Shown here: piece after piece, positions 1-64,000 of the stretch | Position numbering within the stretch: the first letter of the stretch is position 1 | How the letters are laid out: every line of letters starts with the position of its first letter | Assembly (NCBI RefSeq): GCF_006345805.1 | Contig: NC_043009.1 | Span: 12,028,001 to 12,092,000, forward strand | Length of the DNA stretch: 64,000 nucleotides | DNA from: Octopus sinensis | Taxonomy: Eukaryota | Direction: 5' to 3' | Translations under genes and position numbers: made by a program | The notes under the pieces: model-generated | Databases searched by the model: none | Told to the model about the DNA's origin: nothing | The model's input: the letters and a program-made list of their open reading frames with translations, nothing else

Positions 1-176
1 AATCTACTTTCTGCCAAAGGAGTACCAGCCTCGTGCCGATACTGCTTTCTCTACTCCTCGAGATGCCGCATCCTTGTTGTTGGATCAAAGACGGTGGGAG
101 GCTGAGGGGCTGCCGATATATGCTCCCGACTGCTACCATCCACCAGGGTATACTCGCTTGCAAGTGACGGCTATAC

Positions 177-229
<53 letters not shown>

Positions 230-1183
230 GACGCTTGTGACATATATGATATGCAGAGAGAAGAGATGACCATCGCTAGAATATGTTTGACCACAGGTCT
301 GCTCACTGAATGCAGAAAGGGGCTAAACATTAACATTTATGGGGCAATGCAAACTGGAAAGCAATAATTACCCCCAATACGTTTGAAACCTAATTATCGG
401 TGTTGCTGCTTAGCTCCCATCTCATTCCAAATTACCATTAACTAAACAAATTAATAATGAGAGACATTCTAGCAATGACCATCCCGACGTATTTCGGATA
501 TGAAATATCTAGGATTACATTATCCACTAAGGGTTTTATTTTGTTTTATGTTAAGGTGTGATTTGAAGGAGATTTAGCTGCTATGTTTATTTATAGCAGG
601 GTGAACGACCAAACAGATGCCTCCCTGTTTGATAAACTGTTATCTATATAAAACAGCTCGGCTAACTGCTGTTATTGTAGGGGAAATGTTTGTTGTTATG
701 TAGGGTAATGTTTTGTTTAGAAGCTCAGTAAAATGCTTGTAGTGATTTTTAAATGCAAAAACAAGGACTTGACAATAAAATTCCTCACCGGTTGACTCAA
801 GATCGATGCAGAAAGAAAAATATGTTGATAAAAATTAAATTATATATTTTTTGAAGTAAATAAATACAATGAATCTGAATGCTACGAATTTTCAGATTTG
901 AAGAAGAATGGTAACGAGGAAACAGCATTTTTCATGGCTTTCTTATTGTTTCCAACTTTTCGGAAGGCCATTACAAATATCAGAAAGCAAAAGACTGCTA
1001 GCGTCTGTAATCTAAACAGAGTCACGAATTCCACTGGTCTCCATTCGCCTGCGATTCCTTTTCCGACTCTCTTAACCCTTTGCCTGTCATGTGTATTGCA
1101 TATGATACGCCAGACATATTTCACTGGTACCCATGCATCATATATCATACACATTCCCAATATATATTCAACAACCATCAGAA

Positions 1184-1414
1184 GGCGGCGAGCCGGTAGA
1201 ATCATTTGCACGCCGGGCGAAATGCTTAATGGTATTCCGTCCGTCTTTAAGTTCTGGGTTCAAATTCCGCCGAGGTCGACTTTCCTTTCATCCTTTCGGA
1301 CTCGATTAAATAAGTACCAGTTACGCACTGGAGTCGATATAATCGACTTAATCCGTTTGTCTGTCCTTGTTTGTCCTCTCTGTGTTTAGCCCCTTGTGGG
1401 TAGTAAAGAAATAG
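1184..1414 (+). mobile_element. tRNA-derived SINE family A (GGCGGCGAGCTGGCAG head; GTCGACTTTGCCTTTCATCC core), full copy
   Basis: tRNA-like head with GTTCAAATTCC B-box, shared central core, tail ending GGGTAGTAAAGAAATAG. Many copies in the window. Core resembles the Meta-type SINE domain from memory only. Confidence 0.85.
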
Positions 1415-2059
1415 GATGAAAGATAAAGCTGACACTTTGTCGGGATTTGAACTCAGTACGTAAGTTTCCTAGACTTAAACTTCATTCGGCGTGCAAACTA
1501 TTCAGTCACTCCAATCACGAAGCGACCGAATAAAAAAACTTAAATGTTGATGTTACAAAACATTATTATTATTATCATTACTATCGTTATTTATCAACAG
1601 CAACATAGTTTGCACTTCATCATCATCATCATCATCATTGTTCATTTCCGATCCGATCACCACCATCCACTCGGTCAACAAATTCATTGATAAAATGGAG
1701 AGAGAAATCAATACGAAATCGAAGGAGCAACGATGTGAGACTCTGTGTGTAAGAGTAAAAATATGAAGCAGAAAGTTATTATGAACATAAGTGAAGAGAA
1801 TAAAGAACGGAGGAGAAAAATTGGGAAAGAGAAGAAGAGGAACGACGAGGAAAAGACAAAGAGGACTGGGAAAATAAATAAAGAAAGAAAGAAAGAAAGA
1901 GACAGAAAGATGAAAATATTTAGATTTGTCAGAATTGGAAATCCGAAAGGGAAACAGACTAGCAAAGCTAAATGGGTGAGTTGGGTGGGGATTAGTAGAG
2001 ATAATAGTCTAAAGAGAAAGAAAGAAAGAATTAAGGAAAGAAAGAAAGAAAGAAAGAAC

Positions 2060-3930
2060 TAACTTGTTCGAATTTTGTCCCAAGACAAAGCCGGTTTATG
2101 AGGGGGGCGTTTCGGGTGGATGGGAATAAGCGTGCGGGCGTGTGGCGGTCGATTAGAGTAAGCTGTTTAACGAACGGACATGAAAGCCAACACAGGATAT
2201 ATATATATATTTGTATGTATGTATAAATGTAAATACATATATGTGTGTGTGTGTGTGTGTATGCATGCATGTGTGTGTGTGTGTATGCATGCATGTGTGT
2301 GTGTGTGTATGCATGCATGTGTGTGTGTGTGTGTGAATATAAACAAATGTATTTTATGCATACTTATGAAATAATGCACACGCGACTTACCTCCGAAGAC
2401 AATAACAACACAACCAGCGTCAAGCAGATAATCCGGTGCAGTTGATGTGACATTTGTGCGAAGAATAGTTTTAAATAAATTATCCAAATGTGCGTGTGTA
2501 AGTGTTTAATTTTACGTGTGTCCGTGTGTCCGCGTAGTGTAGTGTTTGGTCACTTTATGAATATATATATATATATATGTTGTCCGACTGAAGTTTTCTC
2601 GTATCTGTTGAATATTGTTATACCACGGCAGTCGTGATGTCTCGGTTGACGGTGTAGTAAGTAAATCTAATAGCGATTGGGGTTCATGGTCGTAAGAAGG
2701 TCTGTGTGTTTACTTTCCAAGACTGCGATCATCTGATGGCGATTATTAGTAGTAATAGAAGCGATGATGTTTTCTGGTAGTAACAGCGATATTGTTGTTA
2801 AAGAATTGTATTGTTTTAGTTGTTCTCATAGAGAGGTGTTCGCTTGCCAACAGTTTAATTACAAGCACCCGTTTGAAAAATAAAAAGTTAAAATTAAAAA
2901 ATCAATCGAACGATGAAAGATCAATAGCGAATAAATGAATGCATTCATAAAAGTTTGCCCAACAGAAATATATAATTGTTACTTTTGTAATAATTATATA
3001 CGTATTTCACTCTTAATGTACATAAATATTTACGGTTATATTTTATATTATAATTCCCGCTTTGCTCGTAACTTTCTGTTTTAAAACCGGGCTATTATCG
3101 GTCTTTCTGTCTCGTTCGTTTAGAGCGATATTTCTTCTTTCTTTCTTCGCTATTATCGCTTATTTAATTAGCATTTAATGAACAGCGTAACTTTCTCTCT
3201 TTGCTTTTATCAATTAAATCTCATCAGATGATCCGCAGTAGTTAAAAAACATATCCTCTCTGTATCCTTGTTAAGGTTTCTGACCAAAAAAAACAAAACA
3301 AACTTTTTAAGTCCCGGGATTTCGTGACGTGTGGCTGGCGTGTGTATACACGCATGAATCTGTGTATGTATATAGAGGTGTGTGTATGTTTATTCATGGG
3401 TGTATCTATATCTAATGTCAGGCCTACATAGTAAGGCGCGTGTAAAGTAAGTATTTCTTTTTTTTTATAATATTATTATTCCTTTTTGTTGTATAGTCAT
3501 TTTTTCCCTTTTCTTCTTTTTGCGTGTGTAAGCACGAGCAGGCCTGCAAGCCGCCGAACTGGGACAGTCTTATAGTATGTACGTACGCACTGATGTATGT
3601 ATACGTGTGTATAACTGCCTCTACACGCGCGCACGTGTGTATGAGTATATAAGCGAAGATAGGTACAATATAAGTAAGCCCTCGGTGCGCTTGTAGATGT
3701 GTGTGCGTACGCGTGTGTGCGCTTGTGTGTGTTTGTAAGCGAGCACGTGTCGGACTGGTTGTGTATCCGTTCGTGCATAACAGCTTGTATTTGTGTATGT
3801 GCGTATATGTTATTATATATATGTGTGTGTGTGTGTGTGAGAGAGAGAGAGCGTGTGCGGGCGCGCGTATTCTTTTGTGAACTAACCTGTAAGGCTACAG
3901 ATAAGATTAGGGGTAGGTTGAGTCGGTGAT
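2060..3930. promoter_or_regulatory. CpG-rich unique block; candidate 5' UTR/promoter of the minus-strand gene
   Basis: Visibly more CpG than the flanks (e.g. GCGTGCGGGCG near 2130, GCGGGCGCGCG near 3857), no recognisable transposon, directly upstream of the candidate exon. Function is inference. Confidence 0.35.
2391..2453 (-). CDS. Candidate first coding exon encoding a signal-peptide-like N-terminus (MSHQLHRIICLTLVVLLLSSE)
   Basis: ATG at 2453; 21 codons with basic n-region, hydrophobic core IICLTLVVLLL and polar end; followed immediately by a consensus donor GAG|GTAAGT (intron from 2390). Lies in unique CpG-rich sequence. No downstream exon identified. Confidence 0.5.
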
Positions 3931-4089
3931 TGATTAAAGGAAGTGTGAGGGGGTAAAAGGATGAGGCGTAGGGTAATGAAAAAAGAAAAATAAAAGAAAA
4001 TAAATAGAAAGAAAAAATATTTGCGTAGCGAATGTGGTAGTTGACTGGGGGGTGGGATAGCTGTGGTGTGGCAGGGGTAGTGACGGTCG

Positions 4090-4620
4090 TGGTGGCGGTG
4101 GCGGTAAAGGTGGTGTTGGTGTTGGTGTTGGTGGTGGTGGTGGTGGTGGTGGTGTTGGTGGTGTTGGTGTGGTGGTGGTGGTGGTGGTGTTGGTGTTGGT
4201 GGTGTTGGTGGTGGTGGTAGTAGTGTTGATAGTTGTGGTGGGGGTTGAAAAAGTGTGCTGAGAAATGGGAGGTGCGCTTAAAAACAAAACAAATTGCAAA
4301 AGAGAGAGAAATATGAAAAAATTAGGGAGAGAGAGAGAGAATGCATGAGAGAGTGAGAGGGAGAGAGAGAATGCATGAGAGAGTGAGAGGGAGAGAGAGA
4401 ATGCATGAGAGAGTGAGAGGGAGAGAGAGAGAGAATGCATGAGAGAGTGAGAGAGAGAGAGAGAGAGAGAATGCATGAGAGAGTGAGAGGGAGAGAGAGA
4501 GAGAATGCATGAGAGAGTGAGAGGGAGAAAGAAAGAGAATGCATGAGAGAGTGAGAGGGAGAGAGAGAATGCATGAGAGAGTGAAAGGGAGAGAATGCAT
4601 GAGAGAGAGAGAGTAAGTGC
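4090..4620. repeat. (GGT)n tract followed by a ~28-34 bp GAGAGAATGCATGAGAGAGTGAGAGG minisatellite
   Basis: Direct reading; about 9 units between 4330 and 4610. Confidence 0.95.
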
Positions 4621-5121
4621 GAGAGTGGGAGTGAGTGAGAAGAAAAGCGGGTGGGAGAGAGACAAAGACAGAGACAGACAGACAGATGGACATACAGACG
4701 GATAGAAAAGAGAGCGAGAAAGTTTGGGAAATAATATAAGAAATAATAAAAAAAGGAGAAAAGAAAGAAAGAAAGAAAAGAAATGTAGTTAGAATGAGAG
4801 TAAGAGAGGGAGGAGCATGAGAGAAACAAAGCGACAAAGAAGGAGTAAGAGAGAGAGAGAGAGAAGAAAGAACGCGAGCGAGAGAGTAAGAGAGTGATAG
4901 AGGGGAGAGAGCGAGACAGAGAGAGAGAGAGAGAGAGATTATGTGATAAATAAGAAGTAGTGATAGGTACAGAAGGGTGCGGTGAGAGGTAAAGCGATTA
5001 GGAAAGGAGGAGAGAGGGGAAGGAAGAGGTGCTTAGAAACCAACACGCACGCAAGCACACATACACACGCACACACACATACACTCACACCTATACACTT
5101 ATATACATGCATGCATATATA

Positions 5122-5190
<69 letters not shown>

Positions 5191-5659
5191 ATACATACGT
5201 GCATGTATGTGTGTATGTATGTGTGTAGAAGGCAAAGTTAAGCGGTGAAAGAGAGAGGAGGGCAGTGGAAATTTAATATAAATGAAAATATATGGAGACA
5301 CGCTTACAGCACAGGTCTAAGAAAAACGGGCGGTGCTCCCGCCTGACTTGTATGACGGACATAGCGCGTGATTCCACACGTCACACACATAGTCATACGC
5401 ACACACTTGTATTATATATATATATAACCGTTTACACGTTTACACACGTGTATTGGCACGCTCGCATATATGCGTGCGCGTACACACACACACACACAGA
5501 CACAGACACATACACACACGCGTTTTCATATCTATTGTGTGTGTGTGTGTATCTGTGTGTGTGTGTGTGTGTGTGTGTAAACAAGGCCACGTTTTTTATA
5601 TGCTAAAAGTTTGTGCGTTTATGCTTGTGTGCAGATGCACATACGTCCGCGCACACATA

Positions 5660-5950
5660 GATACCTACATATATGCACACACACACACACACATACTCGC
5701 ACACACACACACGCACACAGACACACACATACACGCACACACACACGCACACACACACACATACTCGCACACACACATACTCGCACACACACGCACACAC
5801 ACACACACGCATACTCGCACACACACACACACACACACATACACGCACACACACACACATACTCGCACAAACACACACATACTCGCACACACACACACAC
5901 GCACACACACACACGCACATACTCGCACACACACACACATACGCTCGCAC
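5660..5950. repeat. (CA)n-derived minisatellite (ACACACACATACTCGC units)
   Basis: Direct reading; source of several spurious HT/VC ORFs. Confidence 0.95.
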
Positions 5951-6286
5951 TCACAACCATGCATGCACATGTCTTTGCTCAATTATGCAAACAGGTTTAT
6001 CTTTTTAATCACCCGAATGCATTTGGGTTTATAAATGCATGACGGCCATGACAGTGAGTGCTAAGACGGTGCTCTAGCATGGCCGCAGCATACCGACGGA
6101 AACTTGGTGGGAGGGGGGTACATGCGCGCGATAGAAGTTTACACTTCAAACAAAGAGAACCGGACAAAGACAGATATTTAATTAGAAATACGAGGACGCG
6201 GTTTCGATTCGAAAATACGTCTCTTGGCGCATAAGGGTTTATTTCTTCGGGCGGTAAACGAAATGAATGACATGTTAACATTGTCT

Positions 6287-6701
6287 GGATCTTTTTGGTT
6301 TGAATGGCAGTTTTTTTCTACGGTGTCATATGAAATTGTCACCCATAATTATGACCCTAGTATCGATCTATTGCATTTCAATCTGTTTTAGGGTTAGGGT
6401 TAGGGTGGGGGAAGGGTATCTTTTTTTTCTTCACAAATGTAAATAAACCCAATCTGTTTCTTAAACGAGGGACATATTCATACGGCACAGAATGTTTTCA
6501 CCTCAATAGACGTCAGTGATTGGCCGAAATTGCAGAAATTGAAGAAAAGCAACAACAAATATCTTACAAACTATAGAATTTTCTCAATAAAGCCAAGAGA
6601 AAAAGATGTTTTAAAACACATTCTACCAGTATACGAAGTTTAAAAGTGTTTAGTTACGTGGAAATTATTTTTAAAAACTGCCGGTCAAACCGAAAAGATC
6701 C
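6287..6701 (+). mobile_element. MITE with ~29 bp TIRs (GGATCTTTTCGGTTTGAACGGCAGTTTTT) and internal TTAGGG repeats, copy 1
   Basis: TIRs at both ends; near-identical copies at 38149-38561 and 40719-41154. Confidence 0.9.
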
Positions 6702-6769
6702 CAATCTCTTCGTTATATACACTTTGATCCTTTCTAGTATAAGCAGGATACCTGAAATTTTTAAGGGAG

Positions 6770-7342
6770 GGCTCTTGTCGATTACATCGAAGCCCATTGC
6801 TCAACTACTGCTTACGCATTCCACTGTACTCGGAAGGACGAAAAGCAAAGTCGACTTCGGCTGAATTTGAACCCGGAAGAAATACCGCTAACATTTTTGT
6901 CCGCCACGCCTGCTATTATGCTAGCTCACCGCTTTAATAATAATAATATTTTCTACTAAAAGCACCAGGCCTGGAATTTTCGGGGAGGGGACTAGTCGAT
7001 TACATCGACTCGTGTTTCACTAGCGCTTAATTTATCGACCCCAACAGGATGAAAGGCAAAGTCGACCTCGGTAGAATTCGAACCCAAAACGTAGGGACGG
7101 GCGAAATACCTATTTCTTTACTACCCACAAGGGACTAAACACAGAGGGGACAAACAAGGACAGACAGACGGATTAAGTCGATTATATCGACCCCAGTGCA
7201 TAACTGGTACTTATTTAATTGACCCCGAAAGGATGAAAGGCAAAGTCGACCTCGGTGGAATTTGAACTCAGAACGTAGCGGCAGATGAAATACTGGTAAG
7301 CATCTCGCCCGGCGTGCTAACGTTTCTGCCAGCTCGCCGCAT
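6770..7342 (-). mobile_element. Cluster of nested/tandem SINE family A copies
   Basis: Three GGCAAAGTCGAC cores; full head at ~7290-7342; tail-to-head junction at ~7100-7115. Confidence 0.85.
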
Positions 7343-7344
7343 TA

Positions 7345-7377
7345 ATAATAATAATAATAACAATAATAATAATAATA

Positions 7378-7416
<39 letters not shown>

Positions 7417-7447
7417 GATAGATAGATAGGTAGATAGATAGATAGAC

Positions 7448-7536
<89 letters not shown>

Positions 7537-7548
7537 GATAGATAGATA
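7345..7548. repeat. (AAT)n plus (TAGA)n microsatellites
   Basis: Direct reading. Confidence 0.98.
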
Positions 7549-7960
7549 ATAAGAATCCAGACATAGTCTTAATTGAGAAAGAAAGCAAACAGTGTTAGAT
7601 CATGGATATAACATGCCCAGCTGACAACGAGGTATGCGATAAGGAAGAAAGAAAAGTCGATAGATATGACAGGTTAGCTTGGGAGGTTAAGCAGTTGTGG
7701 TCGATGTAAAAGGTAGTAGTAGTACCAATAATTGTCGGAGTCCTGGGAACAGTGATTGAAAATCTTGAGAAGTACATGAACAAATAGGGGTGCAATAAGG
7801 GTGGAGCACTTGCAGAAAACAGCACTTCTTGGAACCGTTCGAATACTCTAGGTGTTCGAAAAATAAGAGGCGTTACCTTAGTTCACGGGTAGTGAGCAGC
7901 TGACACCGTAGTACATCTCCAGCGTTAGAAGCTGTGCAAAGGCAATGATAATAGTAATGA
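7549..7960 (+). mobile_element. 3' end of an R4/Dong-like non-LTR retrotransposon (restriction-like endonuclease), decayed
   Basis: Translates with stops to NPDIVLIEKESKQC*IMDITCPAD...EVKQLWSM*KVVVVPIIVGVLG...LQKTALLGTVRIL (PD..D..K RLE motif); ends in an AAT-type tail. Confidence 0.85.
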
Positions 7961-8920
7961 TAATCTTTTCTATTATAGGCACAAGGCCTGAAGAAGATAA
8001 TCGATTACATCGACAATAGTACTCAACTGGTGCTTAATTTATCGACCCCGAAAGGATGAAAGAAAAAGTCGGCCTCGGTAGAACTTGAACTTAAAGACGG
8101 ATGAAATGTCGCTAAGCAGCTTGTCCGACGCATCTGCGATTTGCTATCTTGTCGCACTAATAACAATAATAAGGGTAGCAATTTCTATTTTGGCACAAGA
8201 CCAGCAATTTCAAAGGAAGGGTAAGTCGATTACATCGACCCAGTGCTCAACTGGTACTTATCGACCCCGAAGGGATGAAAGGTGAACTCGACCTCGACGC
8301 AATTTGAACTTGGAACGTAATGACAGACAAAATGCCGCCAATCATTTTGTCCGGCATGCTAATGATTCTTCTTGCTTGCCGCCTTATATTCAATATAATA
8401 AACAAAAGATTTTGCTATTAAATTGTATCGGCGAGGCCAGAAGAGGTTCGGAATTCAAAATTCGACATCTAGATCCGATGGCTTTAATGTAGAGATACTA
8501 ATCCTTCATTTTTTTTGTCACATCGGCAAACGAGACCGATAGAATTAGTATCAGATTAAAATGTAAACAACTAAGATAACTAAGTATTGGGGTCGATTTG
8601 TTTAGCTTAAACCCTTCTAGGTGGCGCCCCAGCACGGCCACAAGTGAGAAAGAAACCAGTTTCGAATCGCAGTGGTTCATCCCATTTTTATTTACTCACA
8701 TATTTTCTTTCTTTTTTTTTCATCGTTTCACTGGTTTCACTCGTTGCATTGTGTCCATACTGGAGCACTGGCTTCACGAGTATAGTTGATTTCATCGATT
8801 CCAGGACTTATTTAAATGTCTCACGAAAAAGTGAAAGGCTGAGTGGATTTCGGCAAGACTTGAACTCAAAACGTAAGCCACAAGACATTTTCTCCGATGT
8901 TCTACCGATTCTGCCATCCA
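7960..8920 (-). mobile_element. Several degraded SINE fragments (families A and B)
   Basis: Repeated CGACCCCGAAAGGATGAAAG cores near 8045 and 8265; family B tail remnant at ~8560-8690. Confidence 0.7.
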
Positions 8921-9279
8921 TTTTGAAGTTTTAGAAGTAGTAGCGGTAATAGCAACATTAGCAGCTGTTGGTAATAGTAGGTGTTGCTTAGCCCTAGGTT
9001 AGCGTTGACCGAGCACACAGAAAGCGAAAGATGGCGTGATCTTGAGCGTCTATCAATTTTTTTTATGCAGAGAAACCGGAACCACATCAGCCAAAGTGCT
9101 TTTCTAAAACGGTGCGGTACGATTTGTGGCAGATTTGGCTGCTATTTCAAACCACTCGAGTGTCCATGTCCAAGCTTTTAATGTGAGGAAAAGGTAGAGC
9201 AGCGACAACGTTCCTTACAGGATATCCTCGTGGTGGTAGTGGGGGGGGGGGAGGTCGTAGAAGTTGGCGTTTGGTTAGT

Positions 9280-9646
9280 TACGACGACGAGGGTTCCGGT
9301 TGATCCGAATCAACGGAACAGCCTGCTCGTGAAATTAACATGTAAGTGGCTGAGCAATCCACAGACACGTGTACCCTTAACGTAGTTCTCGGGGATATTC
9401 AGCGTGACACAGAGAGTGACAAGGCCGGCTCTTTGAAATACAGATACAACAGAAACAGGAAGTAAGAGTGAGAGAAAGTTGTGGTGAAAGAGTACAGCAG
9501 GGATCACCACCATCCCCTGCCGGAGCCACGTGGAGCTTTAGGTGTTTTCGCTCAATAAACACTCACAATGCTCGGTCTGGGAATCGAAACCGCGATCCTA
9601 TGACCGCGAGTCCGCTGCCCTAACCACTGGGCCATTGCGCCTCCAC
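9280..9646 (-). mobile_element. tRNA-derived SINE family C (GTGGAGGCGCAATGGCCCAGTGG head), full copy with 11 bp target-site duplication
   Basis: A-box TGGCCCAGTGG and B-box-like GGTTTCGATTCC; TSD GTTTGGTTAGT at 9269-9279 and 9647-9657. Resembles octopus OR-type SINEs from memory. Confidence 0.9.
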
Positions 9647-10039
9647 GTTTGGTTAGTATCTCTTTAGCCCGACGACATCTGCAGAAAATAAGTTGAACGG
9701 AGAGTGAATTCTATATCGTTGTAGTTCTGAGGAGGTCTGATCTGAGAAAGTGTTTAATGGAGAATGGGGCTCAGTAGGTGGTAAGAAGTGGGGAAAATGA
9801 GTGTCAGATGGGTCTAATACGAGGCAATATACGCAAAATGCTAACTTAGGGGATGTAGAGAATGTTGGTGCAGGAATTAATCGCATTTTTCACTGTAAAC
9901 TCTGAGGTTTATTTTAAAATTTACTTAAAATTTACCATATTCATGTAATATCCATTTTAAGAGGCAGATTTTCGTCCACTGATTTATGCTAAAGGTTTAG
10001 TTCACCGTGTTTATACGTTTTTATTTAGGCTGATAAATT

Positions 10040-10960
10040 AATAATTGAAATTCGAGAGATTTTATTCATAGTAGAATGCGAAGCAGTGGAAACTGATCGC
10101 AGAATCAGTCAAGTATTTGACCAGAAGACTGTCAATAAATGTGCAACTCAACGTTGGTTCAAAAAAATTATAGTCAAGACGAAAGTTTTGTAGATGTGGA
10201 AAGTCACAGATGACTTCCTTTAATTGAAAGCAACTAAGTCACAGAGAAATTATTTGTTGATAATTCGATTTTATTATTGTCCATACAGACGAACATAGAG
10301 GGGACAGCACAATATGATCTGGGGGTAATATACATCGAATGAGTTGGTTAAAAATTTATTATAACATGATAACATCGAATGGGGCACAAAAGACATTAAC
10401 AAATAATGAGGACAACATGAGGTTAAAAGAAAATAGATTTGTTCTGACCCCACGAGCCCTGCCCTTTTAACCGACACCTTGCATTTCGGTTATGATTATT
10501 TGTTTGTTGATAATTCAACAGTTGCTTGGCATTTGCATCACATTGGAAAATCAAGAAAATTCTACAAATGGATGCCGCACGTGCCAAACGGAAAAATAAA
10601 GAAAAAGAAAAAAAAAACTTATGACGTTTGCTTAGTGTTTTGTATAATAAAAGCCAGCCAGTTCTTGATCGCATTGCAACACGTGACGTCTGTGTTGTGG
10701 GTGAACGAAAGAGAGGCACCAACGAACTTTCCAAACTGAAGCTGCACCAAAAGCTTATGGTCAGTGTTTGGTGGTCGAAAAGTGGAGTTGTACGTCACAG
10801 TAACTTGAATTATGTTGAAACCGTCACAGATGAGAAGTTTAGCATCAAATCAACATAATGCACCAAGAGTTTCTATATTTGCGTCCAATATTCGTCAGTC
10901 GAAAAGAACTAATTCTCTTGTCTCTGATTACTCCCGACCTGCTCATGTCTGAGGCATTAA
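10040..10960 (+). mobile_element. Decayed mariner transposase remnant, interrupted
   Basis: Frameshifted pieces QKTVNKCATQRWFKK (HTH) and WVNEREAPTNFPKLKLHQKLMVSVWWSKSGVV, with ~350 bp of unrelated sequence between them. Confidence 0.75.
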
Positions 10961-11079
10961 CCCCGACTAAATACCACTTTTCAAACACCTTGATAACTTC
11001 CTCTCTCTTCTCCCCCCTTTGTTGCCTTCGTCCCTCTTTCTCTCTCTCTTTGTTTCCTTTGCCCCCTTTCTTTTCTCTT

Positions 11080-11540
11080 TCTTCTGTCACGTGACCGCTG
11101 GTCAAAATCAGCCTTTTGGCTTTCGACCACTGCCGTGAAAACATATGTTGTCTTCGTCTGCCGATAAAGGCATTTTTTCAAAATACGCCAGCTAAACTTG
11201 TACTGTTTATTAGTCGTAAGACACCCGCTGTTTTTGTCCTGTTTTTACCATTATTGTTTTTTGTAATTTATATTCGTGTGGCAGCGTTCGTTTTTCTGTC
11301 CCTGTTTCGTATACATTCGATCCTTCTTCCAAGAAATCTAATGCTCGTAGATTAGCTTTTCCTTGGGGCTGGCCGGATCGGAGCGATCTCAAGATTAATC
11401 AGCCGAAATTGCTACGATGATCCGGTTCTTGACTGAAGATTGAAGGCTTCGAATGTCCCGTCCGTGTTTTTTGTATCGTCTTCTTAATGTTTTACGTTCT
11501 TGTCCCAGTTTGTATTTTTCTACATAAAATAATATATATA
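11080..11540. mobile_element. Probable Penelope-like terminal-repeat fragment ending at (TA)n
   Basis: T-rich tail abutting (TA)n and a hammerhead-like motif at 11374-11464. Family assignment is inference. Confidence 0.4.
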
Positions 11541-11554
11541 TATATATATACATA

Positions 11555-12862
11555 CAGGGTATCCATAAAGTCTCTTAACAATTTAAAAAAATTATTACAA
11601 AGGCAGTTGATGAAATATTTTAACCAGATTTAGTTTTATTTTAATAATTGTTTATTAAAGTTTTTATTGATATTACATTTTTGTGTTTCAGATACTTTGT
11701 TGATGGGAGGGAACTGATTCACCGAACCCCTATAAAATGGCTACTCCTCATGAAAAAGCACAATGTGTATCCTGGTTTATTGAGACAAAATCGGATGTTC
11801 AGACTCAACGAAATACAGAACTTAAGTATGGAAAAGATCCACCATCGCGTCCTTCAATTCGTGCATGGAACAAGAAATTTATGGAGACGGACAATGTTGG
11901 ATAAAGGAGGAGCAGGCGACCAAGAACATCTGATGAAAACATGGATCGTGTTTCAAAAGCCTTTGCTCGTTCTCCTACGAAGTCCATCCGCACTGCTGCC
12001 AGACAGTTGCAAGTACCACGTTCAACTGTGCACAAGGTCCCCCACAAGAACTTACGGTTGTACGCTTACAAAGTACAACTATTACAGGCACTTGAGCCAA
12101 ATGACAAACCAAAACGAAAAGAGATTGCACTCAATATGCTGGAACGCATTTCTGACGATGAAGCATTCCTCAAGCGAGTTTGTCTCAGTGACGAGGCGAC
12201 TTTTCATGTTTCAGGGAAATTAAACAGACACAATGTGAGAATCTGGGGATAAGAACACCCCCATGTGACTAGGGAGCTTCAACAGGATAGTCCAAAAGGG
12301 AATGTGTGGTGTGGAATCATGTGCAATCGAATAATTGGTCCTGTTTTCTTCAACGAGGCAGCAATTACTGCAGATGTTTACCTCGACCTTCTGACCGAAT
12401 ATTGTGGCACCACAACTGATTGATTTACAACCAACCATCAATTTCCAGCAAGATGGTGCACCACCACATTGGGGACGGCATGTTCGTCAGTTCCTCAGTC
12501 AAACATTTCCAGACCGATGAATTGGAAGGGATGGGCCAATTCCATGGCCACTGCGTTCGCCAGATATCACTCCCTTGGACTTCTTTTTATGGGGTTATGT
12601 AAAAGATATTGTGTATCAAACAAAGATACGGGACATTGCTGACTTGAAGCAAAGGATTCGTAATGCCATTTCCACCGTTGATGAGGCTATCCTACAGAGA
12701 ACATGGCAAGAAATCGAGTTGTGCCCATATTGTGGTGTATTAAATAACAGTTAAAAAACTTTTAAAACACTTATTACAATAAAATAAATCTGGTTAAGAT
12801 ATCTTGTCAACTGCCTCTGTAATAAAATTTTAAAATTGTAAAGAGACTTTATGGACACCCTG
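11555..12862 (+). mobile_element. Full-length Tc1/mariner element, DD41D (rosa/Visitor-type), non-functional
   Basis: ~90 bp imperfect TIRs CAGGGT(A/G)TCCATAAAGTCTCTT flanked by TA. Transposase from ATG 11737 (MATPHEKAQCVSWFIETKSDVQTQRN) with SDEATF, FQQDGAPPHW and WPLRSPDITPLDFFLWGYVK; 41 codons counted between second and third D; frameshifts and stops present. Confidence 0.95.
11737..12720 (+). pseudogene. DD41D transposase pseudogene
   Basis: Pieces in different frames, in-frame TAA near 12250 and TGA at 12518. Confidence 0.9.
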
Positions 12863-12878
12863 TATATATATATAAATA

Positions 12879-12938
<60 letters not shown>

Positions 12939-13523
12939 TGTATCTATGCCCCGGGATACACTCACTTTCTGTCTCAATAAAAATGTAGCGAACATAATGT
13001 ATAACATATATTAAACGTATTGAACATTTCTCTCTCATTGGTTCGGCATAAACAAACGTAAGTACGTATGTGTATGTGTGTGTGCGTGGGGGGGGGGGCA
13101 GACAGAGAAGAGTGACAGAGGAGAGAGTGAGAGTGAAGGAGAGTGATACTTGACAAATAGTCAGAAGGAAGTTGATAGCCCAATATCAGATTAAACGCGG
13201 TAGCTACTACCTCGTTAGCTTGGCATCGTTGTTGTGTTGTGTTTTTGATGTTGTTATTGTTGCTGCCGTGGTAGTGGCGGTGGGAGGGTGTTCGTGTTGG
13301 TGTTGGTGGTGCTGAAGTGCTCCAGGTGTGCACTAATCAAGCATTGGCGGCGGTGAAGGTGATATTAATTGATGTTTTTGTTGCTTATTGATAATTTTTA
13401 CCTGTACGGGTAGCATATGTACACGTACTATACATATTATTCATGCGTGTGAGTATAAGTAGGGAACAGCTTTCCTTATGGACGTGTTTCACTCAAACTA
13501 CGACTGTTTCAGATATATACATA

Positions 13524-13966
13524 GGCCCAGGAGTGGCTGTGTGGTAAGTAGCTAGCTTACCAACCACATGGTTCCGGGTTCAGTCCCACTGCGTGGCACC
13601 TTAGGCAAGTGTCTTCTACTATAGCCTCGGGCCGACCAAAGCCTTGTGAGTGGATTTGGTAGACGGAAACTGAAAAGAAGCCCGTCATATATATGTATAT
13701 GTATATACATATGTGTGTGTGTGTGCGTGCGTGCATGCGTGTGTGTGTTTGTATGTCTGTGTTTGCCCCCCAACATCGCTTGACAACCGATGTTAGCGTG
13801 TTTACGTCCCCGTAACTTAGCGGTTCGGCAGAGGAGACTGATAGAATAAGTACTAGGCTTACAAAGAATAAGTCCCGGGATCGATTTGCTCGACTTAAAG
13901 GCGGTGCTCCAGCTTGGCCGCAGCCAAATGACTGAAACAGGTAAAAGAGTAAAAGAGAGTAAAGAG
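13524..13966 (+). mobile_element. tRNA-derived SINE family B (GGAGTGGCTGTGTGGTAAG head; internal TA/TG tract; (GTAAAAGA)n tail), full copy
   Basis: Head with GGTTCAGTCCC B-box-like motif, conserved GCCTTGTGAGTGGATTTGGTAGACGGAAACTGAAAGAAGCCCGTC domain; more than 15 copies or fragments in the window. Confidence 0.9.
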
Positions 13967-14310
13967 TATGCAAGGCGCATTCTAGAAGTTTTCGGACGTT
14001 TTCAGGAGAGACTTTTATTAATTTCCAAGTGGTACAAAACCTAAATCTTTTCCAAAGTAGGATTCCCTGACTTTAATGCACTTGTTGTGTGCCAGCCACT
14101 TCGTGAAGGACCCACGGAAATCCTCCAAAGTGAAAGTGTCCAGGATCCTTGACACAGCCTCTTTCAGCTTCTCAATGTCTTCAAAACGACTGTCCATGAA
14201 GTTTTCCTTCAGCCTGAAGAACAACCAAAAGCCATAAGGAACAAGGTTTGGACAGTAGGAATAGTAAAAAACAGTTTTTATGCCCACCAGTCTCCTTTAG
14301 AGAGACTTAG
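13967..14310 (-). mobile_element. 3' end of a mariner transposase with TIR remnant
   Basis: YCPNLVPYGFWLFFRLKENFMDSRFEDIEKLKEAV...FTKWL matches the mariner YSPDLAP-D-F-LF--LK C-terminus. Confidence 0.75.
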
Positions 14311-14419
14311 TAATTTTAATATTTCTATTATTGAAAATAAGTGGATGTATTCCACTGTAACTAGGTAAATAAAATCTTCGAACAGACGGTCAGTAGCGAC
14401 ACCTGCTGGTTCTGACTAC

Positions 14420-15260
14420 GCTGCATTTTGGGTTTTTATGAAGTAAACCCAAAATTAAAGGAAATTCTAAACATACACCAAATCATTAAAAGCTACAAAC
14501 AGCCTAAATCACTTAAAAAGATTCTCACAAAGGCAAAATTGTCTTCTAAAATTACGGATGCAAAAGTAAAAAAATGTGGTAGATCGAACTGTGCAACATG
14601 TCCTAACCTATTGGAAGGATCAGAATTCTTGTTTAAAGAGGGACAGAAATTCAAGATCAAATCTAACTTTACTTGTGCCTCTGAAAACATAATTATGTTA
14701 TTAAATGCTCGGGCTGCACACCAAGACTACGTGGGTTCCACGGGACTATCACTCAGTAGATGCACAATGCATCGACAACAGATTGCATTCCAGAATATAG
14801 AATGATACCTTTTAGTGAGCACATTGAGAAATGCGCAAAGCAACTACTGCCACAATTTTTAATCTTCCCATTTTACCAATGTGCTTTCGGATCATCAACA
14901 CAAATGAGACTGAACAAGGAAACATTCTTCATTGAAAAGTACAAACCCAGACTCAACCATCCGAACATACTGACACAGAGAAATTAACAAGGAAAAGGAA
15001 CAAAATTTTTAAGCGATTATCTCCCTTACACCGGAAGAAATCACTCACTACCTCCCCTTATTTAGAAACTCCTGGAAATAAAACACAACGATAACTCCAT
15101 GCAATATAAACATAACGTCAGAAGAAATTTGAAAAGCTACACGCGAAACCGGTAATTTTCTTTAAAGATTTTAAAATTATGTCATTTTAAGGAAAGGAAA
15201 AAAATTTTTCAATATTTCCAGACATTTTGAAACAAATATATATATTTTGTAACATTTAAG
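14420..15260 (+). mobile_element. Penelope-like element 3' fragment: GIY-YIG endonuclease plus terminal repeat
   Basis: KCGRSNCATCPNL...FTCASENII/YVIKC...YVGSTG...HRQQI...HIEKC...ETFFIEKYKPRLN (two frameshifts); degenerate hammerhead ~150 bp after the ORF end; abuts a TA-rich tract. Confidence 0.9.
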
Positions 15261-15313
15261 CCTTCTGTCGTTTTTTCACACTTACTATTTTCTTATATAT
15301 ATATAAATATATA

Positions 15314-15357
<44 letters not shown>

Positions 15358-15421
15358 TACATACATGCATACATACATACATATATACATACATACATAC
15401 ATACATAAATACATACATACA

Positions 15422-15457
<36 letters not shown>

Positions 15458-15507
15458 CATATATACATACACATATTATATACGTATATATATATATTAT
15501 ATATATA

Positions 15508-15544
<37 letters not shown>

Positions 15545-16564
15545 CAAAATAAGCAACAAGAATATCTCGGTAATTTGGTATAATCACCCATGGATTTATA
15601 TGGATAACACCATACAAAATTCTTGTGCGTCTAACTTAAGTACCATATTCATTTGAATCTAAATTTTGCTGAATTTATATATATATATATACATATATAC
15701 GACAGGTTCTTTTCAGTTTCCGGCTACCAAATCACCTCACAAGGCTTATGTCGGCTCGAGGCTATAGTAGAAGACACCTGCCCAAGGTGACACGCAGTGG
15801 GATTGAATCCGGAATAACGTGGCTGGTAAGCAAGCTTCTTATCACACAGGCCACTCCTGTATTCGCGCATGAGTTAATTGCACTCGAATTTAAAACACGT
15901 ATCAATAGCAAGTCTAATCTGTCTTTTAAGCTCTTATGTAAATCTTTCAGCACACACTATGAAGTCGAACTTGAAATTTCTTATTTGCCTAGGTTTCGGC
16001 TCCATATAGAAGAATGCCATCTGGTTGTGCCCTGGAGAAGGTCGGACTTGTTTACTGAAATATTCGATCGCTAAACGTTGTGAAGCTTGTCGCAAGTACT
16101 CTAGGCTGGTAGGGTCTCTTGTATGTATCAGGAAGTCTTTCTTACAGTCCGTGAGATAGAACCTAAGACGCATGAAGTCACTGACCACTCGAGTTATGTG
16201 CTACTGTTGGAACCAATCAACAGGCTTCTCATGAAGGGCTCAAAGCTCGTTTTGGTATGGGCAGTAGACCTATGAGATTAATGGACACATTGTTCATTTT
16301 CAAATAATTTTGTTCTGCACAGGCTTTGCTGCCCACGGCAATCTTTCTAGACACTAAGTCATATTAAATGTCGTATATTGAAGTTTTCCACATTCTAATA
16401 AAAGACGAAGACTACTTAACTATATTGATGTTACAAGCAGAGAAAGAGAGGCACACGCACAAACACACACGCACAAACACAAACACACACGCACGCACGT
16501 ACGCAAGCACACACACATGTATATATGCATGTATGTATATATATATATGTATATATAATCAAAA

Positions 16565-16700
16565 TAAGCAACAAGTATATCCAAAGTAGAGTAGTACAAT
16601 TGTTTTATGCTACTTCATTTTATTAAACACTGTAAAGTGGAATAAAATAAAGTAGCATGAAACGATCGTACCACATTACCTCGGATATACTTATTGCTTA
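16565..16700. repeat. 60 bp-arm inverted repeat (16 nt loop) in a Penelope-like terminal fragment
   Basis: Arms 16565-16624 and 16641-16700, about 50/60 matched by eye; related sequence at 15545 and 49357. Confidence 0.85.
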
Positions 16701-16813
16701 ATGTGATTATAATCACCCCCATTTCATTTATATGGATAATACCATACTAAATTCTGGTGCTTTAAACTTAAGTACCATATTCATCTGAATCTAAATTTAG
16801 CTGAACTTATATG

Positions 16814-16844
<31 letters not shown>

Positions 16845-17279
16845 ACATACATGTACATATATATACATGTGTGTGTACATGTATATGTGAATATATATAT
16901 ATATATAGATAGATGTGTATGTATATATACGCATGTGTGTGAGTGTGTGTGTTTGTGTGTGTGTGTGTGCGCGCGCGTTGTGTGTATGTGTGTACATGTA
17001 TATATGTATATATATAGATGTGTATGTATATATGTATGCATATATACGCATGTGTGTGAGTGTGTGTGTTTGTGTGTGTGTGTGTGTGCGAGCATCGCAT
17101 AGTAAAATGCATTTGTTGTTTACGGTCAGGTTTTGTAGAGGAACAGCGAAAGCACAGATGAAGAGGGAACGAGTGACAGTCCAAGACGTTAAATCTAAGA
17201 AAGGGAAAGTGGAAAAAATTATAATTTCACTTGCTGGAGTAGCAAGCATTTGTATCAGAATGGAACTGCATATTTCAAA

Positions 17280-17718
17280 CTAGTATTATAACCCGATTTC
17301 ATTCGGGTCTACTCGGGCCGCATTTTAAAGATGAGGAATTAAAAAAAAAAAATGGGGGCAAAAAGCACTCGTTTTTTCACAATGAAAACTCGTTTCCTAG
17401 TAGCCGGAATTTCGCGACAAAATGTATGTTTATTAAGCACAACAGCCTGCAGTGCATGCCGCTGGGCATTAAAAGCCAATCGCACAAACCTAGAGGGGCT
17501 CTGGGCCCCCCTTGAATTGATAAAAAAATCACTCTTTTTGCCATAGCAACCACATCTTTATAGCTTACGAATTTTAACCATCGCGGTTCTCATCCACACC
17601 ACGCATTTAGTATCCCTGCCAATTTCCAGCTCGATCCTAGCCTCCGTTTGGCCGCCATTAACCGTCAAAGCCAAATGTGTATACAATTTACGTCCAAGGA
17701 CTGTTTTATAGACATAGA
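17280..17718 (-). mobile_element. Non-autonomous Helitron-like element
   Basis: On minus strand begins A|TC and ends with a hairpin (ACCCGAATGAAATCGGGT) followed by CTAG|T. Confidence 0.65.
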
Positions 17719-17859
17719 TTAAAATTGAAAGCAAAAGACATTACGGATTGATTTAAAATGATGGAAGTCTATACACATATACAAGCAAAAACACTTACGT
17801 ACACACAAACACTTCTACACACGAACACACACACACATGCACATACATACACATGTTCA

Positions 17860-18245
17860 TTGGCATGTACATATTCTGTATTCACATGTGATGATAGACC
17901 GAAAATTACATAGGCTAATTATGAAGTAGAGGTGCTAGAGCTGTGAAATATTGGATACATCAATTCCAACTCCTATTGATAGTTGCATTGTCTCTTTCCA
18001 GGTAAGCTGACGAATCCGTGTTCAAAGAGCACTTCGAAAGTAACTAGTAGTGACTTCTTTTGAAAATGGACAAAATTTGGCACCGTCATATTATCAAGGA
18101 CCTCAAGAAAAAGGGGTTTACTCCCGCAAACATTCATGCTGGCATGGTTATTACATTAGGGGGTGGCGCTCCAGCTTTATCTACAAAGGGAAAAGTGGGC
18201 AGCTAAATTTACGAGAGGAAGGGAGTATCTTGAAGAGGATTTTAC
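17860..18245 (+). mobile_element. 5' fragment of a mariner transposon
   Basis: MDKIWHRHIIKDLKKKGFTPANIHAGMVITL...KWAAKFTRGREYLEED; homologous to 53895-54610. Confidence 0.8.
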
Positions 18246-18269
18246 TACGTATGTATATAGTAAGATATA

Positions 18270-18455
18270 TATAGACAAACTGATTAAGTCGATTATATCG
18301 ACCCCAGTGCGTAACTGGTACTTATTTAATCGACCTCGAAAGGATGAAAGGCAAAGTTGACCTCGGCGGAATTTGAATTCAGAACGTAGCGACAGACGAA
18401 ATACCGCTAAGCATTTCGCCCGGCGTGCTAACATTTTTGCTAGCTCGCCGCCTTT
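18270..18455 (-). mobile_element. SINE family A copy
   Basis: Complete head and core. Confidence 0.9.
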
Positions 18456-19067
18456 TGGAACCTGTTTCTATAAAGCCTACATCTCAAGCACGCGTATATT
18501 ATAGTGTCTGAAAAGTATCATAAAATATAATGGCTATAAATCAAAGTATAACATTTCTTTATTGCTTACTAAACAATACACCAAACTACATTAACCCTTC
18601 TATTATTACTGTTCTTTTATTATTTAACAGAAAGGCAGGTGTATATCGCCAAGCTTTACTGCACTTCTTTCATTGCCTTGAGATTTCTCAGTCGTGTGAA
18701 GCTATTAGACATCCGTTGCACTCAACAATGCACACATATGCACATTCACACGCATGTGTAATGGACTCTCCCGTCGAAGATGACGTATGAGTTTTCAGGT
18801 TTTGCTGAACGGTTTGCACAGTGTTATTCGCTTAGAGCCATCAAATATCTGTGCAGTACATCCGCTTCACTCCTGCCGTCAAAATAAAACATTTCCTATC
18901 GGGGGTTCAAGAGTACAACTTGTCAGATGTCGAAATGATCGCAGGACAAAGTAAAATGACGTGTTTTTGCTCAAGAACACAACACGCCGCACGGCCCGGA
19001 AATCGAACTCACGATCTAGCGTTCGTGAGTGCAACACCTACACCACTGAGCAACGTATTTTAATATT

Positions 19068-19114
<47 letters not shown>

Positions 19115-19115
19115 T

Positions 19116-19150
<35 letters not shown>

Positions 19151-19158
19151 GATTATTA

Positions 19159-19215
<57 letters not shown>

Positions 19216-19261
19216 CATCATCATCATCATCATCATCATCATTATTATTATTATCTTATTA

Positions 19262-19758
19262 TTGAGTGAGCGAGCAGAGCATGCCATCAAAGTGACACTG
19301 GGGTAAAATATACGAAGCCCAGTATACCCATCATGACTACCCGTCTGATAAGGGTACACCAGGCACATGCATCACAACCATATGTGCGCGACATGGTGAT
19401 CTCATATCAAGATAAACAGCACATGACCTTGCAGGTGGAGCCCAGTTAGAATTTTCTTCAGATCGAGTAACCCATCCCGCTCAAAAGGTCCCTGAATAAG
19501 GGTTGTTTAAGGACGTTGAACGAAACACCCATGTTTCCAGAGGTGAATTATTCAACCCCAAAGAATCCTTCTCAACACATGGCTATGATGCTCCCCCACT
19601 ACTTCTGCTCGTGATCAGAGATGCACATATCGTCAGCCACTAAGGGACATGCTCAACTGGTTAAGGTCAACAACTGACAAGCAAATCTGTGGTATTGAGC
19701 AGAATATTTGCTGTAGCCCATCTTTTATACCAAGACAAAACAATGTACATGATAACAC

Positions 19759-19760
<2 letters not shown>
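19262..19760 (-). mobile_element. ~540 bp (AAT)n-associated non-coding element, lacking its 5' ~50 bp
   Basis: Ends (minus strand) ...CTGCTCGCTCACTC(AAT)n; copies at 19820-20110, 29253-29818, 30735-31292, 34924-35468. Confidence 0.85.
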
Positions 19761-19816
<56 letters not shown>

Positions 19817-19819
19817 TTA

Positions 19820-20112
19820 GTGAGTGAGAGAGTAGTGCATGCCATCAAAGTGACACTGGGGTGAAATATATGAAGCCCAGTATACCCATCATGACTACTC
19901 GTCTGATTAGGGTACACCAGGCGCATGCATCACAACCATATGTGCACGACATGGTGATCTCATATCAAGATAAACAGCACATGACCTTGCAGGTTAGAAT
20001 TTTCTTCTGGTCGAGTAGCCCATCCCGCCCAAAAGGTCCCTGAATAAAGATTGTGTAAGGATGTTGAACGAACCACCCATGTTTCCAAAGGTGAATTATC
20101 CAAAATATGTTC
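19820..20112 (-). mobile_element. 3' half of the (AAT)n element fused to R4/Dong RT sequence
   Basis: Homology starts at GATAATTCACCT directly after the LINE codons GGRGLIGY. Confidence 0.8.
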
Positions 20113-22533
20113 GTATCCAATAAGTCCTCTTCCCCCTCTTTTTCTTGGTACAAACAGTCTGTCTGTGTCACTTTTTGGGTGGAGTGACCCATATCTAGTT
20201 AGTAACTTCCTTGTCTTTCTGTCTAAGCTGTTTAGTTCGTCTATTGTCCATGCGATTACCCCTGCTCCATATCGAAGGAGTGAAACCGCCCAGGTGTTGA
20301 CAGCTTCGATCTTATTACGTCCGTTTAATTTCGACTTAGGGATCAGTCTCAGTCTGCGCAAGTACTCAACCTTAAATTTTTCTGTCATTTCTTTCTCCAT
20401 CAATTTACCCATTTCCAATATCCCCAAATACTTATAGCCCGTCTCTTCTATCTCTTTCATAACCTCCCCTGACGGTATCGTTAGTCCGTCCATACATTTC
20501 AATACTAACACACCACACTTTCTCAATCCGAACTCCATTCTGATATCAACTGTATCAACGAGGGAGCTGACTTAGGTTTTATCTTTACCATAAAGTTTGA
20601 GGTCATCCATGAATAACAAATGGTTGACTTTGTTGGCGGCTTTTGAATACATAACCAGCTATTGCTTTCTTCAGAATCAGTGTCAGTGGTATTAAGCGCA
20701 GTACAAAGATCAGTGGGGATAGGCAGTCCCCTTGGAAGATGCTCCTCCTAATTTCTACTGTCCCTAAACTTCTTCCGTATGCTGTCAGGTCCGTCCTCCA
20801 ATTCGCCATACTTTTTCCAAGCAATCGCTCAACATTCGATGCAATCCCAAACAGGTTCATGCACACCATAATCCAAGAATGTGGGATCATATCGTACGCT
20901 TTACGATAGTCAATCCATGACATGGCTAAGTTACTTTTCCTCCTCTTGCAGTCTCTGAGTACAGTTTTATCTATCAGGAGTTGTGCACTAACGCTTGCAA
21001 CCCTTCTGCTCGTGTGGCAGGACTCCATTTTTTTCTAGATGTTCGTACATTGACTCTGCGAGTATTCCAGTCAATAACTTCCACATAAGTGGCAAACAGG
21101 TATCAGCCTGTAATTGTCTACCGTATTGCCTTTTTCGATGTTTTTTAGGCACAGCAATGTCAACCACTCTGGTGTTGCTTGGTCGGAATTTAACAAGGTG
21201 TTGAGTTGCGCAGGTATTCGTGCATGATATTTACCAAATCTTTTGATCCAGTAGCCTTGAACACTACCTGGTCCCGGGCCTTCCAGTTGCTCATTTTTTT
21301 GCTGAATTCCTTCACTTCCCTAACTGAAATGACTAGTTCTCTCTGTTTTGGACAGACTACTGTTTGTTTCAGGTCTTGCAACCATTCAGCATCCTTCTTA
21401 TGCTCCTTGTCTTTGCTCCAGAAGTCACTTCAAAACCTTTGACTTTTAATGTTATCTGGTATCAACTTTTCATCTGTACACCCCTATTCTGGTGGCAACC
21501 CTTCATTCTTTGGTTGTATCTCACCATCTTTGCTTTCTTTGAAACGAGGCGCTGCTTCTATTCCTCTACTACTACTTACAGGCCCTTTCTTTCAATATTA
21601 TATTTCCTTTTCAGAGCCCTGTATTTTTGTTCGCTTTTAAGCTCCCCTTTCTCTTTCCGGTCTAACACAGAGATTTCCTTCGAGAGCATGTCTAACCCTG
21701 CCTGGATTCTTCTTTTCCACCATGGATCTTTTATTTTGTCACTCCCATTGTGTTTCTTTTTCTTGACATCAACACCCACATTTTCTGCTACAACAATACT
21801 TGCTGCCTTGATCAAATTATTTGTTTCTATGATGTTTGTTCTGATGTATTTCAGAATTTCATTGACATTTTTCGTTTCTTGGTTCAATTTCCATCTATCA
21901 ACCTTTTTAAGGTTGCAAATAATGTTGCTATCATTCTCCTGTAGTCTTACCTTTATTCTGTCGTAGATGGCCTTTTGTTCATCTGTCATGTCGCTATTAG
22001 GTTTATCGTCTTCTTTTAGATCATCTATATGTCTCTCATCAAGTAAATTACCACTACTCCTTTCCTGTGCTATGAGATTACTCTTATTAGTGAGAACTGT
22101 ATTTTCGTTCTTATCTATGCTGCTTTTGTCCATGATCCATCTCTTGACAGCTTCGAGCTCTACTTCAGTAAATCAACAATTTTTCCTTATTGCTCTAGTG
22201 TGATCACATGGTCTATGTTTCGTGAGTTGAAAAAATCCCTTTTCTCTCCAATAAGCATACATACGTTGTCGGTAACCCCTAATTTGAGCACCATTTTCAT
22301 CTAACGGGTTGCTCAGGTATTAACACTCCATGACCACAGCATTAATTTGTTTGCTCCATCTACGTCGTGTGTGGTGGTCCACTCTTTCTGGATATCGACT
22401 GGCTGGAGCCGGGCCAGAATCTCTGAGCCTACCGGGTGTAACACTGTCACCATCATTGGCTTCAGTTTCACTGCCACCGTTATTCACAATATTTTGCTTT
22501 TTCATTGTCACTCATATGAGGTAGTGCTTACCT
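20113..22533 (-). mobile_element. R4/Dong-like non-LTR retrotransposon, 5' half (N-terminus and RT), decayed and 3'-truncated
   Basis: RRRWSKQINAVVMEC; NWKARD; WIDYRKAYDMIPHSW; IFQGDCLSPLIF; FMDDLKL; MEFGLRKC; GYKYLGILE; LHPKSDTDRLFVPRKRGGRGL. Preceded on the minus strand by (AAT)n(GAA)n. Confidence 0.92.
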
Positions 22534-22537
22534 GATA

Positions 22538-22630
22538 ATTCTTCTTCTTCTTCTTCTTCTTCTTCTTCTTCTTCTTCTTCTTCTTCTTCTTCTTCTTCTT
22601 CTTCTTCTTCTTCTTCTTCTTCTTCTTCTT

Positions 22631-22705
<75 letters not shown>
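22538..22705. repeat. (TTC)n then (TTA)n microsatellite
   Basis: Direct reading. Confidence 0.98.
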
Positions 22706-22706
<1 letters not shown>

Positions 22707-22719
22707 TATTATATACATC

Positions 22720-23005
22720 TCTCACAGTGGTGCTCCAGCATGACTGCAGCTGCAGTTGTCAAGCGGTGAGGGGGACAAACACCAACACAAAGACATACAC
22801 ACACAGACATACACACACACACATATGTATGTATATATACGACAGGCTTCTTTCAATTTTTGTCTACCAAATTCACTCACAAGTGTTGGTCGGTCCGAGA
22901 GTACAATAGAAGAAACTTGCTCAAGGTGCCACAGAGTGGGACTGAACCTGGAAACTCTGTATGTGGTTGGGAAGCAAACTTCTTACTACACAGCCATACC
23001 AGCGC
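22720..23005 (-). mobile_element. SINE family B copy, internally deleted
   Basis: Homology to head, central domain and tail. Confidence 0.8.
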
Positions 23006-23103
23006 TTGCAAATACAAATATATATAAATTTTTTTATCCATCGTAAGCCACTACACACATTTTTTTCTCTCCTTGTTTCTCTCCTTGTTTCTTTTTCTGT
23101 GTA

Positions 23104-23141
23104 TCTTTCTGTCGAAGAGCGTAGGCTCGAAACGTAAAAGA
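23104..23141 (+). ncRNA. Variant minimal type I hammerhead-like motif
   Basis: TCTTT-CTGTCGAA-GAGC(GTAG)GCTC-GAAA-CG-TA-AAAGA; stems I and II pair; core deviates from CUGANGA. Confidence 0.5.
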
Positions 23142-23881
23142 CTTTTTCTATTCCTGAGCGTTATACTAATACATCTGTTTGTTTTGTACACCACCTGTCT
23201 TCGTCTTTTGCGTTTTTCGTAAACTCTCCCAAGATATTATCGTTGCTGCGAACGACAGAAAAGGTTTTTACATCAGAATAATGGTTCAAAAATTGCTGAG
23301 ACAGGGGCACCGGTGAATTATCTAGCACACACGACAAATATATGTCCCATTGCGTGTTTCGTTTAGCTGTATCATAGCAGACACAATCATCGTCGTAGTT
23401 GTCATCATGGCCGTCATCAATTTGCCTTGATGCTTGGGCTAAGCGCGTGCCTGCTGGCTAGTGGCTAAAAAGCGTAAAATATATAGCTGATGCCATCAGG
23501 AAAAATGCGTGCCAAAGATGAAATTGTTTAATGAGACGTTATGAATAAAAAGTGAACCACGTTTCTGTCGTTCTTTTTGATTCGGGTACAGTTTATTCAG
23601 GTTAAATTCCTTGGAGTTCTGCGGCTGTCAACTACTGTTGCTACACGCTAAAACTCGCTAAATGTGTAGCTAGTGTCCTTATGAGAAAAAAAACTCACCA
23701 CAAAGACTAAATTCTTTCATGAGATCACGTTTCACCGAGATATCTGAGTGGTCAGTTTTTTACTGACGTCATCACTAATTGAGGATATTGCGTTCGTGCT
23801 TGTTTGGTTGATTTTGCATCGGATACAGTAATCCGCGTTCGATTTCCGGGTGTTTTGTGGCTATCAGATATTCTTCATACA

Positions 23882-23938
<57 letters not shown>

Positions 23939-24109
23939 ACAAACACACAAATGCACGCACATATATATATATATAAGACGCACAGACACTCATGCTCCCG
24001 AGGCATTGGTTAGCCACGCAATGGAACTGAACCCAAAAACCATGTGTTTGCAAAGTGAGTAACTTAACCCCACAGCCATAACTGCGCCTAAAGTGCACGC
24101 GCGCGTACG

Positions 24110-24175
<66 letters not shown>

Positions 24176-24199
24176 CAGGCATATATATATATTATATAT

Positions 24200-24248
<49 letters not shown>

Positions 24249-24277
24249 CAGGCATATATATATATATATATATATAT

Positions 24278-24333
<56 letters not shown>

Positions 24334-24974
24334 GCATAGATATATTGATAGATAGATAAATAGATAGATAGACAGACAGACAGACAGGCAGACAGGCAGA
24401 TAAAAGCTTGTGCGTGTCTGTATGCACTGACAGCGAATGTCATGACGTCATAGGAACTTGTTGAGTGTGATGATGGCGGAGGTAATAAAGTCCTTGTTGA
24501 ATGCTTTTTTCTTTTTCCCCTGGATGCTTGCGGTACTCGTGCAGTTGTAGTGTCTATTTATGTTGTTCTGTTTGGCCATTATGTACCTTTTTTTTTCTTG
24601 CTAGTCACTGTGCCATATTATGTCTACAGAACAAAGTACGAATGAGCTCTGCTGTCAGTCTGCGATGGCGGTGGTTGGTGGTCGCCAAACGGTGTGGTTG
24701 ATGCTGGTAGAGTTGGTAATGTATCAAATGATGAAGCTTGCGGTACGGTATGGCCTACATGCTTATTGTTGCGGCTGTCGCACCAGCATGTGTGTTTATG
24801 TGTTCATTGTGTGTGTGAGTGTGTGTGTTTATGTGTGTGTGAGTGTGTGTGTGTTTATGTGTGTTTGTGTGTGTGTGTGTGTGAGTGTGTTTGTGTGTGT
24901 GTATGTGTGTCTGACACAAGGATGGAAGTAGGCGTGGCCCAAGGGAATTGATACATACATACGTATATATATGG

Positions 24975-25025
<51 letters not shown>

Positions 25026-25142
25026 TATATATATATATATACATGTCTATAGATATACAGAGATTTCTAGCTTTATCCTTGCATCTGTCACCCTTTATAT
25101 ATATATATATACATACATATATATATATATATATTAATATAT

Positions 25143-25197
<55 letters not shown>

Positions 25198-25249
25198 TAT
25201 ATATATATAGATATATATATACATATATACATATATATATATGTATATA

Positions 25250-25342
25250 TATATTATATATACATACATATATATATATATACATATTTATATAAATGTA
25301 TATATATATGTATGTATACGTATATATATGTGTGTATGTGGG

Positions 25343-25375
<33 letters not shown>

Positions 25376-25611
25376 TATATATATATAATACACACACATA
25401 CATATATACGTTTCGTTTATTTCTTTCAGTCATTTGACTGCGGCCATGCTGGAGCACCGTCTTGAGTCGAGCAAATCGACCCCAGGACTTATTCTTTGCA
25501 ACCCTAGTACTTATTCTATGGGTCTCTTTTGCCGAACCGCTATGTTAAGAGGATGTAAACACACCACCATCGGTTGTCAAGCGATGTCGGGCGGACAAAT
25601 ACAGATACCCA

Positions 25612-25673
<62 letters not shown>

Positions 25674-26344
25674 TGTGAGTATATGCGTATACATGCATAC
25701 TTACATACATCCATCCATCCATACATATACAAATACATGCATACATACATACATACATACATACATACATACATACATACATACATACATACATACATCA
25801 TACATACATACATGCATGCATACATACATACATACACACACATAGATTCATACATACATACATGCATACACACACACATACATACATACATACATACAAA
25901 CATACATACATACATACATACATACGTACATACATACATTTGTGTTTATGTAAGTATGCGTGTACGCATGTATGCAAGCAAGTATGTGTACACATACGGG
26001 TGTATATATTGTATGTATTATGTATCAATATTTGTGTCCTGTTTTAATCTTTTTTTGTTTTTTGTCTTTTAAACTTTTCTATTTTCAAAACCGAATGAAA
26101 GTGAGAGAGAAAGCGAACTGAAACCTATCCGCGTCCCCTGCACCTACACCGGCTCCATGCCTCCTCCCATGCCTCCCCTCTGTTGCTGCGCTGAGGGCTT
26201 CAAGACAGCTTTTACATGTGGGGGAAATAGAGACAGCGAATGGCAGCCGAGAGTATTGAGTGACACCGAAACCCGCCTAACCCCTACCTCTTTCCCTCTT
26301 TATTCCCACTGCACTGCTTTCTTTTCGATTCCTCTCTCTTCTAG

Positions 26345-26379
<35 letters not shown>

Positions 26380-26415
26380 CATATATATATACATATATAT
26401 ATAATACATATATAC

Positions 26416-26448
<33 letters not shown>

Positions 26449-26526
26449 TACATATATATATATATACATATTTATATAAATGTATATATATATATGTATG
26501 TATACGTATATATATGTGTGTATGTG

Positions 26527-26575
<49 letters not shown>

Positions 26576-27545
26576 CACACACATACATATATACGTTTCG
26601 TTTATTTCTTTCAGTCATTTGACTGCGGCCATGCTGGAGCACCGTCTTGAGTCGAGCAAATCGACCCCAGGACTTATTCTTTGCAACCCTAGTACTTATT
26701 CTATGGGTCTCTTTTGCCGAACCGCTATGTTAAGAGGATGTAAACACACCACCATCGGTTGTCAAGCGATGTCGGGCGGACAAATACAGATACCCAAACA
26801 TATATATATATATATATAGTATATATATATAATATATATATATATATGAGTGTGAGTATATGCGTATACATGCATACTTACATACATCCATCCATCCATA
26901 CATATACAAATACATGCATACATACATACATACATACATACATACATACATACATACATACATACATACATACATGCATACATGCATGCATGCGTGCATA
27001 TATACATACATACACACACATAGATTCATACATACATACATGCATACACACACACATACATACATACATACATACAAACATACATACATACATACATACA
27101 TACGTACATACATACATTTGTGTTTATGTAAGTATGCGTGTACGCATGTATGCAAGCAAGTATGTGTACACATACGGGTGTATATATTGTATGTATTATG
27201 TATCAATATTTGTGTCCTGTTTTAATCTTTTTTTGTTTTTTGTCTTTTAAACTTTTCTATTTTCAAAACCGAATGAAAGTGAGAGAGAAAGCGAACTGAA
27301 ACCTATCCGCGTCCCCTGCACCTACACCGGCTCCATGCCTCCTCCCATGCCTCCCCTCTGTTGCTGCGCTGAGGGCTTCAAGACAGCTTTTACATGTGGG
27401 GGAAATAGAGACAGCGAATGGCAGCCGAGAGTATTGAGTGACACCGAAACCCGCCTAACCCCTACCTCTTTCCCTCTTTATTCCCACTGCACTGCTTTCT
27501 TTTCGATTCCTCTCTCTTCTAGCTCTCTCTCTCTATATATATATA
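25250..27545. repeat. Near-identical ~1.18 kb tandem duplication
   Basis: Anchors 25387/26572 and 26101/27279; visible differences mainly microsatellite lengths. Confidence 0.95.
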
Positions 27546-27559
27546 TATCTCTCTCTCCC

Positions 27560-27643
27560 TCCTCTCTGTTCTAGCTGTCTGTCTTTGTCTCATTTCTAGC
27601 TCTCTCTTTCTCACTCTCTCTGTCACTGTTCTAGCTTTCTATC

Positions 27644-27677
<34 letters not shown>

Positions 27678-27990
27678 ACTGTTCTAGCTTTCTTTCTCTC
27701 TCTCTCTGTTACTGTTCTAGCTTTCTTTCTCTCTCTCTCTCTCTGTGTTACTGTTCTAGCTTTCTATCTCTCTCTCTCTCTCCCTCTCTCTCTGTCACTT
27801 TCTAGCTTTCTATCTCTGTTCTAGCTCTCTCTCTCTCTCTGTTCCAGCTTTCTCTCTACTCTCTCTCTCTCTCCCTCTCCCTGTTCCAGCTTTCTCTCTA
27901 CTCTAGCTCTCTCTCTCCTCCTCTCTCTCTTCTAGCTCACTCGCTTTCCTCCTCCTCCTCCTCCTCCTCACTCTCTCTCTCTGTCTCTCT
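27560..27990. repeat. CT-rich minisatellite (CTCTCTGTTACTGTTCTAGCTTT units)
   Basis: Direct reading. Confidence 0.9.
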
Positions 27991-28249
27991 CTATCTCTCC
28001 AATTCCGCCCTTCACTCACCTTCTCTCTCTCTTTCTATTCTCCCTAATCTTTTCAATTCGGTAACCGTTACTGCAATCCTCTCCCACATCGAAAAAAAAA
28101 CACATAAACAAAAAACATATCAAAAAGTAAAGCAAATAAAATGGTAAGAAAAGAAGAATAAAAAGAAAAAAGCGCAAGACGGTGCGAGTCGACTAAGATT
28201 TGTGCCAGCTGTGACTACTGGTGATAGCTTGCATCGTCCTGTGCTCCAT

Positions 28250-28494
28250 GCAGTAGTAGTAGTAATAGTAGTAGTAGTAGTAGTAGTATGGTGGTAGTGG
28301 TAGTAGTAATAGTAGTAGTAGTAGTAGTAGTAATGGTGGTAGTGGTAGTAGTAATAGTAGTAGTGGTGGTGGTGGTGGTGGTGGTCGTCGTCGTCGTGGT
28401 AGGAGCATCAGGTCCTTTATGCAGTGTAAGTAGTAATAGTCAAGAGAAAGAGAATGATAACGATGATGATGATGAAGACGATGTTGACGACGAC

Positions 28495-28526
<32 letters not shown>

Positions 28527-28620
28527 CTACGACGATGATGATGATGATGACGACGACGATGATGATGATGATGACGACGACGATGATGATAAGGATGAGG
28601 ATGAGAGGATGAGAGGATGA
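28250..28620. repeat. Compound (GTA)n/(GGT)n/(GAT)n microsatellite
   Basis: Direct reading. Confidence 0.95.
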
Positions 28621-28937
28621 GAGGAGGTAGTAGAGGAGAAGGAGAAGGGCTCGCAAAAGCAACAGGAAAAAAAAACATGAAATCTGTGGATATGTAGAAG
28701 TACTGAAAGCAAAATTGTAGACTAGAATAAAACAACAACAACAAGCAAAAGCAACAGCAACGACAAGAACAACAACATCTAATATAGACACACCATCACT
28801 CTTCGACGAGGCAGTTCATTATTACGAAAAACGGACAAAACCTTTTGTAAACTTTCGTCCTGTTTTGTCCCTTTATGTTTTCCAATCATGTTTGTCAGCC
28901 CTTGTGGCCAATAAAAAGAATCGATTATTATTATTAC

Positions 28938-29002
<65 letters not shown>

Positions 29003-29003
<1 letters not shown>

Positions 29004-29150
29004 GTTTGACTTTTGCTTTATATTTGTACAAGTTGGCTCCAAGTCTCACCCAGAGACCTCAAGAGACAACAGGGTTGGAAGTTCATGTTGTTGTTATGCC
29101 TAGTGTGCCATATATTTGGGGGGTGGGGATGTTGTACTAATGAATGTCTA
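29003..29150 (-). mobile_element. ~150 bp (AAT)n-tailed retroposon 3' end
   Basis: Reverse-complement homologue at 43030-43185; both end ...GCAAAAGTCAAACAT before an (AAT)n run. Confidence 0.7.
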
Positions 29151-29198
29151 AAAAAAAAAAAAAAAAAGTTTTTTTTTTTTTTTAAACCGAAAATTATG

Positions 29199-29252
<54 letters not shown>

Positions 29253-29818
29253 GAGTGAGAGAGCAGTTCATGCCATCAAAGTGACACTGGGGTAAAATAT
29301 ATGAAGCCCAATATACCCATCATGACTACCCGTCTGATAAGGGTACACCAGGCACATGCATCACAACCATATGTGCGCGACATGGTGATCTCATATCAAG
29401 ATAAACAGCACATGACCTAGCAGGTGGGGCCTAGTTAGAATTTTCTTCAGGTTGAGTAGCCCATCCCGCTCAAAAGGTCCCCGAATAAGGGTTGTTTAAG
29501 GATGTTGAACGAACCACCCATGTTTCCAGAGGTGAATCATTCAAACCCCAAAGAATCCCTCTCAACACATGGCTATGATGCTCCCCCACTACTTCTGCTC
29601 GTGATCAGAGATGCACATATCGTCAGCCACTAAGGGACATGCTCAACTGGTTAAGGTCAAACAACTGACAAGCAAATCTGTGGTATTGAGCAGAATATTT
29701 GCTGTAGCCCATCTTTTATACCAAGACAAAACAATGTACATGATAACACTTCAAATCAGTTAAGATCAGAAACCATGAGAGCCACTGCCTGGTACTGCAT
29801 CAGGGCATTTTACTGCAT
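29253..29818 (-). mobile_element. (AAT)n-associated element, full copy
   Basis: Complete from AAATGCCCTGATGCAGTACC to CTCTCTCACTC(AAT)n; short duplications of its 5' end at 29810-29837. Confidence 0.9.
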
Positions 29819-29835
29819 CAGGGCATTGGTACTGC

Positions 29836-29958
<123 letters not shown>

Positions 29959-29977
29959 GTAATGATAATAATAATAA

Positions 29978-30725
29978 TGAAAGGATGTACTGAGGCATTG
30001 ATATGCAGTGCCCAGGAACAATCTCTGAGAACTAATTACACCAATTTCCAAATAGATAAAGAGCAGCGAATCGCCCTTTTGTAGGATGTGTGACAGCAAA
30101 AGTGAAAGAATCTCGTATATTGTTAGTGAGTGTAGCAAGCTGGACCAAAAGCACTTCAAAAGGAGGCACGGTAATGTGGATAAGTTTGTCCACTGGAAGC
30201 TATGTGAAAACTACGGCCTGGACAGAGCACGGAAATGGTACGAACATGAAGCAGAAGGAGTAACTGAGAACAATGAATATAAGATACTGTGGAATGTTGC
30301 AATCCGTTGTGACTCCCTAATCGATGCTCGGAGACCAGATGCTGTTGTGGTAGATAAAGGAAAAAAGGAAACCAAGATTATAGATATTGCAATACTTGGA
30401 GATGCAAGCATAAGTGACAAAGAACTAGAAAAGATTGAGAAGTACGGACTACTAAAAGACGAAATTGCAAGAATGTGGACTATGAGGAGAGTGTCTGTGA
30501 TTCCAGTAGTTGTAGGAACACTAACAAACAAGTTCGAGAAATATGTCAGAGAAATCGGAATTCACATGAGAGCAGAGCCAGCCCAAAAAACTGCACTGCT
30601 GGAGACAGTACTTGGATGCTGAATATCTCCCACAATAATTAACAGACAAGTATCAAAGCTTATAATGTACGGAAAGAGACCCTGAAAGACCTCTGACGCA
30701 GGCTGCTGTCCTCTCTCACAAAATC
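29978..30725 (+). mobile_element. R4/Dong-like 3' fragment: zinc knuckle, RLE and 3' UTR
   Basis: CRMCDSKSERISYIVSEC; RRHGNV; WKLC; ILWNVAIRCD; RRPDAVVVDK; IIDIAI; EKIEKYGLL; IPVVVG; QKTALL. Preceded by a long (AAT)n run, followed by an (AAC)n tail. Confidence 0.9.
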
Positions 30726-30734
30726 TACCAGAGC

Positions 30735-31292
30735 AACAACAACAAACGCTCTGATGCAGTACCAGGCCCTGGCATTCATGGCTTCTGACCTTAACTGATT
30801 GGAAGTGTTATCGTGTACATGTTTTGTCTTGGTATAAAACATGGGCTACAGCAAGTATTCTGCTCAATACCACAAATTTGCTTTCTATTGTTTGACCTTA
30901 ACCAGTTGAGCATGTCCCTTGGGGCCTGACAATATTTGCATCTCTGATCAAGAGCAGAAGAAGTGAGGAAGCAGCATGACCATGTGTTGAGAGGAATTCT
31001 TTGGGGTTTGAATAATTCACCTCTGGAAACATGCCTGTTTCGTTCATCATCTTTAAGCAAAGCTTATTCAGGTATGTTTTGAGTGGGAAGGACTACTCGA
31101 CCTGAAGAAAATTCAAACTGAGCCCCACCTGCAAGGCCATGTGCTGTTTATCTTGAAATAAGATCAACCTGTCACGCACATATGATTGTGGTGCATGTGC
31201 CTGGTGTGCCCTTATCGGATGGGTTGTCATGATAGGCTTACTGAGCTTCGTATATTTATACCCCAGTGTTACTTTGATGACATGCACTGCTC
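30735..31292 (+). mobile_element. (AAT)n-associated element, full diverged copy
   Basis: Inverted relative to 29253-29818; ends CTCTCTCACTC(AAC/AAT)n. Confidence 0.88.
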
Positions 31293-31308
31293 TCTCACTC
31301 AAAACAAT

Positions 31309-31357
<49 letters not shown>

Positions 31358-31399
31358 ATAATAATAATTCAATTGCAAATAGTAACGGAGAAAATGAGT

Positions 31400-32312
31400 C
31401 ACCTTGGAAGATTCCCCTTTTAATATTAACTTCTCCAAGGAATACATTGAGTACAATTTGGTTTTCCACTCAGACATGCTATGCATCAGAGAATTTGTGA
31501 TGTCAGCAACACCAAACATCTGCAGGCATCCAAGAATGAGGCATCATATCATATGCCTTCTTAAAGTCAATCCAAGCCATAAACATGTTTGTGTGATGTT
31601 TTTCACAATGCCTCAAAACTGTTTTATCGATGACCAGGTGATTCTTGGTATCCTGAGAACTCTTCCTACATCCTTGTTGTTCCCTTGGTAGTATTTCTTC
31701 CTGTTCCAGGAAAGTGTATGTCATTGCCGCACATATTCCAATTAGTATCTCCCAGATTATGCGTAGGCATGGTATGAGACGGTAGATTCCCACAATATTC
31801 CCCTTTCTTCTATCTTTCATTATAAGTGTTGTCCTCCCAGTCACCACCCACGCGGGGTCTGTACCTTTCTGGACACACTCATTCAATTGGGCTACTAGTC
31901 TTTCATGCAGCCAGAAACCATGAATCCCATCTGGTCCGGGGGCTTTCCAGTTAGGCACTTTACCCACTTGTTCTTTCACATCACCCGTGCTTATGACAAT
32001 ATTCCTTTGTTTCTTTCCTCCCTGTAATTCTGTCTTGATAGTTCCTATCCACATTGCATCCCTTTTATGCAGAACTCCTTGGCTTGATTTGCATCAGGCG
32101 CATCATTTTCCCCATCGTCTCCTTCTAACGTTCGGAAGAATTGCTTCGGGTTATTTTTAAACAATCCGTTCTCTTCGAACTGCTTATTTCTGTTCAGAAA
32201 TCTTCTGGCTTTTTGCTAAGATCCTCTGTTTTAACTGCTCTATTACTGCATCAGACCCGTTCTTCCGTATTTTACATTTCTTCCCTCGGTCGTTCTTTTT
32301 CTCATTTTTCCA
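31400..32312 (-). mobile_element. R4/Dong-like RT N-terminal fragment
   Basis: VPNWKAPGPDGIHGFW; TGRTTLIMKD; YRLIPCL; EQQGCRK; WIDFKKAYDMMPHSW; RGIFQGDS. Confidence 0.9.
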
Positions 32313-33614
32313 GTTAAATCCACTTAACATCATCTACATTCGTTATTAAAGTAGAAGGAACACTTATGGGACCACTCGACTTGTTAGAAATACCAGCTCA
32401 ATTTCTCTGAAAATGCTCAAAATACTTCCAAAGACACATCGGATAACATAATTCTAGACTATGTTATGTAAACAAAAAATACTGCTTTCAAATTTTTCAC
32501 ACAAAGCCAGCAATTTCAGGGAGGGGATAAGTCGATTACATCGACCCAGGTACTCAACTGGTACTTATTCTTATTTCTTTATTGCTCACAAGGGGCTAAG
32601 CACAGAGAGGACAAACAAGGACAAACAAAGGGATTAAGTCGATTACATCGACCCCAGTGCGTAACTGGTACTTATTTAATCGACCCCGAAAGGATGAAAG
32701 GCAAAGTCGACCTCGGCGGAATTTGAACTCAGAACATAACGGCAGACGAAATACCTATTCCTTTACTACCCACAAGGGGCTAAACACAGGGAGGACAAAC
32801 AAGGACAGACATAGGGATTAAGTCGATTATATCGACCCCAGTGCGTAACTGGTACTTATTTAATCGACCCCGAAAGGATGAAAGACAAAGTTGACCTCGG
32901 CGGGATTTGAACTCAGAACGTAGCGGCAGACGAAATGCGGCTACGCATTTCGCCTGGCGTGCTAACGTTTCTGCCAGCTCGCCGCCTTATTCTATCGTTC
33001 TCGGTGGAGTTTGAACTGCGCACGTGAAGACGGATGAAAAACCTCTAAGCATTTCGCCCGACGTGTTAACGATTCTGCCAGCTCGCCGCCCAATATGAAC
33101 GAAAAATATTGAGAAGAAGACCAAATAAATGGTAAAGAAAAGAAAAAACGCAAGTTGGTACGATTCGACTAAGGTTAGTGCCGGCCGCGACTACTAATGA
33201 TGGCTTGCGTTGGCCCTGTACTTTAATTTATCGATTAGTCAAGAGGGAAAAGCAACGTCCACAACATTACTACTGCCTCCGGATCTGATTAACAAGAAGA
33301 AAGGTTCCCCGAAGAGGGAGATCTGACCTGAATGCATGCACCAAGCGGATCCCGTAAAGAACATCCAAGAACATTTGGTGGTGCTGTACTAGGCAACAGA
33401 TTAACTCTACTTCCCAGATACTTTATATCTAAAGGCGGCTTGTTTAGCCCCTTGTGGGTTGTAAAGAAATATGTATTTCGTCTGCCATTACGTTCTGAGT
33501 TCAGATTCCGCCGAGGTCAACTTTGCCTTTCATCCTCTCGGGGTTGATTAAATAAGTACCAGTTACACACTGGGGTCGATGTAATCGACTTAATCCGTTT
33601 GACTGTCCTTGTTT
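32313..33614. repeat. Segmental duplicate, copy 1 (unique DNA plus nested SINE A copies)
   Basis: Collinear with 36353-37437 from GTTAAATCCACTTAACATC to GACTGTCCTTGTTT; copy 1 carries one extra SINE unit. Confidence 0.92.
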
Positions 33615-34740
33615 TGGAGCTGGATGACATTCTACACAGAGAAAAGAAAGTCAAGGTCAGCGAGGCGCATCAAAAAATGGTGAAGATGGTGTTGAAATCT
33701 AGTCTGAATGCCAAAAATCTGATAACAGCAATGAATATCTGGGCAGTTGTGGTGGTCAGATATAGTGCGTCCGTCCTCAAATGGACTAAGGAGGAAATAT
33801 CAACACTTGTTAGGAGGACGAGAAAGTTGATGACGCTGCAAGGAGCGCTACACCCTAAAGCCAACGTAAACAGAATGTATATGAAAAGAAAGAATGGTAG
33901 CAGAGGACTAATTAGTATAGACCATTGTATAAGAAGTGAAAGGAGAACGCTTGCTGAGTATTTGATAGATAGTGATGAAGACCTGTTGCAATATGCCGCG
34001 AACGATATGGGTGAAATTATGGGCAAGGAAGAGTTTAACCAAAGAGCTGAGGGGAAGAGAAAAGAAGACCTTCTTGAAATGAGAATGCATGAAGAGTGTA
34101 AAAGGAATACACTGGACGTTAAGGACAATACAGCATCGTGGGCATGGCTTGAGCGAGGTGATTTGAAGCATACCACCGAAAGCCTGATCACTGCTTCACA
34201 GGACCAGGTTCTCGCTACCAATTCAGTGAGGTATAGCATCTATAAAACTTCTGACACCCAGAAATGCAGACTCTATGAAAAGAGTGTGGGGAAAATGTGA
34301 CCCACTTGGTAAGTGGATGTGAGAGCCTTGCACAAAAAGAAAATAGCGCCGCCACGATAAAGTGTGTGTGTATTTTCAATGGCTCTTATGCCGGAAATAC
34401 GAATATGAAGTAACAGAGAACTGGTATGAGCATGTATGGAAAAGTAACGATACTCTGGGACTATGATTTTCAGACAGATCGTGTAATCGAACACCAGGAT
34501 ATTTTCATATTGAATAAGGGAGACAAATACTGTCAGATCATTCATGTAGCCATACTAAATGACATGAATGTTGTGAGTAAAGAGGTTGAAAATTTCACCA
34601 AGTACTCCGGATTGAAAGTGGAACAGGCAAGACTGTGTGGAATGCGAGAGGGTAATGTAAAAGGGATACCAGTGGTGATCTGAGCGTTGGGCTAAATCCC
34701 ATTGAAACTTCAAGACTTCTTAAGGCAACTGGAAATCATA
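33615..34740 (+). mobile_element. R4/Dong-like fragment: RT thumb, zinc knuckle and RLE, decayed
   Basis: VLKSSLNAKNLITAMNIWAV; LHPKANVNRMYMKRKNGSRGL; ESLITASQDQVLAT; KCRL; ILWDYDFQTDRVIEH; IPVVI. Confidence 0.9.
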
Positions 34741-34872
34741 ATCATGTGTTGAGAGGAATTCTTTGGAGTTTCAGAAATTCACCTCTGGAAACAAGGGTGT
34801 TTTGTTCAACATTCTTAAACAACTCTTATTCGGGGACCTTTTGAGCGGGATGGGTTATTCAACATGAAGAAA

Positions 34873-34923
<51 letters not shown>

Positions 34924-35468
34924 GAGTGAGAGAGCAACGCATGCCATCAAAGTGATACTGGGGTAAGATATCCGAAGCCCAATATACCCATCATGACTAC
35001 CCATCTGATAAAGGTACACCAGGTACATGCATTACAACCTTATGTGCGCAACATAGTGATCTCATATCAAGATAAACAGCGAATGACCTTGCAGGTGGGG
35101 TCCAGTTAGAATTTTCTTCAGGTCAAGTAGCCCATCCAGCTCAAAAGGTCCCCGAATAAGGGTTGTTTAAGGATAATGATCGACACACCCATATTTCCAG
35201 GGGCGAATTATTCAAATCCCAAATAATTCCTCTCAACACATGACTATGATGCTCCACGACTACTCCTGATCAGAGTTGCACATATTGTCAACCACTTAGA
35301 GACATGCTCCACTGGTTAAGGACAAGCAGCTGACAAGCAAATCTGTGATACTGAGCAGAATATTTGCTGTAGCCCATCTTTTATACGAAGACAAAACATG
35401 TACATGATAACACCTCCACTGAGGTCAGAAGCCATGAGAGCCACTGCCTGGTACTGCATCAAGGCATT
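34924..35468 (-). mobile_element. (AAT)n-associated element, full diverged copy
   Basis: Both ends recognisable; (TTA)n on the left. Confidence 0.88.
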
Positions 35469-35525
35469 TATTGTTATTATGCTTATGATTATTATAAAGT
35501 TGTAGTACTATAATGGGTAGTTGTA

Positions 35526-35586
<61 letters not shown>

Positions 35587-35726
35587 CAGCAGCAGTAGCA
35601 GCAGCTGCAGTATAGAAGTGGATAGTCATATGCTACCTTATTTTTGTTGCTGTTGTGCTGATGCTGTTATTGTTGTTGTTGTTAAGCAACATGACGAGTA
35701 ATGGTGATTAGGTGACGGTCTAGGGC

Positions 35727-35903
35727 TTAGGGGTGGGAGACCCCAGACCTTGATGGGGTGGGAATAAAAAACTTTTGTCGTCTTGTTCGAACTTTGGTCG
35801 ACGGCTCTTCGTTGACGCCCGACACCACAGGGAGGTGGCCCTCGAAGTCGCTGGAAATGGAGATCTCCAGGCCCAAATTCTTGAACGGCTGCTGCTGCTG
35901 CTG
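35727..35903 (-). CDS. Candidate host exon (QQQPFKNLGLEISISSDFEGHLPVVSGVNEEPSTKVRTRRQKFF...)
   Basis: GC-rich non-repeat island downstream (minus strand) of a long polypyrimidine tract and tandem CAG acceptors; about 26 of the first 31 codons end in G/C. A second frame is also open. No homologue recognised. Confidence 0.4.
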   Translation of the reverse strand, partial: QQQQQPFKNLGLEISISSDFEGHLPVVSGVNEEPSTKVRTRRQKFFIPTPSRSGVSHP

Positions 35904-36352
35904 ATGATGATGATGTGGAGGAGGAGGAAGAGGGGGAGGAAGAAGAAGAAGGGGAGGAGGGGGAGAAGAGGAGGAGGGGGAGAAGAGGAGGAGAAGAGGG
36001 GAAGAGGAAGAGGAGGAGAAGGGGAGAAGAGGAGGAGAAGAGGGGAAGAGGAAGAGGAGGAGAAGGGGAGAAGAGGAGGAGAAGAAGAGGAGGAGGAGGA
36101 AGAGGATGTCCGAATCTATGACATATCTCATCCAGTTGATCATATGGTCAAAAGCGTGGCAGCCATGATTACCTTATCTTTTGTCAAATACAGAATATGT
36201 CGTGGAGCGATTCCTCCAAGATCGATCGACAATGTTTGGTTAAAATAAAAATATGTAACTGAATAAATAAACTTGTTGTTTGAGACGATCGAGGAAATCT
36301 GAGAAGTAAAACTGGTGGTCAGTTAAATTCCGTGACGTTGTATCTGTTCTTT

Positions 36353-37437
36353 GTTAAATCCACTTAACATCATCTACATTCATTATTAAAGTAGAAGGAA
36401 CACTTATGGGACCACCCGACTTGTTAGAAATACCAGCTCAATTTCTCTGAAAATGCTCAAAATACTTCCAAAGACACATCGGATAACATAATTCTAGATT
36501 ATGTTATGTAAACAAAAAATACTGCTTTCAAATTTTTCACACAAAGCCAGCAATTTCAGGGAGGGGATAAGTCGATTACATCGACCCAGGTACTCAACTG
36601 GTACTTATTCTTATTTCTTTATTGCTCACAAGGGACTAAGCATAGAGGGGACAAACAAAGGGATTAAGTCAATTACACCGACCCCAGTGCGTAACTGGTA
36701 CTTATTTAATCGACCCCGAAAGGATGAAAGGCAAAGTCGACCTCGGCGGGATTTGAACGTAGCGGCAGACGAAATACGGCTACGCATTTCGCCCGGTGTG
36801 CTAACGTTTCTGCCAGCAGGCCGCCTTATTCTATCGGTCTCGGTGAAGTTTGAACTGCGCACGTGAAAACGGATGAAAAACCTCTAAGCATTTCGCCCGA
36901 CGTGCTCGCCGCCCAACATGGACGAAAAATATTAAGAAGAAGACCAAGTAAATGGTAAAGAAAAGAAAAACGGAAGTTGGTACGATTCATTTAAGGTTTG
37001 TGCCGGCCGCGACTACTAACGATGGCTTGCGTTGGCCCTGTTTTTTAATTTATCGATTAGTCAAGAGGGAAAAGCAACGTCCACAACCTTACTACTGCCT
37101 CCGAATTTGATTAAAAAGAAGAAAGGTTCCCTGAAGAGGGAGATCTTACCTGAATGCATGCAGCAAAACGGATCCCGTGAAGAACATCCAAGAATATTTG
37201 GTGGTGCCGTACTAGGCAACAGATTAACTCTACTCCCCAGATAGTTTATATCTAAAGGCGGCGTGTTTAGCCCCTTGTGGGTAGTAAAGAAATAGGTATT
37301 TCGTCTGCCGTTACGTTCTGAGTTCAGATTCCGCCGAGGTCAACTTTGCCTTTCATCCTCTCGGGGTTGATTAAATAAGTACCAGTTACACACTGGGGTC
37401 GATGTAATCGACTTAATCCGTTTGACTGTCCTTGTTT
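36353..37437. repeat. Segmental duplicate, copy 2
   Basis: Collinear with 32313-33614. Confidence 0.92.
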
Positions 37438-37599
37438 GTTCCCTCTGTGTGTAGCCCCTTGTGGGCAGTAAAGAAATAAGATACTTTATATCGAAAGAGC
37501 AAAACCCATGCGTTCCCTTCGCGACACAGATTCTGCAGAACTAGGTTGGGTGTGAAAACCAACTTTAATGTATAAATATAGATTTTTTGAATCAGCAAT

Positions 37600-38073
37600 G
37601 TTGTGTTCGGTTAAGTCCCATATCGAGTGAAAAATCAATAAACTTATTCCTTATGGGGTTGTCCATTCAATCAGGATGAAACATCGATAAACCGATTCCT
37701 TATAAGATTTCCTAAGATTGGCTACAACCCATTTTCAACATTGACTTTTACCAATTTTGAAGTATTTTATTCAAACTTGATGCCCGCATTACTTAGGACT
37801 CATGGGATCTTTGAATGCTTTAAGTTCTCAAAAAAAAAAAAAAGAAAAAAAAAGAAAAGAAATCAATCAATGAGTGGAAAAATCTATAAACCGATTCTTT
37901 ATGGGATTTCCTTATCAAATTGTCTGCAACCCATTTTCAGCCAAACGTTTACCAATTTCAACGGATTTCGCTCAAATTTGATGTCAGTGTTACTTAGTTT
38001 CGTTTGAAACGAAGCGCTTGATTAGCTTAAAAATCCTAACTTTATCCCGGGCAACACCGGGTTATACGGCTAG
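37600..38073 (+). mobile_element. Non-autonomous Helitron-like element (3' end clear)
   Basis: Hairpin CCCGGGCAACACCGGG followed by TTATACGG-CTAG|T at 38070-38074; 5' end uncertain. Confidence 0.6.
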
Positions 38074-38148
38074 TCAATACTATAGTTGAGCAAAAAAATA
38101 CACAGGCGAATGGGTCCCAACCGCATTGTCTACATTTTGCAAAAACTT

Positions 38149-38561
38149 GGATCTTTTCCGTTTGAATAGCAGTTTTTTCTAGCGGTGTCATATGAAATTG
38201 TCACCCATAATTACAACCGTTTTAGGTTTAGGGTTAGTTAGGGTTAGGGTTAGGGTTAGGGGTGGGAGGAAGGGTGTTTTTTTCCTTCACAAATGTAAAT
38301 AAACCCAATCTGTTTCTTAAACGAGGGACATATTCATACGGCACAGAATGTTTTCACCTCAATAGACGTCATTGATTGGTTGAAATTGCAGAAATTGAAG
38401 AAAAAAAAACAACAAATATCTTACAAACTATAGAATTTTCTCAATAAAGCCAAGAGAAAAAGATGTTTTATAAACACATTCTACCAGTATACGAAGTTTA
38501 AAAGTGTTTAGTTAACTAGAAATTATTTTTTTAAAAACTGCCGTTCAAACCGAAAAGATCC
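38149..38561 (+). mobile_element. TTAGGG-bearing MITE, copy 2
   Basis: TIRs at both ends; internal telomere-like tract at ~38222-38262. Confidence 0.9.
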
Positions 38562-38989
38562 AAAGACTTTAATTAGCTACTAATATTTTAGTTAACTCCC
38601 TTGTTTTTAGATTTTTAAACAAACCTAGTGGGAGTCCTTACCTTCTTGGATAACATCAGTTAATAGAAGATTTTTTTCAACCAATTATATCATTATTACA
38701 TATATCAGAGTCTACAGCATGTGTATAAAGCTTGCGGGCCACTCCCCGGAGGCAACTTCCCTCTGGCTTTGTTGCTAAATAGAAGCACTTTGTTTAGCTG
38801 TTACGCAATGGATGTCGGGGTTACGTTTGCCGTCACTTGGTTCATTGTTCATCGTTTAGTTCAAACTCAATTTGTTGATAAAATCTTAGCTATCGCCTTT
38901 ATAGCGAACATATATTATGTGTCAGCACACACTTGCGTACGTACATGCATTCATGCATGCATGCGTACATACATACATACATACATACA

Positions 38990-39020
<31 letters not shown>

Positions 39021-39073
39021 GCATACATACATAGATACATAGATAGATACATACATACACATATGTGTATGCG

Positions 39074-39106
<33 letters not shown>

Positions 39107-39110
39107 GTAA

Positions 39111-39192
<82 letters not shown>

Positions 39193-39371
39193 TATATATA
39201 TATATATTATATATAAATATATATATATATTTGTGTGACCACAGTCGCATGGCTGAAACGAATAAAAGAGTAAAAGATTATATATATGTTTGTGTGTGTG
39301 TGTGTATATGTATATATATATATACATATATATATGTATGTGTATATACATACATACATACATACATACAT

Positions 39372-39420
<49 letters not shown>

Positions 39421-39961
39421 CAAAAGAATGTAATTATGTATATACATACATATACATATGCACATACACACATACATGTATGTATACGAATATGTTGGGT
39501 GTGCGTATGTCAGTACACACATACACACACACACTTACACCAACACAGATATGCACCTGCTCGTGTGAGAGCGTGTAATTTTATGATCACGCGAGAGCAG
39601 GTGTTTATGTTTGTGTGTGTGTGTGTGTAAGTGTGTATAAGTGTATGTGTGTGTGTGTAAGTGTGTGTGAATTCAAACAAAGAAAGCAGGAAAGCCACAA
39701 GTCAGACAACAAAGTATTCTCCAGCTCTCGCCCTCAATGGAGGAACGGAGAAAATAAACAGCCACAACCGCTTAATCACTGTCTCCTTTGCTCCCCCTTC
39801 CTCTCTCTCTCACTCAACCTCTCTCTTACTTTCCTTTCCCCCGCTCTTTTCCTCCTTTCTTCCTTTCTTCTTCTTCTCTCCCTTTTTCCTTCTTTGACAT
39901 ACTTATCAAAGCATATATTATTACACATACCTACAAACGTATGAGTGTGTGTGTGCCTCTG

Positions 39962-40024
<63 letters not shown>

Positions 40025-40119
40025 ACACACACATATATATGCATGTTTATATACGTATATATACATATATTTACAAACAATAGTATGGATGAACACGTAC
40101 ACATATACACACACAGATA

Positions 40120-40480
40120 TGTGGGTGAGTGTCTTTGTGTGTGTGTGTCTTTGCGTGTGTGTGTCTTTGTGTGTCTGTCTGTGTGTGTGTCTTTGTGTGT
40201 ATGTGTGTGTCTGTGTGTGTGTCTTTGTGTGTGTGTCTTTGTGTGTGTGTGTCTTTGTGTGTGTGTCTGTCTGTGTGTGTGTCTTTGTGTGTATGTGTGT
40301 GTCTGTGTGTGTGTCTTTGTGTGTGTGTCTTTGTGTGTGTGTGTCTTTGTGTGTGTGTCTGTCTGTGTGTGTGTCTTTGTGTGTATGTGTGTGTCTGTGT
40401 GTGTGTCTTTGTGTGTGTGTCTTTGTGTGTGTGTGTCTTTGTGTGTGTGTGTGTCTGCGTGTGTGTCTTTGTGTGTGTGT
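40120..40480. repeat. GTGTGTCTTTGT-type minisatellite
   Basis: Direct reading. Confidence 0.95.
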
Positions 40481-40718
40481 CTATGAATGCATGTATACAT
40501 TTATGTGTATATACACGCATACGTGTTTGTGTGTGTAAGTGTGAATGTTCGTGTGTGTGTGTGTGTGTGTATGGTGTGAGTAAAGAAAGAAGGGTAAAAC
40601 ACGACGTATAAAAAAAATCAGTTGTATATAGAACTCAATAATAGGTTATATAAAATAGACTATATATATATTTTATTTCATGGTGAAATTAAGTCGAATG
40701 CGGGAAATAGCTAAAAGC

Positions 40719-41154
40719 GGATCTTTTCGGTTTGAACGGCAGTTTTTTCTAGCGGTGTCATATGAAATTGTCACCCAAAGTTATGACCCTAGTATCGATC
40801 TATTGCATTTCAATTTGTTTTAGGTTTAGGGTTAGTGTTAGGGGTGGGGGGAAGGGTATCTTTTTTTCTTCACAAATGTAAATAAACCCAATCTGTTTCT
40901 TAAACGAGGGACATATTCATACGGCACAGAATGTTTTTTTTTTACCTCAATAGACGGCATTGATTGGTTGAAATTGCAGAAATTGAAGAAAAAAAAACAA
41001 CAAATATCTTACAAACTATAGAATTTTTTCAATAAAGCCAAGAGAAAAAGATGTTTTATAAACACATTCTACGGATCTACCAGTATACGAAGTTAAAATT
41101 TTTTTGGTTAGCTAGAAATTATGTTAAAAACTGCCGTTCAAACCGAAAAGATCC
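40719..41154 (+). mobile_element. TTAGGG-bearing MITE, copy 3
   Basis: TIRs at both ends. Confidence 0.9.
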
Positions 41155-41584
41155 CCAGTCAGATGAAGAAATAAAACAATTTTATTTTCCTGTACAGCAT
41201 AAATTACAAAATTCGTTGACTAAGCATTTTAAACAATAGAAATCTCGTTGACGTTACCGGAACGCGACATTATGTAATATCGTCTGCCAGTCGTTCGCTC
41301 TCATGTCTTTTTGATGTGTGACGAGTAAAAAGAGAATATTTGCTTTATTGCGGATCAATGATGAGTTGTTTTTTTTCCATTAAGAAAGAGATGTTTGTGT
41401 TACGTGCATTTCTGTTTGGATTTTAGCCTTTCAGCAATAAAAATATTTTGATTTGCGACGACAAAAACAGATATCAGTTCTAAATATTTAGGAAAAAAAG
41501 AAGGTATATTCATTTACTCTCGTTTACACTCCCAAACTCCCAAACGCTCGTAGTCACCCAGACGCACACACACACACACACGTA

Positions 41585-41767
41585 TTGGGTTGGCAAGAAA
41601 GTAATTTCAGTTTTTTAGTGTAAAATAAAAGTTTTTTTTCTCATACGTAGGAGTGGCTGTGTGGTAAGTAGCTTGCTTACCAACCACATGGTTCCGGATT
41701 CAGTCCCACTGCGTGGCACCTTGCGCAAGTGTTTTCAACTAGAGCCTCGGTCCGACCAAAGCCCGTC

Positions 41768-41808
<41 letters not shown>

Positions 41809-42870
41809 TGTGTGTGTGTGTGTGCGTGTGTGTGTGTGTGGTGTGTGTGTGTGTATATTTTGTTGTCTGTGTTTGTCCCCCAACATCACTTGACAAACCG
41901 ATGCTGGTGTGTTTACATCCCCGTACTTAGCGGTTCGGCAAAAGAGACCGATAGAATAAGTACTAGGCTTACAAAGAATAAGTCCTGGGGTCGATTTGCT
42001 CGACTAAAGGCGGTGCTCCAGCATGGCCCCAGTCAAATGACTGAAACAAGTAAAGAGTATACAAAGAATGAACTTTAATCAATTCCATATTTTCCAGTTT
42101 GCTCGATGATCTTTTGCCATCTTTCTGGCAACTTCATGATTCTGCGCACATCGAACGTCTGGTCCTTACCAGCCCAAAACTGAAGCAAGTGCGAATTCAG
42201 GTCATCATCATTATGGAAAGCTTTACCATTCAAAGAATTTTGAAAACTTCGAAATAAATCGTAATCTGATGGTGCAAGGTCAGGGCTACATGGTGGATGT
42301 AACATCACTTCCCAACCAAGGTCCAATAATTTTTCACGAGCTAGACGTGTGTGGTCTAGCGTTGTCATGGTGGAACATGATTCCTTTACGATTTGCCAGT
42401 TCTGACCATTTTTCTTTGATTGCTTCCTCCACTTTCATTAGTTGTTGACAGTAAACATCTGAATCGATCGTTTGGTTCCTTGGAAGCAGCTCAAAATACA
42501 CACCAAGTTAACAGCATGTCCTTTTTTTGATGCAATTCAGCTTTCGATGTCATTTGTGCTGGTTCATTACGCTTGGGCCATGATCGTTTTCGATTAATGC
42601 TATTGCAGACAATCCATTTTTCATCACAATTGATGATTCGTTTCAAGAAAAGGTTGATTTCATTGCGCTTGAGATGCATATCGCAAACCTTAATTCGTTG
42701 TGTTAAGTGAATCTCTTTCAGTTTATATAGAACCCAAATATCGAGCTTCTTAACGAGTCCAAGACATTTTAAGTGATTTTCAATTGTTGTGTGTGATACA
42801 TTTAACCTCTCTACAATCGCTTGCACAGTCATATGACAATCAGATTCAATTATGGCTTTGATTATTGAAC
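41585..42870 (-). mobile_element. Mariner (DD34D-type), 5'-truncated, with nested SINE B
   Basis: TA plus TIR TTGGGTTGGCAAGAAAGTAATTTCAG at 41583-41612; WVLYKL; IINCDEKW; HHDNARPH; HPPCSPDLAPSDYDLF; LPERWQKIIEQTGKY. Confidence 0.9.
41647..42057 (+). mobile_element. SINE family B nested in the mariner 3' end
   Basis: Head, internal TA/TG tract and tail. Confidence 0.9.
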
Positions 42871-42922
<52 letters not shown>

Positions 42923-42945
42923 TAATAATCATAATAATAATAATG

Positions 42946-42976
<31 letters not shown>

Positions 42977-43029
42977 CAACAACAACAACAACAATCTCAT
43001 GTTTTAAAACAAACAATTTTCGTATGGGT

Positions 43030-43380
43030 TTTTAGGCATTCACTAGTACAACACTAAGTACAAAACCAAATATATGGCACCCTAGGCATAACACCAGCAT
43101 GAACTTCCAACTTGTTGTCTTTTGAGGTCTCTGGGTGATACTTGGAGCCAACTTGTGCAAATGTAAAGCAAAAGTCAAACATAGAATAATAATAATAATA
43201 ATAATATTAATAATAATAATAATAATAACATCAAAAAATACCTTCCGAATGAGAACCCAGGTTCGAAATTTCCCCCAAGACACTTGAAGAAGGCTGGAGG
43301 GTATATCAGACAAAACGTTGTTTTTAACAAACAAGATGAAGACAAATATCCATCGAATGTAAATAATGTAAATAATGTAT
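43030..43380 (+). mobile_element. (AAT)n-tailed retroposon end followed by a Penelope-like terminal fragment
   Basis: 43030-43185 is homologous to 29003-29150; degenerate hammerhead at 43280-43324. Confidence 0.6.
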
Positions 43381-43709
43381 GACTGTATATCTCAGAACCA
43401 GGGGAAACGATATCATAGTCGTTGTTCACTACGTGGCGATTCATTTTCCCTTGGTTTGTGGGTATGGTGTTCCATACACTCGACGTCATGAAAGGGTTTT
43501 CCCTGGATGAATAATGCAGCCAAAAAATCTTTTAAAACATAACTACATTATGTACACGAAGAATGTTTACATTATCAGAGATGCTTCTAACTCAAAATTT
43601 AACACACACACACAGACCATATAGCACACACACATACACACACACACATACACTCACACACAACATACACACATTTTTTTTATTCGTTTATTCTTTTATT
43701 TGCTTCAGC

Positions 43710-43929
43710 CATTTTACCGTGGCCATGTTGGAGTACAGCCTTGAAGGTTTTTAGTCAAACAAATCGACCCAGGACTCATTTTTTTAAAAAAGCCTAGTAC
43801 GTATTATATCGGTTGTTTTGCCGAGCCGCTAAATTACGGGGATTAAATCTATCACACCGGTTGTCAAGCGCTCATGGGAAACATACACAGACACAAAGAC
43901 ATCACACACATCGGTTATATATATATATT

Positions 43930-43974
<45 letters not shown>

Positions 43975-44362
43975 GTGGCTCTGTGGTAAGTAGCTTGCTT
44001 ACCAACCACATGGTTCCGGGTGCGTGGCATGTTGGGCAAGTGTCTTCTACTACAGCACCTCGGGCCGACCAAAGCCTTGTGAGTGAATTTGGTAGACGGA
44101 AACTGAAAGATGCCCGTCGTATATATGTATATATATATGTGTGTGTGCGTGTGTGTTTGCGTTTGTCCCCCCAACATCGCTTGACAACAGATGGTGGTGT
44201 ATTTGCGTCCCTGTAACTTACCGGTTCGGCAAAAGAGACCGATAGAATAAGTACTAGGCTTACAAAGAATAAGTCCTGGGGTCGATTTGCTCGACTAAAG
44301 GTGGTTTTCCAGCATGGCCGCAGTCAAATGACTGAAACAAGTAAAAGAGTAAAGTAAAAGAG

Positions 44363-44411
<49 letters not shown>

Positions 44412-44560
44412 ATATACGAAGGCTTCTTTCAGCTTCCACTAACAAGGCTTTGGTCGACCCGTGGCTATAAGAGAAGACACTTGCTCAAGGTGCCACACAG
44501 TAGGACTGAATTCGGAACCATGTCGTTGCGACACAAGCTTCTTATCACACTGTCACGCTT
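43710..44560. mobile_element. Three SINE family B copies/fragments in alternating orientation
   Basis: Minus 43710-43865, plus 43972-44360, minus 44415-44560. Confidence 0.85.
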
Positions 44561-45232
44561 GCGCCAATTGTATGTATATACTATATATATATCGTTTCAC
44601 ATCATTGTTACATAGCCCTTTCTTCCACTCTGTGTCACATCATTCTTGCTTTCCCTTTTCGTCGCTCTCTCTCTCTCTCTCTCCCTCTCTCTTAATCTCC
44701 GTTTGGTCTTCATGCTTTAAAAACAAAGCAGCACTACTTATCCCATTTCTTTCTTCCCCGCCTCCACCACCCTCATTCATCTTCCGATGTTTGACCTCTC
44801 TTTCATTACACACATACACACCACAGACACATACACACCACAGACAGGTGGATCACTTTCACACCGGTTCATGTGAACTGTTTGTTGATCTTTCGCTGAA
44901 CGATGACAAGAAAAACGACTGGCAACATTCAAGGCCTCACTCAAGCTGCTTCGTCAAATGGCTTCGTGCATTTGCAATTCAGTTGCCTCTTAATTGCTTG
45001 GAGTAGAAATTAATCGCTTGTTTACTAATCACTGCTCTAATACAGGAATCCCTTGCATTACAGAAGCAATGCAAAAATGTGAAAGATGTCGTCGTAACGC
45101 GAAATTCCGTAATGTGAAATTGCCTTTCTTATTGATTTTAATATAATAAGATCATAATGCATTTCGATGGAATTTTTCATAAGGCAACAAAAGACAAGTA
45201 ATAATAATAATTTGTAAAAATATACATTACAA

Positions 45233-45584
45233 CTAGCATTATGACCCGGCAGCGCCGGGTCATAGTGCTAGTGCATGCATATACAGCTGCGTGCGTGCGC
45301 ACATAGACGCGAGTACTGTCCAAATCTCCGACCAATCACATACAGCTAGCTGGCATTCAACTGGCGTATCAAGTTTCGGGCATTTTGATTGGGTTTTGGA
45401 TAGAAAATGCACAAAAAAGACACTTCTATTGATTTTTAATGGCTTTGCGGGATAACTGGGGAAATGTAAAGATGTGCACGACCACCCTTGGACGGTTTTG
45501 AATGACCATAGAAAGTGCAAAACTGTGGATTTGTATAAAGGATACACACACACACAGACATTTTGCCGTTTATATATAGAGAGA
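45233..45584 (-). mobile_element. Non-autonomous Helitron-like element, copy 1
   Basis: A|TC start and CTAG|T end on the minus strand, terminal hairpin; second copy at 57258-57630. Confidence 0.85.
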
Positions 45585-45689
45585 TATGTATACATGAAAA
45601 TATATAAAATCTACACTTTGGAGAAATGGTGGAATGAGAGTTACTGGAGTGAGATGAGGGACATTATCTTCTATTTCATAGTTCATCAC

Positions 45690-46490
45690 CTGTTTGAGGA
45701 GTGAAGGGGCATCTATTTCATTGTATAGCTCAGTGTAGGAACTGAGATCATCCTAAACTCCTCTGGTAATTTTTATGGTTTTGTAGCCATTATCAAGAAA
45801 AAGATGCAGATCTCTCTCTATAAGTGTCAGCCAGTGAACAATTTAAGAGACGTTTGTAGAATTTCCGTATTCTTATCTGTTTTCTCAGTTTTGCTTTTAT
45901 TCTAACAGCATCAGCTTCTCTTTGGAAAATTTGCGACTCCATTGCATCACCCGCTTTGATTTACTCAGACTTCATATCATTTTCAAGAATTCTATCTTCC
46001 TTGAATTGAAGGCTTTCTGCTTTTGGAACACTTGTAAAGTCACGGATAAGGCTCTTCCTCATCCATACTTTCTTATTTGAGTTACAAATAAGAGGATTTT
46101 CGGAGTGATACGTGAGTAGGGACTTTAGTTTCATAACACCAGTGGCGTTTTCTCACAAGAGTACTGTCAGATAATTTTGGGAAGCTTTGATTTTTCGTTT
46201 CGAGAAATAAGTGTTCCAGCCGTTAGGCGTTTCCAGAAAATGCCTTACGGTTCCATCGACATTGTATACATGCTCTGGTGCGCAGCCTTCTCCAGCCATC
46301 GTTTTCTTCAGCTGCTCAGAATAATATGTTGCTGTCTTTCATGCTTTGGTAATATAGGTGTTATTTTTTTCTTCCACAGAAAAATCTATTAAAACATCAT
46401 GTTTAATACTGATGGCCCCTTTTTGCACTACTTCTTTCAGTTCCACATGATGGTTTCTCTCCAGACATCTTGAACTCTGGGTGAATCCAG
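45690..46490 (-). mobile_element. pogo/Tigger-like transposase remnant
   Basis: Decayed FKMSGE; EGCAPEHVYNVDGT; FWKRL; LTVLL; MKLKSLLTYHSENP; NKKVWM; LFLDNG, resembling the DDE_1 pattern EQVFNADETGL-WKR...LLVYHSENP...NKKAWM...LDNA. Confidence 0.7.
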
Positions 46491-47264
46491 CAGCAGCAGT
46501 GGCGATCAGCAGTTATCAGTACCAAATATTTAATAAAAACAACAGCACACGAAAAGAACTGTTTGTGAGAGCAAAAATTGTTTTCTTATCCGTATGAATG
46601 TAAGATAGAAATGGGAGCAAGAAAGGGGTGAAGGGGTTAGGCAGGAGGAAATACTCTGTGATTTCAGGTTGATGGGTACTTCGCCCTTCTGCTTCTAACT
46701 TAAGACATAAACACTTCATACTCTAACCACACATACACACACACAAAACACACGAACACTCAAAACACATACACATATGCTGTGTTGACATAAAATATAT
46801 GTAGCTACAGGCACTGCTATCATGCTAATACTATTATTGCTGATGCCAGTTGTTTAAAATTTAGTGCGTTAGTATTGGTGAGGGTGTTACTCGTTTTAGT
46901 TTTAGCGTGGATGATTATAGTGATGATGGAAAGTATTGTCGGAGGTGAGATGTTGATTTTGTTCAATGTATTATTGTTAGTGTTTAATCTCGACTCAATT
47001 CTTACAGACCCATTAAACTTTTAAAATACAGTAAATCATAGCATTACCATACGTAAGTGTATTTATTTGAGACGTATCTGCTTATCTTGTGCCTATTGTT
47101 GTTGATGTTGTTAGTCATTAAAAAATTAATGGGTTGGTACTGGTGGTGATTTTATTACTCTTTGGTTTAACTGTTGATGGTGGTTATGATAGTGCTGATG
47201 ATAGAAAAATGGGAGATAGTATACATCAGACATATACATACATACATATATACATACATATATT

Positions 47265-47314
<50 letters not shown>

Positions 47315-47467
47315 TAGATATACACACACACACACAAGATAAACAAAACACATTCACACATATATGTACCTGTGTCAATTTGTGCTAGTGTATAAGCACA
47401 TACGTATATGACTATGCATCATATACATAACAAACACACACACGCGCATATATATATATATATATAT

Positions 47468-47855
47468 ATTCAACAATAATATTAAGGAATGGCCTTAATC
47501 AGCAGTTTATATTTGCTGCTGATAAGTTGGCGCGATGACGGTAGATCTTGAAAATTTAGAGTATATATTCCCAAGGCATCGATGCTGTTGCCTCGTGGAA
47601 TATTTATTCCTCCTGGCTTCCTTGCCGATGAGACGGGCCAGTGGTAAATTGACTCGATTAAATTAAATTAATTTAATTAGGCTGGTTTACCAAAAAGTAC
47701 GTCGAAACTATGCATAGTCCAAAGATGATTAGGGTAAATGTTTTTTAATTTTCCTTTGATTTCTGAATTACTACTATTTAGCGGTTTGAGTTTAGCTGCT
47801 CGTTTTAGTGAGTTGAATGGCCTATTAAGGCCATTCCTTAATATTATTGTTGAAT
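47468..47855 (+). mobile_element. 388 bp cassette with perfect 32 bp inverted ends, containing a hammerhead motif
   Basis: ATTCAACAATAATATTAAGGAATGGCCTTAAT at 47468-47499 and its exact reverse complement at 47824-47855; starts at the end of a (TA)n run. Confidence 0.85.
47617..47727 (+). ncRNA. Type I hammerhead ribozyme motif (one core change, U4 to C)
   Basis: CTTCCTTG-CCGATGA-GACG...CGTC-GAAA-CTATGCATAG-TC-CAAAGATG; predicted GUC cleavage after 47719. Confidence 0.7.
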
Positions 47856-47954
47856 GTACATTATATAGTCTGTTGACTATTTTTTCTTTCTCCCTAGACC
47901 GGTGGTGGCGAAAAAATTTCTATTGAATTTTTTGCTACCCTTATATTGATTAAT

Positions 47955-48005
<51 letters not shown>

Positions 48006-48453
48006 AGCTAAAAGATGGAAGTGATAGTATTATATTATTCCTTCATTACGAACATTTAAATCAGTGATTCTCAAACATTTTTTATCCATGGACTCCTTTC
48101 ATTATTAATTCATTATTATGGGCCCACTTAGCTATTTAATGCTTAAAAGCTAGTTTTATAGAAACTTCTTTCAAAATTCCTATTTTGCTTCCCACATGTT
48201 AACTGCAGGCAGAACTATGTAAAATGTTAGAGAAAAAAAACCTAGCTGTTATTTGCAATACACACCAATACATACAACTAACGCAAATCTTTTTTTCTGG
48301 GGCCGTTAAATACTATTGTGGATCCCAAATTTAATATTTTGTTACGGGGACAACCCAAAATCTTATACGGACCTTCAAGGGCCATATGGAACCTATTTGA
48401 GAGCCACCGGGTGCATGGTGCATGGTTCAGACATATGAATATACACGATTGTA

Positions 48454-49301
48454 GATACAACATATTACGTGGGAGTTCCTCTTGTAATGTTGAAACGATC
48501 GTAATGAAAGGAAAAGTATAATAGCATCATCTCCTTTCTAGAACTTAACTGCATAGGATTCCATGACTAATAATTTATCCCTGGAATTTCACTTTGTATT
48601 GGTCGATTTCTGCTAGAGAAAATAGTTCAGATGTATGCATTGGTTGTTGGTACATGTAGGAGTGTTCGCTGAGGAAATTACTTGAATTTTGTAAATATTT
48701 GGGGTCAAAATTCACTCCAGAGAATTATTTTCTGCAGAATTATTTCCGGTATTTTTGGCGCGCCAAAACGAAGACTTTTGAAATATAACCCCAAATGTAA
48801 TTGGTAGAACTATATGCATCTTCAATCTCATGTGGACGTCCCGTGTATAGTTCTGCAAATTATATTTTGCTATGACGGTCACACTGATGAATTGCGGACA
48901 TTTACCTAAGTATTACGTAAATGGTAACAATGAAACTGGTTTTGTGACTAATCATTATATTTTGTATCTTTTCATTTGTCTTGCTCGCTTACGTTCTGGC
49001 GTTTGTTGAATTTTCCTGAGAACAATCTTTTCTTAGTGGTCACACCATATGGGGTCTACATCTAACATAATGATACAACATATAACATGGGAGTTCCTCT
49101 TGTAATGTTGAAACGATCGTAATGAAAGGATAAGTATAATAGCATCATCTCCATTCTAGAACTTAACTGCATAGGATTCCATGACTAATAAATTATTCCT
49201 GGAATTTCATTTTGTAGAGGAAATAGTTCACATGTATGCATTGTTTGTTGATACATGTAGGTGTGTTCGCTGATGAAATTGCCTGAATTTTCTAAATATT
49301 T
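48454..49301. repeat. ~240 bp direct repeat pair (48454-48700, 49072-49301), period ~618 bp
   Basis: Shared GGGAGTTCCTCTTGTAATGTTGAAACGATCGTAATGAAAGG...GAATTTT.TAAATATT; copy 2 has a small internal deletion. Confidence 0.92.
48878..48948 (+). ncRNA. Minimal type I hammerhead motif
   Basis: GTCACA-CTGATGA-ATTG...CAAT-GAAA-C-TG-GTT(T)-TGTGAC; 6 bp stem I, intact core, one extra nucleotide at the cleavage site. Confidence 0.65.
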
Positions 49302-49310
49302 TCTATTCAG

Positions 49311-49358
<48 letters not shown>

Positions 49359-49375
49359 AAATAAGCAACAAGGTA

Positions 49376-49464
49376 ATGCAGTACGATCGTTTCATGCAAC
49401 TCCATTTTATTGAACAATGCAATCATTACATCAATTTAAAATGTAGAGCAATCTTCAGCTGCAC
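49376..49464 (-). ncRNA. Type I hammerhead ribozyme motif, intact core
   Basis: GTGCAG-CTGAAGA-TTGC...GCAT-GAAA-CGATCG-TA-CTGCAT; predicted GUA cleavage between 49382 and 49381; U.U at the stem II closing pair. Confidence 0.75.
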
Positions 49465-49469
49465 AAAGA

Positions 49470-52070
49470 CAGAATTTAATTAAATTAGAACAGATGGACA
49501 CATTAGAATAATTATACCTAAAATCTCCAAGAAGTTAAGGAGATAGACAAAGAACATTCTCTACTTCAGCATAGAAGTTACTAAGATTATCAAGAAGACT
49601 CTGTCTGCCACTGATATTTTGTCTTATGGGGTCAGTTTTAATTTATAGACTAGTTTATCAAATCCCTTGTATATCTAAGGCTGAGAGAACAGAGGGCAGT
49701 ATCTGTTAGAGGTAGGGCTGAGGCAATAGACAGAGATTCTAGTTGGTATAGTCATAAAAAAATCAAGATTTATTATAAGCAATATCATGAGGTTTAGTAA
49801 GGGAAAACTTAAAACAAGATATTAGCTGATAATTAAGGAGGTTGCCCACTAGCAGACTATTGATAATGAAACAGGGCAAGTCTTTTCATATGGTACTATA
49901 GTTAAATATTTTGAGCAATATTGCTATGTATACAGTTAAAGTTTAGGGTTATTCAAAGGATTATTAAGAAGAATATTATAACAAAAGGATAGAAATTTAT
50001 GAATACTTTTGAGTATATATCAAACTTCTTACCACAATAATGGCAGTGCATCAGCATGGCCACAGCTCTGAGCTGAAACTAGAGAGAACAAAAAATAGAA
50101 GGAGGAAAAGAAATTATCCAGAAATAGTTTACATATTGTGTACTTAATTACTAACTCATCAGATGGTGTCTGTGAATATTGATTAATTGGTATATACTGT
50201 TATTAATAAAGGAGTATTGGAGTAAAGCAACATGCTAATTATATGATAATAAAATTTTAATCTAATCAATATTTTTCTATAAGTAGTGAATATCCCAGTA
50301 TAGTTTTATATAAGCTAAGTATGAATTTATTGAGGTACAAAAATTATATTAATTTATAAATAAATAAAGGCTGATTATAAAACAATAAAGAAATAAAATA
50401 AAATAATCAAGTAGGGCAGAACACCATAGAAAAGGAAATAAAATGGCTTAATTACTAATACTATGGTAAAGTATTTGTAGCTTGTTAACACCAATAGAGA
50501 AGATTTTTTAGAAAAAGTATGATAATTCAAAATATATTAAACTAAAAATTATATATTTACTTATTTAGCTAATATCAGTAAAAGACTGATGTTTGGTATC
50601 GGCTAAAGGAATATTTAAGTTATGGAACAATCATATTTTTACACTAATCTTTTTTTAAAATTAAGAGTTGTATTATAGGTTTAAGAAGTTATTATTGTTA
50701 CTCCCTACATGTCATTTATAGTTTCTTAGTGGTACTTGTTTTGAAGAGTTATTTGTATAAAGGCCCTTATAAATACTAAGATCAGGAGGGTAGAGCCATT
50801 TAAGAAAGAGATAAATCAAGTAATTTCTAGCAATCATTTCAAGTTACATTGTCTTATTGTATAAAGTTAAAATGTAGGGTAATCAAGAAGATTATTAAGA
50901 ATGAAATTTTAAGAAAAGGATAAAACTTCTTTGAATATTTTGAGTATATACCAAACTTTTACCACAACAGAGGGAGGAAAAGAAAATTGCATAGAAATAG
51001 TTTTATATTTATTTACTTATTACTTATCTAAATATTAACTTATTATATGGTTTCTATGGAGATTGATCAAATGGAGTTAAATGGTATTTAATAAGGGAGC
51101 AACTGAGGTTAAAGAACATGTCAACTATATACTGATTTAATTAAATTGAACTATTTTAAGTTGTACAGATAGCGGTATTGCCTTATATAACTGAGTACGA
51201 ATTAATAGGGGTACAAGGATCAGATTTATTTAAGGCTACTATAAAATAACAATAATAACAACAACAAAAAGGATCAGTTAGGATAGAGCATCATGGGAAA
51301 AAGAATAAAAACAGCTTAATCACTAAAAACCATAATAAAATAGCTATACCTTATTGACTCTAATAGCAAGTATTCATAGAAAATGTATAATAATTTATAA
51401 GCTAAAAATTGTTAATTAACATATTTAGCTTATTATGATCAGGACCAAAACCGAGTATTGGTTGAGAGAATAATTGTTGTTAAAAGGACATGCTAATCAT
51501 ATACTAATATTAAATTAAGAGGTATAATATAGATTTCAAAAGTTGTGTTAATCCATAAATGATATTACAGTTACTTAGAAGGGCTGTTTGTATAAAGCCA
51601 ATATAAATACCAAAATTAAGAGTATGGAACACTTTAAGAAAGGGGTAGAAAAACTTAGTTATTAAAACTATTTTAAACAATATGTCATTATTATATAAAG
51701 TTAAAATTTAGGGTTATCAGGAAGATTTATCATTGAGGTGAGACAAAAAATTTACTATAAATTAGTTAAATTTTAATTTAGGCAGTTTACTTTTAGCAGT
51801 TTAATTTTAAATTGTGAAGATACCTCTATTATTATTTATAAGCTAAATATGGATTTATAGGGGTACAAAAATTTAGGTTTTTCTAAAGGTAATTATGAAG
51901 TATTAAAATTATCGGGTAGGGTAGAAACACCATGGGAAAGGATATAAAAGCTTAATCACTGAAATCATGATGAAGTATATATACAACTTAGTAACTTCAA
52001 TAGAGAAGATTTATAGAAAATATGTAATAATTCAAGTATTTAAAATTAAAAATTGTTTATATATATTTAT
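49470..52070. repeat. AT-rich diverged tandem array, 3-4 units of ~0.64-0.93 kb, origin unknown
   Basis: Recurring anchors at 49713/50412/51279/51917 and 49935/50866/51700; essentially microsatellite-free; no ORF in the supplied track. Confidence 0.85.
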
Positions 52071-53456
52071 CAGGCATGGGTATATGGTAAGAGGATAGCT
52101 TTGCAATCATATGGTCCCTGGTTAACTCCTACTGCGTGGCCCCTTCGCCAAGTGTCTTCTGGTACATCCTCGGGCCAGTCAGTATATATATATACTTCAC
52201 CTTCAAAACGCAGAGTAGATGAAACCATGGCGACTGAAGAAGGGGAATTTTCCTTGTGTTATTTGTCCTGTACTCTATTTATTTTGTTATTTAAGAAAAA
52301 TGTCCAGTTCCTTGGGTTTGTGTCTATGTTTTCGTTTCTCATTGTGTTCGATGTTTTTTGGTGTCCTGTACCCACATATGCATGTATATATACATATAGA
52401 TGTAGGTACGTACATATATGTATGTATATATGCATATGTTTTATTTATTAATTTGTTATATATATATACATAAAATGTAAGTTTTAACTGCTATTTCTAA
52501 ATTTCAGTATGTGGTAAAGCAAATTTTTGCTTAACCCTAATTATAACTATACTCATAATTATAAAATTTTATATATAAGTTTACCGATAATGGTTCTTTT
52601 AACAAACCGAACTACTTGCTAAAATTATTAATTATTAATTAATTAATTTGACCTTTATTATTATGGATATATATATGCGATGGGCAAATTATAACCATTT
52701 TATGTTTTTAATTTCGCCCATGTCCATTGTTTGTTTTAGATTTTGTTGACTGGACGCATAGTATGGTAGGATCAGTTGGGCACCCTCTGTGAGAACAACA
52801 GCAACATGACGCAATTCACTCTGTCAGAAATTTGGAAACGACTTGCTGTACTGCTTGGCATGTGGGTCAGAAGCTAGAATATGAACATTTCAGAGTATTT
52901 GGGTGTCACCACACCCTGTGTATATATAATTATATATATGTGTGTGTGTCTTTGTGTCTGCATTTGTCCTCCTCAACCGCTTGATAACCGGTGTTGGTGC
53001 ATTTACGTCCCCGTGAGACTGATAGAATATACACCAGGCTTTAAAATGTTCTGGGTTCAATTCATTCGACTAGATCTTCAAGGCTGTGAAACAAATAAAA
53101 GATAAAATATATAGATTATATAGGCACAAAATAACGTCTTTTACTCTTTCTCCCTCTCTCCCTCTCTCTCTCTCCTTCTCTATACAAACATACAAACATG
53201 ATGTAGTTCTTGCACAAATGCTGGCCAGATGGTGATTTCGATTCGCAGATCGGCTGTGCATTGCATTCTTAAGCAAGACACTCTTTTCCACTTTGCTTCA
53301 GTTCATGCAGATGCAAATGGGTATCACTGCAGTGGTCTGGCGCTCCGTTGAGATGGACTGTTTGCCTGCGGTGTGGGAGCATTCGAAAGTTAAGACGTTA
53401 AGACAATGCGAGGAGCCGCACCAGCAGTACACATATCCGATAATCGATATCATGAT

Positions 53457-53504
<48 letters not shown>

Positions 53505-53510
<6 letters not shown>

Positions 53511-53665
53511 GTCTGGGGAGAGTCATTTTCTTTTTGTACCTTAAAGGTTGCAAAATGCAACGAAAATTTTTAAGAAAATAAAAATAACAAATAAGTGGAA
53601 ATTTTACCGGTGAGTGTGTTACATTATATGGCACAAAAAGAAAATGACTCTCCTCAGACACAACA
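53505..53665. repeat. 36 bp inverted repeat pair starting at a (TA)n run
   Basis: 53505-53540 versus 53630-53665, 34/36 matched. Confidence 0.88.
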
Positions 53666-53818
53666 GAATACAATATACGTATTATGAAACTATTCCGTAT
53701 ATTACTTGAATCTGAAGTTTTCAAGTGAAATAATTGAGTTCCAATGAAACCAAATATACTTTTGTCAACAATAATTCTAGATAATTCCTAGCTACTTTTA
53801 TCCTGGGCAAAGCCGATA

Positions 53819-53884
<66 letters not shown>

Positions 53885-53894
53885 ACACACATCT

Positions 53895-54610
53895 GGTCGT
53901 GCGGAAGTAGGTAGAAATGTCCATAGGTTGACAGTGAACAGTTGTGAAATCTTGCATGCATTAATTACAGCTTTTATTATTAATTATTTCTTTCCAGGTA
54001 AACTGATATCTCACTGTTCAAAAAATTTTTTAAAAGAGACACCAACAGTAACTAGTTACGATTTCTCTTGAAAATGGGCAAAGTTTGGCATTGGGTGTAA
54101 TCAAGTGGAAAAAAAGGTTTTAGCCCCCAACAACATTCATGCCGACATGGTTTCTCTATTAGGGGATGATGCTTCAGTTTTGTAAGCAGTGCAAAAGTGG
54201 GCAGACAGCTGAATATGTGAGGGGAAGAGAGAGTCTTGAAGATGATCCAATCTCTGGTCTGCCATTATCGAGGAAAACATTGATCGTCTTCGCCATACGG
54301 TGATGGATGAACAGGCGATTGACTATAAATCAAAATGAGAGAGTTGAGAGTATTCTGCACAATGGACTTGACATGACGAAAGTTCCTGATCGAATGGGTG
54401 CTACGTCTTCTGACACCTGATCAAAAGTGCACCAGGCTGACCATATCACTGGAAAATCTGAGATTGCTTCAGGCAGATCTTGCTGGTTTCTTGAACGTTA
54501 CCTAACCCAGGATGAGTGTTGGGTTCAATCACTTTGAGCCAGAGACAAAGAGACAATCCATGCAGCGGAAACACCCCACTTCACTTTGCACAAAAGACTC
54601 CAAGGGAGAC
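53895..54610 (+). mobile_element. Mariner 5' half, decayed
   Basis: NIHADMVSLLGDDA; RESLEDDP; EENIDR; WV-RLLTPDQK; FLERYLTQDECWV; HFEPETKRQSMQ. Confidence 0.85.
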
Positions 54611-54757
54611 CATGTCGAAAACTAATCCTTATTTGGCCACATTTCATGAAAGGATCCTAGTCAGCCTATGAACTTCTCAGCCGACCCGCGTTTGTATGTA
54701 TGTATGTATGTATGTATGTATACATACATACATACATACATGCATACATACGTATAT

Positions 54758-55148
54758 GCGCAGGAGTGGCTGTGTGGTAAGTAGCTTGCTTACCAACCAC
54801 ATGGTTCCGGGTTCATTCCCACTGCGTGGCATCTTGTGCAAGTGTCTTCTACTGAAGCCTCGGGCGACCAAAGCCTTTTGAGTGGATTTGGTAGATGGAA
54901 ACTGGAAGAAGCCCGTCGTATATATGTATATATAAATATATGTGTTTGTGTGTGTGCTGTTGTTGTTTTTCCGCCCACCATTGCTTGACAACCGATGGTG
55001 GTGTGTATACGTCCCCGTAACTTAGCGGTTCAGCAAAAGAGAAGGATAGAATAAGTACTAGGCTTACAAAGAATAAGTCCTGGGGTCGATTTGCTGGACT
55101 AAAGGCGATGCTATAGCATCATGGCCACAGTCAAATGACTGAAACTAG
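54758..55148 (+). mobile_element. SINE family B, full copy
   Basis: Head to tail. Confidence 0.9.
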
Positions 55149-55172
55149 TATATATATATAATAATATATATA

Positions 55173-55215
<43 letters not shown>

Positions 55216-55223
<8 letters not shown>

Positions 55224-55535
55224 AGTGAATTGAAGAAATGGAGTTGAACGAAGATTGAACAGAAATCGTTTTAATGCATTCTACACGTGTTTCGAAAGCC
55301 ACAATTTACCAAATTCGATTGAATAAGGAGACCATATTGTGTCTTTCTCTTCAGGAAGAAATAGGAATTCCGTTGGCAAAAACAAAAACAGAACAGAGGC
55401 GCAGCAAAACAAATCGAACGAGGCTCCTAAGAGCCCTGGCCAAACTGTTTATCAATGTATGTTGAAATCGGGTGGTGGGTGCGTTGAAGATTTTAATCTT
55501 CGTTCAACTCCATTTCTTCAATTCACTAATAATAT
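55216..55535 (-). mobile_element. 320 bp cassette with perfect 41 bp inverted ends, containing a hammerhead motif
   Basis: 55216-55256 is the exact reverse complement of 55495-55535; starts at the end of a (TA)n run. Confidence 0.85.
55277..55359 (-). ncRNA. Type I hammerhead ribozyme motif, fully canonical core
   Basis: TCTTC-CTGAAGA-GAAAG.CACAAT...ATTGTG.CTTTC-GAAA-CACGTG-TA-GAATG; predicted GUA cleavage between 55282 and 55281; stem I short (3 bp plus wobble). Confidence 0.78.
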
Positions 55536-55734
55536 TAAAATTCAATTATCTGCACCAACGCACGGTTGCAACACCATATGGTCGTACCTCCAACCGTGCT
55601 GTCTTCTGCTGTGATTTTTGCTACCAAGGTATCGATTAAACTTTTGATTAATCTGCAACAAGATTATTCATCTTTCTATTTCACCAAATATATATATATA
55701 TTCACTCGCAAACGCACGCACGCTTGTATTTGTT

Positions 55735-55954
55735 TCAATCATTTTGACTGCGGCCATGTTGGAGCGCCGCCTTTAGTTGAACAAATCGATCTTCGAACTT
55801 ATTCTTTGTAAGCCCAGTACATATTCTATCGGTCTCTTTTGTCGAACCGCTATTTTAAGGTGACGTAAACACACCAGCATCGGTTGTCAAGTGATGGAGA
55901 GGGACAAACACAGACACAAACATATACACACATAAGTGTGTGTATATATATATA

Positions 55955-56002
<48 letters not shown>

Positions 56003-56260
56003 CGGCGGGATTCTTTCAGTTTCTGTCTACTAAATCCACTCACAAGGCACCACGCAGTGGGATTGAACCCGGAACCATGTGATTGGTAAGCAAGCTACTT
56101 ACCCCACCGTGACAGCCATTCCTTCGCCTATTTATATTATACATATTTCAAATTCCGCCGAAGTCGACTTTGCCTTTCATCCCTTCGGAGTCGATAAATT
56201 AAGTACCAGTTGCGTACAGGGGTTGATCTAATTATTACTGGTCCCCTCCCCCCAAATTTT
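55735..56260. mobile_element. SINE B (minus) followed by SINE A fragment (plus)
   Basis: Family-diagnostic motifs. Confidence 0.8.
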
Positions 56261-56918
56261 GACGTACGTGTGTTTGTGTGCATGTAAGCATGCACGTATG
56301 CGTACGTGCGTGTGTATCTCACGCGCAAAAAACACATTCTTGTTTGTTACATAATCCTCTTTCTAATCACTTTTAAATCTTTTAATTTTATCCTATTTTC
56401 TTTCTCTTCTCCTGTTACCCCCCACAACAACCCTACACCTCTTACTTTCACTCACTCACTCACTCAATCACTCTCCCTCTCTCTTTACTTCTGTCATGTT
56501 CTCACTCTTTGTTTCTCTGTTCTTCATTCAAATCAGTTTTTTATTTTTATTTCTTTAGCAAATAAATGATTAAATAAAAAAAATAAACGAATGAAATAAA
56601 TAAATTAGCCTTATCTCGATTTCCCTCTCATTTTCCTTCATTTTTTTCACTGTTTCGCATACTATTTCTTTTATTTTCAATCTGTTAAGCACTCCCTGTC
56701 TCTCCCCCTTCTCTCCCTCTGTCTCCCCTTCACTCTCTCCCTTTCACTCTCTTCCTTTCACTCTCTCCCTCTCTCTCTATCCTGCTTCTTTTTTGTTCTA
56801 TGTAATTAATTCCCTTTCTTTTCCTGCGTGTTTTCACCGCTCACTATCTCTCTCATGTTCTCCTCTCCCGCTTTCCGTAGCACACACACACACACACACA
56901 CCACCACACACACACACA

Positions 56919-56949
<31 letters not shown>

Positions 56950-57257
56950 CTCATACACAAGCACACACATGTATATACTACACACACACATACACATTCA
57001 CGTTTGCTCACACTCGTTCTCTTTCTCTTTCTCCTTAACTCCCTCTTCTCTATCTTTCTCTGGTTCATTCTCCATCTCTCCTTTCATGACCCTTCTCAGT
57101 AACCAAACTGCAAGAACAGCATACAGAGCGCACCCTGCATTATCAGGGGCCCCGCATTAAGTGTTTTATTACGGCAATATTCTTTCGCCTTCAGCATGTT
57201 TGAATGTTGATTCAATAGTTGGAATACTTTTTGAGGTTCAAAGCATTTTATATTAAA

Positions 57258-57630
57258 CTAGCAGTATGACCCGGCGTTGCCGGGTCATAGTGCTAGTGCA
57301 TGCATATACAGCTGTGTGCGTGCGCACATACACGCGATTACTGTCCAAATCTCCGACCAATCACATACAGCTAGCTGGCATTCAATTGGCGTATCAAGCT
57401 TCGGGCATTTTGATTGGGTTTTGGATAGAAAATTCACAAAATGTCACCTCTATTGATTTTTTAATGGCTTTGCAGGGTGACTGGGGAAATGTAAAGATGT
57501 GCACGACGACCCTTGGACGGTTTTGAATGACCACAGAAAGTGCGAGCCCTTTAACTGAAAAATTGTGGATTTGTATAAAGGATACACACACACACACGCA
57601 CAGACATTTTGCCGTTTATATATATAGAGA
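57258..57630 (-). mobile_element. Non-autonomous Helitron-like element, copy 2
   Basis: A|TC...CTAG|T termini; homologous to 45233-45584. Confidence 0.85.
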
Positions 57631-57874
57631 TGCTTCTAAGCTATAAATTCCGAGTTAGTGATTTTGAATTTTCTCAATTTCTACGTAGCACTATACTGCT
57701 GTTGACTTTTATGAAGATCTGGGTGTCCAAGGTTGTTCCAATTTTTGGAATGCTTCTGAGATCCAATATATTTTCAATTAAACAAATTTCAGTGTTCAAG
57801 TAAGACGGTAACGAGAGCTGGGTAGATTTACTTCATTTTTGCTAGATGAAATTAAATTACTAACATACAGTCCC

Positions 57875-58861
57875 ATAGTAGCACCTTGGGCAAGTGTCTT
57901 CTACTGTGGCTTCGGGCCGACCAAAGCCTTGTAAGTGGATTTGGTAAACGGAAACTGAAAGATCGTCGTATACATACAATATGTGTGTGTGTGTTTGTCT
58001 TCCACCATCATTTGATTGCCGGTGTTGGTGTGTTTACCTCCATGTAACTTAGCGGTTGTGAAAAAAACAACGATGAGATAAGTACTAGGCTTATAAAAGG
58101 AAGTACTGGGGTCAAGTCATTCATCTAAAAATTCTTCAAGGCAGTGCCCCAGCATGGCCGCAGCCTAATGACTGAAACAAGTAAAAGATAAAAGAAAATA
58201 ACGATTCTAATTAACAGCCTTGCGATTATTAAAGCAACAATGAGTTCAAATCCTTCGAAGGTTGATATTGCTTTCCATCGTTTCGAGGTCGAAGAACCAG
58301 GTCTGGGGTTGATGTAATTGACTTATCCCAACCCCTTAAAAATTATTGTCGTTTTCAAAAATTAGAAAGAATTATTAAGGAGATAATCTGGCAGAATCGT
58401 TAGCACACCGGGCAAAATGCTTCGCGACATTTTGTCCGTCTTTACATTCTGAGTTCAAATTCCGCCGAGCTTGATTTTACCTCCAACCATTTTGAGGTCG
58501 ATGAAATAAATACCAGTTGAGCTCTGGGGTTGATAAAATCGAGTTACCCCCCCTTCTCTGAATTGGTTGTCTTTTGCCAAAATTGGAAATGTTATAATGA
58601 TTACATAATGTCAAGTCAGTGTTAGTGATTTCATTAATGATGGTTTCAAAAGTCTTTTACTCTTTTACTTGTTTCAGTCATTTGACTGTGGCCATGCTGG
58701 AGCAGCGCCTTTAGTCGAGCAAATCGACCCCAGGACTTATTCTTTGTAAGCCTTGTACTTAATCTATCGGATCTCTTTTGTCGAACCGCTAAGTTACGGA
58801 GACGTAAACACACCAACATCGGTTGTCAAGCGATGTTGGGGGAACAAACACAGACACACAA

Positions 58862-58911
<50 letters not shown>

Positions 58912-59085
58912 GCATTTATACGACGGGCTTCTTTCAGTTTCCGCCTACCAAATCCATTCACAAGGCTTTGGTCGGCCCGAAGCTGTAGTAGAAGACACTT
59001 GCCGAAGGTGCCACGCAGTGGGGCTGAACCCGAACCATGTGGTTGGTAAGCAAGCTACTTACCACACAGCCACTCCTACGCCTAT
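57875..59085. mobile_element. SINE cluster: B (plus, 57875-58195), two degraded A (58200-58600), B (minus, 58655-59085)
   Basis: Family-diagnostic motifs. Confidence 0.85.
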
Positions 59086-59724
59086 TATAACTTATTACTG
59101 ATTACTAAAACAAACATCAATATATGTATAAACACACGAGTGGCTGCTAAAAAGCTCCTGGCGTTGGGTAAAAGAAAATATATGAGGACCATCAGTTTTT
59201 CTAAGTCCTGTAAAAAAACTCGGAAGGTTGGGGGTCCAAAGTGGCCTTTCGCGATACCCTTAAAGTCAGGAACTCTTCAGCACCCAGTCTGAATATTGAC
59301 CCACATTAGATAAGTCAATATATATATATTGACCTATCTAATGTGCAGATAGAGCCTTGAAAATAATTTCTAATTCATTTTAAGATTCCTTCATAATATA
59401 TGCTAGAGTTCCTGCACAAGCATAATCCAGCCTGCAGCTCATCTAACAAAACCATTTACTTCTTGGTACAAACTCTCTTCTCCTCCCACTCACTTTCACA
59501 AGCACACACACACACATACACACAAACACACAAACACACAAAGCCAGACACGCACGTTTAAATGAACTCACACAGAGCCTGCAACAGGGGGAGTTCTGCT
59601 AGTACGTAATATAACTTCATTTCTCACATGATATAATCATCATCATTATTTCTTTAATATCTAAAAAGAGAAATCGGAAAATCGAGATCGAGCGCGCTTT
59701 TACCCTTTTGCTCGACGTGTGGTT

Positions 59725-60109
59725 TCTGTTTGTTTGTTTGTTTGCTTGTTTGTTGAGCGAAACGGTCTTCGTCCTGGGAGAAGTCCGAAACGTGGTCCTT
59801 TGCTATTTGTAAGACCCGCAGAAGAGAAAGCAGATCAGCTCCCGACACCGAGAGCATCGATGGATGGATGAATGCGCATCCAGATTCAGCGGTTGCGTAG
59901 GAAGTCGGGGACAAGAAAGAGAAAGAAAGAGTGAGAGAAAGTTGGAGCGAAAGAGTACAACAGGGGTCGCCACCACCCCCTGCCGGAGCCTCGTGGAGCT
60001 TTAGGTGTTTTCGCTCAATAAACATACACAACTCCCGGTCTGGGAATCGAAACCGCGATCCTCCGACCGCGAGTCCGCTGTCCTAACCACCGGGCCATTG
60101 CGCCTCTAC
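59725..60109 (-). mobile_element. SINE family C head and body with a different 3' tail ending in (CAAA)n
   Basis: 59930-60109 matches 9465-9646; 59725-59905 is unrelated to the tail of the 9.3 kb copy. Confidence 0.85.
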
Positions 60110-60424
60110 TTGTGGTTTCTGTCCAGCTGGGCTCGCTGTGGGACACCTGTTTTAACTTTTGACAGATTTACCAGTCTCATTCAAATTCCCCGACCGACAC
60201 TGTTCTCGACTAAGAGTCTATGCTCATATGATATAACCCACCACCATCATTTCCATAATATTAACAATAGCAAAATTTAGTTGATTTTGCTATTGTTGTT
60301 TAACCACAGAGCAACACTGACTGAGTCGACCCATAATCAGAGGCATTCCAGCCTTACCCACAACGTCTTTTAGAGACATCTATAATTACTTTATCTAACG
60401 TCCACGGGCATATGGCATAGAAAA

Positions 60425-60575
60425 ACTCCGTCGAGGTCGACTTTGCCTTTCATCCTTTCGGGGTCGATAAATTAAGTACCAGTTACGCACTGGGGTCGAT
60501 GTAATCGACTTAATCCTTTTGTCGGTCCTTGTTTGTCCCCTCTGTGTTTAGCCCCTTGTGGGTAGTAAAGAAATA
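60425..60575 (+). mobile_element. 5'-truncated SINE A with long tail
   Basis: Core plus GGGTAGTAAAGAAATA tail. Confidence 0.85.
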
Positions 60576-60855
60576 TATAATTACTTTATCTAACGTTTCT
60601 TTTCTTACTTAAGAGATAAGCTTGTGGTTTCGGGCTGATGTGGTTGCGATTAATAGCAGTTAAGCAACCACAGATACTTTTATGCTTAATTTTGTTGTTC
60701 AATTATTTCAAATCATTAAGCAAGGCATTTAAAGATAATCATCTTCCTTCCTTGCTTAATGACAGTAAGTTGTGTCTGAGGGGTATATGGCTATTGTTAC
60801 ACGAAGGTCGCGAACTGCCGTTCTTATTTACAGAATTCAGTGATTCAAAGGTTCC

Positions 60856-60900
60856 TTTAACTGAATAGACAAAATCATGTCGAAACACAAGTGTCTCAAA
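60856..60900 (+). ncRNA. Compact type I hammerhead motif (G8 to U)
   Basis: TTTAA-CTGAATA-GACA(AAATCA)TGTC-GAAA-CAC(AA)GTG-TC-TCAAA; GUC site after 60895. Confidence 0.6.
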
Positions 60901-61189
60901 ATTTCCTCCCCGTCACTTATGCTCATGGATCGTCTAAAGGGCGAATTTGTTCTCTGAAGGTGAAATGCAGCATGGATTAGCATATGCATGTTCAAATCCT
61001 ATGGAATGTGTTAAAAATTTATTTGCACGTCATTGTCTTCAATTTCACTTTATTGCGGATTCGTAATAATTCAATTTTTTGCAGGAGCCTGATTTTGAAA
61101 TTAATGTTAAGAGGTTTGTAAAATCGATTAAATCGGTTTTAATCCGTCTTAATATCCGAAAAAAACGAATCAGGAACACCAATAACAAT

Positions 61190-61244
<55 letters not shown>

Positions 61245-61435
61245 GGTGCTGCTGCTGCTGCTGCGACTACTACTACTACAGCGGCCGCCACCACAACCAC
61301 CACCACCACCACCACCACAACCACCACTACTACTACTACTAGTGCTACTACTACTACTACTGCCGCCGCCGCCGCCACCACCACAACCACCACGACCACC
61401 ACGACCACGACCACGACGACGACCACCACCACCAT

Positions 61436-61478
<43 letters not shown>

Positions 61479-61762
61479 GTTGGTGTTACTGTTATTGCAA
61501 TCACAAGTATGACATATTTCTTGTAGTAGTAGTAGTAGTAGTAGTAGTAGGGTTACCTAGATGAAATATTTAATAGCATTGTTACTTTTGTTTATCCCTG
61601 GGCGTCAGTCCTGATTGGGTAGATCTAAGTTTAAACGCTTTCCAGCCGTGAATACTACTCCTTTTCATTTGTTTTTCAATGAGAGAGCGTATGAACTGAG
61701 GGCGACTTGGCAACCATCTCTTGCAGACTCCCTCTCTCTCTATTTGTCTTCCTGTCTGTCTA

Positions 61763-61827
<65 letters not shown>

Positions 61828-61971
61828 GTCTGTCTGTCTGTCTGTCTATCTGTCTGTCTATCTGTCTGTCTGTCTATCTGTCTATCTGTCTGTCTATCTG
61901 TCTGTCTGTCTGTCTGTCTATCTGTCTGTCTGTCTATCTGTCTGTCTGTCTGTCTTCCTGTTTATCTATCT

Positions 61972-62002
<31 letters not shown>

Positions 62003-62040
62003 TATCTGTCTATCTGTCTATCTGTCTGTCCGTCTGTCTA
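61190..62040. repeat. (CTA)n/(CCA)n and (TCTA)n/(TCTG)n microsatellite blocks
   Basis: Direct reading. Confidence 0.95.
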
Positions 62041-62099
62041 ACGTACCAAAAGTTTGTAAAATGTCATTTTATCTTTCACTTGTTGCAGTCAACAGACTA

Positions 62100-62760
62100 A
62101 GGTCATGCTGGGGCACAGCCTTGAAGGGTTGACTTGACCAAATCGCGTCCAGTCTTTATTTTTCTAAGTCTGGTAGTTACTCTATTAGTAGCTTCCGCTA
62201 GTTTCCATCTACCATATTTACTTAAAAAGGCATTGGTCGACCAGGGGGCTAAGGCACGTGCCAAAGGTGCCGTGCAGTGAGACTGAACCTGAAACCACGT
62301 AGTTGCAAAGCAAGCTTCTTTACCACACAGCCAAGCCTGCGCCTGTACTTTTGCATAATTGGTAGATAGGCATTTGATATTCCTAAGGGGACCAGCCGAG
62401 TCGCAATTAGTTGACAGGAAACCTACGGCAATCACGCTGCATACGGACATTTATGACTTTATGCATGGCAGAGAAACTTTGCATTGCTAAAATTTGCAAT
62501 TAGATTCTTTTTTCCGAACTGCTAAGTTACGGGGACGTAAACAAACCAGTACCGGTTGTCAAGTGATGGTGGTGGTGGTGGTGGAAAAACTCAGTCACGT
62601 ACACACACACGTGGGGCTTCTAACAAATCCACTCATAATGCTTTTGTTGGCCCGGATCTATAGCAGAAGACATTTTCCCAAGGTGTTGCCAATAGGATTG
62701 AAACTGTAACCATGGGGTTGGGAAGCAAACTTCTTACCACAAAGTCACATCTGTACCTGT
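62100..62760 (-). mobile_element. Two degraded SINE family B copies
   Basis: Family-diagnostic motifs. Confidence 0.75.
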
Positions 62761-63023
62761 ATCTTTATAGCTTACTTGTTAACTATTTAACCAATTAACT
62801 AATCGATTGCTTGATTAATCAATCGTCTGATAAATTAATCAGTCCGCTACTTTCGTCAGAGCATTTCCGTCGCCATTCGTGACCTCATCAAATGACATGC
62901 CCTCTTCATCCCAGGTCATTGTTTAGGTCAAGACTGGAGACGAAAGTACTCTGACGAATTAGTTAATAGGATAAAGGATTAACTAGTTGACTGTCAATAA
63001 AATCTTTGAAAAGAAGTGAAATA

Positions 63024-63455
63024 GGCGCAGGAGTGGCTGTGTGGTAAGTAGCTTTCTTACCAACCACATGGTTCCGGGGTCAGTCCCACTGCGTGGCATC
63101 TTGGGCAAGTGTCTTCTGCTATAGCCCCGGGCCGACCAATGCCTTGTGAGTGGATTTGGCAGACGGAAACTGAAAGAAGCCTGTCGTATATATGTATATA
63201 TATATATATGTATGTGTGTGTGTTTGTGTGTCTGTCTTTGTCTCCCTAGCATTGCTTGACAACCGATGCTGGTGTGTTTACGTCCCCGTCACTTAGCGGT
63301 TCTGCAAAAGAGACCGATAGAATAAGTACTGGGCTTACAAAAGAATAAGTCCCGGGTTCGATTTGCTCGACTAAAGGCGGTGCTCCAGCATGGCCGCAGT
63401 CAAATGACTGAAACAAGTAAAGAGTAAAGAGTAAAAGAGTAAAAGAGTAAAGAGT
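63024..63455 (+). mobile_element. SINE family B, full copy with extended (GTAAAAGA)n tail
   Basis: Head to tail. Confidence 0.92.
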
Positions 63456-63544
63456 ACAGGATTAGTGTGTAGGTTTATTGTTAGCATATTGACACACTCC
63501 AAATACCACAAAATCGCAAGCTATTATTAATTTTTTTATTATTG

Positions 63545-64000
63545 AAGGCGGTGAGCTGGAACAATCGTTAGCGCGCTTAACAGTATTTCGCCCGTCGCTA
63601 CGTTCTGAATTCAAATCCCGCCGAGGTCGACTTTGCCTTTTATCCTTTCAGGGTCGTTCCCCCCCAAATCGCAGCCATTATTATTATTTCGTTATTGCAT
63701 GAAAGTAAGAATTTACTCTTTTACACTTTTATTTGTTTCAGTCATTTTGACTGCGGCCATGCTGGAGCTCCGCCTTTAGTCGAGCAAATCGACCCTAGGA
63801 CTTAGTCTTTGTAAGCCTAGTACTTATTCTGTCGGTCTCTTTTGCCAAACCACTAAGTTACGGGGACGTAAACACACCAGCATCGGTTGTCAAGCGATCT
63901 TGGGGCGACAAACACGGACACACAAACACACACATACATTTATAGATATATACGACGGGCTTATTTCAATTTCCGCCTACCAAATCCACTCAAGGCTTTG
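63545..64000. mobile_element. SINE A fragment (plus) and SINE B (minus, cut by window end)
   Basis: Family-diagnostic motifs. Confidence 0.85.

What the first reader, a model, noticed from the sequence alone, without database searches (positions are those of the whole stretch)
49470..52070. Unexplained 2.6 kb A/G-skewed array of diverged units
Seen: longest stretch with no ORF, almost no microsatellite and no known repeat apart from a ~60 bp SINE tail at ~50040-50097; 3-4 units with anchor spacings 699/867/638 and 931/834 bp; plus strand A-rich with G above C. Composition differs from the flanks. Could be an old satellite, a decayed tandem gene, or foreign DNA.
Basis: partly seen in the sequence, partly recalled or inferred. 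Interest (0 to 1): 0.7.

Follow-up and report, generated by a model that had tools for sequence, protein, structure and literature searches.

The report
Old decayed three-copy tandem duplication
The region is the decayed, non-coding remnant of an ~850-bp AT-rich segment duplicated head to tail about 2.4 times, later hit by SINE insertions and a deletion; it is ordinary repeat-rich animal DNA with no sign of a gene or of foreign origin.

Summary
The repeat is real but smaller than reported. Unit homology runs only from about 49904 to 52070 (2.17 kb). Unit A is 931 bp, unit B 834 bp, and unit C is a 378-bp partial copy. The units are 68-72% identical (local-alignment z = 25-74 against shuffles). 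The left part of the finding, 49470-49903, does not align to the units but shares their composition. GC of the array is 25%, the lowest in the window, and purines make up 57% of the + strand.

The "SINE tail" is confirmed: 59 bp in unit A only (50027-50085) match the 3' end of the window's abundant ~420-bp SINE. The array ends exactly at another SINE head (52071).

No coding or RNA signal was found:
- 76-87 stops per 940 codons in every frame, and no credible Pfam hit.
- No codon periodicity in the differences between units.
- No Rfam hit, RNA folding no better than shuffles, and no unusually conserved blocks.

There are no matches in phage, plasmid, viral, metagenome or prokaryote collections. 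None of these holds the host genome, so I could not test whether the unit belongs to a dispersed host repeat family.

The best reading is an old local tandem duplication decaying neutrally. It is older than the SINE copies (K2P 0.35-0.43 against 0.15). Interest is low.

The parts
49311..49356 (.). (TA)23 microsatellite at the left edge of the AT-rich, purine-skewed block
   Evidence: TRF: period 2, 23 copies
49357..49422 (+). Single arm of a foldback MITE-like element. The full two-armed copy lies at 16559-16700. It is not part of the repeat unit.
   Evidence: Alignment to 16559-16635. The 17-mer GTACGATCGTTTCATGC is found only here and in the two arms at 16.6 kb.
49423..49903 (+). Non-repeated, purine-rich, AT-rich segment. 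It belongs to the finding but is not alignable to the units.
   Evidence: z 0.4 and -1.2 for 49423-49903 against the unit tails; the wider stretch 49380-49926 gave z 0.1-1.6 against whole units. GC 0.331, purine 0.565. No other copy in the window.
49904..50857 (+). Unit A: 23 bp of the preceding unit's tail plus a full 931-bp unit starting at 49927
   Evidence: left limit of homology
50027..50085 (+). 59-bp, 5'-truncated 3' tail of the window's ~420-bp SINE family. It is present in unit A and absent at the collinear site in unit B.
   Evidence: Alignments to the SINE tails at 63371-63436, 55099-55148 and 13895-13959; BLAST hits to SINE tails; gap in unit B in alignment A1
50858..51691 (+). Unit B, 834 bp, the most compact full unit
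   Evidence: 67.8% identical to A over 853 aligned columns, K2P 0.43
51692..52070 (+). Unit C, partial. The first ~36 bp of the unit are followed by a ~250-bp internal deletion, then roughly unit positions 290-570/640. It contains a local 14-bp mini-repeat at 51772-51809.
   Evidence: 72% identical to A and 70% to B; BLAST 51732-52069 vs 50216-50567; TRF
52071..52176 (+). 5' head of a SINE copy that ends the array. No continuation of the unit is found to its right.
   Evidence: Matches SINE heads at 13513, 54761, 63028, 59077(-) and 15859(-). Unit tails against 52177-54700 give z <= 0.2.

Best explanation
An AT-rich, non-coding stretch of about 830-870 bp was duplicated head to tail at this locus to give three adjacent copies. 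This probably happened in one episode, by unequal exchange or replication slippage, and the array has since decayed neutrally. Three later events are visible. A 59-bp, 5'-truncated SINE tail was retroposed into copy A. About 250 bp were deleted from copy C. A SINE now lies at the right end, and whatever followed unit position ~570-640 of copy C has been lost. The purine excess on the + strand (A>T, G>C) was already a property of the ancestral sequence. It is shared by all three copies and by the unduplicated 480 bp to the left. The array has no detectable function.

Shown: the tandem structure, its bounds, the divergence, the SINE pieces, and the absence of coding or RNA signals. Inferred: the duplication mechanism, the single episode, neutrality, and local origin.

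The confidence of 0.62 is for local origin. That the block is a decayed, non-coding tandem repeat of some origin I hold at about 0.9.
For: - Tandem homology is far above chance (z 74, 29 and 25; E 6e-87).
- All three pairwise distances are similar (K2P 0.43, 0.35, 0.40), as expected from one amplification episode.
- No other copy of the unit lies in the 64-kb window. Two degenerate unit patterns hit exactly the three units and nothing else. Sensitive BLAST finds only the SINE tail and (AAT)n/TA low-complexity matches outside the block.
- The units are about 2.5-3 times more diverged than the SINE copies are from each other (median K2P 0.15).
- No coding signal: 76-87 stops per 940 codons. The only Pfam hit has E 0.048 and 14 bits against a cutoff of 26. 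Mismatches show no 3-base periodicity.
- No RNA signal: Rfam gives nothing beyond the (TA)n stretch at E = 1. RNA folding z is -0.16 and -0.12.
- Conservation along the unit is homogeneous. The longest identical run is 16 against 15.2 expected, and the window variance has p = 0.12.
- At 68-72% identity between copies, an assembly artefact can be ruled out.
Against: - Local origin is not proven. No host genome or host repeat library could be searched, so a dispersed family with ~850-bp units cannot be excluded.
- The control scan shows that the metagenome collection holds no DNA carrying this host's SINE. The protein collection barely knows the window's own retroelement (2 hits at 38-44%). External negatives therefore say nothing about host repeats.
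- The purine skew has the same sign as the sense strands of the retroelement fragments in the window (purine 0.60-0.635). That would also fit an origin from a retroelement's untranslated part.
- There is a marginal internal half-unit similarity in unit B (z 3.7).
- The right end of the array is missing, so the original copy number is unknown.
Confidence: 0.62

Rival explanations
1. The block is a fragment of a dispersed host repeat family. This could be a large-unit (~0.85 kb) AT-rich satellite, or the internally repeated untranslated part of a transposable element, for example a non-LTR or Penelope-like retroelement lying in + orientation.
For: The purine skew extends beyond the array into 49423-49903 and has the same sign as the sense strands of the RT-bearing fragments in the window. 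The block is sharply bounded in composition. According to PMC13282606, octopus genomes are about 66% repeats, with many unknown families; this applies only if the host really is an octopod.
Against: There is no second copy in 64 kb. No reverse-transcriptase or other Pfam signal appears in the three + strand frames of the 3.8 kb upstream. No tblastn similarity to the window's retroelement ORFs appears anywhere in 44-57 kb. GC of 25% is far below that of the RT-bearing fragments (41-43%). Copies at 68-72% identity show no homogenisation, unlike a maintained satellite.
Confidence: 0.28
2. A decayed tandem array of protein-coding or RNA genes.
For: The tandem arrangement with a unit length typical of a small gene.
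Against: Stops occur about every 11-12 codons in all six frames. There is no Pfam family above threshold and no 3-base periodicity of differences between units. No Rfam family and no tRNA were found. Folding is no better than shuffles. No block is conserved beyond expectation.
Confidence: 0.03
3. Foreign DNA: a viral, bacterial or organellar (mitochondrial) insertion.
For: Composition differs from both flanks, with the lowest GC in the window.
Against: There are no blastn matches to phage or plasmid records. The unit patterns have no matches in viral, metagenome or prokaryote contigs. No protein-coding remnant exists, which a mitochondrial or viral piece of 2.6 kb would normally carry. The block predates the host SINE copies and carries one of their tails. 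Comparison with the host mitochondrial genome could not be run.
Confidence: 0.03

Closest known systems
Low-copy tandem (segmental) duplications and macrosatellite-like repeats in animal intergenic DNA (general knowledge)
   Same: Head-to-tail copies of a unit several hundred bp long, non-coding, decaying by substitutions and indels, and interrupted by later retroposon insertions.
   Different: There are only 2.4 copies, and they are strongly diverged (68-72%). Macrosatellites proper have many copies that are usually kept similar to each other.
Satellite-like arrays carried inside mobile elements in molluscs, such as the Helentron/MITE-borne arrays described in oysters (recalled from the literature, not tested here)
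   Same: Short tandem arrays embedded in repeat-rich, AT-rich mollusc DNA next to MITE-like sequence. One arm of a foldback MITE lies at 49357-49422.
   Different: As I recall them, those units are about 150-200 bp, and the arrays are flanked by recognisable element ends and occur at many loci. Here the unit is ~850 bp, no element ends were found, and no second locus is known.
The window's own ~420-bp SINE family. It resembles the abundant SINE of octopus genomes; that is from memory, and the host was not verified by any tool.
   Same: 59 bp inside unit A match the SINE 3' tail, and the array abuts a SINE head.
   Different: The repeat unit itself has no similarity to the SINE body. The SINE pieces are secondary insertions.

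Membership tests
Tandem duplication / tandem repeat | Adjacent head-to-tail copies with significant similarity and no spacer | tested here: met
   Units A, B and C are contiguous; z 74/29/25; alignment A1
Satellite DNA | Long array of many copies | tested here: not met
   2.4 copies in 2.17 kb. No continuation is found left of 49904 or right of 52070.
Satellite DNA | Neighbouring copies kept similar (homogenisation) | tested here: not met
   68-72% identity, K2P 0.35-0.43
Satellite DNA or dispersed repeat family | Further copies or arrays elsewhere in the same genome | not testable with these tools
   None in the 64-kb window. No host genome is in any collection, as the SINE control scan showed.
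Protein-coding gene array | Open reading frames, family similarity, and codon-periodic substitutions | tested here: not met
Structured RNA gene array | Match to an RNA family, or folding better than shuffles | tested here: not met
Non-LTR retroelement untranslated region | Purine-rich sense strand | tested here: met
   Purine 0.56-0.58 in the block against 0.60-0.635 in the RT-bearing fragments, with the same sign. This is weak and non-specific.
Non-LTR retroelement untranslated region | Contiguity with reverse-transcriptase or endonuclease coding sequence on the same strand | tested here: not met
   No Pfam family above its cutoff in the + frames of 45600-49380. No tblastn hit with E below 0.6 in 44-57 kb.
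SINE (the window's ~420-bp family) | Similarity to the SINE head, body and tail | tested here: not met
   Only 50027-50085 (tail) and 52071-52176 (head, outside the array) match. The unit body does not.

The most novel reading that the evidence does not exclude
The ~850-bp unit, together with the purine-rich 480 bp to its left, belongs to an uncatalogued host repeat family. This would be either a large-unit AT-rich satellite or the internally repeated untranslated region of an undescribed retroelement of this probably cephalopod genome, and this locus would be one old, eroded copy.
Probability: 0.25. Interest if true: 0.2.

Novelty: new member of a known kind. Interest (0 to 1): 0.08.

Why it matters
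It matters little. Old low-copy tandem duplications are a routine component of repeat-rich animal genomes. The useful outcomes are corrected bounds (49904-52070), a relative order of events at the locus (duplication first, SINE activity afterwards), and the exclusion of gene, RNA and foreign-DNA readings. If the unit proved to be a dispersed family, it would be one more entry in a host repeat library.

Tried and rejected
- Extending the array leftwards to 49470 or 49380: no similarity.
- Continuation of the unit beyond the SINE on the right (52177-54700): none.
- The unit as a dimer of ~400-bp sub-repeats: marginal in B (z 3.7), absent in A and in the cross comparisons. Not accepted.
- Apparent external matches at 29830-29978 and 42839-42957: these are (AAT)n microsatellites aligning to an A-rich stretch of the unit.
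- Decayed gene: six-frame Pfam scan, periodicity test.
- Structured RNA: Rfam at gathering and at E <= 1, folding of unit B on both strands.
- Foreign DNA: viral, metagenome and prokaryote pattern scans, blastn against phages and plasmids.
- Retroelement coding sequence next to the block: Pfam on the upstream + frames, tblastn with the window's retroelement ORFs.
- Identifying the host:
  - Exact look-ups of four window ORFs found nothing on record.
  - A protein search with an ORF from the 30086-34300 retroelement fragment (no Pfam family) gave only two distant hits from an unnamed ENA assembly.
  - A full-text search for an 18-mer of the SINE found nothing.
  - A tRNA-like head of the SINE was not detected by ARAGORN or Rfam.
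  The octopod attribution therefore rests on my memory of the SINE and is unverified.
- I ran no further search on the array's short ORFs. One search showed that the collection lacks this host, so a negative result would mean nothing.

Full report
**Setting.** The window is eukaryotic, repeat-rich DNA.
- It carries many copies of a ~420-bp SINE-like family: 54744-55150, 63021-63434, 13513-13943, 58666-59085(-), 41643-42064 and others.
- It also carries fragments of reverse-transcriptase-bearing retroelements at 19960-22133(-) and 30086-34300, and abundant TA/TG microsatellites.
- From memory, the SINE looks like the abundant SINE of octopus genomes. No tool could verify the host: exact ORF look-ups failed, a protein search gave two distant unnamed hits, and a literature string search gave nothing. 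I treat "octopod cephalopod" as a lead only.

- Gapped BLAST aligns 49927-50893 to 50858-51727 (E 6e-87), and 51732-52069 to 50216-50567 (E 6e-35).
- Local-alignment scores lie 74, 29 and 25 standard deviations above shuffles for A/B, C/A and C/B.
- MAFFT gives 67.8% (A/B), 72.3% (A/C) and 69.8% (B/C) identity, with K2P 0.43, 0.35 and 0.40.
- TRF misses the array because its period exceeds 500 bp.

The array is shorter than the finding. Homology begins near 49904 and ends at 52070.
- Unit A is 49927-50857 (931 bp), preceded by 23 bp of unit tail.
- Unit B is 50858-51691 (834 bp).
- Unit C is 51692-52070 (378 bp).

That makes 2.4 units, not 3-4. The stretch 49470-49903 has no similarity to the units (z 0.1-1.6), and the 699-bp spacing was not reproduced.

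**Anatomy of the block**, from left to right:
- (TA)23 at 49311-49356.
- One arm of a foldback MITE at 49357-49422; its complete copy is at 16559-16700.
- A unique purine-rich segment at 49423-49903.
- Units A, B and C.
- A SINE head at 52071-52176.

Unit A has 59 extra bases (50027-50085) that are absent at the collinear site of unit B. They align at about 80% identity to the 3' tails of three SINE copies.

Unit C lacks about 250 bp (roughly unit positions 36-290) and contains a 14-bp mini-repeat at 51772-51809. Nothing to the right of the SINE head resembles the missing unit tail, so the original right end of the array is lost.

**Composition.**
- The array is A 41.3, T 33.8, G 15.6, C 9.3%.
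- Its GC of 25.0% is the lowest of all 2.1-kb spans in the window.
- Its purine fraction of 0.569 is in the top 7%.
- Each unit on its own shows the skew, and so does the unrepeated 49423-49903 (purine 0.565). Both flanks do not (0.484 and 0.465).

The skew therefore belonged to the ancestral sequence and to a slightly larger block (49423-52070) than the array. Its sign equals that of the sense strands of the retroelement fragments in the window (0.60-0.635). I take this as a weak hint of possible retroelement ancestry and nothing more.

**What it is not.**
- Not coding. There are 76-87 stops per 940 codons in every frame and the longest open stretch is 65 codons. Six-frame Pfam gives only an E 0.048 hit far below its cutoff. 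Differences between A and B show no 3-base periodicity.
- Not a known or structured RNA. There are no Rfam hits at gathering thresholds and only the (TA)n stretch at E = 1. There are no tRNAs. Unit B folds no better than shuffles on either strand (z -0.16 and -0.12).
- Not under visible constraint. The longest identical run between A and B is 16 against 15.2 expected, and the variance of identity along the unit is unremarkable (p = 0.12).
- Not demonstrably foreign. Two degenerate patterns that hit all three units and nothing else in the window find nothing in viral contigs, metagenome contigs or prokaryote genomes. blastn against phages and plasmids finds nothing.
- Not attached to retroelement coding sequence. 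The three + strand frames of the 3.8 kb upstream hold no Pfam family above its cutoff. tblastn with the window's retroelement ORFs finds nothing in 44-57 kb.
- Not an assembly artefact, since the copies differ at about 30% of sites.

**Limits of the negatives.** A control scan with a 19-mer of the SINE found only three chance 19-20-nt matches in the metagenome collection. The protein collection knows almost nothing related to the window's retroelement fragment. None of the collections therefore contains this host. The key question of whether the unit is unique to this locus or belongs to a dispersed host family remains open. Within the 64-kb window there is no other copy. The apparent hits at 29.8 and 42.8 kb are (AAT)n microsatellites.

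**Most likely history.**
1. An ~830-870-bp stretch of AT-rich, purine-skewed, non-coding DNA was tandemly duplicated to three or more copies. This happened in roughly one episode, because all pairwise distances are similar. Unequal exchange or replication slippage is the inferred mechanism.
2. The copies diverged neutrally to K2P 0.35-0.43. That is about 2.5-3 times the median pairwise distance of the SINE copies in the window (0.15), so the duplication predates the bulk of SINE activity seen here.
3. A SINE tail entered unit A, about 250 bp were lost from unit C, and the right end was replaced or truncated at a SINE head.

If the host is an octopus, the published scale can be applied: Jukes-Cantor 0.09 is about 25 My and 0.2 about 56 My to consensus (PMC13282606). 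A per-lineage distance of about 0.18-0.22 would then put the duplication at very roughly 50-60 My. This rests on an unverified host and assumes neutrality.

**Comparison with known kinds.**
- It behaves like an ordinary old tandem (segmental) duplication.
- It fails two defining features of satellite DNA, namely many copies and homogenised copies.
- It fails the tests for a gene array, an RNA array and a SINE.
- It meets only the weakest feature of a retroelement UTR, the strand skew.

I file it as a new, unremarkable member of a known kind.

**Verdict.** The feature is real and its bounds are corrected. It has an ordinary explanation and low interest (0.08). The most novel reading still open is that it is an eroded copy of an uncatalogued large-unit repeat or retroelement UTR family. 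I give that a probability of about 0.25, and it would be of modest interest even if true.

Noticed in passing
window 47466-47856: A ~390-bp element with terminal inverted repeats of about 30 bp, lying in TA-rich microsatellite. It looks like a MITE-type DNA transposon.
   Followed up: no
window 48454-48700 and 49072-49301: A 247-bp direct duplicate, 87% identical, 618 bp apart, immediately left of the block. It is either a second, younger local duplication or two copies of a short repeat.
   Followed up: partly
window 16559-16700 and 49357-49422: A foldback (hairpin) MITE-like element with two complementary arms at 16.6 kb. A single arm of the same family sits next to (TA)23 at the left edge of the block. 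Both copies follow TA-rich microsatellite.
   Followed up: partly
window 52071-53110: A SINE head (52071-52176) and a diverged SINE 3' half (52919-53110) are separated by about 720 bp of unrelated DNA. This is either one SINE split by an insertion or two truncated copies.
   Followed up: no
window 53486-53682: A ~200-bp imperfect palindrome (71% self-complementary) directly after a (TA)n run.
   Followed up: no
window 45223-45585 and 57249-57631: A 360-380-bp direct repeat, 88% identical, 12 kb apart. The family is unknown.
   Followed up: no
window 19960-22133 (-) and 30086-34300: Fragments of reverse-transcriptase-bearing retroelements, with RVT_1 hits in the ORFs at 20603-21028(-) and 31503-32054(-). 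Their sense strands are strongly purine-rich (0.60-0.635). The large protein collection holds only two distant relatives of the 33599-34300 ORF, which itself has no Pfam family.
   Followed up: partly
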